Shown one piece after another: positions 1-64,000 of a stretch of 64,000 nt of DNA. The position numbers and the translations under genes were made by a program. Below the pieces are notes generated by a model. It saw only the letters and a list, made by a program, of their open reading frames with translations. It was not told the DNA's origin and made no database searches. Each line of letters starts with the position of its first letter. Position 1 is the first letter of the stretch. Source of the stretch: Thecamonas trahens ATCC 50062. Taxonomy: Eukaryota; Protista; Apusomonadida. The stretch covers positions 310,001 through 374,000 of the forward strand of contig NW_013657658.1 of NCBI RefSeq assembly GCF_000142905.1, written 5' to 3'.

Positions 1-371
1 CTCCCAAGGGGGGGTGTGGGGGGGGGGGGGGCAGGAGGTGGTCTGTGAGAGAGCTGCAGAGGTGCAAAGGCAAGAGGCTGGCTGGTGTGCCGGCCAAGAC
101 GTCGCAGTTTGGGCGCGTTGCTGGAGGTGGCTACCATCATCATCATCATGCTCCACTTTGGTGAGACCTCATTCTCGAAGCTTGCATCGCCGGCAATCTT
201 GTGTTGTCTTTTGTTGCCTTGATTGCCACTATTGTCCTCCGCCGGTGATATTGAGTCGATGACAGAGCTGTACATCAACTATCCCCCCGGCCGGGCTGGG
301 GCCATCGGGGAGGGCTGTACGACTCTTCAGACAGCTGAAGAGCCAGCATCTGGATCCTGATCTCTTAAAAA

Positions 372-1486
372 CTAGTGATCATCGTAGCCATACTTCTGAC
401 CATCACCGTAATAACCTTGGCTGTTGCTGTGCCCAGAGTCACGCCGAAAGTCGTAGTCAAACTCGCGTACGTCGTCGCTGTCAAAACCCGGCGGCGAGTG
501 CAGGTCGGCCGGGGTGACCGCGGCGGGACGCGCGCTCCTGCCGTGGCCTCGCTGGCGGCCACCGGGCGAGCGTGCATCGGGATTCGAGAGTTTTGGCACT
601 GGGCGGGCACGAAACATCCGGGCTTGGCGGGCCTCGGCTTCCTTGCGCTCCTTGCGGCTTGTCCGGCCCTTGACGCTTACATCTGCGGTGCGCCGCTTCT
701 TGCGTGCCTTGCGCTGCACCTGCCAGCCCGGCTGGCGCGGCTCGGCTACCTCCTTGATCACCATGCGCCCTGCCCTTCGTGTCCCCCGCGCGGCGCTGCT
801 TCCCGCGCCCGGGGGAGAACCGTCCGTGCGCGCGTGCCGCGACACTGCCGGCGACTTGCGCCGTGTTGACCGCCGCGGCTGGCTCGATGCCATCTTTGAC
901 CGCTGTTCGCGGGTCATGGCGCCTGGAGCAACAGCCGAGACGGTTGACATTGCAGCAGCCACACCCTTGAGCAGCTCATGCGGCTGGGCCATGTCATCCG
1001 CCAGCGACACCGTCCGTCCCGATCGCCGTCTCGGCGGCACCCCCCCGTTGGCCCTCTTTGCCCGCTCCCGTCCCAGCACCCGCTCCCGCAGTTTGGCATA
1101 CTCCGACTTGGCAGGAGGGTGACCATATCCGTAGCCCTGACCATGGGCATAGCCATAGCCATCGCCATCGCCATCGCCATGGTATCCACGTCGTTGTTGA
1201 TGATGATGCTGGTGATGTTGATGTTGATGATGATGACCCACTCCATGATGACCACCTTGATCACCACCATATCCGTATCCGTTCGCCACATCATCGCCTT
1301 GCCCATGATATTCAACCCATACCCATACCCATGCCTGTCGCCGCCACCATCACCACCACCACCACCTCCTCCACCGCCACGCCGCCGCCCGCCACCGCCA
1401 CCGCCACCTCGTCCTCCTCTCCGTCGCTCATGGACCGGAGGAGCCATGACGGTAGCCTCGGCTCCAAAAGTCACGTTCTTTCCCAT
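372..1486 (-). CDS. Gly/His/Tyr-rich low-complexity protein with a TPX2-like FRARPVP motif (~371 aa after one frameshift repair)
   Basis: ORF 914..1486 (MGKNVTFG..., poly-Gly) joins ORF 372..1289 if one base is added near 1313-1318 (GYG-[F/V]EYHGQGDDVANGYGYG). ARQARMFRARPVPKL resembles the F(K/R)ARP(M/V)P motif of TPX2-family microtubule-associated proteins. Confidence 0.55.
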
Positions 1487-1770
1487 GCGTCACCGACAGG
1501 TCCACCTCCCCCTGGTCAAGCTCCACGCAAGACTAGACTACGCACAGAGTGTGGTGTGTCGCCCCTTTGCTCGCTTTCCCGTTCCCGTCGCTGTTGGCAT
1601 TCACCGCCGTCATTGCCTTTTGGGCGTTGGTTGTCATTGGCATTCGTTCCTTCCATTGGCGTTCATGGCTGCTGCCACTGAACAATGGCGGAAGCACGCA
1701 GCTGATGGATGAGCCACAACAACACACATCCATGTCATGTCACCCATCGCCTGGCGTTGATCCTTTACTG

Positions 1771-4700
1771 CTAAAAGTCGTAGATGAACCAGTCGAGGGA
1801 AGAGAGCTCGAGGAACTTCATGGCCACAAACGGGTGGAGGCCGCCCATCTCGTACTGGGCGCGTAGGATGCACTCGACCTGCGACTGACCCTTGTTGCGG
1901 AGCATGGCCATGATCTCCTTCTCGTCCTCGTGGAACTTGGCGTTCTTCCGTGCCCACCGCCGCCGCGCTCGTTCCAGCCGCATAAAGTGCGACTTGGTCT
2001 CTTCGATGCGCCCGTCGAGATGCGCCCGCACGTCGTCGAGCGCCGTCCGCTTCTTGGCGTTTGTCGCGAGCGCCCGCGCGAGCGCTGCGTGCTCGACCTT
2101 GAGCGTACGCAACGCGGCCTCCTCGGCCGCGTTTAGCTTGCGCCCCGCCCCGCTCAGCGAGCTCTGCGCGGCCTCGACCTGCTCCATCCGGGTGTGCATC
2201 TCGCTGTCGGCGTCCTCGATGTGCGCCACGGCGTCGTCGTTGAAACCGAGCTCGATGTCGAGCTTCTCGGTCTCGAGCGCGAGGCCTTGCTCCTCGAGAT
2301 CGTACCGTCGCGCTTTGAGCCGATGCTGCTTCTGCCGGACCTTGAGCAGTTGGTGTCGCATGGTGAGACCCTTGGAGGCTGTCACCTCGCGGCGGTCGAG
2401 TACCTTGCGCTTTCGGATCTTGAGGTCCTGCGTCCACTCGTCCACAGACACATTGGCGCTCTCCACGGCCTTGCTCAGCTTGCGTGCCTCGCCCTGCGTC
2501 TGGGAAATCATCGCATGTAGCCGCGGCTTTTCGCTCGGCGCTATGCCCGGCAGCTGCTGCTTGAGCCGGTCGATGTCGGCGTGCTTGGCGTCGAGTGCAG
2601 CCTGCTGCTTCGCCACCTCTTCTTTCCGCGCCTCCAGCCGCTGGAACTCAAGGGTCAGGTCGTGATCCTGTGCATCGAGCCGCGCAGACTCGTCGCTCAT
2701 GTCTTTCTCCACAGACCCATATGAGGCAAGGAGCTTGGCCTCACGGTCCTGAAGCGCCACTTCCTCCTCTTGCACCTCCATCATCATCGACTGCAGCTGC
2801 TCCTCCTCGTGGAGCAGCGTCCGCCACTGCTTCGCCGCCTTGCCGCCTTGGAACGAGCGCTGGTAAAGCGCCACGTTTTTGCTAGCCACGTACGTCTCTT
2901 CGCGCAGCTGCGCCGGCGTCGGCGACGTCGACCGCGACCGCCGAGGCGATGCCTCGCGCGAGCCACCGATGTTTGCTCGCGTCGGGCTCAAGGTTGCCGC
3001 GCTCGCCCCGTCGCGCTCTGCGTCGAGCTCCTTGCGCGCCTTAGCGTACGCCCGGAGCTTGGCCACATACGCCGGCGACGCGTCCGGCGCCATCGAGTCC
3101 ATCAGCTCGTCGTCGTCCAACGAGCCCGAAGATGAGCCCTCGTCGTCGTGCACTACCCGCGAGTTGCGCTTGATGAGAGAGGTAACCTCGCGCAGCGAAC
3201 CATGCAGCGCCGTGTCAGCCGCCAGTGCCGCCGTCAGCCGCCGCACCTGCGCCGCTGCGCTTGCCCGACGCGCCTGCATCTTGTGCAGCTCCTCGCTCGC
3301 CTTTTTCCGCTGCTCTTGCAGCGACGCCACGCTCGGCGCCGACGAGCCGAGCACCACCTCGCGCGACCGGAAGTCTGCAATCTCGTACTCGAGGTCGCGC
3401 GCCTGCACCTCAGCCGACTGCACAAACTCGCGAAGCTCCATGATCTTCTTGCGCTTCTCGGCTTGCGACGCCGGAACTACTGTCAGCTCCGCATCCACCA
3501 ACGCCTGGTGCGAGCGGGTCTCGCTCAGCTGAGTGCGCGCAGCCTCGACAGCTTGCTCGTCGCCCGCCTCGCGCGCCTCGGCCTCGCGGATCTCCAGCTC
3601 GGCAATCCTGGCGACAAGCTCATCGTGGATGGTCTCCACCTCGTCCTCGCTCAGATGTGCACACTCCTTGGCTACCGCCACCACCCGGAACCGCGCCGTG
3701 TCCAGAGCACGTTCAGCCTCAGTAGCTGCGGCCTCGTCACCCGCCGCCTGGGCGGCATCAAGCTTGGCCTCCAGCCGCACAACCTCGGCGTTGGCTTGGT
3801 GCAGCGCCTTGAACCGTGCCTTGCCGTCGAGTTGCTGTGCCTCGAGATAAACTAGCCGGCGCTCGAGCACCACGCGCCGATCGTCAAGTGCACGAGTCAC
3901 ATCAGATCCGCTACCAGCCTCTTGCGCTGCCGCCAGCTGGCTCTCTACCTTGCGCAGCTCGATCTGCGTCTTCCCGGCCTGGGTCTGGAAGTGGCGAACC
4001 GCGGCAGCGCGGGCATCGTCCTTGGTAGATGCGCCGCCGGCGCGCCCACGTCCGCGTCCGCGCTGCAGTAGCGAGCTACGCCCACGCCCTCCACCTTTGG
4101 GCTTGGGTGGTGGTTCAACCGCAAGCACCTGGTCGGCGTAGTGAACCTCTGCCAGCTGCCGCTCCAGCGTCGCCAGCACCTGAGATGAGACACGCTCGTG
4201 CCGCTGGTGCGCCGCGCCGCGGACTAGGCCGCGCCGGGCAGAGATCTCGCCTCGCAATGCGGCTTCTTCTGCGCTGATCTTCTGCCGCACCGCGGTGCGA
4301 GCGCTGGCTTTGAGCGCACGGGTGTGTTCCGACAGCGTCCTCGTCCGCGCCCGTAGCGCGTCCAGCTTGACCTCCTGGTGCTCACGGACCTGGGTCGAGT
4401 TATCTAGAATCGACTCGCCAAGCTCGGCCAGCTGCGAGTCGCCTTGCTTGGTCGACTTTTCGCCCGCGAGCTCAGAGTGCAGGTCATGGAGTCCGAGCTC
4501 CTTGGCCGTCAGCTCGGCTGTCACAGTTGTCAACGCCTCCACACGAGCATGCGCCGCGTCCACCTCGCCTGGCACCCTGTCGGTCTCCAGTGTCGAGCGC
4601 TTCCGTGACGCCGACCCAGCCCTTCCACCGCCGGACGTCATCATCTGCTTCAGCTGCACCTCGGTCGACTCTTTGCCCATCTGTTCCAGCATCGGCGCAA

Positions 4701-7700
4701 GCTTCTGCTCCAGCTCGGCCGCCTCCTTTTGCTGCTTCTTGCCCGGGCTCGACTCGGACGATGCTGGTGCATCGCCATCGTCAGCATCTGAGCCCGACCC
4801 GGAGCTCGGTCCCGAGCGTGAAGCCCGAGCCCGAGCCCGGCTCGAGTCCGAGCTGGCCTCTGAGCCTGAGCGGCTTTGTAGCGCCGCCGTGGCCTTAAGC
4901 GGCCCCGATTCACCTGTCTTGCCTGCTCCCGAAGCGGTCCGAGTCTCGGCTGACGCGGCCGCTTTGCCAGACGTCTTGGCCGACGCCGTGGCCGACGCCT
5001 TGCCCTGGCCCGCTGCACGGACTCCGGCACCTGGCAGCGCCTTCTCTAGTCGCAGCAACACTGGATGGGTGGCGTCCACGCCAGCCTCCCTGGCCACTTC
5101 GGTCTGCCGCACAGCATGGGCCTCGACAAGCGGAGCGTCAACTAGAGTCGGTGTGATCTTGGCGAGAACCCGTTCGAGACGGGCCACTCGCTTCTCAATC
5201 TTGGGCTTGCGAGTCGCTTGTCCTTTGCTGCCGCCAGACCCAATCGCGTCCTTGGCCAGCAAGTTGGGCATACAGCAGCTCGACCTGATCCTCGAGTTTC
5301 GGGAGCGGCTGGCGCTTGCGCATTCGAGAAGCCGACGGCGAGTCCATCGCACCAGGGCCATCATCCGCACCAGAGAGACAGCTTGACGGACGAACTTGAG
5401 CCGGAACTCGAACTCGAACCCGAACCCGGGCCCGAGCCTGAGCCTGAGCCTGAGCCCGAGCCCGAGCCCGAGCCCGACCAGGACCCGTCCTCTTGGATCG
5501 CATTTCCACCTTCTGCGGCCCGAACAGCAGTGACCAGCAGCGCGTCTTCGCGCGCAGGCGTCCCGCCGTGCATCGCCAGAGGGGACGACGGCTTGGGCGA
5601 GGTCCGCGACGATGGACGCGAGCCGGTGCCAACCAGCTCGGTGATGGACGGCGAGCGTGTCGCTCGCATCCGCTGAACCTGCACCCGCTGCTCCTCGATG
5701 GTCGTGTTCTGCTTCTCCAGCTGCGCCAACTGCCGCTTGAGCGCAGCAACCTCGCCGGTCGACTCTGCCCTTGCAAGCTTGCTCTCGACAACCACCCGCT
5801 CGCGGGCCACCTGGTCTAGCCGCCGCTGCAGCTCGCGGTCGCGGCTTTGAAGCTTTGAGTACCCGCTGTCAAGGCCGGGCGAGCCCGGCGATGCGACGCG
5901 ATGAGGTGTTGCGGCCGCTGGACTATCCACATCGTGTGTAGACCCGTCGTCGTCAACCTTGCCACCGACACCGTCGCCTTCATAGAGGACACCGAGGACG
6001 GTGACCACCGAGTCGAGCGTATGCTCCGACTCGGCAAGCTCCTCTCGCACTTGGATTTTGCGTTGCCGCAGCGTGTGCAGCTTCTCAGCATCGCGCCCTG
6101 GCTCGAGGCGGGCCTCGGCAGCAGCGAGCTGGGCTTCACGCTTGCGCAGCGTCTGGATTCGGTCTTTGAGCTCGGCCTTGGTTGCCACCAGTTTGTCCTT
6201 CGTCCGGTCGCCGTCGAGGTGGGGCATTGCTATGATGTGCGAGATGCCCGAGCCGGACGGCGAGCACGACGAGTCGTGGTCCGCACTCTTGCTGCTTCCG
6301 GGCGGGGAGCCAGGAGCAGCGCTGCCAGAAGCTGCTGCCTCCACATCACCCGACCCGTCCTCTGGTCGAGCACCGGCTCCGCCGCTGGAGACGCCCGGCT
6401 CGGCCGAGCTCTCGCGCGACCGCGCCGAGCGATCGCTGCTGCTACGGTCGCTATGGGTGAGAACCCGCAGCCGCGCCTTGCGCTTGAGGTCTTTTCACGG
6501 CGCGCAGACGTTGCCGCTGCCAACTGGGCATGGAGCTCGGCCTGGACCTTGGCGCGTTCGCGCGCCATGTCTTCGAGCGACGCGCCGTTGAGCTCCATCT
6601 CGCGCAGCCTAAGCGCCGCAAGCTGAGAACTCACGAATGAGTCCTTTTCTTCAACTAGCGTCGCCAGCGAGTCCATTGCCTGTTGTTTGGACGCGTCTGC
6701 AGGGTCAATGGCGGCAGCCTGCAGCGAAAGCGAGGTCCGCAGCGTTTCGACCTGCTCCATCTGCGCCTCGAGCTCGGCGCGCCGCGCAGCCACGTCGTCA
6801 GTCGACTCGACAGGCGGCGCCGCCAGATGCAGCGCCTCGGCAAACTCGGCAGCGTCGGCAGCTAGCCGTTCGGCTGACGCAGTCTCAAATTCCTCACGCT
6901 GTGCCGCCAGCCGTGGTTCCAGCTGCGCCCGCAGCGCGGTAAGCTCCTTTTCGCGTGCGCTCACCGACGCCTCACGCTCATCAAGCTCGTTCTTTCTCGC
7001 CGCCAGCTGCGACTTGAGCTCGGACAGCTCGTTCTCTTCAGCATCGAGCTCAGCCTTGACCTTGAGCAGCCGCTGGTGCTCCTCATGCAGTTCGGCGAGG
7101 GCTGGATTGTCTGTGGCCGCCACCGCAGCCGTCGCCACCGAGGGAGCCTCAGTCTGAACACCCTCGTCTTCGGTAGGGTGGAGAAGAGGTGCACCCGGCT
7201 CGACACTCGCGGTGGCGCGAGCAGCCTCCATGGCTTGCATCTTCTCCCGAAACTTGGCCTGGGCCTGCTTGAGCTTCTTAGCCTTGCGAACGAGCTCGGC
7301 CTTTTTGGCTTTGAGGTCGGCCTCTTGGTGAAGAACAGCAGATCGCTCATCATTGAGCAGCACGAGCTGGGCCTCGAGCTCGGCGGTGTTTGGTGCCGAT
7401 GGCCCAGCAGTGTCAGGATTGGCAGCAGTTGCGTCGGTGCCAGAAGCAGCGTTGATGAACGGCAGCGCCGCGCTTGGCAGCGGCGTGTTAGGAGTGAGTG
7501 TGATGTCGATGCCCGGCTTGTTGGCATCACCCGGCGCGTAGGCCACCGGAACGACGAGCCCGTTGTGCCGCCGCCGGTAGCGGACAAGGAGAAACAGGAG
7601 GAGGAGGCAGCAGAGAATGAGAAGGACAAGCCAGAAGACCCAAAACCAGAACGAGGTCGGCTCGACAAGAGGTGATGGTGCCGACGACGGCGAAACAATG

Positions 7701-10084
7701 CCGATACCGGTGGCAGTCGAGACTGCGCCTGGCGGCGGTGGTGGCGACGACGCGCCCGGCGGAGGCGGAGGTGGCGGCGATGAGGCTGGCGGCGGAGGAG
7801 GCGGGTTGTTGGGTGAACTTGGGGTTCCTGGCGGCGGCGGTGGCGGTGGCGAAAACGTGGGTGGTGGCGGTGACGGCGGTGGCGGCGGAGGTGACGGGAG
7901 GCCGCCCGGCGGCGGCGGGGACGCTGTGCCCGGTGGCGACGGCGGCGGCGGCGGACAGGCAGACCGGTCGCCGATGCAAGTGCCGTAGCCATCGCAGGCG
8001 TCGGCAACCGAGCAACTTGCGCCATCGTTGCACGAGGTGCCCGCAGCGGTGTATGAGTTGGCCGGACACGACGGCGCCGAGCCTGAGCAGGTCTCGGGTA
8101 CGTCGCACGACGAAGCTGCGGCGCGGCAGACAGTCGAGGCCGGGGCGTAGGCGTTGGCCGGGCAAGACGCCGAGACACCATCGCATCGCTCTTCGACGTC
8201 GCAGGGTCCAGTCGGAAAGCGGCAGATGACGCCTGATGGCTCAATAGAGCAAGACGAGGAGCAGCACGTGCCCGGCGCGCCTCCGTGGTCGCAGGCTTCG
8301 GGCCCCTCGACCACGCCGTTGCCGCAGACGCAGACCACAGTGCCCGAGACACAGGTCCGCGACGGCGATCCGGCGCAGGTGTCGCCAGTGGTGCAGATAG
8401 AGCCATCTTCACATGGCGCGCCGGCGGCCTTGGCGACGTCGGCCGGGCAGACAGCCGACGTCCCGGTACAGGTCTCGGGCAAGTCGCAGTCTGAGGCAGC
8501 CGGGCGACAGACGGCCGAGGCCGGACGGAAGCTGCAAGTCACGGGGTCACAGCACGACCAGTCGCCGTCTACCGGGTCGCACGCCTCGCCGCACTCGACC
8601 ACACCGTTGCCACAGGTGGCTGCGGAGCCGGGACTTGCCACTGCCGAGTAGATGTCCCAGTCAAAGGTGCCCGAGGTCATGCCGGCATAGACGGCAGTAA
8701 ACGAGCCGTTGACCGTGCCGACCACGGTCGGCTCGGCCTGCGGCAGCGAGTCTGACGACGCGCTCGGCTCGAGTGCGCTCGGCGCAGCAAACGATGAACC
8801 GCCATTGATTGAATGTGTGACCAGGATGTCGTCGTCAGCACCAAGCGTCGATGAGAGGGTCGACGACGAGACCCAGAGCGCGACAACAATGCAAGGATCT
8901 GCCGCGGCGTAGCGGATTGCAACCGAGTGGTCGTTGCCGTCGTCGGACGGTGCGTTGACGTTGAGGATGTTGACTGCCGACCATGACGCTCCGCCGTCGA
9001 CCGAGCGCGAGTACAGAATGTCGGTGTCGGAGCCAAGAGCAACAAAGGTGCCTGTGGACGGGCGGGTGTACGAAGTGGCCTCCGAGTGCCAGGTCACGGT
9101 CCACACCCCGTCAGTGGAGACGGACAGGCTCGGCGAGTAGTCGCGGGCGGAGCCGTCGGACGCCGCATTGGACGCGATCCGTAAGGGCGCGGTCCAGATA
9201 GCGCCGGCGGCGTCTGTCGAGGTGGCAAAGAAGATTTCAAAGTCGGAGCCGGTGCTCACACCGCCGCCCCACGAGCCAGGCGCGTACCAGACGAGGCCGA
9301 GCGGCGATCCCGCCAGCATGGGTGCGGCAAAAGCAGGCGCATACTCGGACTGAGAGTCCGCGGTGGCCAGCGCGGGGAAGAGCGGCTCCGGCGAAGCCCA
9401 GCTTCGTCCGTTGTCGGATGACCGGGCGACAAGCAGGTCGATGTCGGTGCCGAGTGCGCCGGCCGAGCCGACGGCAGACTCGTCCGACTGCCACACGGCG
9501 AGCATGGAGCCGTCTGCGGTGGCGATCAAGGCGACAGCGCGGTCATCACCCGAGTCGGCGGCGTAATTGGTGTTGACGTAGTGCGGCGAAGTGGCCTCAA
9601 ACGCGCCTGCGGCGACGTTGTAGACCGCGGCGACAATGTCCTCGTCGGCGCCTACGGCGGTCCAGGCGACGACTACCGTCGAGCCGTCTGCCGAGAGCGC
9701 GAGCGCAGCGGCGATGTCGTCATCGGCCGCCGAGTCTGTTGTCGCAGCAGCCGGAACAACCAGTGCAGGGCTTGTCCAACTCACACCAGCATCGAGCGAG
9801 ACGACGTAGACGAGGTCGGCGTCCGAGCCGGCCATGCCACGACTGGACCATACAGCCAAGACGGCAGCTCTAGCGACGCCACCTGGGACGGTAAAGACAG
9901 CAACAGCAGGATTAATGTCTTGGTCAGCATCGGTACTTCCACTTGGATCCAGATGACCTTGCGGTGACCATGTCGGTGGTGACGAACCATCCGCAGGCCG
10001 GGTGGTAGCTAAGAGGAACATGGTGAGAAGGACGACCACAGCAGCTGCCAAGCCCTGCATGCCATGACCATACCCTCGTACCAT
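1771..10084 (-). CDS. Giant type I membrane protein: signal peptide, BNR/Asp-box (sialidase-like) repeats, disintegrin-like Cys-rich repeats, poly-Pro stalk, one TM helix, ~1,900-aa coiled-coil-rich tail (~2,770 aa after three frameshift repairs)
   Basis: ORFs 6230..10084, 5361..6344, a short stretch of the 5195..5791 frame and 1771..5370 join at TTTT 6492-6495, near 5372-5378 and near 5253-5269. Asp-boxes: SLDAGVSW, SSDNGRSW, SVDGGASW, SINGGSSF. Disintegrin-like: CGNGVVECGEACD, CRPAASDCDLPETCTG. TM FWFWVFWLVLLILCCLLLLFLLV followed by RYRRR. Heptad-rich E/K/A/L/R tail. Confidence 0.75.
5397..5476 (-). repeat. Coding hexanucleotide repeat encoding a (Gly-Ser)n linker
   Basis: Tandem gagccc/gagcct/gaactc units on plus; minus frame reads SGSGSGSGSGSGSGPGSGSSSSSG. 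Confidence 0.8.
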
Positions 10085-10622
10085 TGCTTGCCACTCCCAC
10101 CACAGTCACTCCCACAGAAAGCGCAGAGGCTAAGCTGGAGGCTTGAGTGGGATGAGGTTGTGGGGTGGAGGAGAGGGGCGTATACCTATGCCTGTGCCTG
10201 TGCAGGGGCTGGGGTTTGGGAGGGGGAGGAAGGTCAGAGTGTCGCGCGCGCGCGCGATCGATCGCCGCCGACAGTCGACAGCCGACACGGGCAGGGGGGG
10301 GGCGCGGGTGTGTGGGGGTGTGGGGATGTGGGATCGGTTGCGGGAGAGGAGAGGAGAACACGAGGAAAAGAGAAAGGGGAAGGTGTGTATGTGAGAGGAG
10401 GTTTGTGTGTGTGTGTGGTGTGTGTGTGTGTGTCAAAGTGTTCAAGTATCTCGGCTTGATCGAGGTGGTTCGGTGGCCGTGTCAGTGGCGGCAGCACAAT
10501 GGTGGTGGTGTTGGTGGTGGAGACATGCCCCGCCCGGCCCTCCTTGCCTGACACTTCGCGTGCGGCACCACGTCTCCACACACGCATCCAGCCACCCCCC
10601 CCCCCTCCTATTCGAGGCGGAT

Positions 10623-11426
10623 ATGGCCATGTCTGGTGTTGAAGGATGGTGGGCTGGACTAGTGACCTCCTTCCCCTACTCTGAACGGACGCTGTTCACG
10701 GCAGCTGCCTTTGCTGTGCACGAGATGGTGTTTGTGGGCGTCAATGTGGCACTCTTTGCTGTTCATTGGTTGGGCCTGTTCCGCGAGTACAAGATCCAGA
10801 GCGCCAAGTTTCCATCGGGATCACTGCTGGCAGAGACGGTGAAGACCATTGTCATCAATCATTTGATCGTCCAACCGCTTCTGTTGTGGTATCTGTACAT
10901 TCCCTTCAAGGCCATGGGCTTCCACATCTCGCCGCAGCTGCCATCGGCTTGGGAGATGGTGTGGCAGATCGCTGTCGCCGTCGCCGTCAATGAGACTCTC
11001 TTCTACTTTGCTCATCGGACGCTCCATACGAAAGCCTTGTACAAGGCCATTCACAAGCAGCATCATCGCTACCATGCCGCCGTGGGCATTGCCTCTGAGT
11101 TTGCCCACCCGGTTGAGGATCTCCTTGCCAACGCCATTCCCACTCTGGCCGGCATGTTGCTGGTCGGCCCGCATCTGGCCACGCTGCTGGTCTGGCTTGC
11201 GCTGCGGGTGCTTGAGACGGTCGACGCCCACTCGGGCTATGCCTTTCCTTGGTCGCCCTTCCACTTTATGGACGTCGCCGGCAAGCACGACTTTCATCAC
11301 TCGCACAACGTCGGCTGCTTTGGCACCTTTTTCTCGGTCTTTGACATGATCTTCCACACCGACGAGGCTTACCTCCGCCACAAGCACAAGCTCGCTACCG
11401 CCGCAGCAAAGGCCAAAGCCAAGTAG
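10623..11426 (+). CDS. Fatty acid hydroxylase/sterol desaturase family, most like C-4 methylsterol oxidase (ERG25/MSMO1-like)
   Basis: Three His boxes HRTLH, HKQHH, HDFHH; YKIQ, EFAHPVE and ETVDAHSGYAFPWSP motifs; hydrophobic segments. Start placed at ATG 10623 (or 10629), not the upstream GT-repeat in-frame start. Confidence 0.85.
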   Translation: MAMSGVEGWWAGLVTSFPYSERTLFTAAAFAVHEMVFVGVNVALFAVHWLGLFREYKIQSAKFPSGSLLAETVKTIVINHLIVQPLLLWYLYIPFKAMGFHISPQLPSAWEMVWQIAVAVAVNETLFYFAHRTLHTKALYKAIHKQHHRYHAAVGIASEFAHPVEDLLANAIPTLAGMLLVGPHLATLLVWLALRVLETVDAHSGYAFPWSPFHFMDVAGKHDFHHSHNVGCFGTFFSVFDMIFHTDEAYLRHKHKLATAAAKAKAK

Positions 11427-11456
11427 CCCGATCTCCGCCGTTGCACGAGTTCAAAA

Positions 11457-12461
11457 CTAAACCACATCTGCATGACTGGCCACTCCGGGCTCGAGAACGA
11501 GCGGTAGCGCCGACGCTACCGCAGCACGGGCCGACATCACTGCCGGCGGCTTGCTCTCGCTGTGCAGTAGCGAGATGGAGGCTCGGGTGGCGTAGTAGCC
11601 GTCGTCATCGACAGCCTCCATCCGACACAGGTCGAGGGCAACCAGATCCTGATCGCCAAAGACCGTGATCGACTGCGTCACGCGCGGGACCGCTCGGCAA
11701 AGCGCAGGCCGCGCCTTGACTGACGTCCGCGACTTGGCGAGCGTGCAGTGCGGGGTAAAGCCGGCCCACGGCTGCTGCGGCGGAAAGGCGAGACCTTCGG
11801 CATCGAACCGGGCGTGGAGATCGGCAGCAATCTCTTGCAGCGCTCCGATAACGTCAACGTTGGTCAGCGACGAGTGTGCCAGCGTCGCAGCACGCGCCCA
11901 TGGCGGGACTTGCGCGAACAGGACCTGGCCATTGCGGAAAGACTCGAGGCCTGCGAGCCGGATGGCCGGCTGAACGCCATCGGCAGCATCGCGCAGCTTG
12001 GCCATCACCGCTTGGATGCCCGGCGCAGCAGCGTCCAGAATTCGCCGAGCGGCGGCAATGCCAGCAGGCTCATCACCGCGCCCGAGCCGAAGCACACACA
12101 GCGTGAGGTGGATCTTAGGAATAGCAATCAGGGTGGGCGCGGCCTCCGGCTCGATCGCCACCACAGCCTCCTGCACCTTGCGCAGCCCGTCGAGCGCTAC
12201 CACGTCGTCGATGCGGATCGAGACAAAGTGATCCGCTGATTCTTGCCGTTGTCGACCCCGACTCGCGGCCCCAGCTGCCTTGCCCTTGCCCGTCCCTCGC
12301 GCGCCACCGAAATGTTCGCCCGTTCCTTCTCCGCCACGCCGCCGCCCCCCTCGCCGCGGTCCCCGCTGCCCCCGCTGCCCGCGCTGCCCCCGCTGCCCCC
12401 GCTGTCCTCCACGCCCATCCTCGCCGCTCTTTCGCTTTCCATCTCCCGAGACCTTTGACAT
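11457..12461 (-). CDS. AKAP7-like 2H phosphoesterase (2',5'-phosphodiesterase/RNA ligase-like domain) with RG-rich N-terminus
   Basis: DHFVSIRI start of domain; two HxT motifs (KIHLTLCVL, FTPHCTLAK); C-terminal LDLCRM...DDGYY; N-terminal (RGQ)n and RRGG. Confidence 0.8.
   Translation of the reverse strand: MSKVSGDGKRKSGEDGRGGQRGQRGQRGQRGQRGPRRGGRRRGGEGTGEHFGGARGTGKGKAAGAASRGRQRQESADHFVSIRIDDVVALDGLRKVQEAVVAIEPEAAPTLIAIPKIHLTLCVLRLGRGDEPAGIAAARRILDAAAPGIQAVMAKLRDAADGVQPAIRLAGLESFRNGQVLFAQVPPWARAATLAHSSLTNVDVIGALQEIAADLHARFDAEGLAFPPQQPWAGFTPHCTLAKSRTSVKARPALCRAVPRVTQSITVFGDQDLVALDLCRMEAVDDDGYYATRASISLLHSESKPPAVMSARAAVASALPLVLEPGVASHADVV
12361..12404 (-). repeat. 9-bp coding tandem repeat encoding (RGQ)n
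   Basis: About five ccccgctgc-like units on plus; protein GQRGQRGQRGQRGPR. Confidence 0.75.
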
Positions 12462-12819
12462 GCTCTCTCCTAATTCCAGCGTCAGGTATGACCCTACCTA
12501 CACACTCCCACACCTCACCCTCACCGTCACTGGCAAGTGGCACCTGTCCACTCGAGATTCGCCTCAACCCCCCCCCCTTCCTTCCCTCAGCACAACAACT
12601 ACTATTTTTTGACGTCCACTCCCCCCACCCCCCAACCTCCAACCCCCCCCCCCAACATCCACCTTGCTTCAAACTCCGTTCACCGCCAACAGCAGCAGCC
12701 CTCACCACCCCACATCCCACCCCACTGCACTCACTCGTTCAATTACACCGCTCACCGTCAAAGGTCATTGCTCCCCAAGCACACGCATACCCCCCTCCAG
12801 GTAGTCGTTGCGACAAAGC

Positions 12820-15800
12820 ATGTCGGGACGTGAGCACTTTGCAGGGGAGGAGGACGGACAGAAGAAGACTGAGGAGGAGCTGCAGCAGGAGGAGGAGATG
12901 GAGCTGGAGCGACGGGTGGAGTACGTCGACGAGTACTGGGCGGAGATGGAGGTTGTGGATCGTGAGCTGTACCCAGAGTTGCGGGAAAAGTCTGGCCGCC
13001 AGTTTCTGGACGCCCTCCTCGAGTCTGCTATCCATGAGGACATCGAGGGCATCGACGCTCTCACTCGGGATGCTGACACCATCAAGGCCACGTATCCTGT
13101 GCGGATGAAGGATGCCAACGGATTCCATATGGAGCAGCCACGTGAGCTCAACTTGCTCCAGATGGCGGCCACCATCGGCCTGCCTCGGGTCCTTGTCGAG
13201 TTCTTTGTCTTTCTTAACGGCACTACCATGGTCGACCGCGATGGCAACACCCTCCTGCACTACATTGCCTCGCAAGGCCATGTGGCGTGTCTGCTTGCCC
13301 TTCTCGACGAGGAAGACGACATCAAGGACATCTCGGTTGAGGATCTTGTTGTCATGAACAAGCGCAACGCCGAGGGCAAGACGCCGCTGCATCTTGCGCT
13401 CGAGTACTCGGACGTGCTCACTCGCGTCATCTACGACGATCCCGAGGGGTTTGCTGCCGAGGAGCAGGCGGTGGCCCAGGCCCACGTCGAGGCACGCCTC
13501 CAGGTTGCAGAGTTTCTCCTCAAGACCCTGTACAACACGCCATCGCCGCTCAACCCCACCGCGTTTGAGGATCCGGCCAACTTGCACTGCAAGGATGACG
13601 TCGGCACCACCGCATTCCACAACCTTGCTCGCCTCGGCTCGCTCCCTCTTGCTCGCTCTCTCATTACTCACTTTTCCAAGAACCAGAGCGAGCTGGCGGT
13701 GACCGACTCGCTCGGCGCCACCGTCCTTCACGTCGCCACCAAAGACCGCCGCGAAGAGTTTGTCCTCGACTTGCTCGCCGTCCTCGAGCCGGCGGGCGGC
13801 AAGCGAAAGAACCACGCGCTCTCCCCTTTTGCCCGCGACAACTTTGGCAAGTCGCCGTTCTACTACGTCGCCTTTCACGACATGACGTCTGCGCTCACTA
13901 CCATGATCCGGTTCATTCCCTCGGACGACGAAGAGCTGCTCCACACTGACCGCCTCGGCCGGACACCGCTTCTCCTCGCCGCCGACCGGGGGAGCGTCAA
14001 CGCCATGGCCGAGCTTGTCAAGCGCCCTTCTGCCACCGCCGTCGACGCTTTTGGCCTCACGCTTGCCCACTACACGGCGGCGCGGCTCTCGGCCACCCCT
14101 GTTCTCGACGACGTCTTTGGCTACCGCCAGGTCCCGCTCTTTGAGCCGACTATGACCGACATTGCGTCCAACAGTCCGCTGCACTATGCAGTGCGCTATG
14201 CTCAAGGTGACGCCGTCCTCCGCATGCTTCGTGAGCCCGGCATGACCGCCACGCCGAACGCGCTCGGCGACACCCCGCTCCACATTGCGCTCCGGGTGAA
14301 GAACCTTGCCGCTGCTACCGTTCTCCTCGACCACGACACGCCCGAGTACCCGCACGTCTTTCCCGAGCCCGAGCCCGAGGCCCTCCGCGCCATTCTCGCC
14401 TCTACAGACTCGGGTCTTGGAGCGGACGTCCTTGAGACCGAGGGCCGATCGGGGGCCAAGTCGGTCGCCCGCGACTTTGCCACCGCCATCAGCATGGCGG
14501 GCCTTGGCGGCCGCACTCCGCTGCACGAGCTCCTCCGCGCGCCGTCGCCGACCGAACTTGCCGCCGGCAACGTCCTTGTCCATCCCGAGTACATTGCCGC
14601 CGCTGCCGCCGAGGCAAAGGACGCGCTCGCTTCGGGTCTTGTCGACCTCGAAGACGTCATTGCCCACGACGAAGGCCACGACGTCGCTCTTCTCAACGTC
14701 ACCCCCCGGGTTTTCCCATCCGCACAAAGTCGGGCAAGCTCGTCGGGTTCCAGTTTGACGACGCCTCGCCGTTTCCTTATCCACGAGCTGCGGGCGAGGT
14801 CAACGACGCCATCGACTCCTTCCATGACATGCTTGCGGCCTTTTACGCTGAGCCCGGCTCAGCAGACGACCCCTACAATGGCGAACGCGAACCCGAGGTC
14901 GCTGACCAGCTTGATCTCGCTGCTGTGGTGGAGAGCTTGCTGCTCAAGCATGCGCCGGTTGGCGCCCGCGACGCCGCAGGCCGCACCTGCCTCCACGACG
15001 CCGCTGCCTCACCGGTCGTCTCGCACATTGTCTACCGCCAGCTCTTCCTGGGCTCGGACGAGAGGTTGGCTAATGCAAAGTACGTCGTCGCCACCGACAC
15101 GAGCGGGAACACGCCAATTCACGAGGCTGCCGGTGCCGGCAACGGTGCCGCACTTCTCATCTTTGCATCGAGCTTCGCCTCGTGGGTCTCTCGCAAGCAC
15201 ACCCGGCCCTCGCTGCTCGACACCAATGCCTCGGTTGGTGGCGGCTCGACCGGCCGCTCCGCCGCTGACGCTGCGAGTCAGGACGACTTTATCGAGCTCA
15301 CCGATGAAGAGTTGGAGGTTCAGGACTTTTTCAGCAACCTTCTCGGTGACGATGCTGTTGTCCTCGAAGACTTGGCTGTAGCTGGTCGCCATGCGCTCGG
15401 TCGACTCGTCGCTGCCTTCCGGGAGCCGAACGCCGACGGCCGCACCCCGCTCATGCTCGCCGCCGCCGCCGGGCACGACGCCGTCGCCATCATGCTCCTC
15501 AAGGTTGCCGGAATCGAGGAACTGTTCTTTGCCGATACTGATGGCTGCACAGCTTTTCTCCTTGCCTGTCGCGAGGGCGCCACCGGCCTCATCTCCACCA
15601 TGTTTGAAGAGATAGAGAGCTACGAGCCGCTGCTCGCTGCGAGGACCAAAGCGGGTGAGTCTGGCATGGTCCTCGCTGCCAAGCACGGCCGCCTCGAGCT
15701 GCTGCAGGACGTCCTCATCCCAGGCCTCCAAGATTCGCCGCGGCTGCGCCACGCTGCCTGCACCCTCGACACCATGGGCTGGTCCGTCCTCCACTACCTT

Positions 15801-18800
15801 GCGGCTGTTCCTGCGGTTGAGCCCGTCATTTATCTCGACGAGCGCAAATCGCTCGCGCCAGTGGTTGGCGACGCCAGTGGCGCGGCCTCGGTCATTACCT
15901 CTCTCCTTGGCGCACTTTACGATTACCACGACCCGACGACCGACACGCTCAACTTTGGGTTCATCTTGAGTGCCGGAACAAGCACAGCCAAGCTTGCAAC
16001 ACCGCTGCACATTGCGACTCGATTTGCTAACCCGCATGCTGCAGACGCCCTGTGGCAGTTTATGGCGTCGACATCGCTGCCAGAGCCGCTCGACAACTTT
16101 GACCTTGCCTCGGTTGCGCTCCTCTGCGACGCGTATGGCTTCAACGTCGTCCACTACGCCGTCATCCACGACATGGACAACCTTGTGGGCGACATGATGC
16201 AGACCTCCATTGCCGAGGCTGCTTTCGAAGCTCGCGCCGTTGTTCCTCCCCCGACTCCCCGCGGGCGCGAGTTGAGCCAAGGCAAGACGCCTTGGCCGCC
16301 GTCCAAGTCTGACCTTGTCGCCGCCATCGAGGGCATCCGTCGCTCGGCCGCCACTGCCGCGCATCTGCCACATGTCCCGCTCACCGGGCCGGGCTCGCTC
16401 GTCGCTGACGAGGGCACTACAGACTTTGTCGCCCCACACTTTGACCGCTCGCTCGAGTGGGTGCGACTCGCTGCAGACGTCGAGACCAGGGTTGACGCCC
16501 TTCCGCAAACGCCTCGCGACGACGATCCGCTGCTGGACATTGGCCTCCAGTTCCTCATTTCGCTCGAGGACAAACCGCTCACCGACGCTCAGCGCCGGCA
16601 AGTCCTTTACAACGTTTATGAAGCTCCGGTGATCGACATGAAGTATGCCTCCGAGAATGACGTTGGGCTCACGCCGCTGCAAATTGCGGCACTCTACGGC
16701 TCATCGCTCGCTGGCATTGCGCTGCTCGAAGCCTATCGAGCCATGGCCGACGAGGTGCCATTCAATCCGCTTGACGTCCGCACCGGCTCTAAGATGTCTG
16801 CCACGGAACCGTATGCTGGCTATCTGGCGTGTCATCTTGCCGCGCTCCGACCCGAGTCGGCGGAGCTTCTTGAGGAGCTGCTGAACGACATGGACGACCG
16901 CAACGTGAAGACTCACGACGGATGCAACGCGCTTATGGTGGCGCTCAAGGCGTCCAACTTGGCTGCGGTGCGCGTGGCCCTTACGTTTGCTCGTGCCGAC
17001 ATCTCGGCTGACGCAGGTAGCCTTGCCAAGCGCGCCCGAAAGCATGCGCGCGATGCCTCCCGGCGCGGGCGTGGAACGAACAAGGCCGTCACGGAGGACT
17101 CACGACCGCTGTTGCTCAACACGGTCTCCGAAAGCAATGCCAATATCCTGCACTACCTCGCGGCATTTGACGCTCCTCCCAAGACCAAGGCAGCTGCTGT
17201 GAGCCTGGTCAAGGAGGCTATTGCTGAGGCCGAGGCCGAGGCCGAGGGCGTTGACACTCCTCAGCCGGTCTTCGTGTCAGCTTTTTCGCTTGGGCCATCG
17301 CGGCTGCTTGAGGAGCTGCTTGTCACCGCAGACACGACATCGGGCGGCACGCCGCTTCACATTGCCACCAAGATGGGAAACGCTCACTTTGTCGACGCTT
17401 TTGTGGACGTTGTCCTCTCCGCGCCACCTTCGCCGCTCGGATCTCTGTTCGCACAACGCGACGCCAATGCGATGACGCCGGTGGCGTATGCCGTCGTCAA
17501 CACTATGAAGCCGCTTCTCGACCGGCTCTCCAAGGACAAGGGAAAACGGCTCAGCTCCGAGGTGCTCGCTGCCCGCGCCGGCGGCAAGGCCTCGCTCCTT
17601 CTTCTCGCGGCGGCGCGGGTGTACTACGAAGCCGAGCTCGACGCTGCGGTCGAAGCATCTCTCGCTGACAACCCCGCTCTCGAGAGGTTGGTTACCGGCG
17701 TGCCCCTCGCAGGCGCGCCAGAGGCTGGGCACAACAGCGACGACGACCGCTGTTCCGACTACGGTGACGACGACGAGTCGGGCTTTGGTGGTGGCCAAGA
17801 GGGCGGCCCGGTGGGCCATATTGACGACGTCACCTCGCCGATCGAGGCTGCGCTCTCCGTCCTTGATCTCATCACCTCGGCCATCCAGGCAGCCGAGCAG
17901 CCACTGCTCCTTGTACAGGATATTTGCAACCGCGCGTCGCTTGTCAACGCGACTCTTGTTGGTCAAGCGGCGTGTGCGCGTGCTGCGGTCATCGGCGCCG
18001 ACGCGGTCGCCTTTGTGGCGGACCTTGACGCGCGGCTGGAGCTCGAGTCCCATCTTCGGAGCGGGACCGCGCTGCATCTCCTCGCTGCCACTCTTCCAGC
18101 CGCAAGCACGACTGCGCGCGTGCTCGGTGGACTTCTTGCCGAGTTTCCGGCGACTCTCGACGTTTCTGGTCCACTGCAGTGGCTTGCAGCGCGCGATCCT
18201 AGCCGCGGCGAGGCCACGCCGCTGATGGTGGCGGTAGAGGCCGGAAACCTGCCTGTGGCGGAAGCGCTCATCAAGCTCTTTGTTGACTACTCTGCGCTCA
18301 ATGTAGCGGCGCATCTCGCGCTCACCAACTCGGCCGGCGAGAACGTCGTTCACCTCGCGGCCCGCTTTGGGCGGTCGTCGGTGGTCAAGGCCATTCTTGA
18401 CTCGAACGCCGACGGCGCACTTCTCAACGCCCGCGGCGGCCCGCACGGGGCCACACCTTTCCTCGAGGCTGCCTCCTCGTCGAGTGTCACCCTCGTGCGC
18501 ATGCTCGAGGAGCTCCCCGAGATCGACGTTTCGGTGCGTGACGCTCGCGGCGCCTCGGCTGTTCACTATGCTGTCTCGTCGCCGCGGGCGGTCGACATGC
18601 TTGCCTTTCTCCTCAGCCTACCGCAGCTCGCGGATGGTACAGCCACTGTGGACCGGATCGAGGTCTCGCTAGATGATGCCGATGCGCCGCACTTTGAGTA
18701 CACATGCCCGTGGCTCAAGGGCACGCCCGCTGGTGTTGATCCCGAGCTGGTGGATCTTCTCTCCTCGGGCCACAACAACGAGCTCAACACCGGGGCCGGG

Positions 18801-21800
18801 ACTTCGGATTCCCGTAGCGGCAATCTCGCGTCGACGAAGAAGAATCCTGACGCAGCCCAGTCCCGCACCGGCTTTCTCTTTTCGGTCTCGGAGCGGCGGT
18901 ATGATGGCAAGACGCCGCTGTTCCTCGCGCTCGAGGCCGGTAATGCCACGCTCGCTGCGGCACTTATGGAGCAGCCGTCGTTTGTGGCGGCGACGCGTGA
19001 CGCCCGCGACGAGACGCTGTACCATGCTGCTGTTCGCGGGCGGCTTCCTCAGTTCATCTCGGTCCTTGACGAGAAGATCTCCCAGACCAAGTCAGCCATG
19101 CACAAGATGAGCTCGCTCTCACCGAAGGCCGTGCCAAGCTCGATAACTTTCTGGCGCGGGCATCGGCCGAGCCCAACATTGATGGCGAGACACCGCTCCT
19201 TCTTGCTGTCAAGAGCTGCCTTTGGCCAGCTATTGCCCAGCTCCGCGAGACGTACGAGCTTGAGCTGCCGCTGAACGCCACTTCGCCCATCGCAGCTGCG
19301 CTTGAGCAGCACAATTATCCGCTGGCGATGCACCTGTTTTCAGCATCGGCACCCAAGTCGCAGAGCTGTGACGTCGCCGAGCTGGTGATCCAGCCATTGC
19401 TTTTTGCCGCGCACGCCGCCACGGACTCGTTTGCGTCTGCTGACGGCTGGCAGAGCGGCGCCAAGCCGACGAGTGCCTCGCAGCCGCGTTTTGCCGGTGA
19501 TGAAGGCGAGAAGAACCTCAACTCGGGCCTGGCAACGCTCTCGCCGTTTGACGATCGTCCCGAGAGTGGCTTGCTGCACGAAAGACTCGCGCTCGGCTAT
19601 GTGTACCAGGTTCTCGGACTTGAGCTCACCCGGGTGTCGCTCGTCATGGACCACGGCGCGTTCGCAAAGGCGCTCGAGGCGTGTGCCGCCGGCAAGCTTG
19701 CTGGTGCGGCGCACGCACTGCTGGCCTTTCAGCGGCTCATTCCGTCGGCGCGGGTTCTGGCAGAGGCAGCATCAGGCACCGGTACGGCGACTGCGTTTGG
19801 TGGTGCGCGCGGTGGCATTGGCGGCGCACTCGGGGGCTCGAGCCCGACCCTGGACTCGATGTTTGCGCCCCGTCAGGCGACACTCTTGCTTGCGTCGTTT
19901 GTGCGGTACGGCGTGACAGCTGTTGTCCGGACCATTCTCAAGTACGGCCTCGTGGCGTCTCCGTTGGACCACCCTGACAACTTTAACCGCAGTGTGCTGC
20001 ACATTGCGTGTGCCGCCGGAGCCCACGACGTGGCTGAACTCATCCTCCGTTTCGCGTCGGAGAGCCAGGTCAACGATCCAGGCTTCAAGGAAATGACACC
20101 ACTGCATCTTGCGGCACGGGCAGGTCTTGGAACCGTTGCTAATCTGCTTGTGCTCTCTTCGGGCGCCAACGCTGCCGCCGAGTCCAACAACTCACAGACT
20201 CCGCTGCATCTGGCCATTCTTTCACGTCGCGAGGACATTGCACTGCTACTGGTGGCGGCAGCACCCGAGTCGGTGGTCATCGCAACCCCGGAGGGCTACC
20301 ATGCCGGACATTTGGCGGCACGCAAGGGCCTCGGCCCGGTTGCCTCGACCCTCTTTGCTTCGCAGCACATTCGGCTCGACGCGACTTCTGGCGATGGTGA
20401 CGCCAACTCGGAGCTCTCTCTTCTTGCTGCTGTTGCGCATGGTGGCTCACCGTTTGTTCTTGCTGAGCTCCTGCGCGAGCGGAGTAACCGGATGAACAAC
20501 GAAGTGGGCAAGGTCGACCGACGCGAGAGGCGTTTGTACAAGGACCAGTCACAGACCAAGAGAACGCTGCTGAATATGTTTTCGGTCACTGCTGTCAACG
20601 ACGCGCTCAGCACGGCATTCGACGCACGCTCGGACGTCGTCATCCGCAAGATGCTCGCTCGGACGGCGTCAATGCTGGTGGAGCCCGAGTTTGAGCTGGA
20701 CAACTCGAGCGAGGAAGTAGTCATGACCTCGGCCTTTGACGTTGCACCGCTGCTTCGGCGGGTGGTGACATCGCCCAAGTGCAGCACCGAACGCGAACCA
20801 CTTGTGCTCGAGCTCTTTCATACGCTCTCGCCAGTGACACCGCTCAACGACATTGCAACAGCTTCTGGAGTTGTCTGCAGGTTGCCTCTCCTTGTCAATG
20901 ACCTGATTTGCAGCGCTCCGGGAGCCGCCGTCTTGTCAGACCTGATGCGGATGGCGACGCAGTATGGAACGGCACCCGAGACCGTGTTTGCCGCGCTCCA
21001 AGTGGGCTCGCGGTTGGAGTGGGACGTGCGGATGGGGCTCCAGGTCGTGTTTGACGACTGCCCAGGCCTTTCGCTGATGATCATTGCCACGCTGGGAGTG
21101 GACGAGGCTGTCAAGGACGAGGCCGTCAAGGAGGCGTGTCTCTCCTGCAATCCGTGGGACTACGCGTTTCTCACGTTTGCGTTGGACCAGCGACAGCCGC
21201 AGCTTGCGTACGCTGCGCTGGAGGCGTACTGGCGGAGTGGCGCATCACGTGAGCTGCCAGCCGAGTTTCACACCTCGCACGGTTGGTACTGGTCACCTAT
21301 GGCCAAGGCCATTGTCTCGCGCCACCTGGGCCTGCTCCGCATTCTGGGCGACTCCGTTGATGGGAAGATTTTTTCGGACCAATCGATCTCGCCGCTGGCA
21401 TCTGCGGTCGAGAAGGGTGACACTGCGGGTGCACTCGTCCTGCTCTCGTGCATCCGCGAGGCGACTTCGGCCGACGCCGAGCAGGTGTTCCTCACCTCAG
21501 GCTTGGAGGACTCGTCGACTCTGGAAAAGGCTGTCTCGCTCAAGATGGTTTCGGTAGTGAGGAGCATGATCTCGGTCTGGCCCGACTTCCTGGCGAGCCA
21601 GCAGGGTTCGGCAGCGCGGTCGGTAGTGGTCGAGGCCCGCGGCGAAGTCGCGGTTGTCCTGCTCTCCGCACTCCAGCTAGGTGCGCGCTCTACGCCGCAC
21701 TCGCTGCGTTACGAACGTCAATGACCTGATTTGCAGCGCTCCGGGAGCCGCCGTCTTGTCAGACCTGATGCGGATGGCGACGCAGTATGGAACGGCACCC

Positions 21801-24800
21801 GAGACCGTGTTTGCCGCGCTCCAAGTGGGCTCGCGGTTGGAGTGGGACGTGCGGATGGGGCTCCAGGTCGTGTTTGACGACTGCCCAGGCCTTTCGCTGA
21901 TGATCATTGCCACGCTGGGAGTGGACGAGGCTGTCAAGGACGAGGCCGTCAAGGAGGCGTGTCTCTCCTGCAATCCGTGGGACTACGCGTTTCTCACGTT
22001 TGCGTTGGACCAGCGACAGCCGCAGCTTGCGTACGCTGCGCTGGAGGCGTACTGGCGGAGTGGCGCATCACGTGAGCTGCCAGCCGAGTTTCACACCTCG
22101 CACGGTTGGTACTGGTCACCTATGGCCAAGGCCATTGTCTCGCGCCACCTGGGCCTGCTCCGCATTCTGGGCGACTCCGTTGATGGGAAGATTTTTTCGG
22201 ACCAATCGATCTCGCCGCTGGCATCTGCGGTCGAGAAGGGTGACACTGCGGGTGCACTCGTCCTGCTCTCGTGCATCCGCGAGGCGACTTCGGCCGACGC
22301 CGAGCAGGTGTTCCTCACCTCTGGCTTGGAGGACTCGTCGACTCTGGAAAAGGCTGTCTCGCTCAAGATGGTTTCGGTAGTGAGGAGCATGATCTCGGTC
22401 TGGCCCGACTTCCTGGCGAGCCAACAGGGTTCGGCAGCGCGGTCGGTAGTGGTCGAGGCCCGCGGCGAAGTCGCGGTTGTCCTGCTCTCCGCACTCAAGC
22501 TAGGTGCGCGCTCTACGCCAATGGAGAGTAGCCAGCCTGAGGTCTCTCTCCGCGACTCGGACGTGGAGACTAAGGTCATGATCGAGCCGTTTGCGTACAT
22601 GTGTGCAAGCCAGTGTATGCCTGGTGTCCGCTTCTTGCTCACAGATCCAATTCCGGGCATGAACAAGACGTCGGGTAACGTGAGCCCGACGGCGTACACG
22701 CCTCTCCACTACGCGGCGGCGTCGGGCAATGTCGACCTGCTGTGTCGGCTGCTCGCCATTCTCGCGCCGTATGGTGAGCTGCTTAGGGCCGCTCTTGTCG
22801 AGAACGAGAACCCGGTCAAGGCGACGCCGCTTGTGGCGGCGCTGATGAAGGGCAAGGCCGGGACAGCCATGGTGCTCATCAAAGGCATGGCGGCGATGCT
22901 TCCGCCTGATGAGCTCGTCGCTGCGCTGACGATGCTCTCGGACCAGGACGGCTCGGCCATGCACTTTGCTGCTCGCGCCGGCCTCACCGAAGTCGTCCGC
23001 ACCCTCATCCGCCTTGGCGTACCGGCATCGGGCAAGCTGGACGCATCGGACCTCCCCTCGCCGCTCCTCCGCTCAGTCATGCAGCTGTCGTCGACGGCGT
23101 CGGCCTCCGAGCATGTCGAGACTGCGCGCTACCTGCTGGCGTCTGGTGCCGATGTGGGTGGCAAGGGGGCGAGTGGAAAGACTGCGCTGCACTACGCGGC
23201 TGAGGTGGGCTCGCTTGAGCTTGTTCTTGCTCTTTTCAAGAACTCGTTGGTGGGCGACAGGCTGGGACGGAGTGCGTTGCACTATGCCGCCATGGGAGGA
23301 CAAGTCGCTGTGGCGCTTGCCATTCTCTCAGCTTCGGTCTCGCCGTCATCGCTTGTTCGCACCGACAGCTTTGGCGCGGCTGCTATCCACTATGCTGCCG
23401 TCTCGTCCCACCCGCGCAGCTACCTGGTGTGCCGGGCTCTTCAGGCCTTCCAGCATGACGCTGAGCTTGCTCCGGTGACGGCGTCGCACGTCGACCCTGG
23501 TGTGGTCTCGTTGGTTGACCACGTCGACGCGATGCTCTCGCTCCGTGGCGGCAGCGAGCTCTCGACCGCCATGTGGCTGCGGCTGGTCAAGACGCCACTC
23601 TGTCTTGCGGCGCTGCTGGGCAACACGGCATCTGCGCTGGCGCTTCTCCGCGCTGGCGAGTCGCCAGCCCCCACAGAAGCGCAGGGCGGTCATAGTCTCG
23701 CATCCGTCCTTGTCGCGTCTGCTGTGCTAGGCGCCACGACCATCGGGCGAGCTGTTCTTCGACTGGCGGCCTCCGAGGAGTGGCTTGATGTCTCTGTCAC
23801 GTCGCTGCTTCAGACAAAGACGCCAGCCCAGCGGGAAGATGGCAGCCAGGGCGAGACGGGTGGAGCAGGCACCTCCGGTCCCAAGTGGGGTGGCGACGAT
23901 CCAACAGGCAAGGTCCCGCTCGCTGTTGCTGCCAGAGGTGGCAAGTGGGAGTTTGTGCTCGGCCTCATTGCCGCCAACACCGAGCTGCCACGGGCGCAGC
24001 GGTCGACGCTCGAGGAGCTCTCGTCGGAGGTCACGCTCTCTGTAGCCAAGACGAACCAGGTGGACGTGGCCCGTGCGCTGATTGCCAACTACGATCTCCA
24101 ATGGGGTGTGCCTGGCGATGGCGGTTCAGACCTCGCGGGCAAGGCACCTCTGTTTGTGGCATGTGCCAATGGCTCGTGGGAGCTTGCACTCATGCTGCTC
24201 GGTATTGTGTCAACGTCGGAAGACAAACGGCTAGCGGTGAACAACGTGGTGGACCACGCCGGGCCGATCCACTGGGCAGCAGAAGCGGGCCAGATGGCTC
24301 TTATCAAGGCACTTGTCGCTTCGCGAGCCAATGTCAACCTGCTCGACGAGAAGAAGCGGTCGCCGCTGTACATTGCCTGTCAGCAGCGCCACCTCGACGT
24401 GGTCGAGTACTTGCTCCTCAACACGCCAGCGGAAATCATGCGGCACAACTCGCCGGGTGCCAAGCTTCCGCTTCACGCGGCATGCTCGGCCGAGGCGATT
24501 GACGAGGTAAGGCTCTCCAACCCGGTCTCAATTCCGGTGGTCAAGGCCATTCTCTCGCACGCGCAGATCAAGCAAGTGCTCGAGGTTGAGTCGCGGCCGG
24601 GCTCAGGTGCACTCGCTGGAGCCGGGCGTGGCGAGGCAAACGCAAGCCAAGACAACTCACTGCTGCTCGCGATTACGGGCAGCAACCCGTCACTCGCGCT
24701 TCTCATCATCGACTTTTACAAGAAGCACGCAGTCTCGCTCACCAACTTGCTCAAGACCATGGTCCACACGCTCGCGTCGCGGCAGGTGTGCACGGCTGTG

Positions 24801-27800
24801 GGGCGGTCGGGAGAGCTGGAGCAGACCTTGTTCTACTACAACGGCTATCCGGTGTGTGCCGTGTGTATGAGCACGTGTCGTTTGGGCGATGCCTGGGCAG
24901 CTGATCGTGTAGACACGTTCTCCTGCTGGTGCTTTACGTCTTCGTCGTGCAAGGTTCGCGAGGCGCTGCCGCGCAAGCTCTTCACCTCTGTGGTCACCAT
25001 TCTCATTGGCAAGGACGCAACGATCGAGCTTGAGGACGTGGGCGACGATACCACGTTCCTCATGTACTGCTGCAAGGAGGGGCTTGAAGAGCTCGCGCTC
25101 CTACTGCTGAGCAAGGACGTGGAGGTTGCGGCCACCAACGGCAACAACTCGACGGCGCTGCACTTTGCTGCCGAATTTGGCTTGCTCTCTGTGGTGGAGC
25201 AGCTGGTGTCTGGCCACCGTGAGCTTGCGGTCGACGCTGTCGACAACGACGGGTTCACGCCGCTGCACCTCGCTTGTCGGTCTGGTCACGACGCGGTGGC
25301 CAAGTTCCTTCTCGATGCCATGCGCGACAAGACAGCCGAGGAGCTGTGCAAGACAACGCGTGACCAAAAGACGCCGATGCATTTGCTTGCTCCCAAGATC
25401 ACCCGGATGCCCGAGACATTCAAGACGCTCATCAACCGCGCTTCGCTGGCAATGACCATGCTTGACGCCGAGTCGCGGACGCCGCTGATGATCGCGCACG
25501 AGGTGGACGGTGTCGACCTCAAGACGCTCGTCTCGCTCGTCGCCCTCACGGGCGATAAGCTGCTCCACGCTCCGCCAATTAATCTGGACGTCGAGCAGGC
25601 CCAGTCTTCAGGCCGGCCCAAGTACTCGGCGTCGGTCCTCCACATGGCAGCGCTCAAGGGTGAGCTCGGGCTAGTGCAGGCCATTCTGGAAGAGCTGGGG
25701 AAGCGGACCAAGTCGCAGCTGCGGCTCCACACCGAGCTTGCTTCGTTTGGCATCACAGCGCCGGAGAATGCGGCAGCCTACCCCTACGCTGGCCTCGGCA
25801 CCAAGCTCACGCCGCTGCACCTTGCAGTGATGAAGAGCAGCGCCAAGAGCGAGGCCGACCGGATCGAGATTGTGGAGCTCCTGCTGGCGGCCGATCCGCA
25901 GCTGCTTGAGACACCAGATGGCGCAGGGCGGACGCCGCTCCACCTGGCGGCCGAGGCCGGTTTTGTCAAGGGCGCGGCGGTGCTGGTTGAGTATGCCAAG
26001 CCACGTAATAAGGACATTCTGAATGTCCGCGACGGGTCGGCAGCAAAGCGGACGCCGCTGCGTGTGGCAGTCAAGATGACGACGCCGTCCGCTGAGGCTG
26101 CCAGTGGCAAGGATGCCGTGCCGGTCAAATCGGCACAGCTTGAGATGATCAAGTACCTTGTGGGCGAGGGTGCGCTTCTTGCACCGGATGACGGGAACAC
26201 AGGGCGGACCGAGCCGATTCTGCATGAGCTCATCAAGCTCCCAGACGCAGCCATTCTCGATGTGGTCGAGAAGCTCATCGAACAGGTGGGAGCCGCCGCT
26301 GGCGACGACGACGATGGCAGCGGCAGTGGCGGGGGGCCAGTTGCACAAGAGTTTGTTGGAAACGCTGTTGACAACCGCGACGAGTACGGGTTCGCCGACG
26401 GCGAAAGTGTCTCCGGTGACGGATCCGAGGGTGGCGTCGACCGCAACTCTCCGCGGGGAGCGACATCGCGCGGTGGGCGGATGCAAGAGCTGGCGAACGA
26501 GGTCGACGGTGACGGCAACACGCCGCTGCATGTGGCATGCAACAACGTGGCACTGCCCGACATGGCACTGCTGCTCATGGAGCACTTGCCGGGACTCGAT
26601 GTCAATGCACAGAACCATCTTGGCGAGACACCGCTAATGCGGCTGGTGATGGCGTCAGACGGAGCCAAGTCCAACCTCGACGAAGTCATCACTGAACTCA
26701 TCGCAGCAGGCGCGGACACGTCGCTTGTGCGGCGGTCGGACGGCGGCACAGTCCTCCATGCCTTGCTGGAGAAGGAGACGTCTACGGCGGTCGGGTATGT
26801 AGAGACCATCATCGATGCGCTCAACGAGTTTGAGGGCACCGATGTGCTCAAGGCGACCGTGGTTACGAAGAACCGCTCCTCGCGCAGCCCGCTTCACGTC
26901 CTGCTTCTCAACAAGAAGCTCGACCGGTCGCACCGAGTTTTGGTCCGCAAGCTCATTGAGGCTGGAGCAGACGTGACCGACACGTGCGACGGTGGGCGCA
27001 ATGCGCTCATGCTTGCGCTCAACGCAAGCAAGGACGTGTTTGCACGTGAGGTGCTTGACGCGCATGGTGACCAGATGCCGGGCTCGCACAACGACCGGCA
27101 AGTGGCGCTGCAACACTATGGGCCGATGCTGGAAGCGACCGACGACCACGGGGCTACTATCCTGCACTATGCGCTGCGGAACAAGCATGTGGCTCTGGCG
27201 CGACAGTTCCTGCCGGACCCCGCGGCGTCGTACGGTGGCGATGATGCACTGTTCGAGTCGCAGGAGTTTGGGGGCGGGACTTATCGCAAGCACCGGATGT
27301 CGCGCAACGATTCGACCGCGTCGGGCATCGGTCCCTACGATGCATACGACGAGTATGACGATGATGGCGAGCGGCTGAGTGCACGTAGCGGGCGCGGTGG
27401 GTATGGTGGCGGACACGATGACGAGATGTCGATGCGGTCCGGGATGGGTCATGGCGAGGCTGCGCCGCTGGAGAACGAGTACAACTTGCCTGCCGAGTCG
27501 CGCGAGCGCATACTCCTTGATGCACGCGATTCTGAAAATAGCAACATGACTGCGCTGCATCTTGCGTGCAAGGAGGGAGCGTGCAAGCAAGTGGCGCTGG
27601 ATATTGTGGCGACGGGGCGGGCCGACGTCAATCTCGCTGACTACAACAGCAAGGTCGCTCTCCACTACGCGAGTGAGACCGGTGCCAAGGACCTTGTCAA
27701 GGCGCTGCTGCTCCGCGGACTCGCCAACCCAACACTCCGTGATGGTTCAGGGCAGACCCCGCTCCACTCCGCCATCCAGCACGGTCACGACGACGTGGCC

Positions 27801-30800
27801 AAGACGCTCCTTGCAGAGTTTTCGGCGACAATGTCGCAAATCATTCCACGCGAGCGAGCGCGCGAGGCAGCCGAGCAGGCAAAGGCTGCTGCGGCTCGCG
27901 GACACGAGGTCCACGAAGGAGAGGCCCCCGTGTTGGACGAGGAGTTGGAAGCTGCTGGTGGCGCGGCCAGTGCGGTTGCCTTTGACGGGTCGATGTCGAA
28001 GGAGCAGGTTGCGCGGGCAGTGGCCAAGGAGCGCGAGACGTTTGTCAATGGGCTCTGCGGTGGCTACACGGCACTGCATCGGGCGCTTGTCAACCAGCGG
28101 CTGGGCCTCTTGCAGCAGCTCTTTGTCTCGGGCGCGTCGCTGGTATCGCGGACGGTGATGTCGCCCGAGGGCGATACGCCTCTTCACCTCGCAGCGCGCG
28201 AGTGCCCGAAGGCCATTCCGGTGCTGCTGGAAGAGGCGCGGCGGCAGTCACTGACGGCGCTGCAGCTGGATGTCAAGAACAGTGCAGGCAACACGCCAGT
28301 CCATGTGGCGGTTGCATCGGACGCGCCCGAGCTACGGGATCTGCTGCAGTTCCCGTTCTCGCCAAATGCGTTCAACAACAAGCTCCAGACGCCGCTCTCG
28401 ATTGCGATTGAGACTGAATCCGCAATGGTCCAGCACTTGCTGGAAAACTCGGCCAAAGCGGACGTGCTGGTGCGTAAGGGCGACGACTCGTCCGACTCGA
28501 TGCCGGTCGGGCTCCTTCATGTGGCACACGAGAAGCGGCGGCCTGAGCTGATGAAGATGCTGCTGGACAAGGGTGCCGATGTGGTGTCGGTCAATGCGGC
28601 CGGCGAGAACATCCTGCATGTGCTTGTCAAAGAGAAGAACAACGACATGGGCTTCCTGCAGTCGCTCATTGGGCGAATTGGAACAGGCATCAACGCGGTC
28701 ATTCCGTCGTCTGGATTTACGGCGCTACATTTTGCGGCGCAGGAGGGCATGGACGACCTGACCAAAACGCTCATCTACTTTAAGGCCAAGGCGATGCCAC
28801 GACGCACCTCGGGCAGACGCCGCTGCACCTGGCGACGCTCCGCGGGCATGCGCACATTGCGGAGCAGCTTGTCCGGGTCAACTGCGGGCTCAACATCCAA
28901 GACTACAAGATGCGGACGGCGCTGCACATTGCGGCGGAGCGTGCTGATTTGGCGATTGTGGCGTCGATCCTGTCGACGCGCAAGGCCGAGCTGCATTTGC
29001 AGGACATGAATGGGCGTGTGGCGTCGCAGCTGTTGTCCAAGACGCCTGCTGCGCGTGCGCTGATGGCCGAGTACGCATCGCTATCGCCTCGGGCGCCGTA
29101 CGCGCTCTCTGTCCGGCGGATGTACGCCGCCGGATCGAACGCGTTTGGAGAGCTTGGTCTGCCGCAGTCGGCCACGGAAGGCTCCGGGCCGGGCTCGTCT
29201 GGAGCCGGCGAAGCGCGCGGCGCGTCGCTGAGTCGGAACAAGTCGCGGCGGTGGGGCAAGGGCCCGAGCGTGGGGGCGCTCTCGCACGTCGAGTTCTTCC
29301 GGCGAAAGCGGGCGACGTTTGTGGCGACGGGCTCGTACACAACGCTTGTGGTGTTTGACTCGGGCGAGGTGTACACGTTCGGGTGGAACGAGCAGGGTGA
29401 TACCGGTTTTGATGCCAGCGAGAACGTTGTGGAGATGCCGCGGCTGATGAAGGCACTGGAGGGGGTGCACATTGTGACGGGCTCGATGGGCTCGTCGTTT
29501 GGTGCAGTGGTCTCGGACGCCGGCGCTGTGTACACGTTTGGTGCTGACAATGACGGGCAGCTCGGGCGGCCATCGGGCTCATCGATGCCGTCGCCCGGAG
29601 GGGAGGTCGGGCTTGTAGCCGACCTGGTGGGTGAGCGGGTAGTGGAGATCTCGTGCGGCGCATCGATGGCAGGTGTGGTGACGGACGGCGGTGAGCTGTT
29701 CACGTGGGGACGGGCGCGGGCGACCGGACGCGGGACGACTGCAGTTGTGCCACCGGGCAAGGCCCTCGGGTTTGTGCCCGAGGACCTTGTGGAGCGGTTC
29801 GAGACTTCGGGCACGCTGTCTGTGGCGATCACGCGGCGGCTCGACACCGAGTTTTCGTTTGTGTACGCCGCTGGCGAAGACACGTACGGAGCGGTGGGCA
29901 TGGGCCGCGACGACTTTGTGGAGTCGGAGTTTACGCTCCTGCCGACGCACTCGGTGCCCGGGCTCAAGACGCAGCTGCTGGACGTGGCTGTGGGCCAGTG
30001 GCACGTCCTTCTCCTCACAGCCTCTGGTGAGGTTTACGCGTCTGGCACTGCAATGTACGGGCAGATTGGACTCGGGTCTGCGGCGTCTGTGGCGACGTTT
30101 ACCAAGATCAACCATGGGCTCGACGAGCCAATTGCAAAGATTGACGCCGGCAGGTACCACTCGTCGGCGATTTCGCGGAGCGGAGTGTGGTACTGCTGGG
30201 GCGACTCTGCATACCGCAAGAACGGGCACATTGCGGACGAGACAGTGTACGCACCGCGCAAGGTGGCGCTGACCGAGACGGATGTGCTCGAGCATGTGGC
30301 GTGCGGCGTCGAGTACACGCTGTACATCAACTCTGCTGGCTCGCTGTTTGGCCTCGGCTACAACGACTACTCGTGCCTTGGCCTGGCCGGGGCGTACAAG
30401 TGGGCGACCGTGAGTCCGCCGGTGGAGGTGACGTCTGTCACCATTGGACTGCCGTCTATGATGGCAGTTGGGCTCAACTTTACGGCGGTAGTGACCGAGA
30501 ACGGCGGGCTCTTTACGTACGGCCACAACGAGTCTGGCCAGTGCGGGCGAAAGAGCAGCACACGGGTCGATGTGGCGCGAGTGGGCATCGGCGGGCGGCA
30601 CGACCAATTTGAGTACGTGGTCCAGGCTGTGACTGCTGGCGACTACCATGTGGCCGTCATCGATGAAGTCAACGATCTCTACACCATGGGCCGCAACGCC
30701 GCTGGGCAGCTTGGGCGTGAGACCGATGGTCTCTTTAGGCACGAGCTGGGCAAAGTCGAGTTCCCGCGGGTGCCGACCAAGGCGCGTGAGTCGTCAGCGA

Positions 30801-33800
30801 GTGTTGGTGGCGCCGCTGGAGCGGAAGGCGCGTCGGGTACGAGCGCCGAGCTGGTGGCCAAGTCGGCTGTGATGACCAAGCCGGATAAGGTGAAGGTGTT
30901 CCTTGTGTCTGCGTTTGCGGATACGACTGTGGCGTACACGTCTGCGGGTCTCTTTGCATGGGGCGCCAACGATTCGGGCCAGCTCGGGATCGGGTACAAG
31001 TCTGAGCGCGAGACCACGCCGAAGCTTGTGCAGCTCGAGCACACGGTGGTGCAGATTGCCGGCTCGCGCAACATCACGATGTTCCTCACGGCGGAAGACG
31101 GTCTGTTTGTGACCGGCGAGGGCAAAGCACTTGGGCCGATTGGGCCAACGTCGACGCCGCGGCGGGTGACCGTGGAGGACACTACCATCAACGAGGAAAA
31201 GTCGGTGGTGTTTATCGCTGCGGGCCCGCGGTTCTGTGCCGCGGTGACGTACGATGGGCAGCTGTGGATGGTAGGCGATCTGGCAAGCTCGCGGACGTAC
31301 ACGCGTGTTGACTTGTATGACCCGCTTGGGGCGTTTACGGTCATCGAAGTCGCACCGTACGGCGACGGGCTTGTCTTTCTCACCGACTCGGGTGAGCTCC
31401 GCGAAGTGATGGAGGTCTCAGAGGGCCCGTCTGCGGGCGAGGCTGTAGAGGCGCTGCTGGAGTCGGGCAAGGTGCTCACGTTTGGTACGGTCTCGTCGGA
31501 GCTGAAGACGGTGCTCGACAACGACGACGACGACCACCGGCAGGTGGTGCTCTCGATGGCCGGCTCTGCGTCGCACCTGACGGTGTCAACGATGCAGCTA
31601 ACGCTATGTGGTGAGCGGATCAACAAGAACGAGTACATGCCGCCGACGGTGCTCGTGCTGGGGCTCCCGCGGGGAACAAGCCAGGAGCTTGTGCGGAGCC
31701 GGTTCTCGAACTACGGCACGGTGGTCTCTGTCTCACTCCAGCTGTTCAAGCGGGCGGCGTTTGTAGGGATGGAGTCACTGGCAGCAGCCGAGGCGGCGGC
31801 GGCGGCGATGCACCTCAACTTTGTCGAGTTTGGCGAGCGGGTGGCGCGGGTCAAGGTCCGCGTCCTCCCCTCGTGTGCGCTCGAGTGCGAGGTTGCCGAG
31901 TCGCCGATGCCTCGGTCGGACTTTTGGTACCGGTGGCGCGACGTGCGTGAGCTGCCGTTTTCGCGGTCCGACCTGCTGACAGAGCACCCGGAGCTGTCGT
32001 ACGCGCTCTCGCCACTGCTGTTGTGCTCCAAGTGCACGCGCGACAAGGGCTTCAAGTACGCCATCACCAAGCGGTCCAAGTGCCGCGAGCTCTCCCGCGA
32101 CGAGGTGGCGAAGAAGGTGAACGAGTGCCAGGCGGCCGGCCGCAAGTACCTTGACGATGCGTTCCTGCCGAGCGAGGCTGCGTTGTGGAACGATCCGGAC
32201 AAGCCTGGTGACCCGCACTACATCACGTATCCGTCGACGTGGCGCCGGCTGTCGGACTTGTTTGAGACGATGCCTAACCCGCGTGTGTTTATCGACGGTG
32301 CGGAGGGTGCCGACGTGGAGCAGGGCGGGATTGGGACGTGCTACCTTTTGGGATGCGTGGCGGTCCTTGCGACGAACCAAGAGTACATTGAGAAGGTGTT
32401 CATCAAGCCGTGGAACGTCGACGTGGGCATTTACTCGCTCATGTTCTCGCACAACAAGCTGTGGAAGTACGTCATCATCGACGACTACGTACCGTGCCTG
32501 GAGAGCACTCAGGGCGCAGATCCGTGGGAGAACCCGCTGCCTGTCTATGCGTGGTCAGCCGATCGCAACGAGATGTACGTCATGCTCATCGAGAAGGCAT
32601 ACGCCAAGTTTAAGGGTTCGTACGAGGCCATTGACGGCGGTGTCGACCGGTACGCCATGGTGGATTTGACCGGCGGCGTGTGCGAGGCGCTCAAGTTTGA
32701 CGACCCGAAGATCTCGCGATCGCTCAAGACCGGTGCGTTCTGGGAGACGATGGTACTGTACAAGGCGCAGAACAAGCTCATGTCATGCTACATTGAGGAC
32801 CTGAGTGCAGACAACGAGGAGCCGACGGAGCAAGGCTTGCTGAAGGGTCACGCGTACGCAATCACGGGTGTGTGCGTGGTCGGGGCCAACCGTCTCCTGC
32901 AGATCCGCAATCCGCACGGGTCGACAACATGGTCGGGCGCTTGGCACGACCTCAAGCAGGAGGTTGTGGGCGGCGACGTGGTTGACGACGGCCAGTTCTA
33001 CATGTCGTACAATGACTTTATCAAGGGCTTTACGGCGGTCGACGTGACGACGCTGCTTCCAGACTCGGACGACGTGGCGCTTCCGGGCGCGAGTCCCGGG
33101 TCGCGCGCGCACGACGCGGGTGGGCTGGATGTCGAGGATCTCGACACGCTCGAGCTCGCAGTCAAGGCGCTGTCGGGCGCGGTCGAGAACCTGCCGTATG
33201 CCGATGGAGCGCCGGCGTCGCTGGGCGCAGCAAGTACAGAGAGCTCGGGAACACCGTCGGGTGGAGTGACAGGCAACGCTGCGCCGCTGGCTGGCGGCGC
33301 GGCGCAGCCGGCAGTGGACGCGCTGACCGACAAGTTGCGGTCGATGGCGGAGAATCCGGCAGCGGACGCTGTGGTGGACCCGACGCTCGCGGCGGCGTGG
33401 ATGATCGATGGAACGGTGACAACGTCGTCTCTGGGCGGTGAGTCCGAGACGGCGTCGGGTGCACGGAAGCAGGTCTTCCGGCTCGACTGGGCCGAGGGCG
33501 AGTCGGGTTGCCGCAAGGCGTTTGCGCTCAAGCTTGGGCGCAAGGCGGCAGACGTGACGGTGGAGATCCGGCAGCAGACTGCGGATGAGTCGGCGATCGA
33601 CGGCAAGGCCGTGACGCTGCTTGTGTGTCGGTGGCGGACGGGTGTTGACTACTTTCCGGCCAACCGCGAGCGCGGGGCGGTGCTGGCGTCGGACCTGCGA
33701 ACGGCAGACATTGTGGACCGGATCTTCCCTTCGCGGGCCACCAAGGCATCGCTCTCGCTCTACCTTCCGCCTTCGAAGGACTACACATACGTCATTGTGC

Positions 33801-34858
33801 CATCGCTGATGTCGGCCGGTCCGCACACAGCGTTCCTCTCAATCTTTACCTCGTCGACGGTCCGGGTTGATCCGGTCCAGCTCGTCGAGTACTTGTGGGA
33901 TTCCAAGCCCGCCACAGAGAGAGACATTGTGGAGGGGACCGGTCAGTTCTTTGTCTTCCGTGACGACGCCGTCGAGACCGACGAAGAGGACGAGTCGGGC
34001 GAGGATCCGCTCGACGCCGAAAAGGCAGCGCTTCAGGAGGCGGCTGTCGGTCTGCCGGCATCGCTGCATCCGGTCACCGTCGGCGGTACCTCGTTTGCAC
34101 CCGCCCGCGTCTCGCTTGAGCAGCTGGCGGCCGAGGCGGCGGCTGTGCCCCGAGCTGCCGCAGCTCCAGACATTGTGCCCGGGCCAGTTGCAGGCGTGGC
34201 ATCGCCAATCCCACACGGGCGACTTGCACCGCTCAACCCGTACGAAGCGCCAGCGCCGGCGCCAGCTGCTGTGCCTGGGTACGCGGCGCCGAGTCCGAGC
34301 TATCCAGCATACCAGGCCTACCCAGGCGCCCAAGGCTTCCAGGGCCATCAAGTCTACCAGGGCTACCCGAGTCCGGGATACGGCGGCCAGACGGTCGGCC
34401 AGGGCCAGGCTCCGGCTCCGGTCCATGCGGGAGCGTACACAAGTCCACTTGTGGCCGGCGGACCGTCTGGCCTCGAGCCCCGCTATGGTGGGATGGTACC
34501 GGTGCGCGAGACACGGCCATCGTCGACGGCATCGTCGATGTACATGTCGCAAGCATCGGAAGAGGTGTTCGGGGGCATCTCGACCCGGGCACAGCCGAGC
34601 GGCCGCGGACAGGGACATGTCGGCGGCGGAGGGCAGCTCCCGGCATTGCCGCGGCGGCAGGGCGGCGTTGGCCGCGGCACAGAGGCTGGGTCGGCCGAAC
34701 GCAGCCCGATTCCGCGGCGTGGCGGCGGCGGAGGCGCACCGAGCCGACGCGACCGCGGGCGAGGCGCGGCGGCGCTGCCGCGGCTGCCGCGCGAGGCGAT
34801 GGCGGCGCGGGCGGCGCGGCGGACACCGCCTCGGCGGCCGCGGCGCGACAATCCGTAG
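12820..34858 (+). CDS. Giant ankyrin-repeat / UBR-like Zn finger / RCC1-repeat / RRM / calpain (CysPc plus domain III-like) protein, ~7,070 aa after repair
   Basis: Five ORFs (12808, 14829, 19328, 21681, 28910) fuse in frame after adding one base at C6 14702-14707, near 19095-19105 and near 28789-28792, and removing 823 bp (20894-21716). The last two repairs restore ankyrin motifs (GETPLLLA, GQTPLHLA). RCC1 motifs (VYTFGWNEQG, LFAWGANDSGQLGIG), RRM (TVLVLGLP...AAFVGM), calpain triad QGGIGTCYLL / GHAYAI / IRNPHG. Confidence 0.75.
20894..22519 (+). repeat. Direct duplication of 803 bp (20894-21696 and 21717-22519) with a 20-bp spacer
   Basis: Copies are offset by 823 bp. I see three substitutions (TCA/TCT, CAG/CAA, CAG/AAG). 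Spacer gcactcgctgcgttacgaac. Confidence 0.92.
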
Positions 34859-34888
34859 TTTGATAGGTTAACAACGTAAAATGAGGAT

Positions 34889-37254
34889 TTACATGCCCAT
34901 GCTCGCCAGCTGCAACTGGGTGATCTTCTCGACCATACGGTGGACGTCGGCGCGGAGAAGATCGTTGTCGGCGTGCTCCTTGGCAAGCGCAGCCTCAAGG
35001 TCGGCGACCTTGGCCAGCACAGCCTCGTAGGCGGCCGTCTGCTTGGCAAGGCGAGCCTCGGCCAGGTCAGCGCGCTTGGCGTCGTCGGCCGAGGCCGCAG
35101 ACAGAGGCAGAGTGGCGGTGTCCGGGCAAACGCGGACGAGGGTCGAGTCGGAGCGGAATGACGGCTCAACGATGAGGGTGGCAATGTCGAGGACGGTGGC
35201 GAAGGAGGTGAGCTTGGAGGTGAGCTCAATGCCGCAGTTGACAAGCTGGATGCGGAGGTCGGCGACTGGGTTCGCGTCAGGCGCCGAGACGTCGACGGCC
35301 CGGCCTTGAGGCGCAGAAAGTTGAGCGTCCGCTCAAGCACAGCCTGGGCCACTTTCTGGCGCCATGAGTCGAGGACAAGGACGCCCGAGGGGTAGCAACA
35401 GCAGCATCTGATGAGCCTGTGGCAGCGTTGCCGTTCTTGGCAGCAAGCGACGAGAGCGCAGCAGAGTGAACCATGCGGAGGCTGAGGTGCCGCGGGCCGG
35501 ACCGTGCGTTGGACGCGGCCTTGGACGGCGAAGTGAGCGCAGCCGGTGACGACGACGCGGAGGGGCTCTCGTCAGCAATGGCCAGAGTGGCGATGCGAGC
35601 CTTGACCACGCGCTCGTTGGTCCTGTGCTCGAGCGCGAGCTCGATACCAGAGAGGTGGAGGCAAGAGACAAGCTCGGACGTTGCGGCGGCGGCAGCCGAC
35701 GGCGGAAGGGTTGGCAAGGCGCGGGCCTTGGTCTTGGTGCTCGCGCTGGCCGGCGACGCTACGACAACGTTACGCTTGGGATCGAGCAGCTCGACAAGCG
35801 CAAGGTCGACAAAGATGGCAACGCGGAGCGCCGTCGAGTCAACAATCTGCATGACGAGAGCGTCGTCGACGGGTGCCGGGCTATCAGATGCAGGGCTCTG
35901 CGGCGGCGGCGGCGCGGACAACGGCGACGCAGGCACCGAGGCCGCCTGGTAGTGCGAGACGTCCCAGGCGAGCTTGTGCTCGTAGACCGAGGAAAAGTAG
36001 AGGTACTCGTCGTGGGTGCAGTGAGCAACGATGGAGGCGACGCGGAGGAAGAGCTCGACAGACGGCAGGTCGCCCGGCTCGTCGTAGGTGAGCAGATCAA
36101 GCTGGCAGGGAATGGGGTCGAGGACAACGTGCGGCGAGGCGTCGTGGCGGGGGAGGACCTCGACCCACATGCCATCGAGATCGACCTGGTAGGCCGCGGC
36201 AACGGCGCGGGTCGAAGCAGCGAGCGAGCCGGTGTAGTCAAAGTCCGATGTGTCAGCCGGAAAGGCGTGGAGCGGGAGGGCAAAGAGGCCAGCGGAGAAG
36301 CAGGAAGCCGGCGGCTTGAGCGGCAGGTTCTGGAGGTGGATGGTGGAGAAGTTGAGGCGGGCGACAATGTCGGCAATGTGTGCCGGACAGGCGCGGCCGC
36401 GGGGCGGGAGAATAATGACCGGCTGCAGGAGGGCGATGTTGAGCTTGAGCGGGACAGACGGCGGGGCGTGGAGGTCCGAGTCGCCGGCGGCAATCGTGGC
36501 GAGCTTGGCGTTGAGTTTGGCTGCTGGCGAGCCCGGACGGCGGAGACATCGAGCGCGGTGAGTTCCCAGTCTGCGGGCCGCCAAAAGTAGTAGAAGCGGA
36601 CCCACTCGTCGCGGTCGTAGACAATGCGGACAGAGCGGAGGGTGAGCGAGAGCTCGGACGAGAGGTCCGGGCGCTCCTTGCCGTCGGCGATCGAGCGGTG
36701 GACGAGGCGGAGCTCGCCCATGGGCAGAGCGCCGCCGGCAGGCGCGCCGCCGGTGGCAGACTCGCGCGAAGTGAGCAGGTCGAGGTACGCTGGGTGCTTG
36801 TCTTCCGACGAGACCGAGGAGTGCAGCATGAGGGTCTGGAAGCGGGCGGTGAGGGCGAGCTCGCGGATGGGTGGAGGGTGGGGCGGGGTGGCGGCAGCGT
36901 CGGCCGGAGCGCGGGTGACGGCAAGCGCGCCGGCCTGCGGCGTGATGTCGACGACCACGTTCTCGGAGAGAAAGTTGGCAAACGAGGCCTGCTCGCCTGA
37001 CGGCAGGTTGTGGAGCAGGACGAGCGAGACGAGTGAGATGGAGGCGCGGATGGAGGGGCGGGTAAAGTTGTGGGCAGCATAGAGCTCAGACGCGCCTGCG
37101 GCCGACGGCTCGGCCTCATCCCAGGGGCTCGAGTCGGCGGTGCCGTGGGAGGAGCCGCCCCACGACGACGAGTCGTCGGCCGGGCCGCGGTCGTCGGCGG
37201 CCGGCACGCGCAGTGAGTCGGAGGCGGCCGAGTGGCGCGGGCCGCTGGCCGGCG
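34889..37254 (-). CDS. VPS13-like bridge lipid-transfer protein (repeating beta-groove segments) with C-terminal coiled coil; 5' end in the assembly gap; three frameshift repairs
   Basis: Segments LTLRSVRIVYDRDEWVRFYYFW, LKLNIALLQPVIILP, ARLNFSTIHLQN, YQVDLDGM, HVVLDPIPCQLDL follow the VPS13 repeat pattern. Frames join near 36526, at GGGG 35389-35392 and near 35300. Final frame ends AKVADLEAALAKEHADNDLLRADVHRMVEKITQLQLASMGM, stop 34889-34891. Confidence 0.6.
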
Positions 37255-37723
37255 NNNNNNNNNNNNNNNNNNNNNNNNNNNNNNNNNNNNNNNNNNNNNN
37301 NNNNNNNNNNNNNNNNNNNNNNNNNNNNNNNNNNNNNNNNNNNNNNNNNNNNNNNNNNNNNNNNNNNNNNNNNNNNNNNNNNNNNNNNNNNNNNNNNNNN
37401 NNNNNNNNNNNNNNNNNNNNNNNNNNNNNNNNNNNNNNNNNNNNNNNNNNNNNNNNNNNNNNNNNNNNNNNNNNNNNNNNNNNNNNNNNNNNNNNNNNNN
37501 NNNNNNNNNNNNNNNNNNNNNNNNNNNNNNNNNNNNNNNNNNNNNNNNNNNNNNNNNNNNNNNNNNNNNNNNNNNNNNNNNNNNNNNNNNNNNNNNNNNN
37601 NNNNNNNNNNNNNNNNNNNNNNNNNNNNNNNNNNNNNNNNNNNNNNNNNNNNNNNNNNNNNNNNNNNNNNNNNNNNNNNNNNNNNNNNNNNNNNNNNNNN
37701 NNNNNNNNNNNNNNNNNNNNNNN
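37255..37723. other. Assembly gap (N run)
   Basis: 469 Ns. Confidence 0.99.
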
Positions 37724-37724
37724 A

Positions 37725-39287
<1,563 letters not shown>

Positions 39288-39356
39288 GTGAGCGTGCATG
39301 AGTGTGGCTGTAAAAACAAGCGACCTTTAGCAGGTGGTTGGCAGCCGCCAGGCCAC

Positions 39357-39837
39357 CTACCGCAGTGACCCGTCAGTCTGCGAGCCACTGTCGTCGTAGT
39401 TCTCGTGCTCGTCAGCCGCGCTCTCGCCGGAAGCGCTACTGCTGCCGGCGTCACGGTCTGTCGCCGCAGGCGCTGCTGGCGCGAGCCGCAACAGCTTGGA
39501 TGGCTCCGAGACATACACCCGGAGCGCGTAGCTGAGCTCGACGCCGGGCTCCCATGTCGAGACGACGACAACAAGCTGCGCACCCGGCGCCACCAGCGCC
39601 CGCCGCGACACACGCGCTTCGAGGCCGACATCGCGGGTCTTCTGGTACTTGGGTCCGGCGACGCTACGGCCATCGCCGGCGATCAGCCGGGTCCGGGTAG
39701 TACTCTCGTCGGAACGGTGGGCGAGAACCAACTGCAGGCCGAGCGCGTCGGGATAGCCGACTTCGGAGCCGGCGACAAGCCGCGAGTCGGGCTGCGAGAG
39801 CACCAGCAGGAGGTGGATGGTGTCATCGTCAGCGTCA

Positions 39838-39868
<31 letters not shown>

Positions 39869-41858
39869 TTGCACTCGCAGACGCAAGTCCGGACACCTGG
39901 ATCCAATACTGCGCGCACTTGTCGCGGACCCGGCGGCCGCCGTCGGCAGCATCGGCCGCAGAGAGCACGCCTTTGACCGTGTGCGGCGTGTATGACGCCG
40001 GTGGGATCTTGCACACGTCGAGCCCTGTAAAGTACTGAGTAAAATGGGCTAGCGGCATGTAGAAGATGCCGTCCTCGTGGGGAGCCCCGCGCGGCCGCGG
40101 CGGGTCGTCACGCCCGGCAGTGAATCGCGAGAGCGACGGCGAGCCCCACGGATTGGCGAGTTTGACCCACCGCGCGGCGCCGCCGCCGACTCCGTCCTCG
40201 GAGCTGACGCCAATGACTGGGTACGCGTGGCCCTGCAGTAGGCCCAGCCGCGACGGGAGGAGGTCGCCGGCGGCGGCCGGTTCGCTCTCCGACGATTCGG
40301 TCGCGGCGGCGACCACGGCTTCGTTGACCAAGTACGCCGCCACGACGGTGGTCGGTGCCGAGACGAGCTCGACGAGCTGCGGCCAAAATGTGCCTGACAT
40401 GATGGCGTCGTGACCCGGGCCCTTGTCGAGCCGGATGTCGAGTGGAATGCCGCCGGTGAGATCGACCAGCGCAGTTTTCTCGGTTCCGCGGTCAATGGCG
40501 TCGTATGAGCCGTGCAGCTTGGCGTACGCCTTTTCCAGAATCATTACCCAGAGCTCGCGCGAGTCTGCTGCGCGCGAGAAGAGCGGCGCCCCAGCGTCGT
40601 TAATTGGCACGCTCCCATCGACCACGACGTACACCCACCGGCAGTTCTTGAACAGACGCACCCCGTAGATCGACGATGTGGTGGAGAACGCAACAAACAG
40701 CGGATGCAGCATGCCGACCGCGCCGACCGCCGCTGCCGCGCCGAGCAGGTACGTCGTTGACAGCAGCCCCGGAACCACATCGCCTGGCACCACAGGATCA
40801 ACAAACATCGACGCGCCCGGGTAGAGTGCCTCGACCCGGGCCGTTGGCGGTGGGCTCCGCGAAATCGTGGCCAGCACGTTGGCCGGCGAGAACTCGGGGT
40901 CGTCAAACACAATGCCGCCCATGGCCTTGCACTCGGAGACTAGGCGCTCAACCTTGCGGCGAACCACTGCACCCGTGCGGCCCCATCCAGCGCGCCAGCC
41001 GCGCGAGCGCGGCGTCCGCATTCGCACCGGCCTGCCCGACCCGCCCTCGCCGATCGCCACGCCAAACGGCTTGAGCGGAGCGCTCACGAGCCACTGCGCG
41101 CCAAGGCCGCCGATGGGGTCAGCCGGCGAGCCGGCAAACGGCGTGCCAACCTTGGCCAGCGCCGACGCCTGCCCGTTGTTCGCTGCCGCATCCGGATCAC
41201 GCAGCTTGCGCCGGCGGTGCTGCGCCGGAAGCGCGACCACCACTGCGCCGGCATGCTGCGTCGACACCGCAGCACTTGCCGACCTCCGGAAGCCTCCTGG
41301 CCCATCTAGACAAAAGCCCGGCGTCGAGTAGTAGGCCGCAAAAATGGCGCGGCGGGCGTAGTACGCACCTGCAAGCGCTGACCGCTTGTCGTCGGCATCT
41401 CCCGGGTCGTCCGCGTCGGCATCGCTGCCGGCTCGCACTTCCATCGGGCGAGCCAGCTCGGGCACGCTCGCCGACAAGTTGAACATGGCCCGAAAGGAGG
41501 CCTCGGCAACAGCGTCAACGCCTTTCGCATCCATCGCCTGCGGCATCGGGCTCATGCTGGCTGCGGCTGGAGCCGGGACGCGGCTGGCGGCTGGCGGCGA
41601 GATCGGGCGCATCGCGGCGGCAGCAGCAGTGGCATCGGAGCCTGGCTCTGCTCTCGCTGGCTGGCCTTCGCTGGCAGGAGCCGGAGACAGGGCCGGAGAC
41701 AGAGACAGAGACGGAGTTGGAGATGCGGGCGGAGAGGTAGGCGCCGGACGTCGGCTGGGGTCGGCGGTTGGGGCGGGAGGCGTAGGAGGTGCAGTGGCTG
41801 GCGTCGGTGGCGAAGGAGCAGCAGCCACCGGAGGGGGTCCCGGGCGGATGGCAGCCAT
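39357..41858 (-). CDS. Calpain-like protein lacking the catalytic cysteine (pseudoprotease), Pro/Ala-rich N-terminus, domain III-like C-terminus
   Basis: FDDPEF, WVYVVVDGSVP, ELWVMILEKAYAKLHGSYDAI, VDLTGG, GHAYPV, LANPWG, DGIFYM. The QGxxGxC motif reads PGLLSTT. Start placed at ATG 41858 (MAAIRPGPPP). Confidence 0.85.
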
Positions 41859-42000
41859 TGGTGGGAGTGGGGGAGGGGGGAGGGGGAGGGGAGGGGGGGG
41901 AGGGGGGGCGGTATGGAGTGAGGCAGTGAGCGTGAGAGGAGGAGACGGCGTGGCGGGAACGACAGCGAAGCGATGGCGTGCGTCCAATGGCGACCAATCA

Positions 42001-42063
42001 ATGGCGTTCAATAGCAATCGATGGCGGTCAGCGGCAATCGATGGTGGTCAGCGGCAATCGATG
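42001..42063. repeat. 20-bp tandem repeat, three copies (atggcggtcagcggcaatcg)
   Basis: Units at 42001, 42021 and 42041 with few mismatches, in the divergent intergenic region. Confidence 0.85.
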
Positions 42064-42522
42064 TGACCATGCCCATGACCTGGCATCGAAAGAAAGTCAT
42101 CAGAATCCACACCCCTTCCCGGACAATGACATGGTAAGCTCCCCCTCCCCCCCCCTCCCCCCCCCCTCTCCCGCATCCTGATCCCCCATCCCCCCTCAAT
42201 AATACATCAATACATGCTCCCGTCCTCCCGCTACCCTCCCTGCCCCTGTATCCCCCTCCATATCCTCGTTACCACTCCATTCCATTTCCTCCAATCCCCG
42301 CTCCATCCCCCCCCCCAATCGCCCTTCCATCGCCCAGCCACAGCTCACATGCGCCACAAAGCCGCGTGACTCACACCACGAGCCGACCTCACCCGAAGGC
42401 CACCACCACCACCCCCACCACCACCACCCACATTCACTCACACTGCACTCCTTGCCCTCACTCCCTCCCTACCTACCCTACCCCCCCTCCCCCTCCCCCC
42501 CTTCCCCTCCCCACGCACACCA

Positions 42523-42561
42523 GCACACGCTCGGCGCACACGCTCGGCGCACACGCTCGGC
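42523..42561. repeat. 13-bp tandem repeat, three copies (gcacacgctcggc)
   Basis: Perfect units about 40 bp upstream of the GPCR-PIPK ATG. Confidence 0.85.
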
Positions 42562-42600
42562 GCGCATCGACAGGTGGACGGACGTCTGCGGGGAAGCGAC

Positions 42601-45075
42601 ATGACCAGTAGGGAGGAGCTTGTGGCGCAGTATGTGCAGGATTTCGACTCGACGGTGTATGTGTACCTGGTGACTTCGTCGCTGGCCCTCGTTCTCTGCA
42701 CCCTCTCCTTCTCGCTCTACGCATCCATCCCTGCCCTCCGCAAGCACCCGTCGTCCATCATCTTCTGGAACCTGGTCGCCGACGCCGCCTTCTCGCTCAA
42801 GTTCTTTCTCTCATCGGTGGCATGGCTTGCTCGCTCGCCGGTTGCCCGGCCGGGCCTCTACGACCACTCGTTTCATCTCATCGCAGACTCGTGCGTCTCC
42901 GCCGCTATCTACGGCGAGTTCTGGGGCGTGACCACCGGCGGGTACAACTTTGTGTGGGTCTTCAACTTTTATCGTGAGCTCAAGGCGCCACTCATCTCCA
43001 CAAAGTCCTCGATGAAGTTCTACCACGCTTATGTCCTCTTCATGTCGCTCATCGGCGTCGCTGCCGTCCTCGCCAACCATCACTTTACCGTCTCGGGAGA
43101 TCTCACCTGCTGGGTCGCCATCCACTCGGTCGCCGCCTGGTACACCGACATTCTCATCGTCATATATGGCGGCTTTGGCTTCTACACCCTTGTCTACCTT
43201 GTGGCCTGGCGCCTCAAGGGCCAGCTCATCTTTGCCCGCTCGCGCCGGGCTCAGCTCCTCAAGCACCACGCCTGGTACGTCCTTGTCTTTGTCGTCTGCT
43301 GGCTCCCGCCGCTCATCTGGCGCCACACGTACTCGGCCATCTACGGCGCCGATGCCCAGCAACCGCACCTCCTCCGCCTTCTCACTGCCGCCATGTACTC
43401 GGGCCAGGCCGTCCTCATCTGCTTTGTGCGCATGCTCGAGCCTTCGGTCCGCCGCGTCCTCTGCTCGCGCCTGCCATGCTGCCGCCGCTTCTTCCCGCCG
43501 CAAACCGGCTACGATGAGCTGGCTACCGTCGACGCACCCGATTGGGACACGCTCACCGGCATTGTCTCCATCCAGGGTGACGCTCCTGGCTCCGGCCTGC
43601 CGCGAGTCACCACCCCGTACACTGCCCTTCTCTCCCCGTTCGGCGACGAGCCGGCCATGCGCTACGGCTCCGTCTCGCCCGTCAGCTCATCCAAGATCCG
43701 CCTCCGCACCCCCACGCTTGTCGATCCCAACGAAGTCCGCGGTTGGGGTCTTGGCTCCGAGTTCCGGGTCGAGATGCTCCTCTGCATGCTCTCTGGTGTC
43801 TGTCAAAACCTCTACGATGCCAAGGTCCGTGAGACGCAGGAATTTATACGCACCGCGCCGCTCACCGAGCTCCGCAAACTTGCCGAGGTTAAGACAAGGT
43901 ACTCGTTCAAGTTCAAGTTCCGCAACGCAGGCGTTACCTCGTCCCTCCACGACACCGACGACGTCGGCTCGATCACCGACTCGGCCATGTCGGGTGCGTT
44001 TGACACCTTTGACGCTTCGCCAACCGGCAAGGCACCGCCATCGGGCGAGTCGCGCCACCACATCACCGTCTATGCCGCAGATCTGTTTGAGGCCATCCGC
44101 GGCGTGTGCTCGGTCTCGGCCGCAGAGATTGCCCGCGTCATCTCGCCCGACCTCTACCGCGCCGGCCGCATCAAGGCCTCGTTCTCGGCTGCCCGCTCCG
44201 GCTCGTTCTTCTGCTTCTCGGCTGATGCCCGGTTCATGGTCAAAACCATGCCGTCGAAGGAAGTCGCCGTTCTCCTCCAACTCTTGCCCGAGTACTACTT
44301 GCACCGGACGATGAACAAGTCCACGCTCCTCTGCCCCATCCTCGGCCTCTACGCGCTTCACGTTACCCAGTTTGAGACCGTTTACCTCATGGTCATGGGC
44401 AACGTGCTCGGTGATGTCAAGCACGATGCCGTCTACGATCTGAAGGGCTCGACCGTCAATCGCATGTCTGCCGGCCGTGCCTCGTCGCTGCACTCGGCCT
44501 CGGGTCCAGAGCCGTCGCCGCTGGCCGCGACGACGCCAACCACTCCGGTCCTGGGGCTTCTGTCTGGCCGCACCGCCGCTCTCTCGCCCGGCTCGAGCGC
44601 CGCCGGCTCGCCCGAGTCAGGCTCCAAGCTGGACGCCGCCAACACGGGCAAGTCGTCAGGTTTGCTGATGGACAACGACTTTGCTGTTGACTTTCCAGCA
44701 GGCCTCGCCATCAGCGCCCGCGCAAGGCGGCGGCTGCTTCGCCAGCTGGAGAGTGACGCCCGCCTCCTCACCGCCCACAACCTCATGGACTACTCGGTGC
44801 TGGTTGGCGTCTCGCGGGTCACGCCCGACGGGCCGCAACGCCCGGCCCGCGACTTGCTTGGCGACCCGCTGTGGGTGCTGAGCTCGACAGACGGCGAATA
44901 CGTGTACGCGCTGGGCATCATCGACCTCTTCCAGCGGTACAACGTGTCGAAAAAGGTCGAGCGCTCGCTGAAGAAGCTCCGCCACGCCTCGCGGACCGTC
45001 GACATCTCCGCTCTCCCGCCCGAGGGCTACGCCGCACGTCTGCTGCGGTTTGTGGCCGACTCGGTCTTTCCGTAG
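42601..45075 (+). CDS. GPCR-PIP kinase fusion (7TM receptor plus phosphatidylinositol phosphate kinase; RpkA/oomycete GK type)
   Basis: About seven hydrophobic helices in the first ~280 aa (LRKHPSSIIFW, TCWV, YVLVFVVCWLP). Kinase motifs RSGSFFCFSADARFMVKT, YDLKGS, LMDYSVLVG, GIIDLFQRY, KKVE, ISALPPEGYAAR. Confidence 0.9.
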   Translation: MTSREELVAQYVQDFDSTVYVYLVTSSLALVLCTLSFSLYASIPALRKHPSSIIFWNLVADAAFSLKFFLSSVAWLARSPVARPGLYDHSFHLIADSCVSAAIYGEFWGVTTGGYNFVWVFNFYRELKAPLISTKSSMKFYHAYVLFMSLIGVAAVLANHHFTVSGDLTCWVAIHSVAAWYTDILIVIYGGFGFYTLVYLVAWRLKGQLIFARSRRAQLLKHHAWYVLVFVVCWLPPLIWRHTYSAIYGADAQQPHLLRLLTAAMYSGQAVLICFVRMLEPSVRRVLCSRLPCCRRFFPPQTGYDELATVDAPDWDTLTGIVSIQGDAPGSGLPRVTTPYTALLSPFGDEPAMRYGSVSPVSSSKIRLRTPTLVDPNEVRGWGLGSEFRVEMLLCMLSGVCQNLYDAKVRETQEFIRTAPLTELRKLAEVKTRYSFKFKFRNAGVTSSLHDTDDVGSITDSAMSGAFDTFDASPTGKAPPSGESRHHITVYAADLFEAIRGVCSVSAAEIARVISPDLYRAGRIKASFSAARSGSFFCFSADARFMVKTMPSKEVAVLLQLLPEYYLHRTMNKSTLLCPILGLYALHVTQFETVYLMVMGNVLGDVKHDAVYDLKGSTVNRMSAGRASSLHSASGPEPSPLAATTPTTPVLGLLSGRTAALSPGSSAAGSPESGSKLDAANTGKSSGLLMDNDFAVDFPAGLAISARARRRLLRQLESDARLLTAHNLMDYSVLVGVSRVTPDGPQRPARDLLGDPLWVLSSTDGEYVYALGIIDLFQRYNVSKKVERSLKKLRHASRTVDISALPPEGYAARLLRFVADSVFP

Positions 45076-45087
45076 CTTTTATTCCGA

Positions 45088-48000
45088 TCAGAGTGCGTTC
45101 AGCAGATGAAGCAAGGGGTCGTCACCTTGGTCACTCTCGTACCCGCCATCATCGACCGAGACGTTGATCTCGGAAAGCAGCCGCTCGATGGACGAGCAGA
45201 CAACAGATGCTCGCGGGTAGTCGGTCGGCGTAAACTCGGCCTCGGCCTCGGGCTCATCAGAGTCAGAGTCGGGCTCGACTGCCGGCAGGGCAGCAAGAAG
45301 GGCGGCGGCCGGCGGCGGCGGCTTGGGCGGCGGCGCGCCACAGCCGCCTGCGGCCGCGATCGCCGCCGACGACGGCGGCTTAACCAGTGTCGATCGCCGC
45401 GCCTTGGTCTTGGCCGGAACACGGGTAGCGTCTGCCGACGATGTCGGTGGCTTGACAAGCGTGGCTCGCCGCGAGGTTGTCGGCGGCGGTGCAGGTGCAG
45501 GAACAGGCGCAGGTGCAGACGCGGGAAGAAACCCTCTTTTTTCTTGCGGGTCGGGTGTTGGGGGGGCGGCCGGCGGGCGAGAGCCGGCTTTGATGCCGGC
45601 GCTGCTTCCACCCCAGGCTCTGGCGGCGTGCTGCCGCGGCGACGGGTGCAGGCAATGGCGGGGGCGGTCTTTTTGGTCTTTTTCGGCCTTCGCGGCAGCG
45701 GCAGAGTCGGAATTCGTCGGTCAGTGGCGGTCGGTACGGCGGGCGGCGGCGGCCGGCCACGCCGACGTGGGTCGGTCGTCGGCACCGGCGGCGGCGGCGG
45801 CCGGTTTCGCGCTGCCGATGCCAGTGATGGCGCGTCGGCGCTAGCGGCGTTTGGCTCTGGCTCGGCGTCGGAGCACGGCGTGTCGGTCGGTGATGGTTGT
45901 GGAGCTGACCGCGAGTAGCCCGAATAATCCGACGAGGTCGACGACGTCGACGAGTCAAAGGTCCGCGACGCAAGGCGCGAACGGGTGCGGGGGTGGTGGC
46001 CCGGGGCAGGACCGCCGATACCGGCCTCGATGTCATCAAGCGCGGCCTCAATGTCGTCAAGCGACGCCGCGGACGCGATGGACAATCGGACCCGCGAGGC
46101 CCGCCGCTCCAAAAGGAGAGTTCGCGACCGCGAGCCTGTCCGCAGCCTCAGCGGCTGCGAGTCAGGGAGCTCAAGGCCGTCGCCGGCAAGGCTGGTGCCC
46201 AGTGACGAGTTCAACTCGTTCAAGCTCGCGTCGGAGCTGGTGGCGACAGCAGCCGCGGTGGCGGCGGCGGCAGCGGCGGCAGCAGCGTTGTGCGCGAGCG
46301 TCTCCTTGATGCGCTTGACAAGGAGGGCAATGGCGAGCTTGGTCTCGACGCCAACCTTGGCGCGCATGACTTTGATGTCGCGGACCGGAATGACGGCCTC
46401 GACAAGCGCCGAGGCCGACGCAAGCGCGTCCGTGACCAGGGTAAACTCGTCGAGGGAGAGCCCATTGCCGTCAAAGCTAAGCGAGACAAGAGTAGTGTTG
46501 TCGGCAAGAAGCAAGACCAGCGGAGCGACCAGCGCGCTGCCCATCCGGTTGTAAGAGACGTCCAGGGCGCGGAGGGTTGCAAACGACTGGGTGGCGAGCG
46601 CGTCGAGGAGAATGGCCCCGTGAGCGCCGAGTCGGCGGGATCCGGCGCCTACCAAGCTCACTTCCGAGTACGCGCCGGTCGCCATGAGCGCCGCAAGGTT
46701 CATGACGACTTGCGGGACATCACGCGACTTGGTCTTGAACACCCGATCGAGCGAGAGAGTCCGCAGGCTGGTAGCAAACGGCTTGAGCGCATTGAGGAGG
46801 AGGAGGAGAACAGGCGGCGGTGCCGTCAAGTCGTCGAGGACAAGTGTGTGGAGCGAGGTAAACGAGCCAAACGAGCCCAGGAAAAGCGGCGCGTTCCCGG
46901 CAGAGAGATCGAGGTCGGCAAGGGCGAGCTTGCACTTGCCGTCGTGGGAGGCTGATGCCGAGCCAAAAGCCGCCACAAGGCGAGCGAGGTACGCCGGCTC
47001 GACCCGCATCGATGAGAGGTTGAGGTCAGCGAGGGCGGAGAGGGCAGAGAGAAAGGTGACAGCGCGGACAATAGTGTCGCCGTCCATGTCGAGGCCCGAG
47101 AGGTCGAGAGCGGTGAGAGTGGAGAGGACAGCGGCCGGTGGCATGACGGTGGCCACGCGCATGCCCATGGCTTGCAGCAGCAGCCCGAGGTGCAGGTCGG
47201 TGCTGCCAAGGCCCAGGCTCTGCAGGCGGACAACGCGATGACCGGCGAGCCAAGCGCCAAGCGCCGACGAGCCGGTGGCCTCGAGGCGGTTGCTGGAAAT
47301 GTCGAGAGCCGTGATGGCGTGAAGCGGCGAGTCCGGTGGGCGCGAGGCGAGGAGGGCGGCGAGGCCGTCGCCAGTCATGGACGTGGCCTTGAGGTTGAGG
47401 GTGGTGAGGAACGGCAGTGTGTCCAGCGCCGGTGCGAGGGCAGCCACGCCCTTGTCCTTGAGCGGATTGAAGGAGAGATCAAGGAGGGCGAGCGAGGCCG
47501 GGCCCGGATTGGCCAGCAGGCCGGCGGTGAGCTTGTCGATGCCGGTGCGGGCGCCACAGTTGGAGACGACCAGCTGGGTGAGGGTGGTGTTGGAAGCGAG
47601 CGCAAAGGCGAGGAGGCCGAGGATGCGAGGGCGTGAGACGTCGGTCAGCTCGAGGCGGTCAAAGTAGCGGTTGAACTTGAGGGCGAGGGCGAGCGGGTTG
47701 AGCGAGACCTTCTTGGACGACGAAACGTTGGGGACTTCCGAGAGAAGAAGCGAGCGCGCCCACGGTCCGTCGACAATCTGCGCTAGGAAGCGGTCAAGAT
47801 CGGGCGAGAAAGCCGACCAGCCCTGGAGGGCGGCGACGGAGCGGTAGGCCGTGAGGATGTTGCCACCGGGCGAGGGTGCGGGAAGCGGGGGGGGATCCAG
47901 CGGCGGCGCGGCCCAGGCAAAGTCGTCAAAGGCCACCGTTAGGTCTGCCGGCCAGCCCCAGGTGAGCAGGCGGTAGCGGGCGACAAGAGCCTGGGTAATG

Positions 48001-48371
48001 GCGCCGGGCACGCCGGCCAGGACCAGCTCGCCCGGCTTGACAAAGTCCAGCTTGAGCTGGCCGGCCGAAAGATCTGCTGCCGCCGCCGAGAGCTGGAGCA
48101 GCGGATAGCGGGCAACGAGCTTGCGCGACGACTTGACAACCCGTCCGGCCTTGACCAGCAGCAGATGGTAGTCCGTGATGACCACAAGCCGTGAGCGAGT
48201 GGTCGAGCCTGCAACCTGCACCACCCATGCCCCGTGCAGCACCGCTTCACGGAGCGGCCACTCGACCTGGGCAAGGACAAACTCTGTAGCGGGGAGGGTG
48301 AGGGGGGGGAGGGGGGGGGGGGGGAGGGGATAGGAGGGGGGGGGGAGGAGGGAGGGGGGGGGCGGTACCAT
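45088..48371 (-). CDS. CARMIL/LRRC16-like protein: PH-like domain, RI-type leucine-rich repeats, Pro-rich and acidic tail
   Basis: RLVVITDYHLLLVK (PH-like), LALALKFNRYFDRLEL (CARMIL linker-like), many LDLSxN repeats. After a frame change near 45530-45570 the tail reads PAPVPAPAPPPTTSRRATLVKPP...DDGGYESDQGDDPLLHLLNAL, stop 45088-45090. The 5' end is uncertain (probable C-rich intron about 48284-48368, next to the gap). Confidence 0.7.
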
Positions 48372-48402
48372 TGTCTGTGCGTGTAAGTCGACCGGAATGC
48401 AA

Positions 48403-49091
48403 NNNNNNNNNNNNNNNNNNNNNNNNNNNNNNNNNNNNNNNNNNNNNNNNNNNNNNNNNNNNNNNNNNNNNNNNNNNNNNNNNNNNNNNNNNNNNNNNNN
48501 NNNNNNNNNNNNNNNNNNNNNNNNNNNNNNNNNNNNNNNNNNNNNNNNNNNNNNNNNNNNNNNNNNNNNNNNNNNNNNNNNNNNNNNNNNNNNNNNNNNN
48601 NNNNNNNNNNNNNNNNNNNNNNNNNNNNNNNNNNNNNNNNNNNNNNNNNNNNNNNNNNNNNNNNNNNNNNNNNNNNNNNNNNNNNNNNNNNNNNNNNNNN
48701 NNNNNNNNNNNNNNNNNNNNNNNNNNNNNNNNNNNNNNNNNNNNNNNNNNNNNNNNNNNNNNNNNNNNNNNNNNNNNNNNNNNNNNNNNNNNNNNNNNNN
48801 NNNNNNNNNNNNNNNNNNNNNNNNNNNNNNNNNNNNNNNNNNNNNNNNNNNNNNNNNNNNNNNNNNNNNNNNNNNNNNNNNNNNNNNNNNNNNNNNNNNN
48901 NNNNNNNNNNNNNNNNNNNNNNNNNNNNNNNNNNNNNNNNNNNNNNNNNNNNNNNNNNNNNNNNNNNNNNNNNNNNNNNNNNNNNNNNNNNNNNNNNNNN
49001 NNNNNNNNNNNNNNNNNNNNNNNNNNNNNNNNNNNNNNNNNNNNNNNNNNNNNNNNNNNNNNNNNNNNNNNNNNNNNNNNNNNNNNNNNNN
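48403..49091. other. Assembly gap (N run)
   Basis: 689 Ns. Confidence 0.99.
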
Positions 49092-49225
49092 AGGGAGGGG
49101 GGTGACTCACAGGGCATTGGGGCGCGCCTGGATGATGGTGTGGTGCTGGTTCGGGGGTCGCGGGGTGGCTGGGCGCCGTGGCTGTGACTGGTGGTGCTGG
49201 TGGTGCTGGTGCGGGCGTGGACAGG

Positions 49226-49540
49226 ATGGAGCTGGAGCAGCCTGAAGTGCCCAAAGAGGGCGAGGGTGTGGCCGGGCCGCTCTCGATGCTGGCGGATGCG
49301 GTGAAGAACTCGACGCAGGTCCTCATTGCGCTGCGGAACAACCGCAAGCTCCTGGCAAGGGTGCGGGCCTTTGATCGGCACTTTAACATGGTGCTGGAGA
49401 ACGTGTCGGTCTTCTGGACCGAGAAGGGCGGCAAGGGCCGCGGGGTGAAGCGGGCGGAGGACGTGGAGAAGGACATGTTTGTGTCGAAGATGTTCCTCCG
49501 TGGTGCCGGTGTGGTGCTGGTGCTCAAGAACCCCAAGTAA
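49226..49540 (+). CDS. SNRPD2: Small nuclear ribonucleoprotein Sm D2
   Basis: [42 protein letters not shown]...WTE and [16 protein letters not shown]. Possible upstream exon (acceptor-like GGACAG just before the ATG). Confidence 0.88.
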
Positions 49541-49649
49541 AGGTGTGTGGGTGCTCGGTGGTTGGCGGTGGTGAAGGGGAGGGAGGCCAGAAGGGGGGGG
49601 AGCAGGGGGCGATAGTGGGATACATGGCATGGAATGACCTCTGGTTGCA

Positions 49650-49780
49650 GATGGCCAGGGGATGGTTGTGGATGGATAAGGGGATGGTTGTGGATGGATA
49701 AGGATGGCTATGGGACGCTACGAATGGGTGCACGATGGTTGTGGAAGGCTGCGGATGACTGTGGGCTGCTGACGAATGAC
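49650..49780. repeat. Degenerate ~21-bp tandem repeat (ggatggttgtggatggataag)
   Basis: Two near-perfect units plus decaying copies between SmD2 and the SDR-like gene. Confidence 0.6.
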
Positions 49781-49914
49781 TCGGGCATGACGTGGTGGTG
49801 ACGCGGGGCGGGCAGCGATGCGCGCGCGGCGTGATAAAAACGCGCAGGCCGCGGTGTGAGGCAGGACAATCAGAGTAGGGCACAGAACAACAAGTAGAAC
49901 AAGAACAAGAGAAT

Positions 49915-50640
49915 ATGTTTGGAATCAAGAATTACACTCCCAAGGACGTACCGACGACAAAAAGCAAGACGGTGCTGGTGACCGGGACCGAGGCCGGGTT
50001 CGGCCGGCGAATGGTGGAGACGCTCTCGGGCGCAGGGCACACGGTGGTGGCGGCCATGCGCGAGATCAAGGGCATCAACGCGACGGCTGCTTCGGAGCTG
50101 CGTGAGCTGCCCAACGTGGTGGTCATCGGCCTCGATGCCAGTGCCGACGACGCAAAGATCGAGTCGGCTCTGCACGCGGCAGCGGCGGCAGCCGGCTCGC
50201 CCATCGACGTCCTCCTCCTCATGTCGGCGACGGGCAAGATTGGCCAATCGTCCGATGAGCTGATGGCGTACTTTGACGAGCGGATCGCCAGCCAGCACCG
50301 CATTGCGCGGACGGTCTCGCACGACATGGCCAAGCGCGGCCACGGCTCGATCATCTTCATGTCGCGGACGCCGCTCGACATGGGCACCGACAGTGCCGGA
50401 GTTGGCGCGTTCTCGGCCACGCAGTGGGCCATCGAGGCTCTTGCCCGGACGATGCGAACCGAGCTCCGCAGCTCGGGCGTGGACGTCTTCTTCTTCCCGG
50501 CCGGCGCCGAGCTGTACGATCTCGACGATGTCGATCCGGACATGTTCTTCGAGACGACGGCCAAGCAGCTCGAGGCCGGCGCCGCGCCGCCCGACCCGCT
50601 GGTAGTTGCCGGTACGCTGCTGCAGCTTGTGGGCCAATGA
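49915..50640 (+). CDS. Short-chain dehydrogenase/reductase-like protein without catalytic residues (pseudo-SDR)
   Basis: TVLVTGTEAGFG Rossmann motif. NNAG is replaced by LMSA and YxxxK by FSATQ (50410-50424). N-terminal half aligns by eye with the SDR at 56458. Confidence 0.8.
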   Translation: MFGIKNYTPKDVPTTKSKTVLVTGTEAGFGRRMVETLSGAGHTVVAAMREIKGINATAASELRELPNVVVIGLDASADDAKIESALHAAAAAAGSPIDVLLLMSATGKIGQSSDELMAYFDERIASQHRIARTVSHDMAKRGHGSIIFMSRTPLDMGTDSAGVGAFSATQWAIEALARTMRTELRSSGVDVFFFPAGAELYDLDDVDPDMFFETTAKQLEAGAAPPDPLVVAGTLLQLVGQ

Positions 50641-50908
50641 GGTCGCAATCGACAGCATCAACAGCTGCAGCATAGTGTGTAGTCGAGGGGGGAACGTAAA
50701 CTAGAGACGAGCCTAGAAGCAAGGGATGGAGAGGGGGGGCGGGGGGGGGGGGCGGCCTGGCTGGCTGGCTGGCTGGCTGGCGAGCAGCCGGCACCAGTTT
50801 CGGCTCGGTGCGCTGCCTTGCTTCGCCACCGGGTGCCAGTGCCAGGGGCAGCAGCAGGCGGGGCAGGGGCGGGGGCGAGCACAAGTCCTCTGCCAACAGT
50901 CACACAGC

Positions 50909-53900
50909 ATGGACGTGGTGTCGTACCTTGCACAGCTCGACGCCGAGGCCAGTGCCGAGGCGGGGGCTGGGAGCGCAAGCAGCGGTGGCTACCAAGTCCC
51001 TCCTGTCCTGGCCGGGCTGGAGATGGTGGAACACGGCGGGCCGACGGGCGGGGCGGGGCTGGTGGTGGTGGACGGCCTGTGCGGCGGGGCGGGCAAGGCA
51101 TGGGCGACCTCGACGGTAGACACCCCGCTGGGTGTGCCAGACATGGACGTGGTGGTGGGAAACGGGATGAGCAAGCACTACACGCTGCTGCAGGGCGCGG
51201 CAGGCGCAGGCGCCCCGCACACTTCGCTCGACTACCAGCTGGCGCTCTCGTCGCTGCTCGACGCACCGACCTCGGGCCCGAGCACCCGGATTGAGCCGCT
51301 CTTTGCCGTGGTACCCGATGGAGCGAGTGTGCCGGTTGTGACCGGGTACGCCGAGGCGAGCGCCGATGCTGCGCAGGAGACCGCGGCCAACTCGGGCTCA
51401 CTGCTCCGGGCGCCGTCGGCGGCGGGCTCGTTTGTGCGCGGCTCGGCGTCGCAACGGCCGTTTGCGCCTGGCGCCGGGACCAAAGCGGTGCTTCCGGTCG
51501 GGGCGCGGAGTAGTGGAGCGGGATCGCTCGGCCTGGCGGCGTTTGTCGGTGACGACGTCGACGCCGACGCGGTGCTCGAGGGCAGTGCGTCGACCAAGGT
51601 GGAGGACGGGAAGAGCTCGGGCGGCAACCGTGTGGCGTCGGGCTGGGCGGTGGAGGCCGACGAGGGCGATGGCTTTACGCGGGTGGTGGATGAGCAGAGT
51701 GCGGCCGAGTGGGCGGTGCTGGACGAGTCGAACACGTCCGAGTTCCACAGCGTGGTGCCAGACATGGCGATGAAGTACCCGTTCGAGCTGGATCCGTTCC
51801 AGAAGCGCGCGGTTATGCATTTGGAGCGCGGCGAGAACGTGTTTGTGGCAGCGCACACTTCGGCTGGCAAGACGGTGGTTGCCGAGTACGCCATCTCGCT
51901 CTCACAGAAGCACATGACGCGGGCGATCTACACTTCGCCAATCAAGGCGCTGTCGAACCAAAAGTTCCGCGACTTTTCCGAGACCTTTGACGACGTCGGT
52001 CTACTCACCGGCGATGTGCAGATCCATCCCGAGGCGACGTGCCTGATCATGACGACGGAGATTTTGCGGTCAATGCTGTACAAGGGTGCGGACCTCATTC
52101 GCGACGTCGAGTGGGTCATTTTCGACGAGGTCCACTACGTCAACGACCTCGAGCGCGGAGTGGTGTGGGAAGAGGTCATCATCATGCTCCCAGACCATGT
52201 TGGGCTCATCATGCTCTCGGCCACGGTGGCCAACACCTTTGAGTTTGCAGACTGGATCGGGCGGACCAAGAAGCGGCCAGTGTACGTGGTGTCGACCGAC
52301 AAGCGGCCAGTCCCGCTCGCACACTTTGCCTTTGTCCGCGACGAGCTCTTCCCGCTTGTCGACGCTGGGCGCAACTTTAACGACGCAGGCTACTCGGCGG
52401 CGCTGCGCAAGTTCCATCGGGCCGAGGCTGAGGATGGCGGCGGATCGAGCTCGGGCGGGTCGCGGCGGGGCGGACAACCGCAGTGGCGGCTCAAGGCCAA
52501 GGCCGCGCGCGAGCAGTGGAACAACATGGTGCGCTTCCTGGCAGCCGAGGGCCTGCTCCCGTGCGTGGTGTTTTCATTCTCGAAGAAGGTGTGCGAGCAG
52601 GTGGCCGGCGGCCTCGCCAACATCTCGCTCGTCTCGTCGACCGAGGCCTCGGCCATCCACCGGTTCATCGAGGAGTGTCTGCTGCGGCTCGAGCCTGCCG
52701 ACCGCGAGCTGCCGCAGGTCCTGCGGACCCGCGAGTTGCTCAAGCGCGGTATCGGCGTCCACCACGGCGGCATGCTGCCGATTGTCAAGGAGATGGTGGA
52801 GATGCTCTTTGGCCGCGGGCTGTGCAAGATCCTGTTTGCCACCGAGACCTTTGCCATGGGCGTCAACATGCCGGCCAAGTGCGTGGTGTTCAACCAGCTC
52901 CGCAAGCACGACGGGACGCAGTTCCGCGGCCTGCTTCCGGGCGAGTATACGCAGATGGCTGGACGGGCCGGGCGGCGCGGGCTCGACACTGTCGGCACAG
53001 TCATCATCAATGCTGCCAAGTCGCTGCCGGAAGCCTCTGAGCTCATCCACATGATTCTGGGCAAGCCGTACGCGCTCGAGTCGCAGTTCCGGCTCACCTA
53101 CAACATGATCCTCAACCTGCTGCGGGTCGAGGATCTCAAGGTCGAAGACATGATCAAGCGCTCGTTCTCCGAGGCTGACAACGCGTCGGCGCGGCCCGAG
53201 CTGGTGGCCAAGCTCCAGTCGCAGCTTGCCGAGCTCGAAGCGCTCGAGCCGATCGCCTGCCTCCTTGACGGCACGGCGCCGGCTATCGAAGAGTACCACC
53301 TGCTTGCGGCCGAGGGCCGCGACCTCGGCTCCTACCTCAACGCGACGGTGCTCGGCTCGCGGGCGTCGCGCTCGCTGCTGACTTGCGGACGGGTGGTGGT
53401 TCTTGACTCGCCGTACGGGCCAACGCTCGGAGTGGTCCTGCGGTTCTTTGTTGATGTGGCGGGAGCCGCGGCTGCGGGCGCGCCGAGGGCGTCGGCCTCG
53501 CTAGCATCGTTCCTCGGCGGCATCGACCTCGGCGCCAGCGGCTCGGCCGCGACCTCGGTGGTCCATGCCCTCGTCCTCGACTACGCCGAAGAGTGCAATG
53601 CGCCCGAGGTGGTCATCCATCCGTGGGCCGGGCTCTGGCTCCCGCCGCGGAGCGGGTTTGTCGGCTCGGTCGTCTCGATCAAGGCGTCCAAGATCCGCGG
53701 TGTGACCCACGACGTGCTCGACGGCATGTCGCCGCGCAAGCTTCTTGACGAGCGCGACGCCGATGCGGTGGCGGACGCCGCCGTACTGCTGTACAACCAC
53801 GCGGCACAGGTGGCCGCGACGACGGCTGGCGGCGAGACGCCGGCACGGCTCGACATTGTCACACCCTCGACGCTGAGCAGCAGCGGCTCGCTGGGCGACA

Positions 53901-54673
53901 TCGACGTGGCGGAGAAAGAGTCGGCATACAGCCGGGTTGTCGCCGCGCTCTCGGCGTCCAAGTGCCACACCTGCCCGCATCTCTGCTCACAGTTTGAGCG
54001 GGCGGCGCACGAGCACAAGCTCAAGAAGTCCGCCAATGCGCTCGCCAACAGCCTCTCAGACGACTCGCTCATGCTCATGCCCGACTACCAGCAGCGGGTT
54101 GCTGTCCTGCAAATGCTGCAGTACGTGTCGGACGACGAGACAGTCCTGCTCAAGGGCCGGGTGGCGTGCGAGATCAACGCGTGCGACGAGCTCATTGTGG
54201 CCGAGCTCATCTTTGACAACATGCTCACCGGGCTCGATCCAGCGCACATTGTGGCGCTCCTCTCGGTCCTGCTTTTCCAAGGCAAGACCGACGTCGAGCC
54301 GGTTCTGCCAGAAGTGCTGAAGGAGGCTAAGGAGTCCCTCGTCGAGCTCACGACAAGGCTCGGCTTGCTGCAGGCCGAACTGGGTCTCGACCTCGATCCG
54401 GCGGCGTACGTTGCCAACTCGCTCAACTTTGGCCTCATGGAGGTTGTCTACCAGTGGGCGCTCGGCAAGCCGTTTGTCGAGATCTGTGCGCTCACCGACG
54501 TGCTCGAGGGCTCGATTGTCCGCTGCATCGTGCGGCTCGATGACGCCTGCCGTGAAGTCCGCAACGCTGCGCGGGTCATCGGCAACGCCGAGCTCTTTGC
54601 CAAGATGGAGGACGCGTCGCTGCGAATCAAGCGCGACATTGCCTTTGCGCCGTCGCTCTATCTGGCGCCGTAG
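50909..54673 (+). CDS. SKI2: Ski2 (SKIV2L) DExH RNA helicase of the cytoplasmic exosome SKI complex
   Basis: YPFELDPFQK, AHTSAGKT, SPIKALSNQK, DEVHYVNDLERGVVWEE, LSAT, TETFAMGVNMP, QMAGRAGRRG, C-terminal IKRDIAFAPSLY. The N-terminal GSFVRGSASQRPFAPG and the AHTSAGKT/YKGADLIRD context favour Ski2 over Mtr4. Confidence 0.93.
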   Translation: MDVVSYLAQLDAEASAEAGAGSASSGGYQVPPVLAGLEMVEHGGPTGGAGLVVVDGLCGGAGKAWATSTVDTPLGVPDMDVVVGNGMSKHYTLLQGAAGAGAPHTSLDYQLALSSLLDAPTSGPSTRIEPLFAVVPDGASVPVVTGYAEASADAAQETAANSGSLLRAPSAAGSFVRGSASQRPFAPGAGTKAVLPVGARSSGAGSLGLAAFVGDDVDADAVLEGSASTKVEDGKSSGGNRVASGWAVEADEGDGFTRVVDEQSAAEWAVLDESNTSEFHSVVPDMAMKYPFELDPFQKRAVMHLERGENVFVAAHTSAGKTVVAEYAISLSQKHMTRAIYTSPIKALSNQKFRDFSETFDDVGLLTGDVQIHPEATCLIMTTEILRSMLYKGADLIRDVEWVIFDEVHYVNDLERGVVWEEVIIMLPDHVGLIMLSATVANTFEFADWIGRTKKRPVYVVSTDKRPVPLAHFAFVRDELFPLVDAGRNFNDAGYSAALRKFHRAEAEDGGGSSSGGSRRGGQPQWRLKAKAAREQWNNMVRFLAAEGLLPCVVFSFSKKVCEQVAGGLANISLVSSTEASAIHRFIEECLLRLEPADRELPQVLRTRELLKRGIGVHHGGMLPIVKEMVEMLFGRGLCKILFATETFAMGVNMPAKCVVFNQLRKHDGTQFRGLLPGEYTQMAGRAGRRGLDTVGTVIINAAKSLPEASELIHMILGKPYALESQFRLTYNMILNLLRVEDLKVEDMIKRSFSEADNASARPELVAKLQSQLAELEALEPIACLLDGTAPAIEEYHLLAAEGRDLGSYLNATVLGSRASRSLLTCGRVVVLDSPYGPTLGVVLRFFVDVAGAAAAGAPRASASLASFLGGIDLGASGSAATSVVHALVLDYAEECNAPEVVIHPWAGLWLPPRSGFVGSVVSIKASKIRGVTHDVLDGMSPRKLLDERDADAVADAAVLLYNHAAQVAATTAGGETPARLDIVTPSTLSSSGSLGDIDVAEKESAYSRVVAALSASKCHTCPHLCSQFERAAHEHKLKKSANALANSLSDDSLMLMPDYQQRVAVLQMLQYVSDDETVLLKGRVACEINACDELIVAELIFDNMLTGLDPAHIVALLSVLLFQGKTDVEPVLPEVLKEAKESLVELTTRLGLLQAELGLDLDPAAYVANSLNFGLMEVVYQWALGKPFVEICALTDVLEGSIVRCIVRLDDACREVRNAARVIGNAELFAKMEDASLRIKRDIAFAPSLYLAP

Positions 54674-54701
54674 TAAGCGTAGCATGTCTTTAAGGCACCG
54701 A

Positions 54702-55432
54702 CTATGCAAAGGGGTTGATCCGCGCAAAGATGGCCTGCCCGCGGAAGAAGTGAAAGGCCGAACCGGCAATGTGCAGCGGGAGCAGGTAGGTGAGAGCCTG
54801 GCCGGCGTTTGAATGGAGCCAGTATGCGTTCTTGGCCAGCGACTTGCGCGGGGCATCGGTGCCCGGGATAGTCCAACCAAAGAATGGCAAGCCCTTGCCG
54901 CCAAAGTAGCCCATGGTGACGCCAGACACGGCCATGCCTGAGACGAGCACGTAGAGCGCCTTGTGCGAGAGGTCGGCGCCGAGCCGCTCGACCGCCGAGC
55001 CCGGAAGAGGTGCCGGGATCTTTTGGCCAGGTACGCCTGAAGGCGGATGGCGATGCGCGGTCCCATGGCGAGGAAGGTCAGCAGGCCGCACGTCTTGTGG
55101 ACCGTCATCAGCAGTCCGTGCATCTCCTTGTCGTCCTTGTCCACCAGCTGTCGCCGGATCTGGATGGTGCCGACGCATCCGAGCCCGGCCGTTGCTGCCA
55201 CGCCCCAATGGAGCCACTTGAGAGCGTTCGGATATGACTCGGGCGGCGGCGGCGGCGGCGGCGGCGTGCCGCCGTTTGCCGCCGGCGTCGTTCCTGCCGC
55301 GCGGGCGTTGGTCGCCGCGGAGGGCTTCGAGAAGAGCGTGCGCGCGAGCGGGACCGGGGTGGCGCTGCGGGCCACAGACACGGTAGCGAGTGCGGTACGG
55401 CGGGTGAGGTTCGAGACAATTGACGTGAGCAT
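54702..55432 (-). CDS. Prokaryotic-type di-heme cytochrome b561 (CybB/YceJ family) with mitochondrial-type presequence (~243 aa after one frameshift repair)
   Basis: YPNALKWLHW, MTVHKTCGLL, RIAIR, SHKALY, GLPFFGWTIP, WLHSNAG, PLHIAGSAFH. Adding one A at TTTT 55021-55024 joins the two frames. N-terminus MLTSIVSNLTRRTALATVSVARS is R/S/T/A-rich with no acidic residues. Confidence 0.8.
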
Positions 55433-56380
55433 GGCCGTGGATATTGAGTGCAGTGTGGGGGGCAGGGTGGGCGACTTCGCCACTGTAAGGCGGAGGCAGT
55501 CTTGTTCGATGGCGTCATGAAGGAATTAGGAGGTCGCGAGGCGACGGAGAGCGGCGTCGCGCGATTCGCTCTAACGCTCTGTCTCGCACAAGTACCAGTA
55601 TGACCATAGGCGATACGTGTAGCCTGCAGTATGTACTAATAAAGGCGCATAGTAGCATCAGTGAGAACGGTCTCTAGATAGAGTATAGGGGAGAAACCAG
55701 CTGGGCCTCCCAGGAGAGGCTGACAGGCGCAAGAAGGGCCTAACAAAGACGTAACTTGTGGACTAATATTATATAATTGTAGTATTGTAAAACTATAGAT
55801 ATATATCTGTCATGGCAGTTTTAAAAAATATATCATGTTTCACAGTTCAGTATATATAAAACTATTATATTTGGTTTTTCGACAACAATATTTGATACTT
55901 TTTACGTTTGCCGCGTGCGGCCGGTGCCCCCACACACCCACCACAACGACCAGGGGGCTGGTCCCCACACACCCAGGCAAGCACACAAGCAAGCAGCTAC
56001 CCAGCTACACACTCAGAATCAACCGCCTCGCGCCGCACGGTGCACGCAACAGAACAACACGACTGCCCGGGCTCATTGCTCAGCAAAATAGTTAGTAACT
56101 AGCCAATATCGGTGACAGCTCCAAGAGTCGCCACTCCACATCGCTGCGTATTCGACACGTTCACGCACCGATCTCAGACATTTATCCAGCTCTACACGTA
56201 CAGCGCTTCCCAGCCATGCGGTTGATACTCTTTGTATCTTCATATGCGGTCTCTATCGGCCTCATGCGCCCGATTCCCAAGATCAGAGTCCCCTGCAGCG
56301 GGCGGAGAAACTAAAACCGCCACTCTTCACTCCATGGCGCCATAGGCAATCATGGCTGGCGTCAGAGATTCCTGTCGCAG

Positions 56381-56387
56381 TATAAGA
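56381..56387 (+). promoter_or_regulatory. Possible TATA box of the SDR gene
   Basis: TATAAGA about 75 bp upstream of ATG 56458, followed by a C/A-rich leader. Confidence 0.35.
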
Positions 56388-56457
56388 CCGCTGCCTGCCA
56401 GCGAGTAAGCTCACTCAATCCATCTCGACATCCACTACAACACACTCTTCCATCAAC

Positions 56458-57330
56458 ATGTCCAAGGTCATCTTTGTCACCGGCGCCACGTCCGGATTCG
56501 GCAAGCTTATCACGGAGACACTCTCTGCGCAGGGCCACACCATCATCGCCACCGGGCGTAACCTCGAGGGCAAGAACGCCGAGGCTGCGGCTGAGCTGCG
56601 CGCGCTCGCCAACGTGCACGTCGTCGAGCTTGATGCGACGTCGACCGAGTCGGTCGATGCCGCGGTGGCGGCCGGCATTGCGGCAGCCGGCCCGATCGAC
56701 GTTGTCATCAACAACGCCGGTGCTGGCATCGGCGCAGGTCTCACTGAGGCCGTCACGCCCGAGCAGCTTGCGCAGCAGCTCGATGTCAACGTCGTCGGCG
56801 TCCACCGCGTCGTCCGCGCGGTTCTCCCGGGCCTCCGTGCCCAGGGCTCGGGCCACATCATCAACATCTCGTCGATTGTCGGACGCAAGGTCCTTCCGTT
56901 CATGAGCGCCTACGTCGCGTCCAAGTACGCGCTCGAGGCATACTCGGAGGCACTCCGCTACGAGGTCGGCCAGCTCGGCATCATCGTCTCGGTTGTCGAG
57001 CCCGGAGGATTCGGCACCAACTTTTTCGGCGCCATGAGCTCTGCAGCCGACTCGGAGCGCGCAGCGTCGTACGGCGAGGAGATCTCCTCGTTCCCGGCCA
57101 AGTTCTTTGACGGCTTCAGCAAGGCCGTGACCGCAGAGGACGCCCCGAGCCCGCAGCTTGTCGCCGATGCCGTCTCGGGCCTCATCGAGGCCGGCAAGGA
57201 CCGCCAGTTCCGCACCGTGGTCGATCCGCTCAACGGCGGCTCGCCCGACCTCGTCAACATCAACGAGGTTGCTGAGGAGTCGGCCAAGGCCACCTACAAC
57301 GCCATCGGTCTCCCCCACCTCTTCAACTAA
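56458..57330 (+). CDS. Classical short-chain dehydrogenase/reductase
   Basis: TGATSGFG, DVVINNAG, IINISS, YVASK (56911-56925), VEPGGFGT. Confidence 0.93.
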   Translation: MSKVIFVTGATSGFGKLITETLSAQGHTIIATGRNLEGKNAEAAAELRALANVHVVELDATSTESVDAAVAAGIAAAGPIDVVINNAGAGIGAGLTEAVTPEQLAQQLDVNVVGVHRVVRAVLPGLRAQGSGHIINISSIVGRKVLPFMSAYVASKYALEAYSEALRYEVGQLGIIVSVVEPGGFGTNFFGAMSSAADSERAASYGEEISSFPAKFFDGFSKAVTAEDAPSPQLVADAVSGLIEAGKDRQFRTVVDPLNGGSPDLVNINEVAEESAKATYNAIGLPHLFN

Positions 57331-58046
57331 ACCCTCCCTTGGTTCTGGTGGCACACATATCGCACACACACAAACACGCACACACACACCGCGACGACAA
57401 CCAGACGCGCGCGCTCGCGGCGGACGCTCTCGTAGTCGTAGTGGAGGGACATAAGCATGACTGAGACGACAATGTAGCAATGGCGACGGCGGCGGTGAGG
57501 TCCTCGCTCGTCCACTGCGCCGAAGCCTGCGCGCCGCCACTGACCTTGGACGTCGACACGGCCCACGCATCATCGTGGTCGCCGCGGCGCGCGGCAGCCG
57601 TACTTGCAGCCACGGCAGGCGCACGCTCACATCGGGACCGCAGTCGAGCCGGCCGGAACAAACGGAGCAGCGAGGATGACGTAGCTGCCCTCGCTCGACG
57701 CGACTTGCGACGCTGGCCGTCATCGCCAAGCGAATACTCTCGACAACGCTATTCCGCCCGTAGGTTTGTGTGGTCCGCTGTGGGTGAGAGGGAGGAGAGA
57801 ATTGGCCGCAATGTGTTTGTTGCGCGTCTCTACGCCATGGCGTAAATGGGGTGAAGGGAGAGTGGGGGGTGGGGCGGGGGTGGCTGTGTAACGATGGGCG
57901 GGTGGGTACGGGGGAGGGTGTGCGGGGCGCTGCCTGAGGCCAGCGGAGGAGGATCAGATCTCCGTCCACCGACGCCAGTCCGGGCGCATGAGCCCAGCCT
58001 GCGAGCGTGTGATGCTGGGCAGGGGGCGGGCCAAACGAGACCAAGC

Positions 58047-58469
58047 TTAGGCCTTGTTCTCCCACGGATCGACGCAGAGCTCCGGGGCGGGCGGGGCATT
58101 GCGGTCGTGCTTCGAGCCGCCGGGGTTGACGTTGACTGCACGAGGGGAAGCAGGTATGTGGCGTGAGTTCAGGGCAGTGGGAGAGAGGGAAGGAAGAGGG
58201 GAAATGGGTTGGAGGGAGGAGGAGGAACGTACAGACGTAGGGCTCGGGATGCTGGTGCTCAAAGAGCCACTCGTCGCCCTCCTGAAGCATCTTCTGGATG
58301 GCGACCGAGTCGGTCACCTCCTTCCGCGAGTCAAAGACAGCCCGGACTTCGGCAGCCTTCTCGAAGAAGATCGGCCGGTGGACAGCCCAGTCCATGGTGG
58401 TCTTGAGGACGTTGCGGTACATGGTCTTGACACGCGCCACGTGCGCAGCACTGCGAGCAAGCGACGCCA
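58047..58469 (-). CDS. NDUFB9: NADH:ubiquinone oxidoreductase subunit B22 (LYR family); intron 58136-58232; first exon unresolved
   Basis: HVARVKTMYRNVLKTTMDWAVHRPIF..., and splicing GTACGT...CTCAC...TGCAG gives HQHPEPYVFNVNPGGSKHDRN, matching the HPxPY...PGGxxxxR motif of NDUFB9. Confidence 0.85.
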
Positions 58470-59057
58470 CTGCAGTTCCCGCACCCAGCCACCCATTGTC
58501 CCCAACAAAACCACATATCCATCCACAGCCCACGCCGCCAGCATTGCCCATCACTCTGCTGTGTGAGTCACCGCCGCCCGTGCCCCCTCGAGGCTTGCCG
58601 CTTCGGCCCGCTCCCCCGACCTCCCGCTCGTCCTCACGGCATTCCTCGAGGCCTCCTCTCCATGCTGCACGTCTATAGCGCCACCTGTACGTTCTCCACC
58701 ATGCCCTTGCTGCCAGCCTACCACGCTCCGCACGCTCTTCCGCCGCCGCCGCCGCCCCTCTGCCGCCTTGCCCATGCCCACCCCCTCCGCGATGATCCCA
58801 ATTTTTGCCCAGACGGAGCGGGGCACGCCACCAGCCGCCAGCCATGGCCATGCCGACCACGCCTAGACCACATCCAGGACCGGCTCCCCCTCCTCCCCTT
58901 CGGCTTCTCCCTCTCCCCCCATACGCGTGTACGTACTCTTCTATGTGTTGAAGCAGTGGAGTGTGCCACCCCACCCCCCTCACCCGCCCCTGCCTCCGCG
59001 CCGCCGACCGACCACAGGGCCCGACCAGCCGACTGGAGCCAGCCCGCGGCTGCAGCA

Positions 59058-59987
59058 ATGGAGCCCTGGAGCAGACGGCCACAGTCGACGCCACCTCCGC
59101 ACATGCGGTACACGACCATCACCACGGCCCGTCCGGCCACCACGCCCAACACGCTGGTCATCACCCTGGCGCGGCCTGCGGTGAAGAACGCGTTTAACCA
59201 GGCCATGTACGCCGACATGACCGCCGCCCTCGACGACGCCGCACACAGCGACGAGGTCGCGGTGGTGGTCATCACCGGCGCAGGGAGCTTCTTCTCCTCG
59301 GGCGCTGACCTCAAGGAGATGGCGGAGATGGCAGGCCCGCCGCTGGGATCGGACGACAGTGACGACGACGACGGCGACGATAACAAGCTCGCCCGCTCTG
59401 CCGCCACTCCGCGGACCCGCGGCTGGCACGCGCCTGTCGGCCGGTTCATGTCGCGGATCATCACCTTTCCCAAGATCCTCATTGCTGCCGTCAACGGGCC
59501 GGCCGTCGGCGTCGGAGCCACCCTCCTGCTTCACTGCGATGTGGTCGTTGCCGCCGAGTCGGCCTCGATGTGGCTCCCGTTTGCCCGCATCGCCGTCGTT
59601 CCCGAGTTCTGCTCCTCGCTCCTCTTGCCCAAGATCCTCGGGCCAAGCCTCGCCGGCGAGATGCTGTATGCGCAGGCCAAGCTGACCGCCCCTGCCGCTG
59701 CCCGCGCGAACTGGGTCTCTACGCTTGTGCCCGAGCCGGCCGACGTCCTCCCTGCCGCCCTCGAGTGTGCGCAGCGGATGACGGCGCCGCCGCTCGCTTC
59801 CGACTCGCTCGCCCTCTTCAAGGCCATGGTCCGCGATGCCGACCGTCCTACGCTGCTCGCACTGTGCGAGCGCGAGCTGGACCTCCTCGACATGCGCATT
59901 GACAACGGCGACGTCGCCCGCGCCGCCATGGCCTTTATGATGGGCCGCGGCAGCGCCTCGGCCCTCCCGCCGCTCTCCAAGCTCTGA
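59058..59987 (+). CDS. Crotonase-family enoyl-CoA delta-isomerase/hydratase (ECI2-like), peroxisomal
   Basis: ITLARPAVKNAF, FFSSGADL, FPKILIAAVNGPAVGVGATLLLHCD, VPEFCSS; C-terminal SKL (PTS1). Confidence 0.88.
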   Translation: MEPWSRRPQSTPPPHMRYTTITTARPATTPNTLVITLARPAVKNAFNQAMYADMTAALDDAAHSDEVAVVVITGAGSFFSSGADLKEMAEMAGPPLGSDDSDDDDGDDNKLARSAATPRTRGWHAPVGRFMSRIITFPKILIAAVNGPAVGVGATLLLHCDVVVAAESASMWLPFARIAVVPEFCSSLLLPKILGPSLAGEMLYAQAKLTAPAAARANWVSTLVPEPADVLPAALECAQRMTAPPLASDSLALFKAMVRDADRPTLLALCERELDLLDMRIDNGDVARAAMAFMMGRGSASALPPLSKL

Positions 59988-60076
59988 CTCTCCCCCATGC
60001 ATGCCATTGAATGGCACGTTGTCATTCAATTGAATACCAGCCTCTTGCCACGCCACACTCGTCGCTCAAGCGCAGC

Positions 60077-63000
60077 ATGCTCTCGCTGCTGGTGGCGGCG
60101 CAGGTCCGCGACCTTATCACACAGCTGCGGACCACAAACTACAACAGAAGCAAAGCACACATCAAGCACGTACGTAACACCCCCACCACTCCCTCCCTCT
60201 TCCTTCCCCCTCCCTCCCCGTCTGCCCGCCCTCTCCCCACAACCCTTCCCCCCCCCCCCTCCCGCATTTCTCCCTTGAGCCGCGCCGCGCCACAGCCCGC
60301 GTCCCTCACCCTCGATCGTCCCCTCGCGGCCTCCATTGTCCCCGCCTCCCCCCAGGCAGGGCACAGCGCTACAGCGCCACACCCACACCCTGCAGGGACC
60401 CAGCATGGCCCTGGGCTTCCCCCTTTGCCTCTCTCTTGTCCCCCCTCCCCCCCTTCCTCCCCGCCCGGGCTAGGCTCGGTAGGGAACGTGGCTGCTACGG
60501 GCGCGGCTGTGTGGAATTTTTGGGGGTCGGTGGCAAAGAGGCGGTGGCGGTGGCGAGCTGGCGGCGAGGCCGGGCGGTGGTAGGCGGATGGCCAGAGGAG
60601 GCGAGGCGGAATGACTCACCGGGAGAGCCTGACATGCACCGCACAGCTCATCCAACTGTATGGCGTCGAGGTCCATGTGTTTGTCATCCAGACGGTGCTC
60701 CAGAAGCTCGACCTGACGCAGGTCGCTGCCCACGAACAGATTGTCAAGTTCCTTCTCCTCGCCGACGAGCTGGAGGCGCTTCCGGCCGAGTGGGCGTCGT
60801 CGATCATCTGCTTGGCGTACGCCAACGCTGTGGGGTGCGGCATGGCTATTGCCGACCTCTCGCAGCTCTCGATTGTGCTCAAGGCCAAGCTCAAGCTCCG
60901 CGTGCGGCTCGGGGTGGCGCTCGCGCAGTCGCCGGTTCCCCAGCTCAAGGCCGAGGGCATTCAGTTTGTGCGCGACACGGTGAGCGAAGTCATCCAGGCG
61001 CACTCGAACAAGGCTGGCTCAGAGCTGGCCGGCCCGCTGGGCGCGGACGAGGACCTGTGTGCCGCGCTCGCCGAGCTGCCTTCCCCCGAGCTTGGCGACC
61101 TGGTCGCTGTCCTCACTTCGGACCCAGTGCTGGAGGACTTGGTCCCGCGGCTGCGCAAGCTCAAATCGCCGGCGCTTGAGGCGCTGGCGTCGGGCCCGCC
61201 GCCGGCGCTCACTCCGCCGGCGCCGCCTGTTCTCCACAACGCCCTCATTCTCCGCTCGTCGCTGCCGGACCACTACACGCTCGGCGGCTCGCTCGCTGCC
61301 AACGGCGCAGGCCTCGCTGCCGATGAGGCCTCCAAGCTTGGCGAGTTTATGGTCGAGCTTGGCTACGGGTGCGCCGACTCGCGCAAGGCGCTGCAGCGAG
61401 TCCTCGCCCAGGCCGCGCCTGGCGGCCTTGATGAGGCCATGGTCGGCGGCGCTCTGGCTGCCATGGCCGCCACCCTCACCACCCTCTCGCCGCCGACCTC
61501 GCTCGCGGCCATCATTCCCACCCTCCGCTCTTCGCCGTCGTCGCCGTCGTCGTCCTGGAACCTCGATGTGTTTATGGACGTGGTCAAGGCCGCCGCGCCG
61601 CACCTGGTTTGGGACAACGTTCTGCGGTCGGTCGACACGCCCAAGTTTCTGATCCACGACCAGGACGGCCTCGAGTTTCTGGTCCGCGCCTACCGGCTCG
61701 GCACCGGCTCGGCCCAAGCCTCGCTCCCGCTCTCTGTCCTCTTTGCGCACTGGACGCACACCGAGGCGCAGCTGGCCCTGCTGGCGCAGGCCGTTCTCGC
61801 GCCGCCGGACCTTGTCGACTTTGCGCGCTCCCAGCGGCTGGTCCCCATACTCGCCGACAACTTTCGGGTGATGCCCGTCGACGCCACCGACTCGACGGTG
61901 CCGAGCGGCGGCGATGACGACCCCGGCCTGCATGGGGGTGCCAACTCGGCGTGGCGGTCGCACGACCTGGTAGAAACGCTCTGCCGGCTCGGCGAGTCGC
62001 AGCACGGGGCCGAAGTCCTTGTGCTGTTTGGCCTCGGCATCGCTGATGCGCCCGAGGCGCTCCTCCTCACCCTCTGCGCCATCCACAATTCGCGGCTGGC
62101 CTCGCTCTCGGACCTGATTTCGGACGCAAGTGCGTCGAGTGTCTCTTCGCCTACGTCTGTGACCGAGGTCTCGATCAACTCGCCGTCGCTCGCCGTGTCA
62201 CTCACTTTCAACTCGGCGCTGCTTGACGTGACCGCAGCGCTGCTGCCGCGGTTCCTGGCAGCGTTTCCGGCGTCGGCGCTGCTCCTCCGCGCCCTTTGGG
62301 CAGCCGCGCCGCAGGTCATGGTCCACGGCATGGCCGCCATGTACGCGCGCTCGCCGGGCTCGCTCACCGTCATCCTCGACATTGTGCAGGACAACAAGGG
62401 CATTGCCGTTCTCCTCGATCAGGCCGAGCCTGACTTTGCCTTTGCCCTCGACATTGCCGCCCTCGCCGCCCGGCGCGACTACCTCAACCTCGACAAGTGG
62501 CTGCTGGACTCGATCTCGCGGCACGGGCCGGCCTTTATGGCGGCCTGCATCGCCTTTCTCCGCTCGCGCGCCTTTGGCGAGACGCCCGGCACCGAGCCCG
62601 GGCCCGACGGCGCGCCGCCGGCGCCTGCGCTTGTGGCCCACACCCTTGGCGACACGAGCGCGCCGGAAAAGTCGGCGCGAGCCTCGCCCGATGCCCCGCT
62701 CCCGCTTGTTCTTGCCACCGTCTCGTCGCTGTTCAAGACGCTCCAGGCCTCAGCCGCGCTCCTCCCGCCGGTCCTTGTCTCGGAGCTGCGTGTCCTCTAC
62801 ACGGCGTGCGTGCAGGCGAACCCGGCGCTGCTGCAAATGACGCCCGACCCGGTCGAGTCGTTTTCGCGTGAGATTGAGGCCGAGGTCAACGCCACCTTTC
62901 AGCGCATCTACAAGGGCCAACTCTCGATCGACGCCGTCGTTGCCATGCTGCAAAACTACAAGACGTCGGGCGTGACGCGCGAGCACGAGATCTTTGCCTG

Positions 63001-64000
63001 CATGATCCACTCGCTCTTTGACGAGTATCGCTTCTTCCCGCGCTACCCGGACAAGGAGCTGCAGACTACAGGCATTCTCTTTGGCGCCCTCATCCAGAAC
63101 AAGCTGGTCTCAAACATCCCGCTCGGCTACGCGCTCCGGTACGTTCTCGAAGCGCTGCGCAAGCCCGACGGGTCCAAGATGTTCTCGTTTGGCTACTGTG
63201 CCCTCACTCAGTTTACCGCCCGCCTCCACGAGTGGCCGCAGTACTGCTCGCGCATTCTCCAGATTGCTGACATTCAGGCCAACCACCCGCAGATTGTCAA
63301 CTTTATCTCGGAGATCCTTGCCAACTCGACACTGCCGGGCGCAGGATCGGACCTCGCGTCGGCAACGACCGACGCCTCGTTCTCGCTCCCGCCGGGCATG
63401 CCGCACCTCGGCGACTCGGGCGCCTCGCCCGACGACATCGAGTCGCTAGCGTCGGGCCTCGGCCCCGCGCCTGGGCCTGATGCGCTCGCCGGAGCTGGGT
63501 CCGGCGGCGCAGAGCCGCCAGCCACCCCCTCGTTGCCCAAAATGACCAACATTGACACCCTGCTCGCTGGCCAGGCCAAGGCCGCCGCCGAGGGCGCCGA
63601 GCTTGACCAAGAGTCCAAGGACAAGATCCGGTTCATTTTCAACAACCTCTCGCGGTCGATGCTCCGCGGCAAGGCGCGCGAGCTCGAGGCCTTTCTCGAG
63701 GCCAAGCACTACACGTACCTCTGCCAGTACCTGGTGGTCAAGCGGGCTTCGATCGAGCCCAACTTTCACGACCTCTACCTCTCGCTTCTCGACTTTCTGG
63801 ACCTCCCGCAGCTGACAGCTGCCATTCTGCAGTGCACCTTTGACAACATTGCCATTCTCCTCCAGTCGGAGCTTATCAAGACCTCGAGCTCAGAGCGGAG
63901 CCTGCTGAAGAACCTCGGCTCGTGGCTCGGCCAGCTGACGCTCGCCCGTAACCGCCCGATCCTGCACAGGAACCTTGCGCTCAAGGCTCTTGTCCTCGAC
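60077..64000 (+). CDS. CNOT1: CCR4-NOT scaffold subunit Not1, 5' part (exon 60077-60169, intron 60170-60646, exon 60647 to window end)
   Basis: FALDIAALAARRDYLNLDKWL, EVNATFQRIY, CMIHSLFDEYRFFPRYPDKEL, DKIRFIFNNLS, LVVKRASIEPNFH, LLKNLGSWLG. Intron GTACGT...CTGAC...ACAG keeps the frame. Missing from the ORF track because it has no stop in the window. Confidence 0.93.

Follow-up and report, generated by a model that had tools for sequence, protein, structure and literature searches.

The DNA examined here is a 64,000-nt window of the Thecamonas trahens ATCC 50062 genome. An open reading frame scan of this window detected five long open frames that form a chain on the plus strand between 12820 and 34855. 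The stop-free segments (12805-15378, 14436-19271, 19070-21721, 21681-29006 and 28784-34855) are open for 858 to 2,442 codons despite a GC content of 63%. The chain begins with an ATG at 12820, ends with a stop codon at 34856-34858 and is interrupted by four breaks, termed J1 to J4. A corrected reading, in which an X was placed at three of the breaks and one copy of a repeat was dropped, gave 7,072 residues without an internal stop, in agreement with the ~7,070 residues proposed in the first-pass annotation. This reading was utilized for local mapping; remote searches were performed with single pieces or the public protein identifier as the query and never with the joined reading. The region from 12820 to 34858 is likely, with a probability of about 0.75, to be a single, intact, single-exon gene of ~21.2 kb encoding a ~7,072-aa cytosolic, non-classical calpain, the four breaks being faults of the reference assembly.

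Five coding pieces, all on the plus strand, make up the corrected gene. Piece 1 (12820-14706, frame 1) encodes an acidic N terminus and, from ~13243, the first ankyrin repeats; in piece 2 (14709-19121, frame 0), clusters of ankyrin repeats are interspersed with inserts of acidic or degenerate sequence; and the last part of piece 3 (19124-21696, frame 2) is copy A of an 803-nt repeat. The densest ankyrin arrays and a Cys-rich insert are present in piece 4 (22520-28790, frame 0), while piece 5 (28793-34855, frame 2) encodes the final two to three ankyrin repeats along with the entire C-terminal module. The predicted domain order runs from the acidic N terminus through a stretch of ~5,000 residues, in which ankyrin repeats occur in clusters separated by degenerate or acidic spacers, to two RCC1-like propellers, followed by an RRM-like domain, a four-cysteine linker, the calpain core, a domain III-like beta-sandwich and a low-complexity tail. 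The proposal of one giant gene that joins ankyrin, RCC1-like and RRM-like domains to a calpain domain with its catalytic residues intact was supported.

The protein has already been deposited as AMSG_05321 (XP_013758031.1; 7,268 aa, "uncharacterized"), the model of which contains four mini-introns of 32 to 119 nt across the breaks. That at J1 is 32 nt long (14698-14729), and that at J4 is 119 nt long (28698-28816) and removes coding sequence. Examination of the junctions indicated that these mini-introns are invented.

J1 is located at a C6 homopolymer (14702-14707), at which frame 1 gives way to frame 0, and is probably a one-base undercall in the assembly. At J2 (19121-19123), one C is missing after 19121, such that CC should be CCC. 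The extra C was observed in metagenome runs X4 and X9, which come from separate samples, and in the organism's own run, X1. J2 is, therefore, a single-base undercall and the one of the three undercalls that is shown directly by reads, the read evidence on the junctions covering J2 and J3. The third junction has a different form. At J3 (21697-22519) there is a surplus period of 823 nt, composed of 20 nt of filler (21697-21716) followed by copy B of the 803-nt repeat (21717-22519), which is 99.6% identical to copy A (20894-21696). The copies differ at three positions, all in the 198 nt at the end of copy A, and at 21499 the letter in X4 and X9 is that of copy B. A metatranscriptome contig passes from 21696 straight into 22520, i.e., without the surplus 823-nt copy, and dropping 823 nt (3n + 1) restores the frame. 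J3 is, hence, probably a false tandem duplication generated during assembly. Of the junctions that had been put forward for checking, J2 was confirmed by reads as a missing base, while J3 turned out to be not a frameshift but an 823-nt duplication. The evidence of transcription consists of only a few metatranscriptome contigs, possibly containing DNA.

Four frame-breaking lesions within one gene of the reference could also signify that the gene is truly broken in ATCC 50062, as a young pseudogene or by damage in culture, with real frameshifts and a real 823-nt duplication, and is intact in environmental strains. The own-strain read evidence is limited to J2, as no contig of X1 spans the duplication and an X1 contig ends at 21498, just before the first difference between copies A and B. 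At J2, however, X1 contradicts the assembly. Furthermore, all of the downstream frames are open for thousands of codons, and the copy differences are concentrated at the end of copy A, with junk filler after them, a pattern resembling the unmerged end of a low-quality read. A broken gene was considered unlikely on these grounds, and an intact gene with assembly faults is the reading followed here.

J4 (28785-28795) is a switch from frame 0 to frame 2 within an ankyrin repeat. T. trahens contains a paralogue of 7,650 aa, encoded by an uninterrupted frame on the minus strand (G000:C13:438074-461023), with an identical domain order that is collinear from the N to the C terminus at 25 to 31% identity. 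Alignment with this paralogue is gap-free over J4, extending to residue 5423 upstream and from residue 5426 downstream, consistent with J4 being another one-base undercall. When the residues immediately downstream of J4 were searched against JGI metagenome contigs, only distant RCC1 proteins (27 to 31% identity) were detected, and a search for near-identical short protein fragments across J4 gave no match; both results were uninformative either way.

The same junction is where a division into two or more genes could be placed, with the frame-0 stop at 29007-29009 ending a giant ankyrin protein and an ATG that does exist at 28910 starting a distinct RCC1-RRM-calpain protein of 1,982 aa. A free-standing 1,860-aa RCC1-calpain with its own start, P0011, provides a precedent. 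Set against this division, the frame-2 ankyrin repeats extend upstream of the ATG, back to 28784, there is no intergenic space, and the paralogue has the equivalent junction inside one uninterrupted frame of 7,650 codons. Separate genes are, hence, quite improbable.

That the junctions are short introns of the kind drawn in the public model, or sites of programmed ribosomal frameshifting, was judged extremely improbable. GT..AG pairs of 32, 50 and 119 nt are present in that model, and an additional 82-nt candidate was found at J3 (21681-21762), but with the extra C at J2 the 50-nt intron breaks the frame, the sequence of the 119-nt "intron" codes for ankyrin residues with aligned counterparts in the paralogue, and the 82-nt candidate was dropped, the cause of J3 being the duplication. 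Frameshifting was rejected because J4 has no slippery heptamer and J2 is accounted for by reads. With all four junctions attributed to causes other than introns, the suggestion that no intron is needed over 22 kb stands for the single, intact gene.

The first-pass annotation had described about 5,100 aa of ankyrin repeats with acidic insertions. Pfam ankyrin families were detected in segments 1 to 4 (Ank_2 down to 1.6e-119), confirming the family; the region is, however, not solid ankyrin. A custom repeat HMM detected ~63 repeats, 53 of them confident, in clusters spaced by degenerate or acidic stretches of 60 to 340 aa. The Cys-rich insert of piece 4 (~24561-25049) belongs to no recognisable family. 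A zinc finger had been placed within it (~24786-24953), but no zinc-finger family, UBR-box or other, was matched by Pfam in the ankyrin region at E values up to 5 and the Cys cluster has no counterpart in the paralogue; this assignment was not supported.

Downstream of the ankyrin region, tandem RCC1-like domains (29102-31534) were matched by Pfam WD40_RLD (PF25390; 5.9e-94) in three stretches and by RCC1 (PF00415; 1.7e-51). These matches and ~13 to 14 blade motifs, enough for two propellers, bear out the earlier assignment of about two propellers to ~29120-31280. An RRM, previously placed at ~31640-31870, was likewise recovered at 31646-31879, both by profile (RRM_1, PF00076; 28.2 bits against a cut-off of 20.7) and by predicted fold. 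The model has the beta-alpha-beta-beta-alpha-beta order with a pLDDT of 81 to 94, and its Foldseek matches were RRMs, including that of Puf1 (TMt 0.88, rmsd 1.4). A search of the ESM Atlas with the region from the RRM to the linker yielded only weak RRM-type leads, with scores of 0.83 to 0.88. RNA binding by this domain is uncertain, as the canonical RNP1/RNP2 aromatics are mostly lost: one of three positions is kept, with a Leu in strand 1 and one Phe of two in strand 3. The RRM of the paralogue has even fewer of these aromatics. Gating of the protease by RNA or small GTPases, as proposed in the first-pass annotation, is conjecture. Between the RRM and the protease (31874-32035) lies a pair of Cys doublets conserved in alignment with the relatives. 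The first doublet is C-x3-C in AMSG_05321 and C-x2-C in the relatives and is followed, after ~45 residues, by C-x2-C. This four-Cys linker is possibly a zinc knuckle; the confidence of the model over it was only 57 to 67.

The calpain core (CysPc; 32147-33055) was identified by Pfam (Peptidase_C2, PF00648; MEROPS C2; 205.5 bits against a cut-off of 23.8; 1.3e-60), by a PDB sequence match to calpain-9 (E = 5e-41) and by fold. An AF2 model of the core exhibited the two-lobed protease fold, with a pLDDT of mostly 80 to 95, and Foldseek matched it to the cores of calpain-1, -3 and -9 (E ~2e-26, TMt ~0.8). Alignment with calpain-9 located the codon of the oxyanion Gln at 32321 and agreed exactly with the codons claimed earlier for the catalytic Cys (32339-32341), His (32849-32851) and Asn (32909-32911). 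The Gln/Cys/His/Asn active site is complete and the protein is predicted to be a protease. In this alignment, three Asp positions are kept (9 residues before the Cys, 13 after the Asn and in DGxF). The Arg is changed to Gly, a Glu located six positions beyond the Asn to Thr, the Glu of DGEF to Gln and the Trp of NPWG to His. By analogy with mini-calpain structures, these residues would include acidic ligands of the two core calcium sites, several of which are replaced, and the Arg-Glu switch pair. Control may differ from that of classical calpains, as their calcium switch is only partly conserved.

A domain III-like region had also been proposed after the core. The predicted fold of 33461-33895 is a C2-like beta-sandwich, for which the top Foldseek matches were domain III of m- and mu-calpain and the C2-like domain of calpain-7 (E = 3e-5 to 2e-4, TMq ~0.45), using a model built from four sequences with a mean pLDDT of 63. 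The domain III profile (PF01067) gave no Pfam match even at E values up to 5, such that this is a putative domain III, similar to the family in predicted fold and not by profile. No EF-hand family was among the Pfam matches of the C-terminal 1,982 aa, arguing against a penta-EF-hand domain in this part of the protein. The remainder (33896-34855) is a low-complexity tail that is acidic, then Pro/Tyr/Gly/Gln-rich and then Arg-rich with RG/RGG motifs. The Pro/Tyr/Gly/Arg-rich stretches expected here were present, and this layout is common to both T. trahens paralogues.

Relatives of the C-terminal module were detected in Tara Oceans data. The RCC1, linker and calpain module is present in P0003/P0151 and P0011, and the RRM-like domain, four-Cys linker, CysPc and predicted C-terminal beta-sandwich are common to these proteins and the paralogue. 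The paralogue and P0003/P0151 have another residue in place of the catalytic Cys, and in P0011 Cys, His and Asn are all replaced; judged by its residues, the active site of the paralogue is dead. P0011 lacks an ankyrin array, indicating that the C-terminal module can exist alone. The collinear paralogue, the Tara Oceans relatives and the same type of tail in both paralogues argue that the design is under selection. A search for giant relatives elsewhere among proteins of ~4,000 to 12,700 aa detected only AMSG_05321 itself and unrelated RCC1 giants, and a representative search detected, apart from P0003 and P0011, no protein sharing more than the CysPc core. A neighbouring calpain on the minus strand (39999-40763) is only 32% identical and was rejected as a recent tandem copy.

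Ankyrin repeats placed directly before RCC1-like propellers occur in IBtk and in the RLD giants HERC1/2, where they act as docking platforms in large regulatory enzymes whose C-terminal modules are BTB or HECT ubiquitin-ligase domains; in AMSG_05321, the scaffold ends in a protease. Non-classical calpains, such as calpain-7/PalB with MIT, calpain-15/SOL with zinc fingers and DEK1 with a membrane domain, resemble AMSG_05321 in having an intact CysPc triad followed by a domain III-like beta-sandwich (predicted by fold in AMSG_05321), no penta-EF-hand and a lineage-specific targeting module N-terminal to the core. The N-terminal module of AMSG_05321, in contrast, comprises ~6,100 residues, with ankyrin arrays, two RCC1-like propellers and an RRM-like domain, and none of these three domains is among the 24 calpain partner domains of PMC3563603. 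The giant repetitive calpain-like proteins of trypanosomatids, such as T. cruzi H49, also combine long arrays of repeats with calpain-type domains in a very large protein and are reported to have a structural role at the cytoskeleton (PMC3214072). The repeats of these giants are lineage-specific units of 68 residues and the proteins are termed calpain-like rather than active proteases, whereas AMSG_05321 has ankyrin and RCC1 repeats and all of the catalytic residues; the two showed no relationship in sequence outside CysPc.

The locus had been put forward as an undescribed system. A combination of ankyrin, RCC1, RRM and calpain domains was not found in the searchable calpain literature, including the 2012 survey and later reviews, and AMSG_05321 is not among the 12 T. 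trahens calpains listed in PMC3563603. The protein is, however, in the databases under that name and is not unique, given the full-length paralogue and the environmental relatives.

How such a protein might work can be sketched. The ankyrin arrays and propellers would act as a very long scaffold for docking, tethering the enzyme to partners or structures, and bound substrates would undergo limited cleavage by the calpain core. The RRM-like and cysteine module adjoins the protease, a position occupied by N-terminal regulatory modules in other non-classical calpains, and the C2-like domain and tail would direct the enzyme to membranes or ribonucleoprotein assemblies. The dead 7,650-aa paralogue is probably a non-cutting partner or competitor. 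A broader and tentative proposal, to which we assign low odds, is that these two ~7,000-aa giants, one active and one a pseudo-protease, represent an apusomonad-specific calpain class in which a spring-like ankyrin/propeller scaffold would hold the protease at ribonucleoprotein or cortical assemblies, with control by the RRM/four-Cys module and by partners recruited in trans through the conserved tail, without a built-in EF-hand domain. Under this proposal, free penta-EF-hand proteins, which bind similar Pro/Tyr-rich motifs in other eukaryotes, would be one possible partner.

These results correct the public model of AMSG_05321, which contains four invented introns and a duplicated stretch of 274 residues, and add two giants that were both missed by the 2012 calpain census of the species. 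As a target for biochemistry the protein is well defined, the fragment of interest extending from the RRM to the C2-like domain; taken alone, it opens no long-standing question. The targeting and control of calpains are poorly understood outside animals and plants. T. trahens, which belongs to a lineage near the root of animals and fungi, appears to have an extreme solution, a calpain core with a predicted intact active site ending a ~6,000-residue docking scaffold, with an ancient dead paralogue retained alongside.

The giant gene occupies 12820-34858 (+) of the window, which has a GC content of 61-69% outside N-masked stretches, and was distributed over five stop-free segments on the plus strand: 12805-15378 (frame 1), 14436-19271 (frame 0), 19070-21721 (frame 2), 21681-29006 (frame 0) and 28784-34855 (frame 2). 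The first ATG was located at 12820, preceded by a C/A-rich leader, and the stop codon at 34856-34858. A search of representative proteins detected a 7,268-aa entry that was 100% identical to the window protein and whose cluster entry was AMSG_05321 (XP_013758031.1; KNC49323.1) from Thecamonas trahens ATCC 50062, labelled 'uncharacterized protein' there and 'Ankyrin repeat protein' in UniRef. When mapped to the window, this model introduced 'introns' (32, 50, ~34 and 119 nt) to cross the four frame breaks (J1 to J4), and it retained both copies of a duplicated stretch. Downstream, two N runs at 37255-37723 (469 bases) and 48403-49091 (689 bases) represent either gaps in the assembly or sequence that was withheld.

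Contigs from sequencing runs were aligned to 16500-22400, a region covering J2 and J3. At J2 (19121-19123), one extra C after 19121 was present in an estuary metagenome (X4), in a separate marine sample (X9) and in a run of T. trahens itself (X1). With this C, the reading passes from frame 0 to frame 2 and every residue is preserved; at J2 the assembly undercalls one base, and, given the extra C in all three runs, the public model is in error in placing a 50-nt intron here. At J3 (21697-22519), a metatranscriptome contig (X14) tracked the window to 21696 and then continued with the letters of 22520 onward. The 823 nt skipped represent a tandem repeat, 21717-22519 (copy B) being 99.6% identical to 20894-21696 (copy A), with 20 nt of unrelated filler separating the copies. 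All three differences fell within the final 198 nt of copy A; at position 21499 both X4 and X9 carried the letter of copy B, while the own-strain X1 contig ended at 21498. A DNA contig of X4 also departed from the window at 21697. The pattern resembles that left by a low-quality read end that was not merged, and omission of one period (823 = 3n+1) joins frame 2 exactly to frame 0.

The other two breaks are shifts of the type seen at J2, as expected for one missing base. At J1, frame 1 passes into frame 0 within a C6 run (14702-14707) followed by G3, T4 and C3. At J4, frame 0 passes into frame 2 at 28785-28795 within an ankyrin repeat whose halves sit in two frames; a paralogous giant, described below, aligned with the upstream piece to residue 5423 and with the downstream piece from 5426. 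Faults of the assembly are the most probable cause of all four breaks, as shown by independent reads or contigs for J2 and J3 and as we infer for J1 and J4. When each of the three single-base breaks was filled with an X and one copy of the repeat was omitted, the corrected reading had 7,072 residues and no stops, in agreement with the ~7,070 aa proposed in the first-pass annotation.

The aligned contigs exhibited further differences. A GAGGCT-type (Glu-Ala) repeat tract at 17215-17604 produced loose ends in all runs, and a joint from 17255 to 17604 in X4 and X9, skipping 348 nt in frame and backed on one side by only 21 letters, may reflect repeat-length variation or an artefact. Two extra C letters at 17098-17100, present in X1 alone and absent from X4 and X9, are probably read errors, as two added bases would break the open frame. 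The estuary and marine metagenomes (X4, X9 and X12) contained the giant gene (16500-21700), with most aligned contigs being at least 99% alike, indicating that near-identical strains of this flagellate exist in nature.

Pfam searches across the five open frames bore out the predicted combination of ankyrin, RCC1, RRM and calpain domains: segments 1 to 4 matched ankyrin families only, while segment 5 matched RCC1-like domains (WD40_RLD, 5.9e-94), RRM_1 and Peptidase_C2 (1.3e-60). An acidic N-terminus (residues 1-141) is followed to residue ~5117 by clustered ankyrin repeats, ~63 in number with a purpose-built HMM (53 confident), with spacers of 60 to 340 residues resembling either degenerate helical repeats or disordered inserts of acidic character. 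The zinc finger of the first-pass annotation was not supported, as the Cys-rich insert at 24561-25049 matched no zinc-finger family in Pfam and had no counterpart in the paralogue. The ~13 to 14 RCC1-type blades were sufficient for the two propellers envisaged. The RRM-like domain scored 28.2 bits and was modelled as beta-alpha-beta-beta-alpha-beta (pLDDT 81-94); in Foldseek searches, RRM matches ranked after calpain matches. A linker with two conserved Cys doublets ~45 residues apart leads to the protease core (CysPc), which had a TMt of ~0.8 to solved calpain cores. Beyond ~110 disordered residues lies a predicted beta-sandwich whose best structural matches (E 3e-5) were calpain domain III and the C2-like domain of calpain-7; model confidence was modest. 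The tail runs from acidic through Pro/Tyr/Gly/Gln-rich to Arg-rich with RG motifs. No EF-hand domain was detected in the corrected protein.

A calpain profile gave 18 matches at ~16 to 17 loci of the T. trahens genome (G000). One fell within an unbroken 7,650-codon frame (G000:C13:438074-461023, minus strand; loci L008, L011 and L009), the C13 paralogue, which aligned collinearly to the window protein from one terminus to the other (25 to 31% identity): ankyrin arrays, RCC1-like domains, RRM-like domain, Cys doublets, CysPc, beta-sandwich and tail followed in the same order. The catalytic Cys has been substituted in this paralogue. That a second giant of equal size is intact shows a genuine, ancient architecture that has been maintained, and rules out a chance run of open frames. 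No locus of the genome other than these two carried the RRM-linker module. Both tails (33896-34855 in the giant) contained an Asn-Pro-Tyr motif, then Tyr/Gly/Gln/Pro-rich repeats and RG-rich ends, a composition that may resemble low-complexity regions of RNA-binding proteins and the Pro/Tyr-rich motifs to which penta-EF-hand proteins bind. Immediately downstream of the paralogue was a 2,581-codon open frame (G000:C13:430268-438010, minus strand; loci L010 and L008).

The C-terminal module was shared by two sets of Tara Oceans sequences: P0003/P0151, 46% identical to the C13 paralogue, cut off by the contig end and lacking the catalytic Cys, and P0011, a free-standing protein of 1,860 aa in which two RCC1-like domains accompany a completely dead core. 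All other proteins of the representative library had at most the CysPc core in common. A search among proteins of ~4,000 to 12,700 aa detected no further giant with the module and did not return the C13 paralogue, so public annotation may lack or split the latter. A neighbouring calpain, AMSG_05324 (39999-40763, minus strand), reported to have a CysPc with only His and Asn (PMC3563603), was 32% identical to the giant's core and is therefore not a recent tandem copy.

The catalytic Cys, His and Asn codons of the giant were located where they had been placed, and the oxyanion Gln was also present. Alignment to classical calpains indicated that some acidic calcium ligands are retained, others are lost and the Arg-Glu switch pair is gone altogether; given the roles of these residues in mini-calpain structures, calcium control of the giant is uncertain. 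Of the three canonical aromatic positions the RRM kept one, and its ligand may therefore be protein and not RNA. The simplest interpretation is a scaffold-tethered limited protease. Ankyrin arrays and propellers would dock the protease to structures or partners, access could be controlled by the RRM/Cys module adjoining the core, the C2-like domain and low-complexity tail could provide targeting, and the dead C13 paralogue might serve as a non-cutting counterpart. Gating by RNA or GTPases is conjecture.

A 2012 calpain census (PMC3563603) assigned T. trahens 12 genes and nine variants; ankyrin, RCC1 and RRM are absent from its 24 partner domains and 05321 from the 12 AMSG identifiers of its supplementary table. 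Thecamonas entries in a 2026 review were TML, CBSW and MIT only. No paper in the library searched combined calpain, CysPc and RCC1, and the top-ranked papers of a further search, most of them focused on calpains, made no mention of ankyrin repeats. Trypanosomatid calpain-like giants are likewise repeat-bearing (PMC3214072), but their repeats differ from those of the Thecamonas giant. The 18 profile matches at ~16 to 17 loci, compared with 12 published genes, indicate that the calpain family of T. trahens is larger than published. The proposal of an undescribed system stands in that no such design was found in the literature searched, but not as an isolated novelty: the giant, already deposited as AMSG_05321 yet undescribed, adds a new variant to the calpain family and has both a paralogue and relatives in environmental samples.
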